Shown here: positions 1-64,000 of the stretch, piece after piece
Numbering within the stretch: position 1 is the first letter of the stretch
How the letters are laid out: each line of letters begins with the position of its first letter
IMG/VR virus record: IMGVR_UViG_3300037054_000044
Location: 21,206-85,205 of that record
Origin: a virus
Length of the DNA stretch: 64,000 bases
Reading direction: 5' to 3' (one strand)
Translations under genes and position numbers: made by a program
The notes under the pieces: generated by a model
What the model was told of the DNA's origin: nothing
The model's input: only the letters and a program-made list of their open reading frames with translations
The model's database searches: none

Positions 1-3000
1 AACGCTCAAGACCTTCCCGAAGGTGCCTCCCCAAGGTGCTGGGATTGCGACTTCATTATCGGCAGCGTGTTCACTCGCGCTGGCCTGTCCTCAGTCTATT
101 CCTATGCATCATCTTTGAACATCACGATGCTGCAAGTAGGCAGTGGCAGCGTTGGTACATTTTCGTACTCAGGAAATTCGACTCCCACGGTGAACGAAGG
201 GTTCGTGCTTCAGGGATTCTCAGGAAGCGCACAGTCTCTGAACGGGCAAACGATCTTCGTGATCTACGTCAACGCCATCGCTGGTACCTTCACAGCCGAC
301 GTTGCGCTCCCAGCAGGGACGTACATTAACCTTACGGGAACTGCCGTGTCAATCGTTGGGCAGTTCCTTGGGCCTAACATTCCTACCGCAGCCGTGTCCG
401 TTGCGCTGAGCGGTGGAAACGCATGGCAGACGCCCAACAATGTCATGGGTACCGTAGGTTACGCAACGGTACTGTCGGGGTCCACGGTAGTCACATCTCA
501 AGTACCGCTGCTAGCAGGCAGCCTTCCAATAGGCGGCACCGTACTGTGGAACAACCCTAGTTTCCTGAACCACCCCAGCGGAGGCAACACCTTCGCCAGC
601 ATAACCATTGCTGCAGGGCAGGCGCAGAACCCACTCATAGCGTACAACGGTGCACTTGCAGTCCCAGCCGACGCGATTGTTAACGGCGTAACGGTTGCAG
701 TGTACGCTGGTAGCATGAATGCAGGTGGTTCACTGAGCATTCAACTGGCAGATGGAGACACAGACACAGCCGTAGGCACAGCAGTGAACATTCCCTTAGC
801 TGTTAACTCAGCTAAAGTGTACTCTGTTGGTTCTGCATTTTACCAATGGGGCACCACGCTGACGCCAGCCATGTTAAATGGCACGCACCTAGGCGTGATC
901 GTCAAAGCCGCAGTTACCAGTGGATCGACATTCATCTGGGCCAACGGTGTTATAGTCACGGTGTACTACACTTTGGCAGGAAGTTCTCAGGTACTGAAGA
1001 CAACTGGGTATGTGTTCTCTGCCCCCTCGACTGCAGGCGTCACAGGCTTCGGGGTCACATTCCAAGCCTTCACCACAGCGACCAACACACTGAGTGTGCA
1101 GTTGCTGAAGAACGGCATTGCAGTAGGTCAGCCAAAGACGCTGGCTCTTACCACGACTCCCACCATATACTCTTTGGGAGCCCCCAGTGATCTATGGGGC
1201 AGCACGTGGACGTACGCTGACATCAACAACACGAGTTTCGGCGTAGCCATTGTAGCTTCCGATAGCGGCACGGTCTCTATCAATGACCTAGACGTTCTGG
1301 CCTACATTACGCCAGCACAAGTCAATTTCAACTACGTCAAGTCATACATACAAGATGACGGACAGATCGACACCTTGGCACTGGATGCCTCAGGGCTCAT
1401 GTGGAAGGAAGACGTAACGAGTGCCCCCGGAGCACTGGCAGTGGTACTGTCAGGCATACTCCCCGGTTCATTTGCTAAAAGTGCCACAGCCGATAATAAC
1501 GAGTACATCATGTTTTCGGACCTAGCAATAGGAACGGACAGACCCCGCGTCTATTTCAGAGGCGAGCAGTTCCTTCCCCTATCGCAAGGTGGTCCCGGTG
1601 CACCTCCTACGGTCGTGGCATCACAAAGCACGGCAGGCGGTACGTTAGCGGTCACGGATTACTCTTCTGATGGAACGGTTATCACTTTCACCTTCACTGC
1701 TGTTGCTGGCTTCACGCCCGTCATCAACTCCCTGTACACCATTCAAGGGACAGGCGTAGCAGCGCTGGACAACCAGACGTTTGAAGTCGTTGCCCCAGTA
1801 TCTGGCACAACCTTCACAGCGTCGTTCGTGCACACGCCTATTTCCGGCAGCGGATTGGTAGGAGCAACGGCTGTCCCGACAACCTCCTATGGAATCACGT
1901 CCATCGTGCAGGATGGAAACACTTCTAGTACCCCACTTCAAGTTGGTTCTGTTCCATTCAATGGACAGATCACAACGTGGAGTGCTCAAGGACAGTTTGG
2001 AACTGCAGGAACCACGGTACGGTTCTACTACGGCAGTGCAAACTCTCCGCAGAACCAAAGCCTGTTGGACACCATAGCGGCGTATGGCACAGCGTACGTG
2101 TACATCGTAAGTACTGCAGCATGGCCGACAGCCACCACCATAGGAAGTGGAACATACCAAGTTATTAATACTGGAACTGCTATACCGGGATTCGGTGAGC
2201 ACCAACCTGTGCCGTGGTTTGAAATTGCATACGGCTCCTCTAGCGCAGTAGGTGGTCAGCACTGGGGCGATGCTCTAAACACGGGCAACACAGGGCATTG
2301 GCAACAGACGTTGGCAACCGTCACTACTGCAGTGGCTATACCGGGATTAGGTCCGGGTGGCAACCTTACCATACAAGGTGTGAACACATCTTGGGATAAA
2401 ACTTGGACAGTTCTGCAAGCCTTAAAAAGCAATGTGATGAGCATTAGTAGCGTTTCCATGGATGGAAGCGGTGTGGCAACATACGACTACAATGTGACCA
2501 GCGTTCCTGCGGTACTACCTGCGGCTGGTGAAGAAGTCACCATCACAGGCACTACCAATAGTATTGGTGCTCCGGGGATATTCAACACCGTAGGCATCAT
2601 CTCCAGTGCCAGCGGAACACAGTTTACAGTCGCAGGGTTTACACCCCCTGCAGGAGGTATTCCAAGTACCCCCCAGTCGGGAGCACAAGCCTCAACATCT
2701 GGCACACAGTTCACGTTTGATCCGGGTCAGACAGTGCCCAATGGAAGCAGCATCAACACCATCTACGGGAACGTAGGGGCTACTGGTTCAGTGTCCGTTA
2801 CTAACGGGGCATTTACCCCCATCGGACAGGGCACCAGACAGGCCGTGGTGTTCTTCATCACAACCAGCGGCTACGAGACAACGCCGTCTTACCCCGTCAC
2901 CTTCGACACGACGGCTAATTCTAACTTCCTCACTTTTTCAGGTGTTCCAATAGGACCGCCAGACACCGTGGCGAGGGGAATTGCCATCACCGAGGCTGGA

Positions 3001-5016
3001 CAAAACGGAGTACCGGGAGCAAACTTCTACGTCATCATGCAACCTGTTAAGGACATAGTAAACAGCGTGCCAGTGACGTACAGTTCTACGATCATCAACG
3101 ACAACACAACCACCGACAACATCCAGTTTACTTTCACCGATGCAGTTCTCTTGAATTCCAGAGAGATCGACATTCAAGGTGACAATCTGTTTAACTTGAT
3201 TGAGTTGGGAAGCGCAGCTTGGGTTGTGCCATATGTTGGTCGCAACTTCTACGGCTTGCAACTGAACAAGATTGACAACTGGTGGACAGGTGGTTCCCTT
3301 GCGTTTGACCAAGGATACTTGCCTGCCGCTGGAGGTAACATTCAACCCTTGGGATGGTCTACACTGAACAGCGTAGATCAGACACTGATTGTCAGTGCCA
3401 TAACAGGTGATGCTCTGTATATCAAGAACGTGAGTGGAGCAACTGCTCCTATCACAGGAATGGTGTGGCAGACTGCATACCAAGACTACTACGCAACGGC
3501 GATCCTTAAACCCAACGTCACTTACTCGGTGAGGGTGTCAGCATATATACCCTCGGGCATCACTGTTGGAAACTTAGTGATTGACTTGACGGATTACGTC
3601 ACTGGTATAGGTGCAGGGTTTGCACCTACGTCGTATGGCTCTTTCACCGTGCCGTTCTCAAGCATGTCAACTAACGACCAAGTGTTCACTGGGACACTGC
3701 TAACAGTTCCATTCCTGAACCAAGTATCGCCCAACGTACAGATTCGAGTGTATGGGACGAACATGGCAGCGGGAGCGGACCTTGCAGTTGATCGCATCGA
3801 AGTGTTCGAGACACTGACGCCTTACCTAAAGGCGCAGGTGTACGGCTCCTATGCGAACCAGCCCGAAGCAATCGACGCCTCAGGTACAGGCGGCATCATA
3901 GACACAACCTCCGAGAATGCACAGCCGTGCATGGGGGCCTTCGTGATGCACAACCTGTTGTACCTGCTGAAGACGCAAAGCTGGTACTCCACTCAAGACA
4001 ATCCAAACTCCGAACCCGGAGGTTGGGGGCTTAACGAGGTCTCGAATAAAGTAGGGACAATCGGAATCAACTCCTATGACACAGGAGAAGAGTGGTGCAT
4101 CACCGCATGTCGCTCTGGCATCTATGGCTTCGACGGTGGACAACCTACGAAGATATCACAGGAACTGTGGAATCTCTGGGAGTGCATCAACTGGGACGCA
4201 GGGAACACCATCGTGCTACGCAACGACGTGGTATCCAAGCGTCTCTATGTTGCTATTCCATTACCCACAGGGACTGACCCTGCCACAAGCAAAGCGCTCC
4301 CCTCGGTAAAATGGTTGCCAGCGGCTCCATACAATCCAACTCCAAATTCACCAAACGTTATGCTGATGATGAACTATCAAGGACTAGCTGACATCAAAGA
4401 AATGATGATGTCTCCCGAAGTCCATACTACGATGTTCGGCACTTTGGCAGCAGTTGACATGAAGCGGAAATGGACTATCTGGAACATCGCAACCCCAGAC
4501 ATGGAATTCATCATGCAGCAGGACGGAGAGTCAACTCCTCTGTACATCTGCAATGGTATCGCATCTTCCAAGATTTATAAGTTGGATCAGAACAAGTACT
4601 CTGATGACGGCCAGCCAATTAACAGCTTGTACACTACGTACGGGTTCGTCAATGCGGCTAAGGCTGCAACGCTGCCGATCTTTGGATTCCATCGTAAATT
4701 ATACACTGTTTTCCAAACATCCATCACAGGAGGACAACTGTACAAGAGCACGGCAACCAACGCAAAGATTAGAATGTTGCCAAACACTCTCAATCCTAAA
4801 TTCCCGTATACAGTGCCTGTGGGCATACCATTGGTTGATCCTGCTATGGATGACTACTTCCGCCCAATTAACACAGCGGGTAATCGTATGTTTGTGGAGG
4901 TGAGCAGTTTTGCGGTTGGTAGTTGGTTTAATCTTAGTAAGATACTTATTACTGGAAAAGCCGATCCGCACTCTACGCTCAATCCCACGGGCGGTGGGAA
5001 CGCAGGTATTGTGTAA
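1..5016 (+). CDS. Large virion tail hub/stabilisation protein (P22 gp10/T7 gp12-like C-terminus) with beta-rich insertions; 5' end lies outside the window
   Basis: Frame open from base 1 (NAQDLPEGASPRCWDCDF...). T/G/S/V-rich beta sequence. C-terminal GIYGFDGGQPTKISQEL..W..IN..RLYVAIP resembles podoviral tail hub proteins. Confidence 0.65.
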   Translation, partial: NAQDLPEGASPRCWDCDFIIGSVFTRAGLSSVYSYASSLNITMLQVGSGSVGTFSYSGNSTPTVNEGFVLQGFSGSAQSLNGQTIFVIYVNAIAGTFTADVALPAGTYINLTGTAVSIVGQFLGPNIPTAAVSVALSGGNAWQTPNNVMGTVGYATVLSGSTVVTSQVPLLAGSLPIGGTVLWNNPSFLNHPSGGNTFASITIAAGQAQNPLIAYNGALAVPADAIVNGVTVAVYAGSMNAGGSLSIQLADGDTDTAVGTAVNIPLAVNSAKVYSVGSAFYQWGTTLTPAMLNGTHLGVIVKAAVTSGSTFIWANGVIVTVYYTLAGSSQVLKTTGYVFSAPSTAGVTGFGVTFQAFTTATNTLSVQLLKNGIAVGQPKTLALTTTPTIYSLGAPSDLWGSTWTYADINNTSFGVAIVASDSGTVSINDLDVLAYITPAQVNFNYVKSYIQDDGQIDTLALDASGLMWKEDVTSAPGALAVVLSGILPGSFAKSATADNNEYIMFSDLAIGTDRPRVYFRGEQFLPLSQGGPGAPPTVVASQSTAGGTLAVTDYSSDGTVITFTFTAVAGFTPVINSLYTIQGTGVAALDNQTFEVVAPVSGTTFTASFVHTPISGSGLVGATAVPTTSYGITSIVQDGNTSSTPLQVGSVPFNGQITTWSAQGQFGTAGTTVRFYYGSANSPQNQSLLDTIAAYGTAYVYIVSTAAWPTATTIGSGTYQVINTGTAIPGFGEHQPVPWFEIAYGSSSAVGGQHWGDALNTGNTGHWQQTLATVTTAVAIPGLGPGGNLTIQGVNTSWDKTWTVLQALKSNVMSISSVSMDGSGVATYDYNVTSVPAVLPAAGEEVTITGTTNSIGAPGIFNTVGIISSASGTQFTVAGFTPPAGGIPSTPQSGAQASTSGTQFTFDPGQTVPNGSSINTIYGNVGATGSVSVTNGAFTPIGQGTRQAVVFFITTSGYETTPSYPVTFDTTANSNFLTFSGVPIGPPDTVARGIAITEAGQNGVPGANFYVIMQPVKDIVNSVPVTYSSTIINDNTTTDNIQFTFTDAVLLNSREIDIQGDNLFNLIELGSAAWVVPYVGRNFYGLQLNKIDNWWTGGSLAFDQGYLPAAGGNIQPLGWSTLNSVDQTLIVSAITGDALYIKNVSGATAPITGMVWQTAYQDYYATAILKPNVTYSVRVSAYIPSGITVGNLVIDLTDYVTGIGAGFAPTSYGSFTVPFSSMSTNDQVFTGTLLTVPFLNQVSPNVQIRVYGTNMAAGADLAVDRIEVFETLTPYLKAQVYGSYANQPEAIDASGTGGIIDTTSENAQPCMGAFVMHNLLYLLKTQSWYSTQDNPNSEPGGWGLNEVSNKVGTIGINSYDTGEEWCITACRSGIYGFDGGQPTKISQELWNLWECINWDAGNTIVLRNDVVSKRLYVAIPLPTGTDPATSKALPSVKWLPAAPYNPTPNSPNVMLMMNYQGLADIKEMMMSPEVHTTMFGTLAAVDMKRKWTIWNIATPDMEFIMQQDGESTPLYICNGIASSKIYKLDQNKYSDDGQPINSLYTTYGFVNAAKAATLPIFGFHRKLYTVFQTSITGGQLYKSTATNAKIRMLPNTLNPKFPYTVPVGIPLVDPAMDDYFRPINTAGNRMFVEVSSFAVGSWFNLSKILITGKADPHSTLNPTGGGNAGIV

Positions 5017-5019
5017 GAC

Positions 5020-5048
5020 TTGACTTTATACTAGGAAACTGGTATAAT
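5020..5048 (+). promoter_or_regulatory. Sigma70-type promoter for HNH gene
   Basis: TTGACT-17 bp-TATAAT with TG extension. Confidence 0.75.
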
Positions 5049-5050
5049 GA

Positions 5051-5105
5051 TTGTAGTGAGGCTCAGCCGTGAACTGCGCCTCACTGCAAATTCCTTTCAC
5101 GGAGG
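5051..5105 (+). promoter_or_regulatory. RBS-occluding pseudoknot leader, copy 1
   Basis: Stem 5051-5066/5074-5089; loop CCGTGAA complementary to TTCACGG (5096-5102), which overlaps SD GGAGG. Confidence 0.65.
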
Positions 5106-5110
5106 AAACT

Positions 5111-5710
5111 ATGTTAAAGAAGTGCACAGTTTGCAATGAAGAGTTTGAAGCATATCGGAGCGGCAAATTATGTTCCGATAAGTGTAGAGAAGAAAAAGAA
5201 CTACAAAGAAATAGAAAAAGAGCTAGAACCAAAAAGTACCAAGAGCAGCAACGAAGGTACAGAGAAGAACACCGTGTTGTAGCAGTTAAAAGACAAAGAA
5301 CATACTATGCTACTCACAAAGATCGACTCAATTCTACGCGCAGAAAGAAATATGCTAAAAACCCAGAGCCTGCAAAGCTGCAAGCAAAGACTTGGGCGCA
5401 GAAGAACAAACAGAGAAAAACTGCGACTGACAAGGCGTGGGTGAAATCTAACCCTGACAAGTTTAAAGCTGCGCAGCATAGACATCGCACTGCTAAGAAG
5501 AGCAACGGTGGTTCCTTCACCGCCGCTGAGTGGAACGCTCTGTGTAAGCATTACCACAACCGTTGCCTGTGCTGTGGAAAACGTAGGAAACTCACAGCAG
5601 ACCACGTGATCCCCGTGTCCAAAGGTGGATCGAGCAATATTAGCAACATTCAACCTCTTTGCGGACCTTGCAATTCTAGCAAAGGAATAAAGAGCACAGA
5701 TTTTAGGTAG
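5111..5710 (+). CDS. HNH homing endonuclease
   Basis: CLCC..LTADHVIPVSKGGSSNISNIQPLCGPCNSSK; GGAGG RBS before ATG 5111. Confidence 0.9.
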   Translation: MLKKCTVCNEEFEAYRSGKLCSDKCREEKELQRNRKRARTKKYQEQQRRYREEHRVVAVKRQRTYYATHKDRLNSTRRKKYAKNPEPAKLQAKTWAQKNKQRKTATDKAWVKSNPDKFKAAQHRHRTAKKSNGGSFTAAEWNALCKHYHNRCLCCGKRRKLTADHVIPVSKGGSSNISNIQPLCGPCNSSKGIKSTDFR

Positions 5711-5722
5711 AGGGAGAACTCA

Positions 5723-6349
5723 ATGGCACAAGGTGAAAATCAGCAGGTACAAGGTGGTCGTGAATTGGCGTACATAAACCAACGCGATGCCTATGCAGGT
5801 TCTCTGTTTGGTAGGCTTATAACTGCGATGAACACCCTTGCCAAGAACGCTGGTGTAGCTGCTGTAGGTAAAGTATCACCTCCTCCTCCGATTGATGCAA
5901 TTAACGTACAAGGAGCCTTGTCCGGGGGCATTATGACAGCTCCTTCAGAGATACTTCACTGGACCCTTCAACACTCTCAGGCCATACAGAAGAACATTCA
6001 TTACTTCAGTGAGATTGACACCGATCCAAACTTCCCAGCACCACACGTCGTTGCCCATGGCGCATCTCGTAGCGCATTTCTTACGCTACCTAAGATGGAC
6101 AACGCAGGAAATGTGCAAACATATTATCTAAGAAGCTACGCGCAGATGCCTGGGTCAAACCCATGTAAACCCAAGGTTCACGGCAACCTTGGTGGTGCAA
6201 TAGGAATTCAGATGACAGGTGCTAGTAAAACATCGCTCCTGCCATCAGCAGGAAGTGGCACAGCAAGTCCCAACGGACAGCAGGGTGGGTCGGGGCTTGG
6301 TGTTGTGTTAGACAGACCAGCACCGGGTCCGAAAAGGAATATAGCATGA
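5723..6349 (+). CDS. Putative virion structural protein
   Basis: 208 aa ORF with GGAG RBS, within the structural operon. Confidence 0.55.
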   Translation: MAQGENQQVQGGRELAYINQRDAYAGSLFGRLITAMNTLAKNAGVAAVGKVSPPPPIDAINVQGALSGGIMTAPSEILHWTLQHSQAIQKNIHYFSEIDTDPNFPAPHVVAHGASRSAFLTLPKMDNAGNVQTYYLRSYAQMPGSNPCKPKVHGNLGGAIGIQMTGASKTSLLPSAGSGTASPNGQQGGSGLGVVLDRPAPGPKRNIA

Positions 6350-6852
6350 TTGTTTACTTGGCAACGAACACTGTGAACGGTAAACAATACGTCGGGCAAA
6401 CTACGTCAACACTAGAACGACGTTGGCAAAAACATTACCAGTCTGCTCGGGCAAATAATCAACGTCATTACAAGATCAGTAGAGCACTCGTGAAGTATGG
6501 TAAGAATAACTTCACGGTAGAAGTACTTGCTGTCTGTAAGAACAAGACAGATATGGATAAGAAAGAAAAGTACTTCATAAAAACTTTGGAAACCAGAGAA
6601 AAAGGCTACAATATCACCTCTGGTGGAGAAGGCGCGGTAGGGTACAGACATACTTCTGCATCTAAATTAAAAATGCACACCGCACAACTTGGGAACACGA
6701 AGATGCTAGGCAAGCATACCTCTTTGCTACAAAAGCAGAGAGCAAGTGAGACATGGTTAGGTAGAAAACACACCGCTGAAGCCAAGGCGAAGATGAGAAC
6801 CGCAGCCCTGTTACGCCACAGAGAACGCAACAATAAAGGGCAATATTCATAA
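6346..6852 (+). CDS. GIY-YIG homing endonuclease with NUMOD3 repeats
   Basis: MIVYLATNTVNGKQYVGQT...GYNITSGGEG...HTAEAKAKM; ATGA-coupled to upstream gene. Confidence 0.9.
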   Translation: MIVYLATNTVNGKQYVGQTTSTLERRWQKHYQSARANNQRHYKISRALVKYGKNNFTVEVLAVCKNKTDMDKKEKYFIKTLETREKGYNITSGGEGAVGYRHTSASKLKMHTAQLGNTKMLGKHTSLLQKQRASETWLGRKHTAEAKAKMRTAALLRHRERNNKGQYS

Positions 6853-6863
6853 AGGAAAATGCA

Positions 6864-7472
6864 ATGATGAAAACAATTTTTGCCCTGATGTTTCAGGGCG
6901 TGTTCCCTTGTTTTATAGGGCTGGGCGGTAGCAAGTTCGCACCTTTAGCAGCGGCCAACACAGCGGCAGCGCAGGGTGCGGTGGGAACGTATGGTACTAA
7001 TGCGGCGACAGAAGGTGCTGCACTAAACCCTTTCTTCACCCAAGAGATGAACGCACAGCATTCCCTAAACCCTAATCAGACAGACGAGATGCTAACCGCA
7101 GCCGAAAGCGGTGCAGGTGCAGCGACGGGCGCTGAGCAAGGTGCATTGATTAACAACGCCACGCGCACGGGTAATGCTACGGGCGTAACTAAGTCTCTCG
7201 ATGAGATGGCTAGGGACAAGGCCAAGGCAGCAGCAGGAGCCAGCGAAGGTATCGCAGCGCAAGACGTAATGGGAGCCAAGGCTCTAAACCAGCAGGGCGC
7301 GGCAGGCATGCAAGGGCTGTACGGCGTCAACACTGGCGCTCAGTTGAACGCTATGAAGCAAGCCAACGCTGATGTACAGACACAACAGGAACTAAACCCT
7401 GGATGGTTGAAGGGTGTTGAAGGCATTGTAAACACAGCAGCAAACGCGGCTTCGGCTGCAGCCAAATTCTAA
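6864..7472 (+). CDS. Ala/Gly/Gln-rich DNA ejection (pilot)-like virion protein
   Basis: Composition and position after the tail hub. Confidence 0.55.
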   Translation: MMKTIFALMFQGVFPCFIGLGGSKFAPLAAANTAAAQGAVGTYGTNAATEGAALNPFFTQEMNAQHSLNPNQTDEMLTAAESGAGAATGAEQGALINNATRTGNATGVTKSLDEMARDKAKAAAGASEGIAAQDVMGAKALNQQGAAGMQGLYGVNTGAQLNAMKQANADVQTQQELNPGWLKGVEGIVNTAANAASAAAKF

Positions 7473-7481
7473 GGAGAGACC

Positions 7482-10400
7482 ATGGCAGACACGTTAACTA
7501 AACTTGGCGATAAAGTCAAGGATTACTGGGGCAAGATCAAGTCTCTCCCGCCTGATGAAGGCGAAGCACAAGCCATCAAGGAGAAGCAGGCCAACGTCGA
7601 TGCAGTGACAGCCAAGCCTACTCCAGAGCCAGAGCACACTGGAAGTGAACCTATGCCGCAGGGCAACTATGGATCACGCCCTGGTGAGAAACGACTAGAC
7701 TGGGCAATGAAGCCAGAGGCACCTGTTTACGACAATGGTGGGGATGTAGCCATGTCAGGCTTTAAAAAGATGGCACCATCTCTTGACGAGGAAGACCCAC
7801 ATCTTAAAGAGGAACAGATTCCTCAGTACACGCATGGCAATGACCCTGCAAGAGCCAAACCACAGCCGAAGGACTTCAATGGAGGCTCCGTGGGAGGTGT
7901 GCAAGACACAGCCCTGGCAACTCCTATGTATGCTCCTGGGCAAGCCCCAGCTATGGCTGCACCAATAATGGACAACGGCGGCGACGTGAAGAACATCAAC
8001 GATGGGCAGCATCAGGTGGCGATCCTGCAGACAGGTGAGCGAGTGCTCGACCGCGACGAAGCAGCACGCTATCGTCAGATGCACGGCTCAAAGATGCCGA
8101 CCATGCATGAGTCTATGGACGTGAACACAGGGAAGCCTTCATCGTCTTTGCCTGAGTTGACACCTGCGATTAAGCCGACACCCACAGCACCACTGTATGA
8201 CCAAGGTGGCATTGTAGGTGGCAGCAACCTGCGTAAGCTGGGAGCACCTGTCTACGACAACGGTGGGGAAGTGAAGACACAGCCTAGTTATGAGGAGAGA
8301 ATTGCACCTTACCAACTTCCTCGGGGATATGAAGATGCAAAACCTGTGCATGACACATTGCAACTTCCTAGGGGCTATGAGGACGCACAGCCTGTTTCAC
8401 GTTATGGCGAGGCTCAGGCTGTGGCAAATCGACCTAGAATTGGCATGCCAAAGATTAGCATGGAAGAGGATCACTCTACAGAGAAAAGATCAACACTTCC
8501 TGTCTATGATGACGGCGGTAGCGTGGACGTGAATGATGGGCAACACCAAGCAGCTATCTTAAAAGACGGAGAGCGCGTGCTCACCCCAGAAGAGAATGCA
8601 CAGTACAAAGCAGAGCACCCAGAGAAGGGTGCGCCTGCAGACTTCGGTGGACGTGTAATACCTAATCCCAAAGGCATAAAGCCTATGGACAGCGATGCAC
8701 CTCATGCACCGACACCCATGACTTACCCAGGCGGGGCAAAGATGAACATCGACAACGCTCCTCTGGATGACAAGGAGAGCGAGAAGACGTTCCCTACGGT
8801 CATGCCTACGGAAGCCAGTGCCAAAAGTCCAGCACGGCCTTACGCAGAGGTGGAAGCAGAGCAGAAGAAAGCAGCCGAAGCCAAAGTGAATGGAGATCAA
8901 GGTGCGCAAGTTGCTCCTGCTCCTACACAGGAGTCAGTACCTGAGCAGTTGCCTACCGCAACGCACGAAGAGCGCGTGGCGATTAAGCATGACGAGCAAG
9001 AGGCTATGGGCAAAGGCATCCAAGGGTTGACGCAACTTGGAATGTCAAAGATTCACGCTAAGCAGTTAGGCATCAATGAAGAGCCTAGCACCGAAGGCGT
9101 TACTGCCCCCAAGGAATTCGCACGGCCTGAGCAGGGTGGCTTCCCCAAGATGGGCGAAGCAACCCCCGAGGCAGCCGCACCCGCAGCACCCGCTGCTGGA
9201 GCACCTGCAGCACCTACTACTACCTCTGAGCGTTCCCCAGACTTCAAAGCTAAGCTGGCACAGTTGAACCAAGACCATGCCAATGCATTAGCAGAGCGTA
9301 CGCCTGAAGGCAAAGTTCGAGCGGATTATATTCAAGAGCAAATAAACGATCTGCACAAGAACAACCCATGGGGTACCGCTGGAAACAGACCAGGAGCGCT
9401 CGGGCGGCTGGGGCACATCGCTTCTAAGTTCGGTAACTTGGCGGGAGATGTTTTTGCTCCAGCCACGATGGAACTAATCCCTGGCACTGACCTGAACAAA
9501 CGAGTTCAGGAAGCTGGTCTGCAGAAGCAGACGCAAGCCGACGTTCAAGAAGCCACAGCACGTGAGGCTGAAGAGAATAAAGCAGGAAAAGTAGCGCCAC
9601 AAGACACCTACAAGGAAGCCACACAGGGAGGCATAACTGACCCTGCGCATCCTGAACTAGGACCGCAACAGGCGTATGTAGATGAGAAAGACCCAAGCAA
9701 GATTCACTTCGCAGGGCCTATGCCTCCCAAGGCAGGGGCAGAGAAGGACCAACCTGCCAACGTGGATCAGCAGAAGGATTACCAACAGCGCATTGCTAAC
9801 TCTGGGTTGACTGGACAAGCATTGCAAACTTATGGTACAGTACCTAAGGGAGCTACTACAGCCGAACTGGATAAGCGCTTCGATGAGGCTACTAAACTGC
9901 GTGGCATGAACCAGAAGGACCAAGAAACCGCAATCCAGAACCAAGCACGTAAGGACGCTGCCGATGAGAAGCAGTTTGAGCACGAACAGGCACGTGCTGA
10001 CAAGTTGGAGAACCAACACTTCAGTTACGTAGATGAAAAGGGACAGACACAAATCACCACTGGCGATAAAGTAAAAGAGTTGCCAGAAGGTACACAAACT
10101 ATCCCAATAAAAGACGTAGCCAATCTCGTTGGAGAAGCACGCTCTATGAACGCTGTGCAGGAGAACATGAATGTTCTGCACAAAGACATAGAAGAGCACC
10201 CAGAAGTGTTCGACAACGCAGCAGCACGCACTATTGTTCAAACTACTACTAAGGAAATGAACCGAGCATCTATAGGTCTGTTAGTTGCTGGCACAGGCAT
10301 GAATTTGCCTATTCCAGAAGGTTTTAACAACATGATAGATACAGCCCTGCAGAACAATGCACTGGACGCAAAAACAGCCAAGTCCGTAAAGAACTACATC

Positions 10401-10739
10401 GCAGACTACAAAGCCTTAAAAGACAAGGCAATGGTCATCCAGATGATGATGCAGAACGGCAAGATGGGTAGAGGTGGAATGCAGGCATTTGATTCCATCG
10501 TTAACCAACTGCCTGGAGGTTCAACTCCAGACAGCGCCACAGCCGCTCGTCAAATGGGAGCACTGCAGAACACAGTCAAGGGACTGATGGGTAAATACCC
10601 AGAAAAGTACGCTGACTACACCAAGGCTAAGCCGTATGAAGCCAAGGAGCAGGGTGCTGCCCCCAAGCAGGGTGACAAGCATCAATACGCTGGTGCCAAC
10701 TATACGTTTGACGGTAAACAGTGGGTGCAGCAAAAGTAG
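7482..10739 (+). CDS. Large internal virion/ejection protein with repeated P(V/L)YDxGG and AILxxGERVL motifs
   Basis: 1085 aa, RBS AAGGAG, low-complexity helical sequence, internal repeats. Confidence 0.6.
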   Translation: MADTLTKLGDKVKDYWGKIKSLPPDEGEAQAIKEKQANVDAVTAKPTPEPEHTGSEPMPQGNYGSRPGEKRLDWAMKPEAPVYDNGGDVAMSGFKKMAPSLDEEDPHLKEEQIPQYTHGNDPARAKPQPKDFNGGSVGGVQDTALATPMYAPGQAPAMAAPIMDNGGDVKNINDGQHQVAILQTGERVLDRDEAARYRQMHGSKMPTMHESMDVNTGKPSSSLPELTPAIKPTPTAPLYDQGGIVGGSNLRKLGAPVYDNGGEVKTQPSYEERIAPYQLPRGYEDAKPVHDTLQLPRGYEDAQPVSRYGEAQAVANRPRIGMPKISMEEDHSTEKRSTLPVYDDGGSVDVNDGQHQAAILKDGERVLTPEENAQYKAEHPEKGAPADFGGRVIPNPKGIKPMDSDAPHAPTPMTYPGGAKMNIDNAPLDDKESEKTFPTVMPTEASAKSPARPYAEVEAEQKKAAEAKVNGDQGAQVAPAPTQESVPEQLPTATHEERVAIKHDEQEAMGKGIQGLTQLGMSKIHAKQLGINEEPSTEGVTAPKEFARPEQGGFPKMGEATPEAAAPAAPAAGAPAAPTTTSERSPDFKAKLAQLNQDHANALAERTPEGKVRADYIQEQINDLHKNNPWGTAGNRPGALGRLGHIASKFGNLAGDVFAPATMELIPGTDLNKRVQEAGLQKQTQADVQEATAREAEENKAGKVAPQDTYKEATQGGITDPAHPELGPQQAYVDEKDPSKIHFAGPMPPKAGAEKDQPANVDQQKDYQQRIANSGLTGQALQTYGTVPKGATTAELDKRFDEATKLRGMNQKDQETAIQNQARKDAADEKQFEHEQARADKLENQHFSYVDEKGQTQITTGDKVKELPEGTQTIPIKDVANLVGEARSMNAVQENMNVLHKDIEEHPEVFDNAAARTIVQTTTKEMNRASIGLLVAGTGMNLPIPEGFNNMIDTALQNNALDAKTAKSVKNYIADYKALKDKAMVIQMMMQNGKMGRGGMQAFDSIVNQLPGGSTPDSATAARQMGALQNTVKGLMGKYPEKYADYTKAKPYEAKEQGAAPKQGDKHQYAGANYTFDGKQWVQQK

Positions 10740-10746
10740 AAGAAAT

Positions 10747-10820
10747 CTCAGGGCCTCGAACCCTGGGCTAGAGTCGGGAGGTGCCAGTTACACCTCCCTT
10801 CTCGACCTTAACTGGAGGAG
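10747..10820 (+). promoter_or_regulatory. Hairpin plus RBS-occluding pseudoknot leader, copy 2
   Basis: P1 CTCAGGG/CCCTGGG; P2 GGGAGGTG/CACCTCCC; loop CCAGTTA pairs with TAACTGG (10809-10815), overlapping SD. Confidence 0.7.
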
Positions 10821-10822
10821 CA

Positions 10823-11455
10823 ATGTATTACACGTATTTGTGGTTAAGAGAAGACAGCACTCCGTACTATGTTGGAAAAGGTTCAAAGAATAGAGCCTAC
10901 ATTAGTTTTTCGCATGGTGTTCATAAGCCTACAGATAAAAGTAGAATCATCATCTATCCAGCAGAGTCTGAAACCAATGCGTTTGAAACAGAGATAGCGC
11001 TAATTTGGTATTATGGAAGAAAAGATTTAGGGTTAGGCTGCTTAAGAAACCTAACAGATGGTGGAGAAAATCCTCCTAAGATGTATGGCAAAAGGTCCAA
11101 AGAAACTTGCAGAAGGATCAGTGAAGCCCTTAAGGGCGGAGTAAGAACAGAAGAGCATCGTAAAAAGATAAGTGATACTCTTAAAGCCTATACCATACCA
11201 GAGTCGGTGCGCATTAAAATGGTTACTGCACTTAGGCTAAAACTGGTAGGCAAAAAGCACCCCATATCTGAAGAAACTAGAAAAAAGATAAGTATGTCCC
11301 TTACAGGAAAACCAGGGCACAAGTCAACAGAAGAAACAAATCAAAAGATACGTTTAAAAGCTACAGGAAGAAAGCATTCGGCTGAGACTCGCTTAAAAAT
11401 GAGTATATCAGCAAAGAACAGAGGAAAAAATGGCAGACACACAGGTAGCACCTGA
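10823..11455 (+). CDS. GIY-YIG-like homing endonuclease with NUMOD3 repeats
   Basis: YYTYLWLREDSTPYYVGKG...LRNLTDGGE; repeated SEETRKKIS/HSAETRLKMS. Confidence 0.85.
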   Translation: MYYTYLWLREDSTPYYVGKGSKNRAYISFSHGVHKPTDKSRIIIYPAESETNAFETEIALIWYYGRKDLGLGCLRNLTDGGENPPKMYGKRSKETCRRISEALKGGVRTEEHRKKISDTLKAYTIPESVRIKMVTALRLKLVGKKHPISEETRKKISMSLTGKPGHKSTEETNQKIRLKATGRKHSAETRLKMSISAKNRGKNGRHTGST

Positions 11456-13898
11456 TCAGCAACAGGCACCCGACACATTACCTGCTGACTTTTTCCAAAC
11501 CAAAGGTACAGCCACAAGTGCGCCTGATACGCTCCCAGCAGATTTCAAGTTCAAAGAAACTCCTGAGGAAAAACCCCAGCCATCTGTTATGCACAATGTT
11601 GGGGAGTATGGAAAAGGCTTAGCACACTCCGTGGGACTTCCTGAGTCTATGCAAGAGGCAGAAGAAGGAACCAAAGCGGCTACTGAAGTAACTCCCATGA
11701 ACGCTATCCGCGCAGTAGGCGGCCCTGCCGTGAGCGCAGGAGAGCAAGTTTACAATGCTGGCAAGGGATACCTGAAAGGTTTGTGGAACACAGGAAAAGA
11801 AGCCTACGAAGCAGGGCAGAATATTGCCAAGGGTGGTCCTGTACTTCAGAACATAGCAAAACCAGCTTCTGAGTATCTGAATACCAATGTAGGAGCAGTT
11901 CCGTTCATCGGACAACCTACCGTAGAAGCAGGCAAGGATATCGCCGCAGGAACCAAAGATATTGTAGGAATGACACCACGAGCCGCAGGTGAACTGACTG
12001 GAGCAATTGGTCAGGTTGCGTTGCCTGAAGTGCTAGACAGAGTGCATCCTGAGCAAACCATGGACTTCCACAATAAAGCCGTGGAAACTGCACAGAAGAA
12101 ACTAGACACCGCCAAAAAGGCGGCTCTACCGTATGCGGACTCTGTGGATAAAGGTGTGCAGCCTCCCGCTAAAATTCAGAAGCCAATTGACAAGGCACAG
12201 ACCGAGTTGAATGAGGCCATTTACCACCGTGATACGCATAGGGATGCGATGGATGCACGGCGTACACACGTCACCAATCCCAAAGCCCCTGCTGCTGCCC
12301 CTGAGGTGCCTACAGAGCAGATTGAAGCAATGCCGCGCCCTGGTGCTCCTAAGCCAGCCGCTGCACCCGAGAACGTCAAAGTCCCAGGACAGGTTCAGCC
12401 AGAGGTAGTGCCACAGCCTCTGCTTGAACAGCCGCGCACTCCTATAGGACGCATGCAGCTTCCCGATGAGCAAGGCACAATGGGCAAGCCACGGCAACTC
12501 ACCGCAGGTGCCAATCCTCCCACAGGCTCATCGAACCTAGAGGATGTAGTAAAGGCTACGGAAGAGAAAGAAAAGCCGGGAATGCCACAGATGAGGTTGC
12601 CTGAAGAGGCACCGAAGTCGGGAATGCCACAGATGACGGATGAGGCCGCGCTGCGAGCATTGGAAGCTAAAGAAGGAAAGGTTGTAACGAATCCTAAGAA
12701 GTTAGTAGGCGAGCAACTGAAGGAAGCGTTGAAGCCGGGAGAAGCAGCTAAGCCTGTTGCCGAGAAGGCACCAGCAGTTGCTGAGAAGCCTGCTGAGCCG
12801 CCCGTTGCCAAGGCCGAGGAAAAGCCTGTTCTTCCCAAGGAAGAGCCCACTGGCTATACTCCCAAAGCAGAAGAAGTTGTAAAAGCTGGAGAAGAAGGCC
12901 GCACACCTGCAAAGAGTGCAGCAGAGTATCACCCTGCCGTGCAGCAGAAGGTCAACGAACTGTCCGATGAGAAACTTCGTACGCTCGCAAAGGCGCACGG
13001 CTTGAATCCTGACGAGTATGATTTCAATGCACGTGACGAAGGCCGTCATCGCACTGAGCGTGACCGATTAGCGCGGGAAGTTACCGAACAGATGGGCGAT
13101 GACGAAAAGATCAACCTAGGCCGTGCAGCAGAGAAGGCGGATAAGGAAGGTCTATTCCAAGGCGCAGATACGTCTTCCAAAGGGCGTGCAGCACGTGCGG
13201 AGAAGATGTTCCCACGTCTACGCGGTCCCGTTGATGAGCACGGTAATCCTAAGATTGGCGGTGGGTCACAAGCTGCCACAGCTACTGCCAAGGAAAAGTA
13301 CGCAGGAGAAGAACGGCGTACTGCTGAACGTAAGGCACCGCTTAATTCTAAGGAAACGGAAGAGGCTATAAAAAGCCGTAAACCATTCACCAACCCATTC
13401 GACGAAACCGAGGGTGCTTCCAAAACTATAGCCAAGGACAAGAACATGCCCGTCCACCCGGCTGAGGAAGCCAAGGCAGTAACTAAGGCTGATAACTACC
13501 ATGGTGAGCCCATGTCCTATGAGCACCACCCCATGGGAGAAGAAGGTAGCAATCAGCAACATCACGTCACAACCAAGGATACAAACGGTCGTAAGATTGG
13601 AGAACTAGTAGCACAGGACACAAAGTCCGGTGTAGCTACTGTGCGCTCCAACCAAATTTACGATAAAGAGTTGCAAGGCAAAGGCCGGGGTGTTGACCAA
13701 ATTACTCACTTCCTGAACAACGTAGGGAAAGACATCCACACTGTGCATAGCGACATCAGCACATCTGACCAAGCGAGGGGAGCATGGGATAAACTTGAGA
13801 AAGCATATCCTGAGTCCGTGACTAAGAAGACGTACAAAGATGGCCAAACTCGCTACACCGTGGATATGGAAAAGTACCAAGAAGAACTAAAGAAATAA
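11430..13898 (+). CDS. Internal virion protein with C-terminal GNAT-like domain
   Basis: 822 aa, Pro/Glu/Lys-rich; C-terminal ELQGKGRG...VHSD..TSDQARGAWDKL. Confidence 0.55.
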   Translation: MADTQVAPDQQQAPDTLPADFFQTKGTATSAPDTLPADFKFKETPEEKPQPSVMHNVGEYGKGLAHSVGLPESMQEAEEGTKAATEVTPMNAIRAVGGPAVSAGEQVYNAGKGYLKGLWNTGKEAYEAGQNIAKGGPVLQNIAKPASEYLNTNVGAVPFIGQPTVEAGKDIAAGTKDIVGMTPRAAGELTGAIGQVALPEVLDRVHPEQTMDFHNKAVETAQKKLDTAKKAALPYADSVDKGVQPPAKIQKPIDKAQTELNEAIYHRDTHRDAMDARRTHVTNPKAPAAAPEVPTEQIEAMPRPGAPKPAAAPENVKVPGQVQPEVVPQPLLEQPRTPIGRMQLPDEQGTMGKPRQLTAGANPPTGSSNLEDVVKATEEKEKPGMPQMRLPEEAPKSGMPQMTDEAALRALEAKEGKVVTNPKKLVGEQLKEALKPGEAAKPVAEKAPAVAEKPAEPPVAKAEEKPVLPKEEPTGYTPKAEEVVKAGEEGRTPAKSAAEYHPAVQQKVNELSDEKLRTLAKAHGLNPDEYDFNARDEGRHRTERDRLAREVTEQMGDDEKINLGRAAEKADKEGLFQGADTSSKGRAARAEKMFPRLRGPVDEHGNPKIGGGSQAATATAKEKYAGEERRTAERKAPLNSKETEEAIKSRKPFTNPFDETEGASKTIAKDKNMPVHPAEEAKAVTKADNYHGEPMSYEHHPMGEEGSNQQHHVTTKDTNGRKIGELVAQDTKSGVATVRSNQIYDKELQGKGRGVDQITHFLNNVGKDIHTVHSDISTSDQARGAWDKLEKAYPESVTKKTYKDGQTRYTVDMEKYQEELKK

Positions 13899-13904
13899 CA
13901 GAAT

Positions 13905-13976
13905 CTCAGGGGTTGCTCCCTGAGCCAGTGCTGGGCGGTGCTCGTTACACCGCTCAGTGCAACCTTAACGAGGGGG
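13905..13976 (+). promoter_or_regulatory. Hairpin plus RBS-occluding pseudoknot leader, copy 3
   Basis: P1 CTCAGGGG/TCCCTGAG; 13-bp P2; loop CTCGTTA pairs with TAACGAG (13966-13972). Confidence 0.7.
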
Positions 13977-13980
13977 AATT

Positions 13981-14526
13981 ATGTACAAGAACCCAGAAGA
14001 TAGTAAAGCTAACAACGCAAAGTGGAGAAAGTCTCACAGGGAAGAGGACTTGGCTAGGAAGAGAAAATGGTACCTAAAGAACCGTATTTACTTATTACAG
14101 CAAGCGCACCTTTGGAGAATCAACAATAGAGAAACTTCCCGTGAAAGCAATAGAAAATGGAAGAAGAACAACCCAGAGATAGTACTAAGAGAAGGACGGG
14201 AGTGGAGAAAAAACAATCCAGACAAGGTAAAAGTGAACGACCACAGGCGCTTGGCTCTTAAAGCAGGCAACGGAGGTTCTTTTACCGCTGCTGAGTGGAA
14301 CTCTTTGTGTAAGCACTATAGGCATCACTGTCTGTGCTGCAACAAGAAAAGAAAACTGACAGCAGATCATGTTGTCCCTTTGTCCAAGGGAGGCACAAGT
14401 AATATAGAAAATATTCAACCCTTATGCGGCCCTTGTAATTCAAGGAAGGGAACAAAAACAATAGACTACCGCAAACAAAATCCTGAAAGTCCTGCCATTA
14501 CGCAGGGGAATGCGAGTACATTTTGA
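13981..14526 (+). CDS. HNH homing endonuclease (paralogue of 5111..5710)
   Basis: NGGSFTAAEWNSLCKHY..CLCC..LTADHVVPLSKGG..NIQPLCGPCN, nearly identical to the HNH domain at 5111. Confidence 0.9.
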   Translation: MYKNPEDSKANNAKWRKSHREEDLARKRKWYLKNRIYLLQQAHLWRINNRETSRESNRKWKKNNPEIVLREGREWRKNNPDKVKVNDHRRLALKAGNGGSFTAAEWNSLCKHYRHHCLCCNKKRKLTADHVVPLSKGGTSNIENIQPLCGPCNSRKGTKTIDYRKQNPESPAITQGNASTF

Positions 14527-15278
14527 GCCTATACACTAAGTCACCGTTTAAACCGTCACCAACTCTGCTCGTGCAGGGCAGACCAGAATACACATTCGGA
14601 AGCTGGCTCGACAAGACAGGCCCAACTTTGGGCTATGTAATTTCAGACTCAGCGGTAACAACCACTGGAACTTTAACGTTTCGCATAGCCTCAGGAAATG
14701 TCCCAGTCGTGGGTAGCCTGATTACTGTGATTGGCACTGTCAATGGCAGTGGAAACCTGAATGTGACCAACGCACAGATTTTGTCTGCAACGACTACGAA
14801 CGCCGGAATTTCCACGGTGACTTTCACCATCACCTCCTCGACCGTAGCAGCGGGAACGCCTGACGGTGGCCAAGTATCTATACCGCAGCCTGAACTTGGG
14901 GATGTCCTATCGTCATTCCCAGCGTCATCCATTGCAGTTGCTTGCCCATCATCCCCTGGCAATCAGTCAGGCAAATCCCTTAGCGCCACTGTTAAGCTGC
15001 CAGCGCAGCAACTCGGTGTTGCGAGTACCTTGTCAGCAGTTACGGTTCTTATTCAAGGCGCGAACTTCGATGAAGATGCGCAGTATAACACCATAGGAAC
15101 TATCACTGCAGCAGGCACAGCATCGGGTGGGCCAAACGTTTATGACTGGCAATCAGGACAAGGTAACTCCGGTACACTAGCCTCAGGCGATGTTGATTTG
15201 ATCAACTTCAGGTTTTACAGACTACAAGTATCTGCGGCGACGGGCTCTGGACCTGTTGTCGGAACCATAATGTTCTAG
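14523..15278 (+). CDS. Putative virion structural protein (beta-rich)
   Basis: 251 aa T/G/S/V-rich ORF in the structural operon. Confidence 0.55.
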   Translation: MSLYTKSPFKPSPTLLVQGRPEYTFGSWLDKTGPTLGYVISDSAVTTTGTLTFRIASGNVPVVGSLITVIGTVNGSGNLNVTNAQILSATTTNAGISTVTFTITSSTVAAGTPDGGQVSIPQPELGDVLSSFPASSIAVACPSSPGNQSGKSLSATVKLPAQQLGVASTLSAVTVLIQGANFDEDAQYNTIGTITAAGTASGGPNVYDWQSGQGNSGTLASGDVDLINFRFYRLQVSAATGSGPVVGTIMF

Positions 15279-15350
15279 TATCGGTAATATGCGCAATTCA
15301 TAGCAAGCGGGGTAAAAGCCCTCGCAGACATTTGAACTCAGGAGACTCAT

Positions 15351-15797
15351 ATGGAACTCAAAGAAATTGCGTTGCAGTTAGCAGAGCAATCTGCACAGTT
15401 GGAACAAGAGGGACAGGCCGCTCAGCGGACTGCTATGGAAGAAACTGCTAAGGCTCTAAAGTTAGAAGAAGAGCGAAGAGCCGCAGAGAAGAAAGCAGCG
15501 GACGTAGCCAATGCACGCGCCGAGAAGAAAGCAGCGGACAAGCGCGAGGCCGAGGCTGAGCAATTGCGTACGGAATCCGAAGCACGCCGCCGCATAGAGC
15601 AGGCAGCGGATAAGCAACGAGAAGACATTGAAAAGGCCATGTATATCAAGGAAGGCATTGCTAGGCAGATGGCTGAGATAGAGCACGCGGCGGATGTCGC
15701 TGTGCGTCAGATTGAAGATGCAAAAAATCGCATCGTAGTAGCAGAGGTCACACCAGAGCATCCGCTCAAGCGTTTCTTACAACACGCACCAGAATAA
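15351..15797 (+). CDS. Coiled-coil hypothetical protein
   Basis: AGGAG RBS, E/A/K/R-rich. Confidence 0.6.
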   Translation: MELKEIALQLAEQSAQLEQEGQAAQRTAMEETAKALKLEEERRAAEKKAADVANARAEKKAADKREAEAEQLRTESEARRRIEQAADKQREDIEKAMYIKEGIARQMAEIEHAADVAVRQIEDAKNRIVVAEVTPEHPLKRFLQHAPE

Positions 15798-15806
15798 GGA
15801 GTACGC

Positions 15807-15986
15807 ATGGCAACGTTTAGCCCAGATGGAAATGAACGAAACCGTATGGTAACGCTCTGGAACCAAGGCAAAACCTTGGCGCAGATTGCTACCACGTTTG
15901 GTTGCTCTACTGCTATAGTAGATGCAACTATTAAGGCACTTTCTACAGAAGGGTGTTTTTCAGCTATAGACTACACAGGTTTGTAA
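15807..15986 (+). CDS. Small helix-turn-helix protein (59 aa, not in ORF track)
   Basis: AAGGAG RBS; MATFSPDGNERNRMVTLWNQGKTLAQIATTFGCSTAIV... Confidence 0.6.
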   Translation: MATFSPDGNERNRMVTLWNQGKTLAQIATTFGCSTAIVDATIKALSTEGCFSAIDYTGL

Positions 15987-15991
15987 ACATC

Positions 15992-16066
15992 CCAAGGCTT
16001 AGCGGCTTTGGAGCAGAGCAGGGGAGTGTCCTCAAAGCCTCCCCGCTCGACCTACTTTGAGGAGGA
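15992..16066 (+). promoter_or_regulatory. Hairpin plus RBS-occluding pseudoknot leader, copy 4
   Basis: P1 CCAAGGCT/GGCTTTGG; P2 GAGC-GGGGAG/CTCCCC-GCTC; loop TCCTCAAAG pairs with CTTTGAGGA (16055-16063). Confidence 0.7.
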
Positions 16067-16071
16067 ACAAT

Positions 16072-16794
16072 ATGCCAGCAAAAGGTTTTAGGAAAGAAAA
16101 GTGTATAAGAGGCCATCTCAGGACACCAGACAACGTACGATTAAACGGAAACTGTGTACAGTGCCAATTGCCGTTGCAGTCTCGGACTAAGAAAACCCAC
16201 TGTTTGCGTGGGCATGAAAAAACAAGCGACAACACAACTAAAAGTGGAAATTGCAGAACGTGTTCATTGGAGCACAGCAGAAGTTACTACCAAGAAAACT
16301 TAGAGTCCGAAAAAGAAAAAGCACGATTGCGACAGGCATCGCATCCAGAAGAACGCAGGGAAAGTGTTAAGAGGTTTCTTTCAACGCATCCTGGCTATGC
16401 TTTGGAATACCACAGAGCGTGGGCTAAGGCGAACCCAGATAGAAAAGCTGAGCATGCCCGTAGGACGCGCAAAAAGCACCCTGAAACAAAAAAGGCAGCC
16501 CATCACCGACGTAAAGCATGGAAGTTAGGCAACGGCGGTTCTTGGACGCCCAGAGAGTGGCTAGAACTTAAAGTGGTATATGGGCTTAAGTGCCTATGCT
16601 GTCTTCACAGCGAAGAAGCCTTGTTTGAGGTAGGTTTAAAACTGGTACCAGACCATATACAGCCTTTAGCAAAAGGCGGAAGAAATAGCATTGAAAATTT
16701 GCAACCACTTTGCCACGGCAAGGGTGGATGTAACAACAGTAAGTCTATCAGATGGATAGACTATCGTCCCGGTTTCCCGTTAGAAATTGTGTAA
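16072..16794 (+). CDS. HNH homing endonuclease with N-terminal CxRGH zinc modules
   Basis: CIRGH, CLRGH; LVPDHIQPLAKGGRNSIENLQPLC...CN. Confidence 0.88.
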   Translation: MPAKGFRKEKCIRGHLRTPDNVRLNGNCVQCQLPLQSRTKKTHCLRGHEKTSDNTTKSGNCRTCSLEHSRSYYQENLESEKEKARLRQASHPEERRESVKRFLSTHPGYALEYHRAWAKANPDRKAEHARRTRKKHPETKKAAHHRRKAWKLGNGGSWTPREWLELKVVYGLKCLCCLHSEEALFEVGLKLVPDHIQPLAKGGRNSIENLQPLCHGKGGCNNSKSIRWIDYRPGFPLEIV

Positions 16795-16819
16795 AATACA
16801 AGTTCGTTGAGGTAGCCCC

Positions 16820-18520
16820 ATGTCACTATTTGCATATCCAAACCAGAGATACACCAGTCAACTGGGCTTAGCCCTCTTCGGACAAGAAGAGATAATTGCG
16901 GAGAACTTCCTACTGATCGACGCAGCTTACGCGGCTGGTTCTTCAATTTCAGTTAACGGCACATTGGTGCCTTCCCCAAACCTGTCCTCCACCCTGCCCC
17001 TTGCGCCGTTGGGCGAGCAGCTAGTTACGTTCCAGTTTGACATCAATGGGAACATCTCAGCGTACGTTCCGATACCTGCCGCAGGAGGAGTGACTTCGTT
17101 CTCAGGGGACTCCGTTGTGTATAACAACGCACTGTCCGCTGGAGCGGTCACATTGTCTCTCATTGCGCAGGCAGCAAACTTTGTACTTGCAGGGCCAGCA
17201 TCTGCTGGACCAACAGCACCTACCTTCCGCGCACTAGTTGCAGCGGACATCCCTTCACTATCGGGTACGTATTTGCCCTTGGCAGGTGGAACCCTTACAG
17301 GGAACCTGCTATTCAGTTTAGACAATGCACACACCATAGGAGCGGTGGGCGCAACGCGGCCTAGCATCATCTACGCAGGTACCTCTGTAATCGCTCCGCT
17401 CTTCAACGCAGCTACAGGCTTTCAAATCGCAGGTGCAGCACCCTCTGGACACTTCCTAGTCGGCAATGGCACAAACTACGTGGACGCCACGGCTCTGCCT
17501 TCCGGTACTGTTACATGGAACCAAATTGGCAACGCCGCCGCCGCCCTGTCCCTGTCCAATGCGAATTACGCTACGACATTCAACCAGACATCTGCAGTGG
17601 CGTGGACGTGGGCAAACACCACGGTCGGGACTGTAGGGTCCACCAACGCATCCCCATTGCTTGAACTCGCAGCTAACTACTGGGCAACTGGTGGCGCTAC
17701 TGGCGTGGATTTGTGGACAATCGGTACTGCTGCGATAGTGGCAGGTTTGAACGGCAGAAGCAACCTGACTTTCACCCATACGGGTAGCACAGGACAAGCC
17801 GCCGTTCAGGTACCATTGCTTGACATCGGTGGAACCGATGCAGGCATCTCTCGCCTCGGTGCAGCATCCTTAGCAATCGGCAATGGGACTGCTGGGGATT
17901 ACTCTGGCAACTTGACTCTAGGAACCTTAGTCACAACAAGGTCAACTACTTTTATCAACGGAGCATCCTTCGGCGGCAATGGCTCTAGTGCAGGAACCTT
18001 TATTCAACTCTATGCAGCAGCCAGTGATGGTAGCGCGGCCACAATCCTAGCAAACTTCTACGGATCAACACAGGGCATTCTGTACATCGGTAACTACGCC
18101 CACCAAAACGCAATCGGAATCAACACAGATGGGACGTTCATCTTTGGTGCTGCACATGACTCGGGCATCTCCCGCCTCGGTGCAGCATCCTTAGCAATCG
18201 GCAATGGGACTGCTGGGGATTACTCTGGCAACTTGAGTTTCAACAGAGTTAGCCTTGCAGGTGCGGACTATGCTGGACAAGCAACTGTTACTGCTGCGGC
18301 AACGACCAAAGCAGTTACCTTTGCAGCTAACTATACTGGTACAGCACAGCCCGTGATTGTGCTGACGCCAACGTCTGACCCACTCGCTCTGGGGGTGCCG
18401 GTCGGATACTGGGTTACGTACAGTGGAGGCGCAGGCGCGTGGACTGGATTCACAGTGAACATACAAACAGCACTAGCAGGAAATGTGACGTTCAATTACA
18501 TTGTTATTGGCAAAGCATAA
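16820..18520 (+). CDS. Tail fibre / receptor-binding protein
   Basis: YLPLAGGTLTGNL and PTAPTFRALVAADIP fibre motifs; G/A/T-rich. Confidence 0.8.
   Translation: MSLFAYPNQRYTSQLGLALFGQEEIIAENFLLIDAAYAAGSSISVNGTLVPSPNLSSTLPLAPLGEQLVTFQFDINGNISAYVPIPAAGGVTSFSGDSVVYNNALSAGAVTLSLIAQAANFVLAGPASAGPTAPTFRALVAADIPSLSGTYLPLAGGTLTGNLLFSLDNAHTIGAVGATRPSIIYAGTSVIAPLFNAATGFQIAGAAPSGHFLVGNGTNYVDATALPSGTVTWNQIGNAAAALSLSNANYATTFNQTSAVAWTWANTTVGTVGSTNASPLLELAANYWATGGATGVDLWTIGTAAIVAGLNGRSNLTFTHTGSTGQAAVQVPLLDIGGTDAGISRLGAASLAIGNGTAGDYSGNLTLGTLVTTRSTTFINGASFGGNGSSAGTFIQLYAAASDGSAATILANFYGSTQGILYIGNYAHQNAIGINTDGTFIFGAAHDSGISRLGAASLAIGNGTAGDYSGNLSFNRVSLAGADYAGQATVTAAATTKAVTFAANYTGTAQPVIVLTPTSDPLALGVPVGYWVTYSGGAGAWTGFTVNIQTALAGNVTFNYIVIGKA
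17843..18236 (+). repeat. 73-bp direct repeat pair (17843-17915 and 18164-18236) inside the fibre gene
   Basis: 72/73 identical; both encode GISRLGAASLAIGNGTAGDYSGNL; offset 321 bp (in frame). Confidence 0.95.
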
Positions 18521-18529
18521 GGATAAAAC

Positions 18530-18871
18530 ATGATCACACTTTCACCAGCATCTATCACCACCACCACAGCCGTGTTCAACGGCACCACACTGGTTACGAC
18601 TACGGATACCCTGCGCGTGTCCTATGTGGAGCTAAACCTCCCCGCAGGTTCCGTCGTGGCAATGCTCGACCGTGGTACAATGGTTGACGGTGTATTCACG
18701 CCTAACCAGCCTCGGCTCCGCGTCGATGTTGCAGCGGACGGTACGTTCCGTTCTAACGACGGCGTATGGTCAGGCACACTGCCTAACTGGTCCACGGCAC
18801 TCACAGCACTTGCCTCGTCATTAGACGGGCTACTGCTAAGCGCTGGCCTAGTATCTGGCACAGCGGTGTAA
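18530..18871 (+). CDS. Hypothetical protein (possible fibre-associated)
   Basis: AAGGA RBS, follows the fibre gene. Confidence 0.55.
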   Translation: MITLSPASITTTTAVFNGTTLVTTTDTLRVSYVELNLPAGSVVAMLDRGTMVDGVFTPNQPRLRVDVAADGTFRSNDGVWSGTLPNWSTALTALASSLDGLLLSAGLVSGTAV

Positions 18872-18874
18872 GCT

Positions 18875-19171
18875 GTGCAACCAGACCAAATCAACGTAGC
18901 ACAGCAGGAAGCCCAAGCAGCGGCAGAGGGATACCCCCACCGCTGCTTAGTGGCAATCGACGTATGTGCCAATGTAATTTTGCTACGCGGTAGACAGGGA
19001 GAAACTATATCTGCCCATGCGTACCGCGCAGCATTGCAGAACAAACTGTGGGGCCGTATACTAAACGGTGCCCTCAACCTCATTCAAAGCAATCACGGCG
19101 CGAAGGCTGCGGCGGGAGACCTAGAACGGGCGACTTCAATCGCAGATACCGAAGAGAAAATCTTGAAGTAG
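18875..19171 (+). CDS. Phage hypothetical protein
   Basis: LVAID..ANV....ETISAHAYR motif common in phage late regions. Confidence 0.55.
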   Translation: MQPDQINVAQQEAQAAAEGYPHRCLVAIDVCANVILLRGRQGETISAHAYRAALQNKLWGRILNGALNLIQSNHGAKAAAGDLERATSIADTEEKILK

Positions 19172-19180
19172 GAGCATGCT

Positions 19181-19507
19181 GTGTTTAGTCCAGAGCTAGC
19201 AGCATTCGGATACAAGTTGGCTGCAAGTGCAGCCGTAGGAGCAATCATGGCCATTATCCTTTGGCCGTTCCGTAAGATAAAAAAAGAATGGGCTGTGTTG
19301 AAAACGGAGCAAGCATCCATTCACACTGAACTGGTAAAGCAACGAGAAAATCACCTTACTCATATTGAAGAGTATGGCAAGCGGCAGATTGAACTGCTAG
19401 GGGAAGTTTCGAAGACCCTGACAAGTATGGCCCTGTCCCAAGCAGAACAGACTGGCTTCCTCCGTGCATCCGCTATGCCCATGCGCCGCAGGACCGCTAA
19501 GAAATGA
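19181..19507 (+). CDS. Membrane protein, holin/haemolysin-like
   Basis: N-terminal TM segment followed by coiled coil. Confidence 0.5.
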   Translation: MFSPELAAFGYKLAASAAVGAIMAIILWPFRKIKKEWAVLKTEQASIHTELVKQRENHLTHIEEYGKRQIELLGEVSKTLTSMALSQAEQTGFLRASAMPMRRRTAKK

Positions 19508-19920
19508 AGGAAACACCTATGGTAAACGGTAACAGTACATTAGTAGAGGTATTAGCAGAGCGCATCTCCAACCTTTCGAGACGAGTCGATGAGCAGGTAG
19601 TAATCTCGAAAACATCAGTTGACGCCGCACTCACGGCTATCAGCGTAGCCAAGCTGGATCAAGAACGCACGGTTTCCGTAGCCTTCTCCGCTGCCGAAAA
19701 GGCCAACGCTAAGACTGAAGAGTCACAGAAGGAAAGCAATCGGGCTATCGGCGTCCTACAGAACGATGTGGTCAGTTTGAAGGAAAGCCGCTCACAGAAC
19801 GTGGGTGATAGAACCGCCAAAACAGAGGATAAGCAGCAATTCAACCTCAATACCGGCCTACTGGTCACCATCGGCCTTGCGTTGATTGCGCTGGTCTTCA
19901 AGATGTTCCTAATGAAATAA
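19504..19920 (+). CDS. Coiled-coil protein with C-terminal TM segment
   Basis: C-terminal GLLVTIGLALIALVF. Confidence 0.55.
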   Translation: MKETPMVNGNSTLVEVLAERISNLSRRVDEQVVISKTSVDAALTAISVAKLDQERTVSVAFSAAEKANAKTEESQKESNRAIGVLQNDVVSLKESRSQNVGDRTAKTEDKQQFNLNTGLLVTIGLALIALVFKMFLMK

Positions 19921-19924
19921 AGCA

Positions 19925-19954
19925 TTGACAACTCCACATACCGTGTGGTAGACT
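19925..19954 (+). promoter_or_regulatory. Sigma70-type promoter
   Basis: TTGACA-18 bp-TAGACT with TG extension. Confidence 0.55.
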
Positions 19955-19987
19955 TTAACTGTGGTACAACTCCAATTTGAGGAATCA

Positions 19988-21613
19988 ATGAAAGAGAAGA
20001 GTAAACAGCAGCAGCACGGCGAAGAGCAACGCAAGCGGATTGCCGAACTTTATGCAAAACATGCAGGCAAAGTTCCAGACATTGCGAGAGCAATGGGACT
20101 GGCGCGGAGCACTGTGTGGGAGCATCTTCAAAAGTTAGGCATTAAAAAGCCGCTTGCAGGTGGTAAGCAACGTGCAGCAGAAATTAAGGAACCTCTACCT
20201 ATCTCTGGGAGCGTCAAACGCTACATCCTGACATCTGCCCAGAACAACACGTTCGTCCATGAAGACTTTTGGGAGAACGTCGAAGCAATGGCAAAGTATT
20301 ACAAGGCACAGATTCTTGTCGGCACCTTCAGCTACAACCAGAACAACTTTGGTAAGCTGGCCGTCAAGAACGGCACCAAGAAAGCGTACGAAGATGACTT
20401 GTGGTATGACCCCAAGGTCACGCCGTACATCAGCGATGCTCCTAGGGAGCTAGCGCCGGGGCTCAAATGGTGTGGCAATCTCAATGTGCTACCCACGGAA
20501 GACAACCCGATATCTGGGTTGGAAACCTACGGCGGTTCGGCAAGCATCATCTTCCCACACACGAAGATAGAGATGCGGTCTATTGCTACAATGCCGGATA
20601 TGCCTGTCAAGATGGTTTATACCACGGGTGCTTGCACCCTTATGAACTATCTGCAGAAGAAACTGGGCATCAAAGCGGAGCATCACCATCGCTACGCCTT
20701 CCTCCTCGTAGAGGTAGACGGTGAAGGCAACTGGTGGGTCAGACAAGTCGCGGCTAGGAAGAACGGGCGCAGCATTCAAGACTTGAATGTTGTTGTCGAA
20801 GACGGAGTGGTTTATACGGATGGAACAGCCGAAGCAATTACATGGGGTGATCTACACTCAACGATAGCACAGCCTGAGGTTGTAGAGTCTTCTCTGAACA
20901 TGCTGGACACTTTACGTCCAAAGTACCAGTTTTTGCATGACATCATGGAGGGCGCATCCACCAACAGACACTTGCAAGGTAAGGTAGAACCCTACAAACG
21001 CTTCCACACATGGCTTAGGGGTCTGCACAGAGTAGATGAGGAATTGCGACAGACGAGAGTTATGGTTGAAAAGTACCTCCGTCCATGGTGCAAGACTATT
21101 GTGCCGGATTCAAATCACGACAGGGCATGGTTGAGGTCATGGTTGGAGAACTACGACTATCGGTTCGATCCTGCAAACTCAGAGTTGTTCTTGCGTCTTC
21201 AGAACTTTGCATACGCTGAAATTCGCGGCGGAAAACTTCCGAAGAACATCAACTTTTCAGAGCATGCCTTTGAGGTAGAAGCTGGCATGAAACATGGAGC
21301 AGTAAAGTTCCTGTTGCCAGACGAATCCTTCGAGGTCAAGGAAGTAGAATGTGGCTGCCACGGGCATTTGGGTCCGAACGGGGCGTTCGGGAGTCCATCT
21401 AACCTTTCCAAAATTGGCAAGAAAGCCACCACAGCACACACTCACTCTTGCGGAATCTTTCACGGACTTTACGTGGCAGGAACCTCAACTAAGTTAACAA
21501 AGGACTGGACGTACACGAGCGGACCTAGCTCGTGGAGTCACAGTCACGTAGCACTCTACCCAAATGGGCAGAGAACTATAATTACTGTGAAGAACGGGAA
21601 GTGGAGAGCCTAA
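19988..21613 (+). CDS. T5 A1-like metallophosphoesterase/nuclease with N-terminal HTH
   Basis: RYILTSAQNNT, WGDLH, SNHD, HGHLGPNG, AHTHS motifs; HTH DIARAMGLARSTVWEHL. Confidence 0.75.
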   Translation: MKEKSKQQQHGEEQRKRIAELYAKHAGKVPDIARAMGLARSTVWEHLQKLGIKKPLAGGKQRAAEIKEPLPISGSVKRYILTSAQNNTFVHEDFWENVEAMAKYYKAQILVGTFSYNQNNFGKLAVKNGTKKAYEDDLWYDPKVTPYISDAPRELAPGLKWCGNLNVLPTEDNPISGLETYGGSASIIFPHTKIEMRSIATMPDMPVKMVYTTGACTLMNYLQKKLGIKAEHHHRYAFLLVEVDGEGNWWVRQVAARKNGRSIQDLNVVVEDGVVYTDGTAEAITWGDLHSTIAQPEVVESSLNMLDTLRPKYQFLHDIMEGASTNRHLQGKVEPYKRFHTWLRGLHRVDEELRQTRVMVEKYLRPWCKTIVPDSNHDRAWLRSWLENYDYRFDPANSELFLRLQNFAYAEIRGGKLPKNINFSEHAFEVEAGMKHGAVKFLLPDESFEVKEVECGCHGHLGPNGAFGSPSNLSKIGKKATTAHTHSCGIFHGLYVAGTSTKLTKDWTYTSGPSSWSHSHVALYPNGQRTIITVKNGKWRA

Positions 21614-22149
21614 TGCGATGCGCATGTGGTTGCGGTACAGATGCAGGCGTATACAAACGCACCCACAAGTCCTCGGGACACGTAGAGGGTGAACCTAAGA
21701 GATTCGTGCAAGGACACAACTCCATGCATGGAACGCATATTAAAGTATGCAAGAGAGGTCACCCTAGGGTCGAAGGGGAGTTAAAGTGCAGGGTTTGCAG
21801 AGCAGCGGCTTGTAGAAATTGGGGAAAGAACAACCCAGAGAAACTAAGAGCATTGAATCTGAAGTTCAAATTCAAAATAACACCTGAAGTAATTGATGAG
21901 AAACTTACGAAGCAGAACAATAGGTGTGCTTTATGTGACTCTTTATTTTGCTCTGAAAATCTTCCTTGCGTAGACCACAGCCATAAGTGTTGCTCAGGCG
22001 ACCGCAGTTGCGGCAAATGCGTACGTGGCTTGCTTTGCAGTACCTGCAATTCTGGGCTAGGTTATCTGCATGATGATGTAACGTTGTTGGAAAAAGGCAT
22101 TCAGTACCTCAAGAAATGGGAGACTCAGTGGAACAACAGGAATACATAA
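21613..22149 (+). CDS. Endonuclease VII-like HNH
   Basis: CACGCG N-terminus; QNNRCALC..VDHSH..VRGLLCSTCNSGLG; TAATG coupling. Confidence 0.88.
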   Translation: MRCACGCGTDAGVYKRTHKSSGHVEGEPKRFVQGHNSMHGTHIKVCKRGHPRVEGELKCRVCRAAACRNWGKNNPEKLRALNLKFKFKITPEVIDEKLTKQNNRCALCDSLFCSENLPCVDHSHKCCSGDRSCGKCVRGLLCSTCNSGLGYLHDDVTLLEKGIQYLKKWETQWNNRNT

Positions 22150-22421
22150 TTCGCACCGAATCTGCAAGGTCGTACACCTACGGACTCGGCAAGGTCGTGA
22201 GCCCCGGCGTTGCGTACTTCGAACGGGGAACATACGGCTTAACCAAGGAAGAACTCAACGCTGCATTGAAGAAGGTCGGAAAGGTGACTCTACGATGAGA
22301 TACGAAGAGAAGGACTTGTTCACAGGCATTGAGGGCATGGACCCAGTAATGATTGACGGCTGGGATGGCATCACCGATTGCGACATTACCGTGGGCCTCA
22401 TTGGTGGAGTCATCATCTAAC

Positions 22422-23144
22422 ATGGCAATTGACTCAGTGATATTTGGATTCGGCTATCGGGCTCGCTCTGGTAAAGACACAGCCGTTGCCGAGATAATTA
22501 AACAGCGCGGATTGCTGCCAGTTGGACCCCAAGAAGACGGGTATACAATTGGAGCAAACGTAAACAACGACCGCTACGACATCCGCAAGTACTCCTTTGC
22601 AGACGCATTGCGTAGCGAAGTGGATGCCGAGTACCGCAAGGCAGGTAGTGTGGAGAAAGTTTTTAGTCCTGACTACTGCTTCGCAAAGAAGGGGTACGTT
22701 GTGACTCTGCCTGAATGGGTTCAGTATGACCCCAATGGGGAAGTCAACGAACAGTACCCACGCGGTAAGCAGCGCTCCTTCCTGCAATGGTGGGGCACAG
22801 AGTATCGCCGCTCAGATGACGACAACTATTGGGTCAAGCGATTGGCCGAACAGATCGAACTGGAGAAACCCCAGATCGCGCTGATCACGGACATGAGATT
22901 CCCGAACGAGATGTCGTTTGTACTGCAGTATGGCGAGACAGTTCGCGTGGATCGTGCAGGGCTTCCGCCTAGCACCCACGCATCGGAAACGGCTCTACAA
23001 GATGTGTCGGACGAGGACTGGTCAATAATTTTGGAGAACAATGGGACTTTAGAGGAGTTTCTGGAAGGTGCGGTCACGGCCTTCGATGAACTCTTGCTGA
23101 ACTTTCCACAACAACGAAATGTAAGACAGGCGCTTGGAGTCTAG
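22422..23144 (+). CDS. Deoxynucleoside monophosphate kinase
   Basis: GYRARSGKDT P-loop, FADALR, LQWWGTE, ITDMRFPNE, HASE. Confidence 0.85.
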   Translation: MAIDSVIFGFGYRARSGKDTAVAEIIKQRGLLPVGPQEDGYTIGANVNNDRYDIRKYSFADALRSEVDAEYRKAGSVEKVFSPDYCFAKKGYVVTLPEWVQYDPNGEVNEQYPRGKQRSFLQWWGTEYRRSDDDNYWVKRLAEQIELEKPQIALITDMRFPNEMSFVLQYGETVRVDRAGLPPSTHASETALQDVSDEDWSIILENNGTLEEFLEGAVTAFDELLLNFPQQRNVRQALGV

Positions 23145-23154
23145 AACCGCCTAT

Positions 23155-23195
23155 GCCCTGCCACAGTTCCAAGAACTGGCAGGGCTTTGATTTTT
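23155..23195 (+). terminator. Rho-independent terminator
   Basis: GCCCTGCCA/TGGCAGGGC stem followed by TTTGATTTTT. Confidence 0.6.
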
Positions 23196-23263
23196 GCTAA
23201 GGAGTCGAACAGAGGGCCACATAAAGTGGGCGACTATAAATTGTGCTCTTGGGTGAGAACATT

Positions 23264-23968
23264 ATGCGTAAGATTTTCAGAAGTCTAGCCAGCCTAGTGA
23301 TCATTGCGACACTGGCAATCAGCCCTGCTTTCGGCATCCACAAGAAGCAGCTAACCAAATTACAAGAGAACCAGCACAAGTCCATGCACGAGATTGTCAT
23401 GGTCAACCGCGACGAGAACGGCAAGGTCATTGGTGGAGGACTCTGCACAGCATATGCAGTCGGACCCCATACCCTGCTCACCGCAGAGCATTGCAACGAT
23501 GAGTATGCCACAGGCGTCTACATTGATGCCCCGCTGCAACTCATCCGCCCACAGCAGGTGATGTCCTACAAGATCATCAGCCGCACGTTCGACAAGCAGG
23601 ATCATATGCTGCTAGATGTCTCTGGCATCTACTTCAAGAACACCATCGAACTGACTGACCACGTACGAGTACCGCGCCAGGGCGAGCACACTTACCAATG
23701 GGGCAACCCTGGTGGGATACGTGACCAGTACCGCGAAGGCGTAGTCATGGGAAACATGCCTAGTTCCGGTGACGATGAAATTGACGCCACAGGAGTTGTG
23801 TACCTCATCCAAGAGACAGTCATTGGTGGCGACTCCGGTAGCTCAGTCTTCTCCGCAGAGGATGGACAACTCATCGGCATCATCACGTACGGAATTGACG
23901 ATGGAAAACTAGCAGGTGTGTACGCCATCGCCTTCACGCAGGCACAGATCACAGCATCAATGAAGTAA
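23264..23968 (+). CDS. Trypsin-like (S1) serine protease with signal peptide
   Basis: LLTAEHC, D, GGDSGS catalytic motifs; hydrophobic N-terminus. Confidence 0.85.
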   Translation: MRKIFRSLASLVIIATLAISPAFGIHKKQLTKLQENQHKSMHEIVMVNRDENGKVIGGGLCTAYAVGPHTLLTAEHCNDEYATGVYIDAPLQLIRPQQVMSYKIISRTFDKQDHMLLDVSGIYFKNTIELTDHVRVPRQGEHTYQWGNPGGIRDQYREGVVMGNMPSSGDDEIDATGVVYLIQETVIGGDSGSSVFSAEDGQLIGIITYGIDDGKLAGVYAIAFTQAQITASMK

Positions 23969-23984
23969 TCCAAAGGAGACTCAG

Positions 23985-24701
23985 ATGACCATTGCAACAA
24001 TCAGTACATACGTAAAGGCGCACGAGCGGCTAGTCCTAGCAGGGATCGCCGCCGTGCTCCTGTGGTTCGCTGTAGGGCATGTGGAAAGCATTATCGCCGC
24101 ACATGACAACGCAAATCTCACACAGGCGAAGGTCGTAGCGCAAAGCCAAGCGGACAAGACCGCTGCGCTCGCCGCACAGGTGGAACAACAATCGGCGCAG
24201 TATCAGGCACTGGCCACTAAGCTAGACGCACAGAATGCGGCATTGGTAGCAGCCAACACACAGCTTGCCACAGCGCTCGCGCAGCAGCAACGCACGGACG
24301 CTGGTTTACCGCCTAGCGAACTCGCCCAGCGGTGGAACACCCTTGTCCCTTCAGCGAATGTCACTGTTTCAACAAACGGTGAAACCCTCCCAACGAGTGG
24401 CGCTATAGCGACCGTGCAGAGCCTCGAACAGGTACCCGTGCTGCAGAAGCAACTAGGCAACACACAGGATGAGCTAAAGAGCGCCCAGCAGCTTCTAGGT
24501 TTGTCTCAGAATGAGAATACAACGCTCAATTCCGAGGTTTCTAGCCTAAACGTTCAGCTAAAAGACAATCAAACCGTATGTAATCAACAGATTGCAGTTA
24601 TTAAGGCCGAGGGACGGCGCAGCAAAAGGCGCTGGTTCGCCATTGGCTTCGTCTCGGGCTTCATTACAAGGCAGTGGATCAAGACCAGCACAGGGCTATA
24701 A
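23985..24701 (+). CDS. Spanin-like coiled-coil membrane protein
   Basis: N-terminal TM, long Q/A-rich coiled coil, C-terminal hydrophobic segment. Confidence 0.55.
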   Translation: MTIATISTYVKAHERLVLAGIAAVLLWFAVGHVESIIAAHDNANLTQAKVVAQSQADKTAALAAQVEQQSAQYQALATKLDAQNAALVAANTQLATALAQQQRTDAGLPPSELAQRWNTLVPSANVTVSTNGETLPTSGAIATVQSLEQVPVLQKQLGNTQDELKSAQQLLGLSQNENTTLNSEVSSLNVQLKDNQTVCNQQIAVIKAEGRRSKRRWFAIGFVSGFITRQWIKTSTGL

Positions 24702-24711
24702 AGTGCCCAAA

Positions 24712-24848
24712 GGAGCCCGTACAGCGATGTTTAGGGAGCGGCCACAGCAGAGTGGCTTAGCATGCCTCGCGCTCGCGTAGCGGTCTGCAATGCGAAATAC
24801 AGAGTTTGCCACCTGAGCAGGTCGGACCATTACCTCAGAACGGCTCCA
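24712..24848 (+). ncRNA. Candidate structured ncRNA upstream of the tRNA
   Basis: Closing stem GGAGCC(C)GT/ACGGCTCC; internal hairpins GCCAC/GTGGC, ACCTG/CAGGT; no credible ORF. Confidence 0.35.
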
Positions 24849-24851
24849 AAT

Positions 24852-24927
24852 AGGGGGATAAGATAACTGACTAATCGGCTCGTTTCCAAAACCTGCAATC
24901 TGGGTTCAAATCCCAGTCGCCCTACCA
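24852..24927 (+). tRNA. tRNA-Trp(CCA), degenerate
   Basis: Perfect T arm CTGGG-TTCAAAT-CCCAG, 3' ACCA, loop TTCCAAA; mismatches in acceptor and anticodon stems. Confidence 0.65.
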
Positions 24928-24956
24928 AAGTTTAGAATCAAGAAAAGGAATAACAC

Positions 24957-25343
24957 ATGTCCACCGGAATCAATAAAAATGGAAAAGCAGTAAACATCAA
25001 CGATGCAGTCAGCATCATAGGCAAGGTAGTGGCTGTGAGTGGCATTGGATCACTCGCTTCGGTTACTGTGCAATCCCCTCTCGATGCCGGAACCTATGTT
25101 ATCACCTCGTATGATGCGTACGCAGTGCAGCAAGAGTATAACTCCACTAACCCCGACGCTCTATACCCAGCGGTTTCCATTGACGGAAAGCACTACGGCC
25201 AAGCTGGGGACGACCTTACAGCGCTTGGTGTTTGCACAGCGATTAGTGGTTCTGGTCTCAATGCAATCCTCACGGTACTGTTGAAGACTAGCCAGACATC
25301 CATCAACACTGCTGCAGGTAATTGCTCGTCTGACAACGTCTAA
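24957..25343 (+). CDS. Hypothetical protein with two related halves
   Basis: AAGGA RBS; duplicated (N/D)GK...D.....G.V.A(V/I)SG.G..A...V pattern. Confidence 0.6.
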   Translation: MSTGINKNGKAVNINDAVSIIGKVVAVSGIGSLASVTVQSPLDAGTYVITSYDAYAVQQEYNSTNPDALYPAVSIDGKHYGQAGDDLTALGVCTAISGSGLNAILTVLLKTSQTSINTAAGNCSSDNV

Positions 25344-25358
25344 ACTGAGGTGACCCCC

Positions 25359-25523
25359 ATGCCTTCTGTCGGGCAGCTAATAGCGGCACGCGCACAGCGT
25401 GACGTTGTGTTCCGCAAAGAAGTACTAAGGGCTCTGTACAAGAGATTAGCCGAGGCAGAACCCAAGACGCCGCTGTGGAGGAACCTAGACAAAGCCATCA
25501 CAGCGTTCGAGAGAATGAAATAG
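25359..25523 (+). CDS. Small hypothetical protein (54 aa)
   Basis: GAGGTG RBS; MPSVGQLIAARAQRD... Confidence 0.5.
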   Translation: MPSVGQLIAARAQRDVVFRKEVLRALYKRLAEAEPKTPLWRNLDKAITAFERMK

Positions 25524-25530
25524 AAACGAC

Positions 25531-25573
25531 AAATGCCCCACAAACCCTTTCGGGAATGTGGGGCATTTTTTTT
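25531..25573. terminator. Bidirectional terminator between convergent arms
   Basis: AAATGCCCCAC...GTGGGGCATTTTTTTT at the strand switch. Confidence 0.85.
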
Positions 25574-25575
25574 GT

Positions 25576-25791
25576 CTATGCTAGGTTTTCTTTGTAGTTG
25601 CGAAGGGCCTTCTTGGCGTAGAACGAAGCCTCCTCCAGTTTAGTACGGATGATGGATACTTCCCGTGAGCCACCGGGGAGAAGTTCTTCCAGTTCATATA
25701 AGAAAGCTGTGAACTTCTCGGCAACGGCAACAGCCTTTTCTCGGCCTACTGTACTGTAGGGTGCGAAGCTAAAGAGAGGGTCAACGCTCAT
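25576..25791 (-). CDS. Small helical protein resembling Acb2/Tad1-like nucleotide sponge family
   Basis: SREVSIIRTKLEEASFYAKKA motif. Confidence 0.5.
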   Translation of the reverse strand: MSVDPLFSFAPYSTVGREKAVAVAEKFTAFLYELEELLPGGSREVSIIRTKLEEASFYAKKALRNYKENLA

Positions 25792-26099
25792 AGCAAAGCC
25801 CATGGTGTCGGCACCATCTTCTTTGCCACGATGAGTAGGTCTTTCTTGTTGTTCTCGGTTTCGAGGATGATCTGTTCTCCTGTGCCTTCGCTCAGGTTGA
25901 CAAGCATGACCAACTCAGGGATCGTCAGACCGTTAATCAAGCCCTTTTCATTAGCAGGAGCAATGGACATCAACCTGCGTCTGTTGGAACTGCTGCCGAC
26001 CGCTATAGTGTACGCACGGACCTTTGCACGGTATTCCTCGTAGTTCAGTTGCAAACCTTCGTACAGTTTCTTTGCGGATGGTGCCTTGCACTTCTTCAT
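25788..26099 (-). CDS. Hypothetical protein
   Basis: AAGGAG RBS, coupled to next gene. Confidence 0.55.
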   Translation of the reverse strand: MKKCKAPSAKKLYEGLQLNYEEYRAKVRAYTIAVGSSSNRRRLMSIAPANEKGLINGLTIPELVMLVNLSEGTGEQIILETENNKKDLLIVAKKMVPTPWALL

Positions 26100-26271
26100 A
26101 GTTCTCCTTTGAGTTGGAAAGCAATCGGTACAACTTTTTTCTTCACAATCACATCTCATAGCCACCTCTACCTGTTGGCGTTTCAGGGGTGAAAATAATT
26201 ATCACTAGCACCACCAGTACTGCCCATCCCCACCAAGGAACACTGCTTAGAGTACTCATAGAATGTCCCCT

Positions 26272-26544
26272 TTACTCGTTCACTACTTTTACAACGTTCC
26301 AAACGCCATTGTACTTTGGGGAAAACTCTTTGGCGTATTTAAGGTACGCTGTGCCTTTCCATGGAACACTGAATGCCATGCGTTTAACGATGCCTTCTGG
26401 AGTGATCACAAGAAACTTCTGTGGACCGTTACCAGTAGACTCGTTGTCAATGAAAATTCCAATTGACCCGTCAGAGTGCTGCTTCATTGAAAAAACAACT
26501 TCAACTTGTCTCTCGTGTCTGTTCTGAGTTACTGCCTTTAACAC
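26272..26544 (-). CDS. Hypothetical protein
   Basis: ORF in operon orientation. Confidence 0.45.
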   Translation of the reverse strand: MLKAVTQNRHERQVEVVFSMKQHSDGSIGIFIDNESTGNGPQKFLVITPEGIVKRMAFSVPWKGTAYLKYAKEFSPKYNGVWNVVKVVNE

Positions 26545-26556
26545 TTACATTGAACT

Positions 26557-27621
26557 TCATAGTATATTCTCCACGTCTGTGAATTTTACATCTGTGCTGC
26601 TCAACTTCTGAATCGAAAACTCGAACTGTGTGTCCTTGGGGCTTGCTTGGTCAATGACCACGGTGTTACCCGGAAGGATTTGCCCAGATGATACTAGGCC
26701 AGCCAACGGCAGCCGCACACGGCGTTCGATGGCACGTTTCAGGTTACGTGCACCGTACTCGATGCTGTAGCCTTCCTCCATTAGCGTGAACTTCGCCGCA
26801 GGAGTTAGCTGGTACAGGAACCTTGCCTTGGTGTAGAACATCTGCTGGACAATGCCCAGTTCGATGTGCATGACTTCCGCCGCCTGTAGCTTTGTCAGAG
26901 TCTTGAAGACCTCCACGTGGTCAAGGCGGTTCATGAACTCAGGTGTGAAGTGCTTCTTGGCAGCCTCCATTGCTACTGCTTTGTTCTTCTCGTCGTCTAG
27001 TACCTCAACTTCATTGCCCTGTTTGAACCCATACTTCTGTGCGTGCATCTGCTTCGCACCGAGGTTCGAGGTCATAATGATGAGCACCTGCTCGAAGTTC
27101 ACCTTGCGGTTGTCGCCTAGCGTGAGCGTAGCCTTATCCAGCACGCCCAGCAGCAATTGCCACAGGGAGTCCGAAGCCTTCTCTATCTCATCGAACAGGA
27201 GCACGCTCAGGGGCATGCCTTCCTTGTGCCACTGGTTTAACGCTTCCTGAGTGAGCAGAGGATGCGTCTCGCGGTGCCCCAGGTAGCCGGGAGGCGAGCC
27301 GATTAGCTTGGCAATCTCATGGCTGTGCTGGAACTCCGCACAGTCAATCTTGATGCAGGCGCGAGCATCCCCTACCAAGCCCTCGCATAGCACCTCCACG
27401 GCGTGCGTCTTGCCTGACCCTGTAGGGCCTAGCAACAGCGCATTGCCTGCTGGCCTGCCAGGGGCACTGAAACCTGATAGATGGGTTGACACCATGTCCA
27501 CCAGAACCTGCGCAGCGCCGTCCTGCCCTACCAGACGCTCGTGCATCTTCTTCAGCAGTGGATCGAGAATGGGATTGCGCTTGGTTAGGTCTAGCACTTT
27601 CTTTGCTGTCCCGGTGGTCAT
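26557..27621 (-). CDS. ClpA/B/C-type AAA+ ATPase, single (D2-like) module
   Basis: LVGQ, GPTGSGKT, GSPPGYLG pore loop, LFDEIEKA, MTSNLG, PEFMNRLD, YGARNLKRAI. Confidence 0.92.
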   Translation of the reverse strand: MTTGTAKKVLDLTKRNPILDPLLKKMHERLVGQDGAAQVLVDMVSTHLSGFSAPGRPAGNALLLGPTGSGKTHAVEVLCEGLVGDARACIKIDCAEFQHSHEIAKLIGSPPGYLGHRETHPLLTQEALNQWHKEGMPLSVLLFDEIEKASDSLWQLLLGVLDKATLTLGDNRKVNFEQVLIIMTSNLGAKQMHAQKYGFKQGNEVEVLDDEKNKAVAMEAAKKHFTPEFMNRLDHVEVFKTLTKLQAAEVMHIELGIVQQMFYTKARFLYQLTPAAKFTLMEEGYSIEYGARNLKRAIERRVRLPLAGLVSSGQILPGNTVVIDQASPKDTQFEFSIQKLSSTDVKFTDVENIL

Positions 27622-27636
27622 GGAGCCTCCTATTTG

Positions 27637-28242
27637 TTATACGCCCAGATACGCCCAGTTATAGTACACGTCGCTCATGCCGCAGTCGTTGCACACGCTG
27701 TAACCCTTGCCTGTTCCTACGAACAAGTGGCAGTGCTCAGCACACTGTGGTGGTATAGGTGTCACTTTGGGATGATAGAACTCCCAGTTGGTGTCATTGC
27801 ATGTGTGCGTATGCTTCGAGCGATTTGGATGCTCACTTAGTCCACAGATACACTTGAAATTGCCCTTGTCCACCTGTGTTACGGTTGTGCCGTCGCTGGG
27901 GAAGCGCCCACCTACTGACCCGCCTACAGTACTACCGATGCGAGATATGCCCACTGTAGAGCCCGTAGCCGTGCGCATAGGGGCATTAGTGATAAGCCCT
28001 CCGAACATCGCTGGGGTTATGTCCTTTGCTTCATCTATGAACACTTCCATGCCTTGCCATGGTCGGGGCTTGGCAATGTACAAGGGCTTGATACATCGGT
28101 CTGCGTGCATGGTAGCCGCTAGTATGGCTGCCTGCCGCAGTTCCGCTGGTGTGATCTCGTACTCACTCAGGTAAGCGCACATCAGGTTCACCACGCGGCG
28201 GAAGGTTGAATCGTACTGGTACGCTTCATTTGGTGTTAGCAT
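27637..28242 (-). CDS. Hypothetical protein with C-terminal Cys/His clusters
   Basis: ORF coupled to neighbours. Confidence 0.55.
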   Translation of the reverse strand: MLTPNEAYQYDSTFRRVVNLMCAYLSEYEITPAELRQAAILAATMHADRCIKPLYIAKPRPWQGMEVFIDEAKDITPAMFGGLITNAPMRTATGSTVGISRIGSTVGGSVGGRFPSDGTTVTQVDKGNFKCICGLSEHPNRSKHTHTCNDTNWEFYHPKVTPIPPQCAEHCHLFVGTGKGYSVCNDCGMSDVYYNWAYLGV

Positions 28243-28670
28243 TATTGAAAGTCCTCCACGCTATTGTATAGCATACAGCGAAGCAGCGTATACAGTGCTG
28301 CCTTGTCTGGCACATGAATCCTAGACTCAAAGCGGTCGAACAGGCTTTGATTACCACCTACGACAATGATGGTTTTTCCCAAAGCATACGCCATGCCTGT
28401 CTCTTCGAAACGCGAGGCAGTTCCCCAGCGCGAGGGTATGGTAGCGGTAGTCAAATCATCGCTAAAGCGGACTAGGATGTCGCAGGCGTACACGTCATTC
28501 CTGTCCAGCGTTGCCCTGTCTCGCAGCACAGTCTCCGAAGGGTTTGCACCTTCTTCCTGCACAATCCAGTGCGATACATCGTCATAGCCTAGCGCCTGCA
28601 CTGCAGTTGATACGTCTTTCATCTCTTCTCTGCGGTCAAAGCGAGATGAAATGTAAACTCTTTGTTTCAT
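28242..28670 (-). CDS. Nucleoside 2-deoxyribosyltransferase-like protein
   Basis: VYIS...DRNDVYACDILV...EETGMAYALGKTIIVVG. Confidence 0.75.
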   Translation of the reverse strand: MKQRVYISSRFDRREEMKDVSTAVQALGYDDVSHWIVQEEGANPSETVLRDRATLDRNDVYACDILVRFSDDLTTATIPSRWGTASRFEETGMAYALGKTIIVVGGNQSLFDRFESRIHVPDKAALYTLLRCMLYNSVEDFQ

Positions 28671-28673
28671 AGG

Positions 28674-29042
28674 TTAGCTCCCCAGCAATGGCTGGATGAC
28701 AACGAAGTCTACACCATGGCTCTTGAGTCCCAAGGTTGTAGCGGCGTGCTCCGACAAATCTAGAACTCTTCCCTTCACCCACGGCCCACGGTCATTCACG
28801 CGGACCACAACGAAGGTACCCATGCGAGGGTACTTTACCATGAGCCACGTCCCTAATGGGTAGGTGTGGCTCGCGCAGGTGAATCTATGGCGGTCGAAGC
28901 GCTCGCCACTGGCAGTCTTTTTGCCTTGTTCTCTGCGCCCATAAAACGACGCCAATCCTTCAGTTTTAGGAAGAGCAATATTCAAACCGTTCTTAGCCTG
29001 ACACAGCACCGTTAGTACCAGAAGCGCCACTATTAATCTCAT
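28674..29042 (-). CDS. rlpA: RlpA-family lytic transglycosylase (DPBB) with signal peptide
   Basis: GLASFYG, TASGERFD, CASHTYPLGT, VRVNDRGP, RVLDLS. Confidence 0.9.
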   Translation of the reverse strand: MRLIVALLVLTVLCQAKNGLNIALPKTEGLASFYGRREQGKKTASGERFDRHRFTCASHTYPLGTWLMVKYPRMGTFVVVRVNDRGPWVKGRVLDLSEHAATTLGLKSHGVDFVVIQPLLGS

Positions 29043-29156
29043 TGATTTTCCTTTCTGATCTTAGAGTTTTTAGAAGTGCTCCTATCCTTTCCATCTCCTG
29101 TACAGTAAACCTGTTGGCTCGCACCCAATTTCTCCCTACTTACAGCTTACCAAAGT

Positions 29157-29420
29157 TCAGGACTTCTTGTCAACCCCTTCGTTTATGACCACAGCGTAAC
29201 GTGTCTCATCGAACTCGGCAGTTATGTGGTTCTGTAGCAGGCTCAGTGCGATTTCTAGTTGCAAGGCACGTGCTTGCTCCAATTCCGTGTGGAACAGATT
29301 AGGGCGCGTCAGTATGCCGTAGACATCGGACCAGAGCATCTGAAGGTCCATCATATGCTGCAAACGAGTTCCAACGTCGTCACCATGGAGCACTTTGCGG
29401 TACGTCGGTTCTCCCATCAC
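29157..29420 (-). CDS. Hypothetical protein
   Basis: Coupled to lysozyme stop. Confidence 0.5.
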   Translation of the reverse strand: MMGEPTYRKVLHGDDVGTRLQHMMDLQMLWSDVYGILTRPNLFHTELEQARALQLEIALSLLQNHITAEFDETRYAVVINEGVDKKS

Positions 29421-29845
29421 GAGTTGAACTCCTGTTCCTCTGCTATGCGTCTGCGGAGCAGTCCCGCTACGACTTTACCCGAAGCATGGTCCCACTTCTC
29501 AAACTCATTGGCAGCCCCAGCAAAGTCCCCTTGATTGAGCAGGACAAGCATAGTAGAGCCTCTGAATGCCCCTACGCCACAGTTGTAGCAAAAGTCTACT
29601 AATCCATCGTATTGACCTTGAGATAGAGGAACAGTTACCAATGTATTTACAGCGTGCTCTGCTTTGGTAAGGTCGAGTATGAGTTGACTATCGGCTGAAT
29701 TCTGATCCCACGTTAGTCCCTCTACGACTTCAGGTCCAACGTGCCCAAAACCAATCGTCCATATGCCCTTAATGTCTTGGTAAGCCGTGAGACGACAAGA
29801 TTCAAAACTCTTGGTTAACGCTATCCCTTCTTTTGAGTACTGCAT
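29417..29845 (-). CDS. Lysozyme/endolysin (GH24)
   Basis: FESCRLTAYQD..GIWTIGFGH, FCYNCG, GLLRRRIAE. Confidence 0.92.
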   Translation of the reverse strand: MQYSKEGIALTKSFESCRLTAYQDIKGIWTIGFGHVGPEVVEGLTWDQNSADSQLILDLTKAEHAVNTLVTVPLSQGQYDGLVDFCYNCGVGAFRGSTMLVLLNQGDFAGAANEFEKWDHASGKVVAGLLRRRIAEEQEFNS

Positions 29846-30234
29846 AGTTTGCACCCTTTCTTTATGATGCCTCTTGATGTGTGCCAGCGATTGTGTGCGA
29901 GTGCTCCTGCTTGTCCAGTTCTACGGGCTAGTTGCCCTGCTGCTTTGGCAGCTTTCCTGTTGTGCTGTAACTTTGCCTCGGTCATTCTCTGGTTCTTCTT
30001 TGAATCCCCTGCGCTTGCCCATCGCACGTTTCCCGGTTCGTAGTTTCCATCGTTGTCTTTGCGGTCTAACAAGAATGAAGGGTCTGGTTTCTTTCCAACA
30101 CACTTCAAGAACTGTTCAAAACTTTTGAACAGGAATTTTATGCCACGTCCGGCGTAGTCTTCATAATCTGGTTCCCCCGGCTTGCGAGAGCACCTAGACT
30201 TTGCGTTTAGGAAAGCAGAGTATTCCACTGTCAT
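29821..30234 (-). CDS. HNH-type endonuclease (RGIKF..LDRKDNDGNYEPGNVRWA family); true start may be frameshifted at 30293
   Basis: Family motif; strong RBS and ATG at 30293 in another frame. Confidence 0.75.
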   Translation of the reverse strand: MTVEYSAFLNAKSRCSRKPGEPDYEDYAGRGIKFLFKSFEQFLKCVGKKPDPSFLLDRKDNDGNYEPGNVRWASAGDSKKNQRMTEAKLQHNRKAAKAAGQLARRTGQAGALAHNRWHTSRGIIKKGCKLCSTQKKG

Positions 30235-30314
30235 CCTACGACGTGGCCGCGAGTGGTACCTTATAGTGTTTTCGGTTTTGGTCCCGGTTTCATAGACACA
30301 CTCCTCCTAGTTTT

Positions 30315-30343
30315 AGGATACCAAGTTTTGGCACCTTTGTCAA
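30315..30343 (-). promoter_or_regulatory. Sigma70-type promoter
   Basis: TTGACA-17 bp-TATCCT with TG extension. Confidence 0.65.
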
Positions 30344-30487
30344 CTTATCTCGGGTGCGTCATGATGTAGTGCAATCCGAAGATTTGCACCCCAAGCGTGA
30401 CCAGTTGCAGCACAACACTAACGATGGAGTCCAGCGTACGAATGAACTCCTCTCGGTTATGGTCTCCTAATAACTTTTTTACCCACA

Positions 30488-30889
30488 TCAGTTTCTGCCC
30501 TCCTTCATCTCATCGACGCGCACAAGGTCATGGCAACCTATGCCCTGCACCATGTGTGACGCTTTCGTTTTGTAGGTCAGCAGCAAAGGGTTGTGCTTGC
30601 CCTCGAACATCTCCGCAAGTTTCTTCTTGTCACACAGTAGAATATCCTCAGTGAACAAGTTGTAGGTCGCCAGCGGCTGGATGCGGACTACAACCGCGTC
30701 GTCCACGATGCCAGAAACCGATATCTCTCCCGCCTTGTACGTGTACGGATTCAGCGTGTACTGCGTGACGCAGCCCTCGGGAAGCCAGCACGTTGTGTCA
30801 CTCTTCTTTGAGTTGGTTGAGCAGCGTGACATCTCTGAGAGTCCCAACAGGAGCACTAAGAGCATGGCTATAACGATTAGAGATTTCAT
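30488..30889 (-). CDS. Secreted/membrane hypothetical protein
   Basis: N-terminal signal peptide. Confidence 0.6.
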   Translation of the reverse strand: MKSLIVIAMLLVLLLGLSEMSRCSTNSKKSDTTCWLPEGCVTQYTLNPYTYKAGEISVSGIVDDAVVVRIQPLATYNLFTEDILLCDKKKLAEMFEGKHNPLLLTYKTKASHMVQGIGCHDLVRVDEMKEGRN

Positions 30890-31030
30890 AGCAAGTCACC
30901 TAGGATGCCGCCCAGCATGGCTATGCCAGCCCCCGCTGCCGCCAGCAATGCTGACGGCCAGAAGCCTGTGTACTTGTACAAGCCAAGGTTGATGATGGCT
31001 AGGATGACCCAGCCGATTGCAACGAGTAGT

Positions 31031-31555
31031 CTATGCGGTAGCAACGGGCACCTCCATAAGTTGCTGTGTAAGTCCCTGTGGAAGGCCAGCGCCTCCTTCA
31101 AACACAACATTCACCTTAGGTGCTTCCTTCGGCTCAGGCTTCTGTGGCGTGACCTTGGCAACCTTGCCACATGCTGTGCAGCGCCAGTGACCCAAGCCCT
31201 TCGGCTTGTCTTTCGTTTTGCCGGTCTCAGGGTCTTTCACCGACTCCTTCATACCAGCGCGAGGCTTGCGTGAAGGTGCGGAGCAGCATGCCGAGATGTA
31301 CTCATGCACGGGACCGCGCTGTACGATGGGCTTTGCTACGGGCTTTGCTTTTTTGGCCCAGCGTGCTCTCTTCTGGTTCCGTGACGGTTCGTTGGGTCTC
31401 TGTGCGCTGCCCGAGGACTTCTGCACGGTAGGCTTTGCGGTCTGTTTTCCGGCTGAAGACTTGTTCTGTTGTTTCATCTTGAGCCACTTCGGCACTGGCT
31501 TGGTGGCACTCGTTGAAGAGGTCGGTACGGTCGTTGAATTGGGTGCTGCGCACAT
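31031..31555 (-). CDS. Basic hypothetical protein with zinc-ribbon
   Basis: SACCSA...HWRCTACGK; AAGGAG RBS. Confidence 0.6.
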   Translation of the reverse strand: MCAAPNSTTVPTSSTSATKPVPKWLKMKQQNKSSAGKQTAKPTVQKSSGSAQRPNEPSRNQKRARWAKKAKPVAKPIVQRGPVHEYISACCSAPSRKPRAGMKESVKDPETGKTKDKPKGLGHWRCTACGKVAKVTPQKPEPKEAPKVNVVFEGGAGLPQGLTQQLMEVPVATA

Positions 31556-31575
31556 TATTAGCTCCTTTTAGGTTT

Positions 31576-32151
31576 TTAGTCTAACAGTCTGAATTTTGGA
31601 AGTTGTGATCTATATTGTCGAAACCTATGCATGAACTCCATAGGTACTCGACCGCTCGCTTCAAGCATGTCCTCGTAGGTGTATTCTTTCACATATTTAA
31701 AGATCAGTTCCTCAGCCTCACCGCAGGGTGGATAGAACTCTTGCAATGCCACGTTTCCTGTTGTGTAAATCTCTCCGCGAAACGCCTTGCGGTCTGCTTC
31801 TTTCACTTCCTTGCAGGCGTGTTCGTCAGGAAAAGTGATTCCATGGTACTCGTAAATGGAATGCAACAGTTCCTTCTCGAATGCCTCTATTTCTTCTGTT
31901 TTGGCGGGTTTTGGCGTGTCTCCGGTAATTGTCTCCGGTGAATCATGAAGTAGCCCATCGAACTGTAGAGATGTAGGCAGCAGGTCACACACCACGAAAG
32001 TGTGTAGTGCTACCGAAAAGAATCTGCGCCCAGCCCCAGCAAACCTTCCCTCCCTAGACAACGAAATTGCTGTATCAAGGAGGGAAGGTGCTCCACCGGG
32101 GAACGCTATCTTGCCGGAGTAGGTGTATAGTGTACCACGATGTTCAGACAA
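31576..32151 (-). CDS. HD-domain phosphohydrolase (YfbR/YfdR-like)
   Basis: RFAG..FSVALH, LLHDSPE.ITGD.P.P.K, VKEAD. Confidence 0.85.
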   Translation of the reverse strand: MSEHRGTLYTYSGKIAFPGGAPSLLDTAISLSREGRFAGAGRRFFSVALHTFVVCDLLPTSLQFDGLLHDSPETITGDTPKPAKTEEIEAFEKELLHSIYEYHGITFPDEHACKEVKEADRKAFRGEIYTTGNVALQEFYPPCGEAEELIFKYVKEYTYEDMLEASGRVPMEFMHRFRQYRSQLPKFRLLD

Positions 32152-33262
32152 TAGGTGCTCCTGAGACGGGTTGCGTCTCTTCCTTCTTGATCAGCGCGGC
32201 CACATCATTTCGTAGACGCTCTACCACTTCGAAGTGACTTGCCAAGTACAGTTTCAGGTTATCCATTCCGTTAGCAATTTTTTCTGGCCCTATAGGCACG
32301 GGCTTTCCTTTTACTTCAGTTGTGCTGCCTACATCATACCAGAACCAGCTTCCCTTCTGCTCAAACAACTTACGACCAACTGCAAACTCTATAAGGTTGT
32401 CTGTTTTGTCAAAGCCGGGTGTCCTTCCCTTACCGGGGTAAATGAGGTTGATCTGTGTGCGCCGGAAGGGTATGCCCCCACCGTTCTTCACACACCTTAG
32501 GTCAATGCTGTGGCCTATGATGTTTTCCTTGGTGCCTTCCCAAATTGCCTCTTTACGGCTAATGCTTAGGCGCACACTGGAGTAGAACTTCAAGGCGCGT
32601 CCACCGGGAGTCGTTTCGGGATTACCATAGACAATGCCAATCTTGTCCCTCACTTGATTCAGCCACAGTATGGTAGTTTGGCTACGCGAGCACTTTCCTG
32701 TCAGGATGCGCATAGCCTGACTGAACATCCTAGCCTGCAGACCCATGTGTTGGTCTCCGATGTCACCAGCAAGTTCGGCTTCAGGAACTAAAGCAGCGGC
32801 AGAATCAATCACGATCAAGGTGACCGCCCCTGACTCTACTAACTTGTCTACAGTGTCAAGTGCTTCTTCTCCACTGTTAGGCTGATTGAATAGCAGGTTG
32901 TCGATGTTTACACCTAGCACCTGTGCGTAGGTTGGCTCCAGTTTATGCTCTGCGTCTACATAGGCTACGATGCCTCCTGCGTTCTGTTCTTGTGCTGTGA
33001 TATGTAGCGCCGTTGTAGTTTTCCCAGAGGCTTCCGCCCCGAAGATTTCTACGATACGGCCACGTGGTACGCCTCCGTATTGGAGGACATCGTAGTCAAA
33101 CGTAGGAAGGTTGGTCTTGATGCAGGGCACACGCAGTACAGGCTTGTCCCCTAGGCGCACTATGGAATTCTTAACCTCTCTTCCAATCTTTGTAATCGTG
33201 TGCGCCTCGTCTAGTTGTTTGCTGAGTGCTGCGATTTGTCGAAACTTATCTGCGTTGCTCAT
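32144..33262 (-). CDS. recA: RecA recombinase
   Basis: GGVPRGRIVEIFGAEASGKTT, IVIDSAAALVPEAE, GLQARMFSQA, ETTPGGRALKFYSSVRL. Confidence 0.97.
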   Translation of the reverse strand: MSNADKFRQIAALSKQLDEAHTITKIGREVKNSIVRLGDKPVLRVPCIKTNLPTFDYDVLQYGGVPRGRIVEIFGAEASGKTTTALHITAQEQNAGGIVAYVDAEHKLEPTYAQVLGVNIDNLLFNQPNSGEEALDTVDKLVESGAVTLIVIDSAAALVPEAELAGDIGDQHMGLQARMFSQAMRILTGKCSRSQTTILWLNQVRDKIGIVYGNPETTPGGRALKFYSSVRLSISRKEAIWEGTKENIIGHSIDLRCVKNGGGIPFRRTQINLIYPGKGRTPGFDKTDNLIEFAVGRKLFEQKGSWFWYDVGSTTEVKGKPVPIGPEKIANGMDNLKLYLASHFEVVERLRNDVAALIKKEETQPVSGAPIV

Positions 33263-33671
33263 CCAGTGCCCTTTCCCGTGCTTCCTTGGCTTCCTTCTTC
33301 GTGTCAAAAGTACCTAGCCAAGTTTCCTTGTCGTTCCTGTGTATCCTTGCGTACCACTTACCAGAGGCTTCGTGCCACCCGTACCCTTTGCCGTAGGCTC
33401 TCTTGTTCTTCTGTTGCTGGCTTCGTGTTGCCCAGCGTACATTCCCCGGTTCGTAGTTGCCGTCGTTATCGGGGTAGCGGTCTAGCGAGTGCTCGGGGGT
33501 AGGGCGCGGTCCTATTTCCGCAATGAGTTCCAAGATGTGTTTGAACAGGAACTTTATGCCGCGCCCTCCGTGTGAGTGCCAGCGTTGACTGTTTGGGTTG
33601 GTGCAGCGGTCCTTAGCCGTCTGGTAGACTTGGTATTCCGGTGTGCCCGATATTCCTTTGTTTTTTGACAT
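33246..33671 (-). CDS. HNH-AP2 homing endonuclease
   Basis: GGRGIKF..SLDR..NDGNYEPGNVRWAT plus KWYARI..WLGTF AP2 domain. Confidence 0.88.
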   Translation of the reverse strand: MSKNKGISGTPEYQVYQTAKDRCTNPNSQRWHSHGGRGIKFLFKHILELIAEIGPRPTPEHSLDRYPDNDGNYEPGNVRWATRSQQQKNKRAYGKGYGWHEASGKWYARIHRNDKETWLGTFDTKKEAKEARERALDEQRR

Positions 33672-33697
33672 TTTTAACCTTTTCTCTAACTGATTAA

Positions 33698-33726
33698 AGT
33701 ATAACACACTTTGAGAGGAAAGTCAA
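33698..33726 (-). promoter_or_regulatory. Sigma70-type promoter
   Basis: TTGACT-17 bp-TATACT. Confidence 0.7.
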
Positions 33727-33728
33727 GT

Positions 33729-33992
33729 CTAATCTGGCAGTCCACGCGGGTCTACTCCAATGTATGACCTTCCTTCGTAGGAATGGTCGTTATCTTCACT
33801 GTTGCCTTGGTATGCCGTCCATGACACAGGCAGAGACTTGTGTTTCTCCTGATAATCTTCTAATGCTTTTCTTGTCTCTGCTATGCGTTTACTAGCATAG
33901 GTTTTAGCCTCTTCTGTAGTGGCTCTACCCATCAACAGTAGAGCACCTTCACAGTCGCTCTGCAATATTCTTTCATCCCAGTTACTCGCCAA
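33729..33992 (-). CDS. Hypothetical protein
   Basis: ORF in operon. Confidence 0.5.
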   Translation of the reverse strand: MASNWDERILQSDCEGALLLMGRATTEEAKTYASKRIAETRKALEDYQEKHKSLPVSWTAYQGNSEDNDHSYEGRSYIGVDPRGLPD

Positions 33993-34413
33993 ACGTGCCT
34001 CCTACGATAGTTGCTGGGGCCTCGTCCTGAGGCTTGACGGTGATCTCCGCTGCGAGCGCAGGGAGTAATTGAGAACTGATAAAACCATGGAACATGCGAA
34101 CGAACTTCGTGCCCTTCATGGCGACCAGTGCCTTGACACCTTTCGTGGTCAGCACGGCGTGGATGAAGTCCAGATCGACGCTGGTAGCAAAGTATGCAGA
34201 CCAGCAGTCAACGCAGTTGCTCTTAGGATCATGATCCTTGCTGAACCGCGCTTTGTGTTCGCAGGCTTTGACGGTGCCGTGTGTAATGGTCAGGTACTGA
34301 CGGCGCAACTGTCCAAGCTGCTTCCGCGTTAGCTTTTCAGGAGGTGCAGCAGGAAGCGTAGGTTCTTCAGTCGAACTGGTTAGGCTCTGTTCCATCTGCT
34401 CTAAAGATTCCAT
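33982..34413 (-). CDS. Hypothetical protein
   Basis: ORF in operon, CxH..CxxC. Confidence 0.55.
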   Translation of the reverse strand: MESLEQMEQSLTSSTEEPTLPAAPPEKLTRKQLGQLRRQYLTITHGTVKACEHKARFSKDHDPKSNCVDCWSAYFATSVDLDFIHAVLTTKGVKALVAMKGTKFVRMFHGFISSQLLPALAAEITVKPQDEAPATIVGGTFGE

Positions 34414-34798
34414 TGGCTGACCCTTTCATGTAACTGCGGATTTGGTCGTTTTTAATCTTGTAATAGAGCCTTGCGTACGTGCCATCCGGCCCCAGGCCAT
34501 ACTCAGCGAACGTTCTACCGAGTGCTTCGCGTAGCGTCTCTGAGAGAATGTCAATGTTCTCATTGTAGACGGCTCGAAGGAATATATCGTAGAACCTTTG
34601 GCCAACCGCTCGCTTCACTTTCACTTCCACGTCGATGATGAAGTCAATAGGCTCGGCGGCTACTTCGTCCTGCTTGTACACCGCCTGCTTCACTCGCAGG
34701 GACATGCTGTTGGTTTTCAACACAGAATACAACGCCACAACGCTATTAAACTCTTCGAGATAATCGCGCTTCTGCGTTACTTCATTGATCGTTGTCAT
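34367..34798 (-). CDS. Hypothetical protein
   Basis: ORF in operon. Confidence 0.55.
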   Translation of the reverse strand: MTTINEVTQKRDYLEEFNSVVALYSVLKTNSMSLRVKQAVYKQDEVAAEPIDFIIDVEVKVKRAVGQRFYDIFLRAVYNENIDILSETLREALGRTFAEYGLGPDGTYARLYYKIKNDQIRSYMKGSANGIFRADGTEPNQFD

Positions 34799-34801
34799 TT
34801 C

Positions 34802-35443
34802 TCACTTTCTTTTGTTAATCTCTAACACCTTAAACAGCGTTTGTGCAGGGGGATTTTCTAGGTATGCCACTGCGTTCTTGAGCCATTCCACATTGTCTAC
34901 GCGTCCTAACTTTGCATTACACCCTGCATAACGACCACCGCACAACAGTCCTCTTACCGTAGACTTCTTGTCAGGCTGTGGTTTTGTTTTCTTTGTAACG
35001 TGTCTGTGGTCTACTTCAGCACGTGTTGGATCGCCCTCTGTAGGAGGAACCACTGAAAATGCCCCATTTATCAGCAACGCCCTGCCACAAATTGCGCAGT
35101 TCCCACTTTGGTAGGTAAACAAAGCAAGGTACTCATCGAGAGACATCCCGTAAGCACGACGGATGTGGCCTTCTACTGTGCAGAGTTTGCATTTATAGTC
35201 CTCTGCTCTTCCACAGAATTCAGTGTCGTGTCCTTTTTTGCAGATTCTCCTTTTTATGCAGCTTTTGCATCCTGTAGAAAAACCACCCTTCAAGTGATAA
35301 TAGTCCACTTTGCAAATTGCCCCACACATACATTTGCACCAGTAGTGTATGTGTTTTCCGTTTGCTTCGGGAAGCAACTCTTCCCCTACAGTCCAGTTCC
35401 CAAACTGCTTACCAGTTAGACTGGGAACAGTGCGTTTCTTCAT
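34802..35443 (-). CDS. Endonuclease VII-like HNH
   Basis: LTGKQFG..WCKCMCG; YGMSLDEY..QSGNCAIC; VDH; VRGLLC..CN.KLG. Confidence 0.88.
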   Translation of the reverse strand: MKKRTVPSLTGKQFGNWTVGEELLPEANGKHIHYWCKCMCGAICKVDYYHLKGGFSTGCKSCIKRRICKKGHDTEFCGRAEDYKCKLCTVEGHIRRAYGMSLDEYLALFTYQSGNCAICGRALLINGAFSVVPPTEGDPTRAEVDHRHVTKKTKPQPDKKSTVRGLLCGGRYAGCNAKLGRVDNVEWLKNAVAYLENPPAQTLFKVLEINKRK

Positions 35444-35606
35444 TGCTTGCCTTCCTGTACAGCGCCAAGTCTCCAACCTTGTAGGCGTCCTTCTTGATGA
35501 CACACTGGTATCCGCCGATGAACACGATGCCTAGGGTATCGGCATTGCTGTGCGGCAGAATCTCTTCGATGCGAACTACGTTGACTCTGTGTGTGCTGTT
35601 GCTCAT
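35409..35606 (-). pseudogene. 5' fragment of DRB0094-family RNA ligase
   Basis: VVRIEEILPHSNADTL...GGYQCVIKKDAYKVGDLALY, then runs into the HNH gene; no catalytic part found. Confidence 0.6.
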
Positions 35607-35628
35607 GTTCCCTCCAAACTAAAATGGT

Positions 35629-35650
35629 GCCCCGGAATTTTCACCGGGGC
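35629..35650 (-). terminator. Possible terminator hairpin
   Basis: GCCCCGG/CCGGGGC stem followed by ACCATTTT on - strand. Confidence 0.4.
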
Positions 35651-35657
35651 GATTTGT

Positions 35658-35858
35658 CTAGCGTGTGTAATGCGATTTGCTGAACCGAAGCCCAATCCAC
35701 TCAGGGGTAGGTGCGTCGATCAGTGCTTGTAAAGACTCAATGGCTGCACGGTAGTATGCATAACCTTTGCGTTGCTTTGCAGTGAACACCTGCGTAACGG
35801 AAACTTTGTGCAGTATGTTTTGTGCGTGGTCTTTGTACTGCTCAAGAACTCTCTTCAT
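35658..35858 (-). CDS. Hypothetical protein
   Basis: AAGGAG RBS. Confidence 0.5.
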   Translation of the reverse strand: MKRVLEQYKDHAQNILHKVSVTQVFTAKQRKGYAYYRAAIESLQALIDAPTPEWIGLRFSKSHYTR

Positions 35859-36063
35859 GGGGTCTCCTTAGTGTTTGAATGGACTGCCATAGCGGATGAG
35901 GTAGTAAACTACGTAAATCCACCCGCCGAACAAAGCCTGTCCCAGCGCTAACCAGAACGAGGCCCACTTTGCGTACGAGAAGGCAAAGGCTAGAATGAAC
36001 CCCACTGATGCAACCCAGTCTCTTGCATAACTTACCTTTGTTGATGTACTCATGCGATCTCCT

Positions 36064-38031
36064 TTAGATTGGAATGTTGGCCGTAGCCACGGGAACTGCA
36101 TTGCCGTTCTCCATGGGAATCACATTGTTGAACGTCTGGAGGTTGGCGTTGAGTTTGCCCTTCTCTTCTGCTGAGTAAGAACGGAACTGGCTACGCGCAC
36201 CATCGCAGAATACATAGCAACTACCCCCAGCAGAATACCGGGACAGGCCGACTGTGAGTTTCGTTTTGGGATCAAAGGACTGAGAAGTCTCAGCGAAGCC
36301 AACGGACTGCTCGTCGTATTCTGACTTTTTCATCTCTCCGAGTACGCTACGCCACATTAAAATCATCGAGTCGCAATCCTTGGCGACCTGACTGCTACCG
36401 TCAATATCATTGCTAGATATAATCAGTCCTTTCTCGATGCGTTTTGGCTGCAGGATACGAATCAACTTGATGCGATAATCTTTGGCGATTTTCGCAAACT
36501 GTTTACTGATTTGAGACAGGTGAACTGTGCGGTGCCCTTGGTTGCGCAGAGTATCATCCGCCAACCTCTGCACATTGTCAAACACAACCCATTGAACGCC
36601 GTATCTCCTGATGCAGTCCCTAATCAACTTGAATACATCCTCAGGCTCCTTGACTAATGCCGGATAGGCGAAGTACAAGTCAGCACTACGGGATTGCTGT
36701 ATCTCCCTAGCTTTTACCACAGCAGTCTTCAGTTCTGCCAGTTTAGTTTTAGACTCCTCTGTTCCCGGTGCAGTGATTGTGTCTTCAAAGCCTGTAACAA
36801 GGGAAACCCATTTTCGTGCGAGTCGAGCCGAAGTCATCTCCAGACAAACGAACAATCCGTCTTCTCCATAGGTTTTCACCATATGATCTAGGATGTTGAG
36901 TCCTAAAGTTGTCTTACCTACCTTCTCCGGGGCCACTATGTCTATGACATCCCCCGCTTCGAACCCCACTAGCTTATTCAGTTCAGGCCACGGGGAAATA
37001 TAGGTTGGAGCCAAATCGGCTTTGCCATTCAATTCGTCCTCAAGTTGTTGTAAGGCATCTTTGGAGGAAGTGACCCCTGTTACATCAAAGAATACCGCAC
37101 GTCTCTTCAACTCTTCGAACCCTTCTACTGTGCCTCCACTTTGAAAATAAGCGTTGATGTCTTTGGTTCCCTTCGGCAATACAATTTTCAAGCACTTCTC
37201 AATGCCAATACGGCTGGCGAGTTCCTGCGCTCCTTTGGTACCTGCTTGGTCGCTGTCATAGAGTATGTACACTTTAGGAGCCACACGATCAAGTATTTCG
37301 ATCCATGCTGCCTTGCGTACATTGGCTCCCGGCACTCCCACTACGTTATCCACACCATGGGACATTAAAGCCAGAGCATCTGCTTCTCCTTCTACCATGA
37401 TGATTTCTTTGCACTCTTCATCTAAGGCAGGGGCATTGTACAAACCTGCTTCATGACCGCTGGGGCAAGTGAAATCTTTTTCTGCAGGGGGAAGGGTTCG
37501 CATCTTAGCGAAAGTTACGTTGCCTTCGACTGACAAGTAGGGAATAACCAGTGCGCGTGTCTCCCCCGCTTTGTGGAAGTATACTTTCTCTTTTAAGCCC
37601 AACTTCTGCCGTTCGATAATCTCCTTGGTGAAACCGCGCACGTTAAGTAGATAGTCCATAGCCGAGGCATCCCCTAGAAGGGTAGCGTGGCAAATGTCGG
37701 CATCTGGCAAAGCATCCTGCTTCTCTTTTTTCCCAGACCATTCGGCGCGGGAGTCCACATTTGCTATGCGATCTCCACAGTGTTCTTGCAGAGTCCTCAG
37801 GTTTCCTGTTTTTCCGCAACTGCCGTGATAGCAGAAAAATAACCCATCACGTGTGCTTTCCTCGGGATCATTGCAAGCCACGTAGAACTTGAACCCGCCT
37901 TTTTTGCAGAACGGGCAAGTCTCCACCTGCACCTGTCCACCTGCAGGTCCTTGCCAGTTCCACCCTTTTTTGGTTATATACTGGATTGTGGGGCTGTTCC
38001 TTAATTCTGCTGGGATTGCTTGACTTGGCAT
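36064..38031 (-). CDS. Primase-helicase (T7 gp4/Twinkle-like)
   Basis: Zn finger CPFC, TOPRIM VEGEAD / YDSD, Walker A APEKVGKT, IDGS. Confidence 0.92.
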   Translation of the reverse strand: MPSQAIPAELRNSPTIQYITKKGWNWQGPAGGQVQVETCPFCKKGGFKFYVACNDPEESTRDGLFFCYHGSCGKTGNLRTLQEHCGDRIANVDSRAEWSGKKEKQDALPDADICHATLLGDASAMDYLLNVRGFTKEIIERQKLGLKEKVYFHKAGETRALVIPYLSVEGNVTFAKMRTLPPAEKDFTCPSGHEAGLYNAPALDEECKEIIMVEGEADALALMSHGVDNVVGVPGANVRKAAWIEILDRVAPKVYILYDSDQAGTKGAQELASRIGIEKCLKIVLPKGTKDINAYFQSGGTVEGFEELKRRAVFFDVTGVTSSKDALQQLEDELNGKADLAPTYISPWPELNKLVGFEAGDVIDIVAPEKVGKTTLGLNILDHMVKTYGEDGLFVCLEMTSARLARKWVSLVTGFEDTITAPGTEESKTKLAELKTAVVKAREIQQSRSADLYFAYPALVKEPEDVFKLIRDCIRRYGVQWVVFDNVQRLADDTLRNQGHRTVHLSQISKQFAKIAKDYRIKLIRILQPKRIEKGLIISSNDIDGSSQVAKDCDSMILMWRSVLGEMKKSEYDEQSVGFAETSQSFDPKTKLTVGLSRYSAGGSCYVFCDGARSQFRSYSAEEKGKLNANLQTFNNVIPMENGNAVPVATANIPI

Positions 38032-38591
38032 TTCCACCTTCTCCTATTACGGTTGCTTTCTTTTCTGGTTACCCAGCGTACATTACCCGGTTCATAGTGT
38101 CCGTCATTGTTCCTTCTGTCGAGTATGTAACCCTGAGGTTTGACACCAATTTCTTCAAAGAATTGCTCGAAACTGGTGAATAGAAACCTTATTCCGCGAC
38201 CTCCATAGTTCTTCCAATCCTTACGCCTTGGATTAGTGCAGCGAGTTTGCGCATTCGTGTACGCTCTGTATTCTGGTGTGATTTTACCTCTACGAGTCTG
38301 TCCGTGTTTAAGCGGAGAGTGTCCTAAGATGAAAAACTTAGGCTGTCCCTTAGTGTAGCCGTTTGCGGTTTTTAATCCTGTAGCAATCTCTGTTTTACCA
38401 CCGCATCCACACTGGCATAGACCTATGGGGATGTCAGGATTCAGGTTTTGTTTTGGAGGAGCAGCTTCCCAGCGGTAGGGTTTATGTCCAGACAGGAATA
38501 CCTTAGGCGCTCCCTCTACTTGTCCCCGTTCCTTCCTTGTTTTTGCATAAACTCCCGTTTCTTTGCCGCATCCGCACTGGCATTGTGTCAT
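38001..38591 (-). CDS. HNH-type endonuclease with two CQCGCG modules
   Basis: YGGRGIRF..LDRRNNDGHYEPGNVRW. Confidence 0.85.
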   Translation of the reverse strand: MTQCQCGCGKETGVYAKTRKERGQVEGAPKVFLSGHKPYRWEAAPPKQNLNPDIPIGLCQCGCGGKTEIATGLKTANGYTKGQPKFFILGHSPLKHGQTRRGKITPEYRAYTNAQTRCTNPRRKDWKNYGGRGIRFLFTSFEQFFEEIGVKPQGYILDRRNNDGHYEPGNVRWVTRKESNRNRRRWKCQVKQSQQN

Positions 38592-38600
38592 GGGTTCCTC

Positions 38601-38915
38601 CTATTGAACCTTGCGTTCATTTGCTTGGCTGAACATCTTGCGCCCGATCTCGGTTAACTCGTAGACTCGGAACAGGCGGTTAGTCATAGCAAATATGGTT
38701 GCTAGTTTGTCCTTGGTTGCTGGCTCCTCTGTGATCTCTTTGATGAGACCAAGTATCACCAGCTGCTCATTGTCCATCATAGTTCGCATGGCCTCGTGGT
38801 AATCGTTCACCGTGTCCAGTTTAGGGTCAGGCACGGCCTGAGAGAATGCTCCCAAGCCGTTTACCATGCTTTCCAGCAATGCCACTTGCTCTGCGTTTAG
38901 TTGCGGAATACTCAC
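38601..38915 (-). CDS. Hypothetical protein
   Basis: GTGA-coupled to helicase. Confidence 0.5.
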   Translation of the reverse strand: MSIPQLNAEQVALLESMVNGLGAFSQAVPDPKLDTVNDYHEAMRTMMDNEQLVILGLIKEITEEPATKDKLATIFAMTNRLFRVYELTEIGRKMFSQANERKVQ

Positions 38916-47316: not shown

Positions 47317-48090
47317 CTAGTTAATGCGTGCTGATGTGAAGAACTGCTTCATTGCATCCGTATCAGTAGTGGTCACGTCCAGATAAGAGGCGAATGCGAA
47401 GATGTAGTTCGTATTGCCTCTGAACGTCAACAGCACTCCAAAGCGTATCTCTCTGTCGTTGTCAGGGTCTTTCGCAGAGATGACGGCTGCTAATGCAGGC
47501 TGACCCGATACTGTCACCACTTTCTGAGTGAGCACAGTGCCGTGGACTGCATCGCGGAAGCCTTCGAGACCGTTGTCATTATCCGCAACCACGAGAGCGA
47601 AGGGATAGTTACCGACAGCCACCATGTAGATGTCGCTATTCGGCAATGTAGCTTCATAGACAGTCTGGGTGTAGGCAATGCCCTTGTTGGTAGTGCCTGG
47701 AGTCGTAGCACCCTTCGACAAGGTGACCGGAGAATCAACCGTAAAACTATCGCTGTACTCGCGTAGTGACACTGTGCGAAGGCTCGGGTTGGTATTGCAC
47801 CCTGTCTGCACGTAGACACGATAGTTGAAGGTCTCGCCATAGGCGATGTCAAACGATTGACCGCCCGTGGTCTGCTGGCCATTCGTCGCGGATGCTGTGT
47901 AGGCACCAGGGTTGACAGGTTCGGTGCAGAAGCCACCGGGGATAACATCTCCCGTGCAAGCCGGATTACCATTCAGCATGAAGCGCAGGGTGCTGTCGGT
48001 CTGGTTGTAGAAGTTGACTTTCGTGCGACCGTCCTGAGCAAACATCAGGGTGGACGCCAGGAACAACAGTGTGATCAAAAACTTCTTCAT
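47317..48090 (-). CDS. Secreted two-domain protein (beta-sandwich plus PsbP-like)
   Basis: MKKFLITLLFLASTLMFAQ signal; C-terminal V.GQPA...YIF...MKQFFTSARI. Confidence 0.6.
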   Translation of the reverse strand: MKKFLITLLFLASTLMFAQDGRTKVNFYNQTDSTLRFMLNGNPACTGDVIPGGFCTEPVNPGAYTASATNGQQTTGGQSFDIAYGETFNYRVYVQTGCNTNPSLRTVSLREYSDSFTVDSPVTLSKGATTPGTTNKGIAYTQTVYEATLPNSDIYMVAVGNYPFALVVADNDNGLEGFRDAVHGTVLTQKVVTVSGQPALAAVISAKDPDNDREIRFGVLLTFRGNTNYIFAFASYLDVTTTDTDAMKQFFTSARIN

Positions 48091-48094
48091 TGTG

Positions 48095-48415
48095 TTATTT
48101 CTCCTTTTGAGTTGCGAAAGATTTGTGGTACTTTTTAGCTGCTTTGTCGTGAACTTGGGAGGCTTCCTTGGCAGTTGCAAAGTAGCCTAAGAAGTATTGT
48201 TTACTGCCTACTGCAATGTACACCTTCCATGGTTTCTTCCTATTACCTTGCGCTAGAGACACGCCTTTGAAACCAGAAGTGTTAAGAATTGAAATCCTAG
48301 CATTGTGAAAGTTAGATCGCATGGGGCTTGTCTTAGGCAAACCCCACGCTAGCCCATGGCCGCTAAGCCATGAGATGTTAAATCTCGATCTGTGCGTTCT
48401 TCTGTGCAACTTCAT
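48095..48415 (-). pseudogene. AP2-domain remnant of an HNH-AP2 endonuclease
   Basis: NTSGFKGVS..WKVYI..FLGYFAT..EA..HDKAA; no HNH motif and no clear start. Confidence 0.6.
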
Positions 48416-49292
48416 TCGTCTGTACAGATATAACCTGTGCAGTAGGTGCTTCGCTTAACGCTGCGGCTTCTTCTTCGGCTTCGGCTGCTTCTTGGTTCTG
48501 CAATTGCCCAGCCTGACGCCGTGCTTCCATATCCGCAACCATTTGTCCAAAGTCTGCGCGATCTTCAGGGCTCATAACCTTGAAGTCCTTGAAGCCCAGA
48601 GCAAATTGCCCACCTTTGATAGGCTGACTTGGGTAGATGGTGAAGGAGATTTGCCAGATTACGTCTGCAATGCTGGTTGGCATTGGAGTGTCCTTGCCTG
48701 CTCGGCGCTCTGCTTTGATATTTGCCAAGATCATCTGAAACAGTCTGGCAATGTTTTGCATTGCGTTCTCGAAGGACTTCACGCTCGTTCCGCCCACATT
48801 TAAGTAGTAAGGGGATTGCGTGTTGCGGTCTGCAATGAATAAGTGCCACACCTGCTTGCAGGCGGGAATCAGAGCCGAAAGGGCTTCTCCGGTTACGCCT
48901 TTGTCTTTTGCTTCCCTGTACTTCGCCCACATCAGGTCCCCAAATGGACAGGAAGCGCAGTACAAAGCTGGCGGGTTCTTAGCTTTCGCATGGGGTTGCA
49001 CCGAATCCAACGAAAAGCATTCCAGTGCTTCCCTAGAGTACTCTCCCTTGCGATATTTTTTCCTCTGCTGAGTAGGCTCTGTGAGGATTACCGCACGCAT
49101 TTCATCGAAGTGTTCATTGGTCTGTACCACGCGCAGTTTCCCTGCTTGTGCGCCCTCTTGCCTACTCGACTTGGATACTAGCTCAAGTGTGGCAGGCTTA
49201 AGAGTGAATAGGCGGGACAATGCGCTTGCCTTTTGTGCTACGATGAGCCCCTGCGGGGCTTTGTTTAGTACTGTAAGTTTTTCTTCTGACAT
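48378..49292 (-). CDS. Putative ssDNA-binding/recombination protein
   Basis: ECFSLD...CASCP...ACK; adjacent to exonuclease; acidic tail. Confidence 0.45.
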   Translation of the reverse strand: MSEEKLTVLNKAPQGLIVAQKASALSRLFTLKPATLELVSKSSRQEGAQAGKLRVVQTNEHFDEMRAVILTEPTQQRKKYRKGEYSREALECFSLDSVQPHAKAKNPPALYCASCPFGDLMWAKYREAKDKGVTGEALSALIPACKQVWHLFIADRNTQSPYYLNVGGTSVKSFENAMQNIARLFQMILANIKAERRAGKDTPMPTSIADVIWQISFTIYPSQPIKGGQFALGFKDFKVMSPEDRADFGQMVADMEARRQAGQLQNQEAAEAEEEAAALSEAPTAQVISVQTNEVAQKNAQIEI

Positions 49293-49295
49293 GTG

Positions 49296-50810
49296 TTAGT
49301 TCTCCATAGGAAGATTGAATGGTAATACAGTTTCAGTCTTGAATAAGGCTTTCAGCGCTTCGTTTGGTGCAGGTGGATTTTCCAATATCTTGACGAACGC
49401 GTCGAACGCCTCAGGACTAACCTTGATGTGCTCCGTCACCGCCATTGAGGTAGTTGCAGCGAGCGCTGGCGTCTCTTCGGCTGCTGTGCTCAGACTCAGT
49501 ATACCATTCGCTAAAGGTGTATCCTTCGACGTCAGTGTGGGTGTAATAGTAACCAACTGTGAAGATGTTTCGCTCAGTGGTTCCTGTGCTATCGGTAATG
49601 GTTTGTAACTCGGTTCTGTAGACGTACATGGTTTTCCTTTCTTCTCAGCCTTCAGTCGCTCACGCTCAGCTTTTGCTTCAGCTTTTATGCGAGCCTTCTC
49701 AGCTTCTTTCTCAATCTTCGCAGCAGCCTTGTCCAAAGCCTTCTGCAACTTATCCTGCTCTTTTTTTATCGCCTTTGCAGTCTCGCGTTGTTCTTTCTTC
49801 ACTGCGCGAATCGTGTTCTTCTGGCATTTCATGCGCTCCTTTACGCTGTCCACCAGCCGCGTGAGTGTGAGGCAGGCCAAGAATCCTTGGAAGTCCTCTT
49901 CATACTCACTAGGTGTCATGTGCCATGGTTCGAACTTCCCAGCCTCTTCTTCGCTCTTACCCAACCTGAGAATCCACGTGTCGAGGATGACCATCTCAGG
50001 ATGCTCTTCCATTTTAGCATGCTTGTACGAAGCCGTTTGGAAGAGGTATTCGATCTTCAGATAATTCGATGACTTCCAGTCGCATAGGGAGAGGCGATCA
50101 GTGAACGCCACCGGACAACAGGACTTGTCATTGCAGGAGTCACAGATTGCAAGGCCGTCCATTGTGCCTGCATAGTCGTGCTCCCTAGAATAAACCTTAG
50201 ACTCGGTTTCGATCCAGCGTACGTGGTGCGCGGACATCCAATTGAATCCACTGCGTGCGGCGTTCGCTGCCAGTTCATCCGTGGGAACATTGATTAGGCT
50301 CCTTACGATTTTCTCTGGGTCATTCGCCAGTGCATAGTTGATCGAATCCTCAAGGCACTTGTGTGCTATGTGTCCGATGTCCGACGCTTCATCTAACTTC
50401 TCTTTGTGTGCACCCTTTGCTTCGAGCGCAATGACTGTGAACTCTTCGAACGTCAGAGGCTTGATGCGGATGATGCCTTCGACCATTTCCGTTGGCATGA
50501 TGCGCAGCAATTTCTGGATCGCCATCTTCGCAGCCCATGGTGTCAGCATCATGGATTTATCAATTATTCCAACAACATTGGTTACGCCGTTTAGGCGTAT
50601 GAGATTGCCAAGTTCTCCTACCCTGTAATAGACGTGTTCCTCTGTGTCAAACCTGAGGGTAACTGCATCTCCATAGAAGTGATATTCCTCAGTTTTGTGC
50701 CCATGCCTTTGAATAAACGCCTCTAGGCTTCCAGCCGGGGAGGGCTGTAGCTCAGGTTCTACCTCGTCGGTAGGCCCAAACTTTTTCTGAATCAAATCGC
50801 TAAACGACAA
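49296..50810 (-). CDS. PD-(D/E)XK exonuclease
   Basis: GVTNVVG, GHIAH, E..VYS..YAGTMD, DWKSS, Q.ASY. Confidence 0.85.
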   Translation of the reverse strand: MSFSDLIQKKFGPTDEVEPELQPSPAGSLEAFIQRHGHKTEEYHFYGDAVTLRFDTEEHVYYRVGELGNLIRLNGVTNVVGIIDKSMMLTPWAAKMAIQKLLRIMPTEMVEGIIRIKPLTFEEFTVIALEAKGAHKEKLDEASDIGHIAHKCLEDSINYALANDPEKIVRSLINVPTDELAANAARSGFNWMSAHHVRWIETESKVYSREHDYAGTMDGLAICDSCNDKSCCPVAFTDRLSLCDWKSSNYLKIEYLFQTASYKHAKMEEHPEMVILDTWILRLGKSEEEAGKFEPWHMTPSEYEEDFQGFLACLTLTRLVDSVKERMKCQKNTIRAVKKEQRETAKAIKKEQDKLQKALDKAAAKIEKEAEKARIKAEAKAERERLKAEKKGKPCTSTEPSYKPLPIAQEPLSETSSQLVTITPTLTSKDTPLANGILSLSTAAEETPALAATTSMAVTEHIKVSPEAFDAFVKILENPPAPNEALKALFKTETVLPFNLPMEN

Positions 50811-51252
50811 CGCTTGCCCTTCTTTCTCGCTTCCAATCTCTGCGACATATTTTGCAATGCCTTCTTCCGTTCTTAACGTAGGCGTCCGCTAAGTCATGCC
50901 CACGTTTGCAAACCGTTGGATGAGCCTTGCGTGCCCTGCCTTTTGCAATGCAGTCCCTAACGTTCTCCAGTTGTGTACCAAGGAATAGGTGACTAAAGCG
51001 TGCGCATGGCGGATTGTCACACTTGTGTAGCACTTGCAGCGTAGGCCACTCCCCAGTGTGCAAGAACCAAGAAACGATGCTGGCTACTTTGTGTTTCCAT
51101 TCACCATTGATACGAACGTCCAGCATTCCATAGCCACCTTCTTTGGTCCATGCAGTCCACTCCCAGCAATCATCACCGAGGAGCACCTTGTTCCAAAACC
51201 TCTTGAACAGGTGCTCCTTTACCTCCACTTCGTTCAGTGTTCTTGGTGCCAC
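50800..51252 (-). CDS. HNH endonuclease
   Basis: RFWNKV..CWEW..VLHKCDNPPC..HLFLGT..N..D; CKRGH. Confidence 0.9.
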   Translation of the reverse strand: MAPRTLNEVEVKEHLFKRFWNKVLLGDDCWEWTAWTKEGGYGMLDVRINGEWKHKVASIVSWFLHTGEWPTLQVLHKCDNPPCARFSHLFLGTQLENVRDCIAKGRARKAHPTVCKRGHDLADAYVKNGRRHCKICRRDWKRERRASVVV

Positions 51253-51354
51253 AAAGTTTTCTCCTTAGGTTGGAATCGTTGGCCCACCTGTAGGCAGGAT
51301 CAGACCAACGCGCTTGCATGTCAGTCTGCTCCTCCCTCAGTGGTTTGCTGAGCA

Positions 51355-52227
51355 TTAGACTAGCTCCTCCGGTGCGAATAACGCATTGCCACCAACGGTG
51401 ATGCGCTCGACATGGGACGTGGGAATGTATGTGCAGGTCCACTCATCGGCGTATTCCTTGAGTTCAATAGGTGGATGCTGTAAGCCTCTGCCATCATCGA
51501 AACATTGTATCACGTCCGAAGCCAATCCTCCAATGTAACGGAAGGCATAGACTAGGGTGCCCTTCGCATCGGTAGTGCGGATGATCTTGTCATCACCCTC
51601 GGTCACCACTTCGGATTTGAAGCTACTCTTCGGCTGAGCATTGAGCCATGCACACATCTCCTCAGGTGTAGAGGGCTGCAGTTTGTGCGCCGTTGAAACC
51701 CTCACTTCGGAGTCGTACTCCATTTGCTGCCTGTCTTTGAATACGTCGTAGCCTATGGCTTCTGCTGTGGTGATGCGTCGAATGATGCCATCCGCACACC
51801 TTTCTTCTCCCGGCAGAATCTCCGCAGGTACGCTGGTACCACTGCTGACTGCTAGGCGATTGCTTAGGTTACGCACCTCGTCCACTTCCATGGTGAACTC
51901 GTTCAGTGCAACAATAGGTGACCCACAGAACGAACCTACAGCGCCGTCCCGTTGCATGTGATCTTCGTGCGCGTAGAGTAGGTCTAATTTTGGACTAGGG
52001 ATGTCCGCAGCATAGACAGGCAACTCTGGCATGCCTTGCCAATGGAACGCCCTGAGTTTGCGATAGGACTTTCCCGGTGTGCCTGTGCGTTCGTCCCGCT
52101 CTAGTAGGCGGTCCAGATCGAACTTAACAATAGCTGGACCATCCGCTGAGCACAAGCTAGGCAGTTCTTCCTGTGCTGTATTGAACAAAACTGTACCGTC
52201 TTCATAGACGCTGTAGTTGTTGATCAC
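51355..52227 (-). CDS. Hypothetical protein
   Basis: 290 aa, coupled to the ParB-like gene. Confidence 0.6.
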   Translation of the reverse strand: MINNYSVYEDGTVLFNTAQEELPSLCSADGPAIVKFDLDRLLERDERTGTPGKSYRKLRAFHWQGMPELPVYAADIPSPKLDLLYAHEDHMQRDGAVGSFCGSPIVALNEFTMEVDEVRNLSNRLAVSSGTSVPAEILPGEERCADGIIRRITTAEAIGYDVFKDRQQMEYDSEVRVSTAHKLQPSTPEEMCAWLNAQPKSSFKSEVVTEGDDKIIRTTDAKGTLVYAFRYIGGLASDVIQCFDDGRGLQHPPIELKEYADEWTCTYIPTSHVERITVGGNALFAPEELV

Positions 52228-53606
52228 TTGCTCTCCTTTTTGATGCGGGGTTTAGTGCTGAGTGGTGGTAGGAACTGTGCTGCTACGAAGTCCAAATACC
52301 ATGTGCCTCTGGCAATGGCGGCTTGCCTAATGAGTTCTCGATCATTGGCGTTGAGTTCCCTACGGGACAGCGCCTTGACTTGCTCCTCCTCATCGCGCCG
52401 TTCCAACAGATGAATTATACGTATAGCCTCCCTACGGATAGGAAGGTACACGTCCTCCTGCTTCATTGCTACCTGCTTCTGCTTAACCTCCTCCACCTTT
52501 GCTTCGATAGCGGCTTTCTTTACCTCGAATGTCTCAGCCACCTTCTCAGCCTGTGCATCTTTCTCTGCAATGCGCTCCTTGATTTCCTTAGCCTTCTTTG
52601 CATCTGCTTCGCGTTTGGCTTCGGCTTCTTTCTTTACGAGCGCAACGCGTTCGTCTGCAAGTTTCTTCTCCTTGTCACGCTGCTCGGCTTGGATGCGCAA
52701 TGCATCTGCATTGAGTTTCTTGATCTCTTCCGCAGTCTTAACTTTGCGGAGGATTGTACGCTCACGCTCTGCCTTGGCATCTGCTACGAACCTGCCAAGC
52801 TGTGACCAGTTCATCTCTTTAATCATCGCCGTGCTAATGGCTTTTACTTCGAGGAGGTACAGGGCGTCTAACGCTGTGCGAGTGTTGGCGTCTGCGTTAC
52901 CATTTTTATCGCTGCGTCCAAGATAAGAGGCAATGCTACGGACGGTGTAGGGTTGGCCTTTTGCATTAGTCTCTTGTGAATTGTGACACGCAAACGACGG
53001 AGCATAACGTAGGTCTTCTAATGCTCCAGTTTGTATGTATTTTCCCTTCACAGCGTCTCTGTAAGCCTGTGCAGCCTCTTCCCTTGTTGGGAAGATTCCT
53101 AGGTATTCTTGCTTGCCTCCAGAGTTTGCGTAGGACTTCCAAGACTCACCGCACTTTGTGGTTCCCTTGTACCTCTCTGGGTCACCCTCGGGTGGAAGCG
53201 TGCCATCTTCTACGCGATAGAACGGCACAATCCGCCCAGCAGCCAGAGCATTGACCACTGCTTTGCAGGACTCTAATAGTGACAGAGGACAATAGCGGTA
53301 GTCCTCTTGATTCTCCAGTTCCATCATCTTGAGCATCATGTTCTCATCAAGGTCACGCACTACGAAGTCGGCCTCCTTGATGCCGCTACGCCGTGCTGCT
53401 TCGATGCGATGATGACCATAGGCTTGCTCATAGCCCTTTCCATCGGGAGCCTTCCGTACGATGACGTTGGTCCAGAACCCTGTCTCTCCAATGGACGCCA
53501 TCAGTGCGGTGATCTTCTCCTCGTTGAATGGGTTGAACTTCAGATCACGATTCGGATTCGGGCGAATATCACTCAGCTTGATGTTCACTAGCTTCTCCTG
53601 TGGCAT
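52224..53606 (-). CDS. ParB/Srx-like protein with inserted AP2 domain and coiled coil
   Basis: IRPNP.R, SI.ETG, YGHHRIEAA, ENQ; internal YKG..W..YLGIF.T.EEAAQAY. Confidence 0.75.
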   Translation of the reverse strand: MPQEKLVNIKLSDIRPNPNRDLKFNPFNEEKITALMASIGETGFWTNVIVRKAPDGKGYEQAYGHHRIEAARRSGIKEADFVVRDLDENMMLKMMELENQEDYRYCPLSLLESCKAVVNALAAGRIVPFYRVEDGTLPPEGDPERYKGTTKCGESWKSYANSGGKQEYLGIFPTREEAAQAYRDAVKGKYIQTGALEDLRYAPSFACHNSQETNAKGQPYTVRSIASYLGRSDKNGNADANTRTALDALYLLEVKAISTAMIKEMNWSQLGRFVADAKAERERTILRKVKTAEEIKKLNADALRIQAEQRDKEKKLADERVALVKKEAEAKREADAKKAKEIKERIAEKDAQAEKVAETFEVKKAAIEAKVEEVKQKQVAMKQEDVYLPIRREAIRIIHLLERRDEEEQVKALSRRELNANDRELIRQAAIARGTWYLDFVAAQFLPPLSTKPRIKKESK

Positions 53607-53805
53607 GGGTCTCCTCTATCGTACCGAAAGATAGTGTTGCTGTTGCTGTGGAGAATCTTTGGGCTTTTAGCCCTTTCTGTTTCATCAAATCACGCGCTGC
53701 TGCTCCCATGGCGGCTCCCCAATTGCTACCGCGCCCTCTGCCTTGCTGACGGCAACGGGAACCTCGTAATTCAGGGAACAAGGCAGAGATGGTCACTACT
53801 CTCAT
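53569..53805 (-). CDS. Hypothetical protein
   Basis: AAAGGAG RBS; upstream TGGTATAAT. Confidence 0.55.
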   Translation of the reverse strand: MRVVTISALFPELRGSRCRQQGRGRGSNWGAAMGAAARDLMKQKGLKAQRFSTATATLSFGTIEETHATGEASEHQAE

Positions 53806-53840
53806 TGGACGCTCCTTTGACTCCTATGATTATACCACAC

Positions 53841-54158
53841 TCACCACAACCCATCGAACGCACCCGCTTTGGCAAGGCGTAGCATGCGCTTGTCGAACTG
53901 CCAGCCATGCCCCATGCAGTGTGGCTTTTCAACATGCAACATCTCATGCAGAACAACCTGCATAGTCATGGCTTGGAACCTGCGTAGCTTCTCCGTTACC
54001 CATATCTCTATGGCCACATCATTACCATCTACCCAAGTTTTGCCCACGTCGCGCATCTTGGCGAACCGCATGGGTATATCTTTGGGCAAAGCGTTGCGGA
54101 AGTACTCGGCATTCGCCCAGCAGTAGTAACTCCGCAGGTGCGCATTAGTCTGCCTCAC
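53841..54158 (-). CDS. SprT-like zinc metallopeptidase
   Basis: N..YF...LP; VVLHEMLH; HG..F. Confidence 0.75.
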   Translation of the reverse strand: MRQTNAHLRSYYCWANAEYFRNALPKDIPMRFAKMRDVGKTWVDGNDVAIEIWVTEKLRRFQAMTMQVVLHEMLHVEKPHCMGHGWQFDKRMLRLAKAGAFDGLW

Positions 54159-54541
54159 AGCGTCACCTCCTCGGGTATTCCCTCTGCGTTGTAGAACCAT
54201 ACCCTGCGCACTCCCGCTAGGCGTGCCAGAGCCATGCAGTTCGCACAGGGTTTGCTGCACCCTAGCGTACCGTCTTCCCTACGACGTGCCACATACAACG
54301 TCATTCTGCTTAGCACATCGTAATGCTGGCGTCGAACTAAGGCGCAGTGCTCTGCGTGAAGTGAGCGGCAGAACACATCGTTGTTGTCAGACGCAGGGTG
54401 CGTACTCCACTTGTTTGCGCCGATGCTGAGCAAGCGACTGCCTGCCATCAAGCACGCACCGAGTCTGAGCCCTGTTCTCGGTGCGTTGCTCAGCAATGAC
54501 GCGGCAAGTGCAATGGACATGCCACGATCAACCTGACTCAC
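54155..54541 (-). CDS. Zinc-dependent cytidine/dCMP deaminase-fold protein
   Basis: LHAEH...SKPCANC. Confidence 0.85.
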   Translation of the reverse strand: MSQVDRGMSIALAASLLSNAPRTGLRLGACLMAGSRLLSIGANKWSTHPASDNNDVFCRSLHAEHCALVRRQHYDVLSRMTLYVARRREDGTLGCSKPCANCMALARLAGVRRVWFYNAEGIPEEVTL

Positions 54542-54712
54542 TGTTCTTCCCCATCTAGGTAAGCGTCTGAATCGTTGCGTTGGTATGTATCGCCTTCTTG
54601 CTCATCCATGGTAGGGATACGCCCTCCATCCTTTCTCTTCCATGCTGGTCCATAAATATTAAGCAGGCAGTGGTCTGGTTCAAAACGTGGATTGTTTGCC
54701 ATGGTTCCCTCC

Positions 54713-55306
54713 TCAGGGTATGACGGTGAACGTTCGTCTTAATTTTATTCTGCTGATAACAGACTTGCTCACTTCGTACTGTTTGGCAAGTTCTACTCCT
54801 TTGGCACCTCTGTAACACGCTTCGCGTATCTCAACAACTTGAGGCACAGTCAAGGTAGAAACACTTCTACCTTTTATCACCATATCCTCCATGTTGGCTT
54901 GCCTAGCACCTTCGTACAGATGTGAAAAGCGTACGCATCTTGGGTTGTCGCACTTGTGGCAGATGTCTTTTCTTGACCACTTACCCGTCTCCAAAAACCA
55001 TGCGACACAGTAATCGGCCTCTTCTTTGTTGCCTACGTATATGCTCAACCTTATGGCTTTACTGTTCGACGTTCTTTCCCAGCAGCGAGTACCTTCAATG
55101 CTCGGCCATATGTGCATAGCCTCTGCGCTTGGCAATGGTCCTTGTTTATTGATTGTGAACCAAAAGCGATTTGCAAAAGGCACAGCACCGTTGTGTCCGC
55201 TGATAAAGCGTAGTGGTTGCCCCTTTACTGCTCCCTGTTTGACTCTGGTGTGCGTGGCAATCGGAGCAGGGTTGCCACATCCACACTCGCATAGTTGCGT
55301 GCTCAT
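54713..55306 (-). CDS. HNH endonuclease
   Basis: CECGCG; ICHKCDNPRCV..HLYEG..N..DM; C-terminal HTH. Confidence 0.88.
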   Translation of the reverse strand: MSTQLCECGCGNPAPIATHTRVKQGAVKGQPLRFISGHNGAVPFANRFWFTINKQGPLPSAEAMHIWPSIEGTRCWERTSNSKAIRLSIYVGNKEEADYCVAWFLETGKWSRKDICHKCDNPRCVRFSHLYEGARQANMEDMVIKGRSVSTLTVPQVVEIREACYRGAKGVELAKQYEVSKSVISRIKLRRTFTVIP

Positions 55307-55617
55307 GGTATCACTCTACTGATGGGCCTATGTACTTCTCTGCCTTCCCTATATTCCCGTGCGACTTGTCCTAGCGATACCGTGGGTTCCTGCTCATTGT
55401 CAAAGTCCGACAATGGGCGCTCACCCTGCGCACTCGTTTCGCCTCCGCTTGGCAATAGGCTTTGTTCATCGCCTAGCGCATGCGGTGCGGCGTGCTCAGG
55501 GTGCCCACTCATGGCGAAGGAATTCACCATGGTAGGCGGGGAGATGGAACCACCAGTCTGCGCATGACTCAGGTAGCATAGGAACAGCAATGCGATCAGC
55601 GATGCTAGAAACTTCAT
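55303..55617 (-). CDS. Secreted hypothetical protein
   Basis: Signal peptide; SLGQVAREYR motif. Confidence 0.6.
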   Translation of the reverse strand: MKFLASLIALLFLCYLSHAQTGGSISPPTMVNSFAMSGHPEHAAPHALGDEQSLLPSGGETSAQGERPLSDFDNEQEPTVSLGQVAREYREGREVHRPISRVIP

Positions 55618-56496
55618 TCTGCCTCCTTCGTTTTGCAATCAGGGCACAGGTGCACTTCCAGTTCCCGCGCTGTGTCCTTGCCTGCGGTTGTTTTCCAGTA
55701 AAGGTTGACTCCACACCGTAGCGGTACGCCCGTCACTTTGAACGCACCGTTGTATGCTTTTCCACAGCCTGCCATGTTAGCCCTCCTGCTCTCCTATGTA
55801 GTCTGCCAGCACACTTTCCGCGTCAGCTTCGTAGCCTTTCCATGACCACGTGCCGTCTTTGAACTGCGTGTAACCTTGGGACAGGAGCCATGCTTTTGCT
55901 TTGGCTTCTGGTGTCATGCGGTCACCTTCTTCCATGTTCTGGTTTCCGCATTGAACTGCTGCGCGGGACGGCCTAGCTTCTTCGCCTTCTGCCACTCCTC
56001 GCACTCGCGGTACTTCTTCTTAGAGTTGTCTTTCTTCTTCGCTGCAAGTCCCACGGGTCTCGCCATGTTATTTTCTCCTCCAGATGTTTTTGAATTGGTG
56101 CAACCACAGCCGCCATCCAACGAGGATGGTGACTCCAGCAACAGCGGCTTCGGTGCATATCACACACATGCTAACTCCTCCTCGAATCGCATGGTGCACA
56201 CTTCATTGTCGTGCACCATGTGGTGCTTCTTGCACTCGGGGCAGAAGTTGCTCTCCAAAGCCGCAGATGCGCGTGAGTACTCAAGGTTATTGAATGCGTT
56301 GGATATCAGCTTGTGCATGCGCACGTTTACCCATTCCGAGTTTCCTGAGTAGTGTTCCCATATCATCCTGTCCCGCCATTGACAGATGCTTTCAAGCATT
56401 AGTAGATTCCTCCTGTTATCCAGCGTTCGAAAATGCAAAGCCACCACAACATATTTATAATACCCAGAGTTATTGCTAACTCGGCTGCCATGCGTT

Positions 56497-56781
56497 TCAT
56501 CGGTGGTCCTCCAGCGCATAGATTGCTTCGCACTCATCTATACTCTTACGCTCTGCAAGTGACATAGTACTAGCGCTGCCAAGGCTGTCCAGAGCATTGC
56601 GCAATCGCGTGCGTGCTTCTGAGCCATACTCCTGTGCTTCCTGCGCGGTCACCAGTCGCGCCCAGCGTACGCCAATTCCGTTGCAGGCAGGGCACGAAAG
56701 CCCAAACTTTAAATCATACAGGAACCCACAGGAACTACATTGTGCCTGTATATGCGGTACATCATTGTCGTCTATTCGCAT
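56497..56781 (-). CDS. Hypothetical zinc-ribbon protein
   Basis: CSSC..CPAC. Confidence 0.5.
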   Translation of the reverse strand: MRIDDNDVPHIQAQCSSCGFLYDLKFGLSCPACNGIGVRWARLVTAQEAQEYGSEARTRLRNALDSLGSASTMSLAERKSIDECEAIYALEDHR

Positions 56782-57103
56782 GGCTTACTCCAGAAGAACA
56801 ACAAGGCATCCACAACCATAACAAAGCCAATAGTCAGGCCCACGCTAGCGGCTGTCCATAGAAACGAAAACATGAAAGTGACTAGCATTGCGGATTCTCC
56901 TTTGTTTCAATCACCGTGCGTACGATGTCCTCGGCAACTTCTCTTGTGATCCCTCGGCTCTTCTCATGGCGTTGCACAAGGGCATTAACCCTTTCTTCAA
57001 AACGCCACTTTGGATCACTCCAGTCTATGTCCATGATGTCCTCCTTGGTGCGAGCAATAAAGCGCACGGCGTACAAGTTCGTGCGCTTGATGCTTACACT
57101 AGA

Positions 57104-57469
57104 CTACTGGCACGCTCCCACTGTAGTGGTGAAGAAGTAGTGCAAGTGGAAAGCTGCTGACTGGTCAATGGAGTTGATGCGACCAACATACACTGTGCCA
57201 CCGACAGGCACGGTCACACGTTTTCCATCTAACTGTCCGTTGTACATATTGTACGTGTGGTTCGCATCGGGATCAACTGTGATCAGGACACAGACATCCT
57301 GATTTGCACTCGTCGCAAACATGTCAATGCTGCGACCTACCACCTGCACAGTCACGGCAATGCCATTGCTCACTGCGTCGTTGTGGTACGAAGGGTCAGT
57401 GCGCTGCGCAACAGCGAACATGGAGCAGCACAGCAGAGCGAGTACGGCTAATGTTGAGCGTAGTTTCAT
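57104..57469 (-). CDS. Secreted hypothetical protein
   Basis: Signal peptide, AAAGGAG RBS. Confidence 0.6.
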   Translation of the reverse strand: MKLRSTLAVLALLCCSMFAVAQRTDPSYHNDAVSNGIAVTVQVVGRSIDMFATSANQDVCVLITVDPDANHTYNMYNGQLDGKRVTVPVGGTVYVGRINSIDQSAAFHLHYFFTTTVGACQ

Positions 57470-58381
57470 TGTGTAATTCTCCTTTGGATTTGTGGTGCGA
57501 TTTGTGGTTCTACTCCTTGGGTAAATTCGTGTAATCTGTGCTGCTGAAGGCCCTCGTGCTGTTGGGCAACTTCTTGAAAAGTTTCTTGGCAGCTTTCTTT
57601 GCCTTCTTGGTAATCGGTTTCATAGTTGGTTCTCCTTTTTAAAGTCTTCTATTGCTTCGGACATTGCCTCATCCGCTCGCTTGGCTGTAATGCACATCCC
57701 TACCACGAAACCAATGATGAGCACAGCGAGTGCTACAATGCCTACGATTAGCAGATGCATCATTTCGCCTCCATTGGCTCGTACTTCTTGCACTGCTGCT
57801 CACAGGTATTGCCAGTGACAGCACCATGCCAGCAGCGCTCCGTGTCCTTATAAGTTTCGTCTGAGGCGTGGCTTTCGTAGTCATGCTGACAGGTCTTGCA
57901 CTTTGGTTCACTCATTATTTCACCTCGCATTGAATGTGGTGCGTACTGGTTGTGTCCACTAGCGTTCCTGTGATGAGCGGCTTAAAACATATGCAGCACA
58001 TTGCGTACACGGGCTTCACATGCTGCTTGGAGTGACGTGGGGGAACGTCACGCACGTACCTGTGGATAAACAAGGCCTGCTCCCTGGTATCCGCAGGCAG
58101 ATGTACACGCATGCGCTTGAGGCGCAAGTGCGCCAGCGCTATCAGCGCTGACGTAGGAACAGGCGAGTAGTTAGGCTCCATATAGTCCCCTTTCCTTGCG
58201 AGTAAGCCTTGCTGGTGGCATGGCAATGACCGTGACCACTCTATACTTGCCCCATTGCCTTACAGCTAAGTGAGTGGCGTAACCAAACGCACGGAGATGC
58301 AGAGCACAGTCTCATGCATGTGCAAGGCCGTGCGCGTTGTCGGGAAAAGTATAGTGCTCAGCAGTTGCCATGCGATCCTCC

Positions 58382-58720
58382 TTAGTTCTCTTGCTCCTTG
58401 TATTTGTTGTCCTTCAGCACCTCGCGTGCTACTTCTGCGATGCGCTGCTGGCTGTGTTCGTACTTGTATAGACGCAGCGCAAAGTCTTGCACTACTAGCA
58501 GCCAGTCGTAATCTTCACCAGCCACTCCAAACTTAGCGGCCTCCCGTTCTAATGTGAGCGCAGCGTCACGCACGTATTGCCATACGCCTACAATACCACT
58601 GTCCGTATGCTCGGCATCGTAGAATTCATTAACTTTTCTGCGATCACCAAAGAACTCAGCGGTTACAGCAGACACGGATTCAAGGTCTGCCAGCGTATAC
58701 TTCTTTTCGATCTTCCCCAT
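58382..58720 (-). CDS. Hypothetical protein
   Basis: AAGGAGG RBS. Confidence 0.6.
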   Translation of the reverse strand: MGKIEKKYTLADLESVSAVTAEFFGDRRKVNEFYDAEHTDSGIVGVWQYVRDAALTLEREAAKFGVAGEDYDWLLVVQDFALRLYKYEHSQQRIAEVAREVLKDNKYKEQEN

Positions 58721-58730
58721 GGTATCCTCC

Positions 58731-58997
58731 TTAGAATAATTCAGACGTGGCGACCATTTGGTACAGGGCACCATCTGGTGGCTGTGGAACTTCCACGATT
58801 GAATCAATGCTCACATCATACGCGCCGTACTCATACTGCGTATACGCATGCGCTAGCATTGTCTCTTTCACCTCTACACGCGCCGTGCTCTGCTTCGCAC
58901 TGCGCATATAGAAAGTGGCTGGGTTGTCGTCTGGTATGTCTTCACACAGCAGCGTGGCTACGACCTTCCACCAGCGTACCTTAGACGCTGTGCTCAT
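58731..58997 (-). CDS. Hypothetical protein
   Basis: GGAGG RBS. Confidence 0.55.
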   Translation of the reverse strand: MSTASKVRWWKVVATLLCEDIPDDNPATFYMRSAKQSTARVEVKETMLAHAYTQYEYGAYDVSIDSIVEVPQPPDGALYQMVATSELF

Positions 58998-59184
58998 AGT
59001 TCCTCCTCCGTGTCTGCTATCAAGTCCTGTGCGCTCGCACATGGCTCTGTGCATTCGATCAGTACAATGGCATGCTCTCTGCGAGTGCTAAGCAGTTCTG
59101 CAAGGTGCCGCCGTGCGGTAATGTTGTTAACCGCATCGCACTCCGCACGGCGATTGTCAAGGTATCCCACGTAATGATGCATGA

Positions 59185-59541
59185 CTATTTCCTCCGTATG
59201 ACAAAATAGGCAGGCTTGCTTGGTGCATCTTCCTTCGCCGCGCTCTTAACCTTCCCGACAACCTTGATGGGTCCGATGTGTGCCGCCTTGCCGTATGTCT
59301 GGATGATTGCTTTGGCGAGTGCTGGGTCTTTCTTTATGATGTAGTTCGTGAGGTCCATCATCTCATCACTGAGACCAGATGTGCCCTCGAACTCAATGCC
59401 ACCCCACACTTCCCAAGCTTCTTCGAACGTTTTGTAAACAGGGAACTGCTCTGGGTCGTTGTAAGAGGCGTTCTCTTCTTGCCACTTCTTAAGCCACAGA
59501 GCTTTCACGCGGCTGCTAAGCTTTTGTCCTGACCAATTCAT
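59185..59541 (-). CDS. Hypothetical protein, possibly 5'-truncated
   Basis: Frame stays open upstream to about 59680. Confidence 0.45.
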   Translation of the reverse strand: MNWSGQKLSSRVKALWLKKWQEENASYNDPEQFPVYKTFEEAWEVWGGIEFEGTSGLSDEMMDLTNYIIKKDPALAKAIIQTYGKAAHIGPIKVVGKVKSAAKEDAPSKPAYFVIRRK

Positions 59542-59891
59542 CTCCCCGCCACGGTCGTTGAGAAGTTCGTAAACGTCATCCTCGTCGGGTACAAGGTTCT
59601 TCCAGTTGGGTTGAGCTACCTCAAGAACAACTCCGGGTCCGCTTTGACGTGTGCGCTCTGTTCCGGCGCAATGTGTTGTCTAACGTGTGGCGAACCCAAA
59701 GGCTAGCACTAGTGCTCCGATGAGAAGCACAAGGAATGTGAAGAGGCATGCGGCGAGCACGCCTAGCGTTGCTTTGAATGTACGTAGGAACATTTACAGC
59801 CTCCCGCTTACTACTCGGTTATATAGCCCTTGATTTTCGTGGTGGCACTTCAGCGCATACTCAGGTACAGTCCAATGCATGATGCCCTCCG

Positions 59892-60134
59892 TTAACGTTT
59901 GAATGTGGTTGTTAGTCTCGGCTTAGGTTGGCAGTCCTGCGATAGTGCGAGCAATCCTGCACCATCGAACTCTTCAGAGTCTATCCAGCTTCCATCTTCG
60001 TCTACGGCTGTAATGCCACACAGGTCGCCATTGGCTTCATAGTCAAAGGTGATAGAGAGAAGATCAGGCAGACCGCTACAGGGGAACGTGCGCTTGAATG
60101 CTGCTATCTCATGACGATTGAGTGTTACTTGCAT
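59892..60134 (-). CDS. Hypothetical protein
   Basis: AGGAGG RBS. Confidence 0.6.
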   Translation of the reverse strand: MQVTLNRHEIAAFKRTFPCSGLPDLLSITFDYEANGDLCGITAVDEDGSWIDSEEFDGAGLLALSQDCQPKPRLTTTFKR

Positions 60135-60143
60135 GATGTCCTC

Positions 60144-60632
60144 CTAGAAGTTTGTGCGTGCGAACCTGCCAAACAACCGCTTTGCGGCTGCATCGTGCGC
60201 TAGTGCGGCTGCCTTGGCTGTAAGGTGCAAGCCAAGGGATACATGCTTGCCTTTGTAGGAAAGCTGTGCAGCCCACTTACCTCTCTGCTTGTGCCACGTT
60301 ACGCCTTTGTACCCCGATGTGTTGTTGATTTGCTTCCCTCTGTTTTGCAAGTTCTCAGCATGCGTTGCTTGGCGTAAGTTGCTGCGCATGTTGTTTAATC
60401 CGTTGCCATCCTTGTGATCCACTTTGATAGTGGGGTCAGTGACACCAAGAATGAAACGGTGCAGTTGCTCCGTGTGCGATTTGCCCTTGCCTTCATAGGA
60501 CATGCGCTTGGCGTATATGGTAGTACGATCTTTGCGCTTGTCTACGTGCCATGCATAGCCTTGCATGCATCGTACATAATCTTTGTTCGATACCAAGGCA
60601 AAATAGCCTTGCGATAGTTTGATGCTGCGCAC
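60144..60632 (-). CDS. HNH-AP2 homing endonuclease
   Basis: LHRFIL..VDHKDGNGLNN.RSNLR.AT..N; NTSGYKGV..KW.A; AP2. Confidence 0.93.
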   Translation of the reverse strand: MRSIKLSQGYFALVSNKDYVRCMQGYAWHVDKRKDRTTIYAKRMSYEGKGKSHTEQLHRFILGVTDPTIKVDHKDGNGLNNMRSNLRQATHAENLQNRGKQINNTSGYKGVTWHKQRGKWAAQLSYKGKHVSLGLHLTAKAAALAHDAAAKRLFGRFARTNF

Positions 60633-61659
60633 TAGCCTATCCTCGTTTTCTTTGTAGTTACAGCCCTGCCAAAGCGCTTATCGTTTGTGGTGAACTGCTC
60701 ACAATTGAGCAACTGCTCAATACCGTATTCAATGCGTGGTCGGACAGCGCTTGGCAGTGCGCCATGCGAAACGATGGTGTATTTCAGCGGTGCTTCGGGA
60801 ATGTACATGATGTGATTCTCCTTTGCGAAGTGTTGAGGCGGTTGACTATGCCGCCTCGTTCTCATCGTGACCAACGAGAGAATTACTCCCAGCCCACTGC
60901 AGTGCAGTGAGCAAGGGTAAGTGTCTAGTGGCCTACTTTACACCTTTTGGTTTAGATGCTGTCACTCTACCATCTGCATCATAATACGTAATTTTGCCCT
61001 TCGCATCAACAGTGCAATATTTAGGAGTTTTCGGTGTGTTGGGTGCACTTACACCACCGTTTACCAAAACTGAGTTTCCAAGTCTACGGAAGGAGCAATG
61101 GTAGTTGCTTTTTCTAGTGTCCCTTCTGTACGTTTCGTTTCTCCTCCAGTCCATCATAGTGTCTGCTCCTTCTCATACTGAAGATGCCATGACCAGAACG
61201 ATGAGGCTTGTTTGGTTCTCACTGTCCTGCGGGTTTGAATCTTGCTATCCCATTGCACCTTACCACTGCCGCAGCCCATCGGGGCTCGCTCTGTAGGCGG
61301 CTCAAGTTTAACGCCTCGCAGTTCCCTAACGGGCTTCATGTGCGTCTTACGTTCCCATTCTGTCATATTGTCTCCTCAGGCACTCATCTAAGATCACGTT
61401 TCCTGTTGCCAGTCTGTCGTGATCTTAGTCAATGTCTGTGTTTTACGTGGTAGCAGGTTTGCTAAGCCTTTGACTAGCACGATTGAGCAGTGGTTTCCTC
61501 TGCTATGCAGGTTTCGGGGTTTCCTATGATGGGCCCTTGGAACCAACCGTTGATTTTAGTGGTATTGCTTCCTGAGTTTCTCGGCCTTTGGTAGCATCTT
61601 CGAGAGGACTCGGCGGTTAGTTATCTTAGCCTCTTGACTTATTGGCTTCGACTGATAAA

Positions 61660-61688
61660 AGTATGCCTGAAGACTATAAACCTGTCAA
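61660..61688 (-). promoter_or_regulatory. Sigma70-type promoter heading the early arm
   Basis: TTGACA-17 bp-CATACT. Confidence 0.6.
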
Positions 61689-61921
61689 GCACAAAACATG
61701 GCCCATTCGTGCTTTTCTGTGCACTAAAGTGCAACCCTTGCGGGCACATAGAGTTAAGGGAATGCGCTGGCGTTCGTTTCTACGCTCAAACTCGCACCGA
61801 TGACTCAGACTGCCATAGAGGACAGATACAGGGCTAGAATCGAAGCTAATGCACCGCATGTGCCATGCCGTAGCACTGTTGTGCCATTGCAGCGCCCTAG
61901 GCTATGCCTTAGACTGTTCCT

Positions 61922-62359
61922 ATGACAAACACAAAACAACCCAAAGCAGTATCCTTCGAAGAGTACAGAGCGGCTCATCCTGAGAGGTTCACCACAAGCA
62001 CTGAGGCTATCGAAGCTATCCGCATCAATAAACAGACACAAACTACCAAGCAGGGCAGCATCGTCCTAGCTACACTCTTAGGGGCAGTCTTAGTATCCTG
62101 CATAGCATTAGCTTTTGCATATCCCAAAGAAGCCCCAATCACTACCCAGCCTCTAACCCCAGCACAAACCCAAGCGCAGGTTGAGCACAATGCCAAGCAT
62201 GATGTGCTGGTAGCGAGACTGGCAGAACTAAACCAGATTGAGGACAAGATTAATTGCCCTTCGTTCTTCGACGCACCGCTCGGCAACAAGCCCTGCCCTG
62301 CTCACGAACTGGTAGAGAGTGGCAAGGCTATCATTCAAGAACAGCTAAATGCCGAGTAG
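61922..62359 (+). CDS. Membrane-anchored hypothetical protein
   Basis: Central TM segment. Confidence 0.55.
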   Translation: MTNTKQPKAVSFEEYRAAHPERFTTSTEAIEAIRINKQTQTTKQGSIVLATLLGAVLVSCIALAFAYPKEAPITTQPLTPAQTQAQVEHNAKHDVLVARLAELNQIEDKINCPSFFDAPLGNKPCPAHELVESGKAIIQEQLNAE

Positions 62360-63159
62360 TCTGCAAAGCGTACACGCGGCGTACACGAACCGCGCCATAA
62401 CGGGGAGTGCCTACTAGTAGACTATCAAGAGGCAGAAGCCATGTATTCCCGATGCCGTGGTCCTGTTCCTTCCTGTTCCTTTGCCATGCATTCACCATAA
62501 CTCAGGTGACATGGTAGAAGCCTATCTATATCACTGACTAGTCTTAGTCTTATCAATAACTTAGCTCATTCCTCTGCTCACTGCCAAGCCAAGCCAGCTA
62601 TGTTACATGGTGTAACACTACAGATTGTAACACTTAGCAATTACCAAGCTTCTCCCTATCTTATACATATACAAGCACTTGCTATGCATTCCCCTAGCAC
62701 ACTGCTATGCGAACTGCCTAGCGTAGTTTCCCCGCCCATCTGCACCGCTCTGTTCCCATGCCACGGCCCGTGCCCTGTCCCTAGCAGCACGCTAGGCGAA
62801 CGCAAAGCGAATGCCCAGGCCGACTGCAGCGCTCCCGGCTTCGCTCTCTCTTCGCTTGGCGAGACAGCTACCTGATACTGTGCCATGTGATACCACTGCA
62901 TAGCTAAGTCCTTGCATTGCAACAGCACAGGAGAATCCATGCCTCTCCACCACGAGCTAAGTCCTTTGCAATCACTATGCGAACAGCAACGGACTGTGCA
63001 ATGGACAGGAGCGAAGAGAAGGCGAAGCCACAGGCTCTCCAGGTGGCCAAGTGAAGGTGGGGCATACCCTTGGAAGGCCGACCATCCTTCTGCGTCGGGG
63101 GCGTAAATCGAGACGCATGTACCTAACGTTTGCGTTTTGGGTATTCTACTACAATATGC

Positions 63160-63189
63160 TTGACAGGAAGAGTAACCCCATGGTACACT
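63160..63189 (+). promoter_or_regulatory. Sigma70-type promoter
   Basis: TTGACA-18 bp-TACACT with TG extension. Confidence 0.6.
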
Positions 63190-63205
63190 ATATGTGAGGT
63201 GATTT

Positions 63206-63679
63206 ATGCTTTGCAAATGTGGATGTGGTGCCGAGACTAGCTTGGCGAAGCGCACGGACCCGCGCTATGGAACTGTAGAGGGTCAGCCTTTGAACTACGT
63301 GACTGGGCATCACAACACGAAGAGGAAACTGCCAGTCGAGGAAGCTGCACGTCGCTTGGCAATTTCCCGAAAAACGTGGAGGTCGCGCAACCCTAATGAG
63401 ACTAGGAAAATGCGATTGAAACACATGGGGTGGACAGAGGAAAGCATTGCCGCTGCTAAGGAAGCCCAGAGCGAGTGCTGTGCCCTCTGCCAAGAAACCA
63501 AGACACTGGTGCCCGACCACAAACATAGCAAACCCCCTGTGCCAAGAGCGCTGCTGTGTTTCAGTTGCAACGTAGCCATAGGAATGCTGAAGGACTCTCC
63601 TGAACGCTGCGAAGCCGCCGCTGCTTACCTCAGGAAATTTTTGAGGACGCCATGGCGCGGCCCTGTCCTTTGCGGGTAG
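63206..63679 (+). CDS. Endonuclease VII-like HNH
   Basis: CKCGCG; Q..CCALC..LVPDHKH..RALLCFSCN.AIG. Confidence 0.85.
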   Translation: MLCKCGCGAETSLAKRTDPRYGTVEGQPLNYVTGHHNTKRKLPVEEAARRLAISRKTWRSRNPNETRKMRLKHMGWTEESIAAAKEAQSECCALCQETKTLVPDHKHSKPPVPRALLCFSCNVAIGMLKDSPERCEAAAAYLRKFLRTPWRGPVLCG

Positions 63680-64000
63680 CCTGGGAGCCTGGCTGCGGTG
63701 AATGCGGGGCTTAATCGCCGCACCTGTCCTCGGACCCGGCTTGGGTACGACCAGACCCACTGTCCATTGGTAGCGGCTTGGCATAAAAGCTGGACAAAAT
63801 CGCCCAGTCCTTTGTTATCAAGCAGATGGCAGGACCACTGCGGAGCTATCCCATTGATTCTGCAGGGAGTGTCTAATTGTGTGACAAAACCCCCCTGCTT
63901 CGGGGTGTTTCGTGCAAATGAATAGCCCACGGCCTATCGGTTCGCCCTGCCGCAATAGTACTCGACCTATGCGACCGCAGGGCACCCAGTCTATGAGGCT

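Follow-up and report, generated by a model that had tools for sequence, protein, structure and literature searches.

A covarying leader RNA carried with homing endonuclease genes of uncultured phages, a candidate translational lock

Leaders and nuclease genes in the peat-phage record

Seven copies of a leader of about 90 nt are distributed over an 85-kb peat-phage record (IMG/VR virus record IMGVR_UViG_3300037054_000044), of which positions 21,206 to 85,205, a stretch of 64,000 nt called the window here, were analysed. Two copies lie upstream of the window; inside it, leaders C, D, E and F each precede a homing endonuclease gene (HEG), and a decayed copy, G, lies on the minus strand (Table 1). 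A preliminary description of this DNA had listed C to F. All four proved real, each with its loop and exact complement in place, but the total is seven rather than four. HEG D also matches phrog_314 ('homing endonuclease', E 3.4e-17); it runs past 11430, where the next gene starts.

For a homing endonuclease, expression has to be high enough for spread yet harmless to the carrier phage. To our knowledge, the HEG controls known before are single hairpins over the ribosome-binding site (RBS) in T4-type phages.

Table 1. Leaders, their parts and associated genes (window positions unless marked "record"; R1, covariance model of the leader; SD, Shine-Dalgarno sequence)
Feature	Position	Strand	Details
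Two further leaders	record 538-630 and record 4054-4144		both upstream of the window
Leader C (divergent copy)	5017..5113	+	R1 26.4 bits, E 0.00086; P1 5026-5047; P2 5051-5089; loop CCGTGAA 5067-5073; anti-SD UUCCU 5091-5095; loop complement TTCACGG 5096-5102; SD AGGAA 5103-5107; ATG 5111
Predicted sigma-70-like promoter, TTGACT-17 nt-TATAAT	5020..5048	+	from sequence; overlaps P1 of leader C
HNH homing endonuclease gene C	5111..5710	+	199 aa; Pfam HNH, E 2.2e-11
Leader D	10740..10825	+	R1 79.1 bits; P1 10747-10767; junction CUAG 10768-10771; lower P2 10771-10773 with 10801-10803; upper P2 10776-10783 with 10791-10798; loop CCAGTTA 10784-10790; GA 10804-10805; anti-SD CCU 10806-10808; loop complement TAACTGG 10809-10815; SD AGG 10816-10818; ATG 10823
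GIY-YIG-like/NUMOD3 homing endonuclease gene D	10823..11455	+	210 aa; Pfam NUMOD3, E 1.4e-07
Leader E	13899..13983	+	R1 71.3 bits; P1 13905-13924; P2 13928-13960; loop CTCGTTA 13941-13947; linker AACCU 13961-13965; loop complement TAACGAG 13966-13972; SD GGG 13973-13975; ATG 13981
HNH homing endonuclease gene E	13981..14526	+	181 aa; Pfam HNH, E 7.7e-12
Leader F	15987..16074	+	R1 51.6 bits; P1 15992-16011; P2 16016-16048; loop CCTCAAA 16030-16036; loop complement TTTGAGG 16056-16062; SD AGGAGG; ATG 16072
HNH homing endonuclease gene F	16072..16794	+	240 aa; Pfam HNH, E 9.5e-06
Leader G (decayed cassette)	48296..48388	-	R1 45.9 bits

The leader opens with a hairpin, P1, which starts 3-14 nt past the upstream stop codon; among 70 leaders scanned, the distance was 1-14 nt in 39 of the 46 with a long upstream ORF ending nearby. 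A junction YUAG leads to a long hairpin, P2. Above its lower stem, which U-A and A.G close, come a small internal loop and then 8 bp of upper stem, capped by a loop of 6-7 nt beginning with C. Downstream of P2 follow GA, an anti-SD (CCU or UCU) and a strand that is exactly complementary to the P2 loop and ends in GG; AGG or AGA comes next, with 5-9 nt separating it from the start codon. In most copies the first GG of GGAGG forms the end of the loop complement (G at column 96 in 87%, at column 95 in 80%), which in leaders C-F leads into AGG or GGG located 5-8 nt 5´ of the ATG. About eight unpaired positions are conserved (A13, U24, U44, A45, G46, G85, A86 and the first loop base), three of which, A45, G46 and the first loop base, are invariant, A45 and G46 being present in 70/70 leaders. 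The 5´ hairpin had been noticed in three copies, together with a conserved junction behind it; both exist, but the hairpin is not limited to those three, as C has one too, overlapped by its promoter-like sequence, and the junction is read here as YUAG. An intrinsic terminator was considered and rejected, TTTT following the P1 start in only 3 of 70 leaders.

In leader G, P1 and P2 are intact while the loop CCTAAGA has no downstream complement (the best has 2 mismatches). Only a C-terminal HNH-family fragment follows it (frame 48095-48415, minus strand; phrog_99 'HNH endonuclease', E 4e-17, residues 34-103 only).

Homologues, covariation and geometry

A covariance model, R1, was built from P1 and upper P2 only, so that the loop pairing was not encoded. 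It recovered 95 copies, 70 of them distinct, from 86 sources among IMG/VR contigs, as the preliminary description had proposed to check. In the R1 alignment P1 is 95.7% and P2 97.5% paired, and all 15 pairs vary on both sides. The P2 loop, present in 39 different sequences among the 70 homologues, is complementary over its 6-7 nt to the bases leading into the SD: by a separate parse, the full-loop complement is exact in 63/70, has one mismatch in 5/70 and is decayed in 2/70. The resulting loop-to-RBS helix is 83.4% paired in the R1 alignment, compared with 57.3% after shuffling (0/500) and 30-52% when slid. An independent pattern search, in which only the P2 stem was fixed and the complement was sought within 30 nt, found an exact complement in 21 of 38 unique matches, against 5/1360 in a swapped-loop control; among the other 17, a single match, L103, has the family P1 and linker (flanks inspected by eye), and its complement has one mismatch.

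G.U pairs occur on the coding strand only (for example UG in 25/70 at pair 17-41 and GU in 13 at pair 54-77), which points to an RNA rather than a DNA element. A relaxed scan for hairpin loops with a downstream complement gave 93 matches in the record and 54-82 in ten Markov shuffles. The bare loop-complement pattern is thus not rare, and it is homology and covariation that raise the leaders above chance. Only C (-6.7) and E (-3.0) have strong nested-fold z-scores; those of D (-1.7) and F (-0.9) are weak. Judged from the alignment, leaders C-G and their homologues are one RNA family whose pairings are supported by covariation.

The leaders match no described Rfam family. At gathering thresholds, the Rfam 15 matches in the whole window were limited to one tRNA and one permuted tmRNA; at E<=10, five weak matches were obtained between 4800 and 16400, none at a leader, and the preQ1, SAM-II/V, pistol, twister and HEARO models gave no match at leaders. 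A literature search found no description of the family. If confirmed, it would be a new RNA family for Rfam.

The linker before the pairing strand, described earlier as similar among copies, is indeed conserved and can be specified further: its CCU or UCU is an anti-SD able to pair with the SD and so to enclose the pairing strand in a small hairpin, P3; that strand can therefore be a hairpin loop kissing the P2 loop. P3 occurs in such variants as AUCU/AGAU, GUCC/GGAC, AACU/AGUU and UUCU/AGAA. Its flanking pairs average 3.07 versus 2.40 in shuffled sequences, with at least four pairs in 29% versus 9% (0/2000 each), and it is 82.4% paired, shuffling giving 77.0% and a slide of -3 giving 75.7%; P3 thus appears modestly above the composition-driven background.

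The lower P2 stem, with UAG...CGA, covaries as well (layer 4: AU 30, CG 17, GU 3, UG 2 of 70), and its A.G layer is kept in 53/70. The connector from full-length P2 to the loop complement measures 5 nt in 47/63 copies and 4-6 nt in 56/63, would shrink to 3 nt with both the U-A and the A.G layer formed, and has to cross a P2 stem of 12-14 layers. Five nucleotides across 12-14 layers are at or beyond the usual limit for a classical H-type pseudoknot. Of the pseudoknot proposed in the preliminary description, the pairing between loop and RBS-adjacent bases stands; the fold is probably not a plain H-type one. Mean energies of the lower P2 stem and the loop duplex are similar (-7.1 and -7.2 kcal/mol). 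Lower-stem strength shows no correlation with loop-duplex strength (rho about 0) and does correlate with P3 (rho +0.41), a stronger lower stem going with fewer P3 pairs. The connector seems too short for lower P2, loop helix and P3 together, which makes the static picture incomplete and suggests that the leader may have two states.

Mobile cassette and transcription context

Downstream proteins are nuclease-like in 57/60 cases and belong to at least five families (24 GIY-like, 14 Endonuclease_7, 11 HNH, 5 of another HNH-like group, 2 type B and 1 HNH_3). At two sites, HEG-less alleles were found, in which the flanking genes are 9-36 nt apart and the leader is absent; the leader hence belongs to the mobile cassette and, as had been supposed, travels with unrelated HEG families. 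The HEG at a given site can differ between contigs, and one loop, CCTAGAA, is found with different nuclease families. At least ten other nuclease-like genes of the same record have no leader, so it is not required for carrying a HEG.

Leaders also occur alone. One intact leader (L100:8348-8441) precedes a non-HEG gene of at least 1678 aa, and in contigs from two runs of different studies position 10817 is joined to 11430 with 51 other letters, that is, leader D without HEG D. The few solitary leaders are relics. The family could, if confirmed, serve as a metagenomic marker of mobile nuclease cassettes and of their relics.

The earlier placement of the motif within a strong late transcript found no support: an extended -10 promoter-like sequence of their own lies directly ahead of several copies, and the RNA runs provide contigs only. 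Where present, these -10 boxes lie upstream of P1 or P2, so that the whole putative lock would be transcribed. Transcripts from the promoter predicted at leader C would begin at the base of P2. RNA-library contigs containing the phage, which show ends poorly, have no pile-up of ends at leaders.

Possible function and alternatives

From the pairings, the nuclease link and the cassette membership, we infer an effect on translation. The leader would be a cis-acting RNA of the HEG cassette in which the paired RBS locks translation and keeps the nuclease scarce; we assign this reading a probability of about 0.65. The whole GGAGG site would be taken up in base pairs, the P2 loop holding the first two G and the anti-SD the remainder, so that 30S subunits would rarely be able to bind. 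Nuclease would then stay scarce even from abundant transcripts, which would spare the phage and allow the cassette to sit between essential genes. What is new is one homologous, strongly covarying RNA module in many uncultured phages, moving with unrelated nuclease genes; if confirmed, it would offer a small natural component with which translation could be tightly repressed.

The logic of such a lock is likely related to that of T4 HEG RBS hairpins. According to the accessible part of PMC3014915, RBS-sequestering structures reduce translation of I-TevI and Aeh1 mobE and are implicated for segB; in the T-even cases treated there (I-TevI, I-TevII/III, Aeh1 mobE, T4 segB), a cis RNA structure over the HEG RBS makes an abundant transcript yield little nuclease, as is proposed for the leader. 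As portrayed in that part, these are single hairpins, several with an internal late promoter, and late transcripts escape them, whereas the peat-phage leader combines three hairpins with a loop-to-RBS helix and forms one homologous portable module common to at least five nuclease families. RBS pairing at the HEG, as in T-even phages, is seen here through covariation (63/70 exact complements); the late promoter TATAAATA inside the structure is found in 0/70 leaders. Hairpins in 15 of 16 HEG 5´ UTRs of fractured genes from marine metagenomes, as given in the accessible portion of Dassa et al. (2009, PMC2677866), are likewise conserved structures travelling with gene-invading endonucleases, and one locus retains its hairpin after endonuclease loss, like the solo leaders here. 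By their description they are set apart from the leader, being simple hairpins, ten with an Aeh1-type late promoter box, and that portion describes no loop-to-RBS tertiary pairing for them.

Alternatively, the leader could be a kinetic device with two states instead of a static lock. Full-length P2 would form first during transcription, leaving the RBS briefly open; the lower stem would then open, and loop helix and P3 would lock the RBS, giving a short burst of nuclease per mRNA, while a factor binding the UAG/CGA layer could shift the balance. Covariation of the lower stem and, strongly, of the loop helix, the short connector, the similar size of the two competing energies and the invariant A45 and G46 all agree with this. 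A precedent comes from the MS2 maturation gene: in the available part of PMC4615214, its 5´ UTR likewise has the SD paired in a multi-hairpin leader, a low-copy product and translation within a folding window. In that RNA phage the partner is a long-distance upstream sequence and the kinetic trap is proven, whereas the peat-phage partner is a hairpin loop and two-state behaviour is presumed. Mutual exclusion of the helices is, however, reasoned from A-form geometry, and a pseudoknot whose 5-nt loop spans about 12 bp, though strained, might still form; lower-stem and loop-duplex strengths are unrelated, the correlation with P3 is opposite to a simple balance, and relatedness of the sequences softens these statistics. 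We keep two states as a tentative, rather unlikely possibility. Its full elaboration, a portable self-timing switch passing from RBS-open full-length P2 to a kissing-loop or pseudoknot lock that buries GGAGG after a brief nuclease burst, appears doubtful; the UAG/CGA layer would in that case be a hinge or factor-binding site. Were two states real, the leader would be a clean natural system for co-transcriptional RNA refolding, and a true self-timing switch would be the DNA-phage counterpart of the MS2 maturation-gene timer, built as a HEG-cassette module serving at least five enzyme families.

It is unlikely that the leader acts mainly in mRNA processing, stability or insulation, with RBS masking secondary. 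P1 would then guard the upstream message, and the stack of P2 and loop helix would serve either as a 5´ stabiliser or as a site of RNase III type, so that the flanking essential genes stay expressed after cassette insertion. The position of P1 behind stop codons, the persistence of intact solo leaders before structural genes, the conserved CUAG junction and the length of the stack (12-14 layers plus a 7-bp loop helix, about two helical turns) would fit, but the match of 39 different loops to RBS-adjacent bases is left unexplained, no ends accumulate at leaders in contigs (which show this poorly), and leaders so rarely containing TTTT are not intrinsic terminators.

An element acting as DNA, whether a homology handle for nuclease swapping, a homing or operator site or a protein-bound inverted repeat, could account for homologous leaders before unrelated nucleases, for exchange of HEGs at one site and for the shared CCTAGAA loop. 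We find it very improbable, as G.U wobble is tolerated on the coding strand only, what is conserved is pairing rather than sequence, the complement invariably overlaps the SD and 39 different loops are unlike the site of one DNA-binding protein.

A metabolite riboswitch or self-cleaving ribozyme (for example a pistol-like hairpin-plus-pseudoknot fold), a role the preliminary description had left open, is scarcely credible: a few invariant bases and a pseudoknot-type fold overlapping the SD recall preQ1-II/III and SAM-II/SAM-V riboswitches, H-type or related pseudoknots whose 3´ strand includes the SD, but those have, in the descriptions available, conserved ligand pockets and metabolic genes downstream, whereas the leader has no Rfam match even at E<=10, few conserved unpaired bases (about eight, three invariant), a freely varying loop helix ill-suited to a ligand pocket and nucleases of at least five families downstream.

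Returning to the lock, its loop helix resembles the seven-base kissing loops of ColE1 RNA I/RNA II and TAR-TAR*, which form between molecules. There, too, all bases of the 6-7-nt loop pair; the partners in the leader are about 20 nt apart on the same mRNA. In leader F, the loop pairing comprises 9 bp if extended.

Leader copies, homologues and covariation

The preliminary description had placed a family of pseudoknots before four homing endonuclease genes (HEGs), and all four sites (leaders C, D, E and F, of about 90 nt, letters also used for the downstream genes) were found exactly as it had them. At each, a hairpin (P1) just past the upstream stop codon is followed by a long GC-rich hairpin (P2) with a 7-nt loop, an exact complement of this loop 20-25 nt downstream, AGG or GGG, and the ATG. 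Both nuclease kinds named there are indeed preceded by the motif, HNH behind C, E and F and GIY-like/NUMOD3 behind D. Four was too low a total, since a scan of the whole record revealed two further copies upstream of the window and a covariance model (R1) detected a seventh, copy G, on the minus strand. Copy G keeps P1 and P2 intact; its loop complement has decayed and its gene is reduced to a C-terminal HNH-family fragment. This last assignment comes from PHROGs; an AP2 reading of the same frame was unsupported by Pfam.

A generic search for hairpin loops of any kind that find their complement further downstream was not clearly enriched (93 in the record versus 54-82 in 10 Markov shuffles). 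Since the pattern by itself is not uncommon in shuffled sequence and the nested folds of leaders D and F are not exceptional, the case rests on homology and covariation.

The same leader occurs in IMG/VR contigs encoding relatives of proteins D and E. A structural scan gave 39 distinct matches, of which 4 were discarded by eye as unrelated (L013-, L025-, L071, L094) and 3, on the record's own sequence, were replaced by 6 typed references to its own copies. For alignment A1 (38 copies), RNAalifold returned a P1 of 7 bp and an upper P2 of 8 bp; of these 15 pairs, 14 show compensatory changes. R1, a covariance model of the kind proposed in the preliminary description, was built from the A1 structure alone, with no loop pairing, and recovered 95 copies, 70 of them distinct. 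It was run on 86 of 140 sources (722,784 bases in total); the remainder are L001 and 53 of the contigs L002-L069, fetched with D- and E-type proteins, many of which repeat contigs also covered by L070-L139.

In the R1 alignment, P1 is 95.7% and P2 97.5% paired. For the four helices together, pairing amounts to 88.7% versus 68.7% when shuffled (0/500) and 42-50% when slid; the helix joining the P2 loop to the bases running into the Shine-Dalgarno sequence (SD) is, taken alone, 83.4% paired versus 57.3% when shuffled (0/500), and 6 of its 7 pairs vary on both sides. Pairing is thus kept while sequences differ, as claimed earlier for four copies: with each leader parsed separately, the full loop is matched by an exact complement in 63 of 70, and 39 different loops occur. 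One mismatch is seen in five of the others (three are register slips), and two are decayed. Swapping loops between copies, as a control, gave 5/1360. A search with the P2 stem only found the exact complement in 21 of 38 unique matches; among the other 17, only L103 has the family P1 and linker, as judged by eye from printed flanks, and it carries one mismatch. Finally, G.U pairs occur on the sense strand, which points to an element acting as RNA rather than DNA.

An extended -10-like box lies 12-20 nt before P1 in several leaders, and leader C has a full promoter-like TTGACT-17-TATAAT; it is therefore probable that some leaders form the 5' UTR of a separate transcript.

Helices at the ribosome-binding site and the role of the leader

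The similar linker noted before the pairing strand is present, and we reread it as an anti-SD able to pair across the complement. Linkers CCU, UCU, AUCU, GUCC, AACU and UUCU face AGG, AGA, AGAU, GGAC, AGUU and AGAA, respectively, across the 7-nt complement. Because of this facing arrangement we propose, with modest confidence, that a small hairpin (P3) can present the complement strand as its loop, in which case the contact with P2 would be a loop-loop kiss. P3 is 82.4% paired versus 77.0% when shuffled, and sliding gives a high background; in a flank test, consecutive pairs averaged 3.07 versus 2.40, and four or more were formed in 29% versus 9% (0/2000 shuffles in both cases).

P2 itself extends downward, an invariant junction U-A-G (A and G in 70/70) lying opposite C-G-A. 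The lower layers are U-A (54/70), a conserved A.G (53/70), G-C and one that covaries (AU 30, CG 17, GU 3, UG 2). In 47 of 63 copies, the connector from the last Watson-Crick pair of P2 to the loop complement measures 5 nt; formation of the U-A and A.G layers would shorten it to 3 nt, and the bases left are the anti-SD itself.

The best-supported reading of the leader, judged from sequence and covariation, is a cis translational lock, in which the whole GGAGG would be paired, half with the P2 loop and half with the anti-SD. This role would match that of the I-TevI and Aeh1 mobE hairpins over the ribosome-binding site (RBS), for which passages of PMC3014915 report experimental proof; the same source implicates the segB hairpin in it. 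It would also match the hairpins described before endonucleases in fractured genes (passages of PMC2677866). From such hairpins, as portrayed in those parts of the two papers, the leader differs in its fold, in having no embedded late promoter (0/70) and in being one homologous module common to unrelated nucleases. Masking the RBS is known logic for a HEG, unlike this RNA family and its architecture. Full-text literature searches found no description of such a leader, and the words endonuclease, homing and phage are all absent from a recent preprint on noncoding families.

The most interesting of the other readings, though a less probable one, would be a kinetic, two-state version of the lock, modelled on the MS2 maturation gene as outlined in passages of PMC4615214. 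It is suggested by A-form geometry, from which we infer that no single fold can accommodate lower stem, loop helix and P3, and by the similar mean energies of lower stem (-7.1 kcal/mol) and loop duplex (-7.2). The only balance test run gave it no support: lower-stem strength was uncorrelated with loop-duplex strength, and its correlation with P3 was opposite in sign to the prediction. Involvement in RNA processing, in insulation or at the level of DNA is a less likely alternative and leaves the loop-to-RBS covariation unexplained. Four metatranscriptome runs gave contigs only, which reveal neither strand nor start or end points at leaders; the contig ends that carry adaptor tags (5431, 7406, 14046, 15761) lie away from them. 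These contigs speak neither for nor against processing at leaders. A riboswitch or ribozyme, previously left open, is now unlikely, the leaders having no match in Rfam 15, and so is a terminator.

In P1, 10 of 24 loop types contain a palindrome of at least 6 nt (TGATCA, TAATTA, TTATAA, TTCGAA) versus 3.6 when shuffled (0/2000; columns 22-36 of the leader-family alignment A2), which may point to dimerisation through these loops in some leaders. The two commonest loop types (18 and 14 copies) have none, and we did not build on RNA dimerisation via P1 loops.

Nuclease genes, insertion sites and genome setting

Proteins behind leaders were collected as 59 distinct downstream ORFs of at least 60 aa, with the ORF of C added by hand and the start of F set to ATG 16072. 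Of these 60, 57 are nuclease-like: 24 GIY-like, 14 Endonuclease_7, 11 HNH, 2 type B, 1 HNH_3 and a group of 5 labelled HNH-like from its DH...N...H motif and BLAST links, without a family match of its own. The remainder are one decayed endonuclease and two large non-nuclease genes.

At two insertion sites, BLAST among the collected loci found related endonuclease-less contigs in which the flanking genes lie only 9-36 nt apart and the leader is missing. Beginning at the upstream stop codon, the insert comprises a (T)TTTGAAACATC box, then leader and nuclease gene, and stops a few bases short of the next ATG. Together, these alleles and bounds show that the leader is itself part of the mobile cassette. 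For site D, the 822-aa neighbour used as query for a HEG-less allele found no relative. In peat RNA-library runs X17 and X18, which belong to different studies, contigs join window 10817 to 11430 via 51 other letters and represent a strain that keeps leader D without endonuclease D. Besides this one, relic forms comprise copy G, a leader with a 30-codon stump (L079:3704) and an intact leader followed at once by a giant structural gene (L100:8348).

The box (T)TTTGAA(A/G)CATC is conserved between upstream stop and P1 at different insertion sites.

About 17 nuclease-like genes are present in the 85 kb of the record. At least ten besides those behind leaders have no leader and abut or overlap the upstream gene. 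Five HNH-type genes among them lie in the replication module and abut upstream genes; four of the five are paralogues (repeat families D2, D3, D8).

Leaders, boxes and other features of the record and related contigs
Feature	Position	Strand	Remarks
Leader C	window 5017-5113	+	
Leader D	window 10740-10825	+	
Leader E	window 13899-13983	+	
Leader F	window 15987-16074	+	
Leader copy	record 538-630		precedes Endonuclease_7 gene
Leader copy	record 4054-4144		precedes HNH/endoVII-type gene
Copy G	window 48296-48388	-	found with R1
5'-edge box	L078:245-270		
5'-edge box	L080:1290-1315		
5'-edge box	window 15980-15991		
HNH-type gene	window 29821-30234	-	leaderless
HNH-type gene	window 33246-33707	-	leaderless
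HNH-type gene	window 38001-38591	-	leaderless
HNH-type gene	window 40695-41318	-	leaderless
HNH-type gene	window 44888-45328	-	leaderless
Endonuclease_7 gene	window 21532-22149	+	E 2e-15; overlaps upstream gene end; leaderless
GIY-YIG gene	window 6346-6852	+	E 1.2e-14; overlaps upstream gene end; leaderless
Mom-like DNA modification protein	window 41778-42686	-	phrog_1384, E 1.9e-25
Circularly permuted (two-piece) tmRNA, phage-encoded	window 46437-46850	-	Rfam tmRNA_permuted 75.9 bits; ARAGORN tag ANENIVVPKAKAMGAAAGC
tRNA-Trp	window 24852-24927		

The IMG/VR virus record is linear (85,205 nt; CheckV completeness 77), and the window covers its bases 21206-85205. Cultured phages gave no match by megablast (4000-17000), tblastn (566-aa protein) or blastn (leader E). 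Peat and permafrost metagenomes from many studies contain DNA near-identical to the record, as do some metatranscriptome libraries. Eight stretches in genome contigs matched an 18-nt P1 pattern; R1 matched none of them (0/8), so they were ascribed to chance and no host is given. The plus strand at 1-25 kb carries a DNA transfer protein and very large unannotated genes, presumably virion genes, while primase/helicase, helicase, exonuclease, UvsX-like recombinase and the Mom-like protein are encoded on the minus strand at 26-64 kb. Within the 566-aa ORF (16820-18520), a near-perfect 73-nt direct repeat, 321 nt apart (window 17843-18236), looks like an internal domain duplication.
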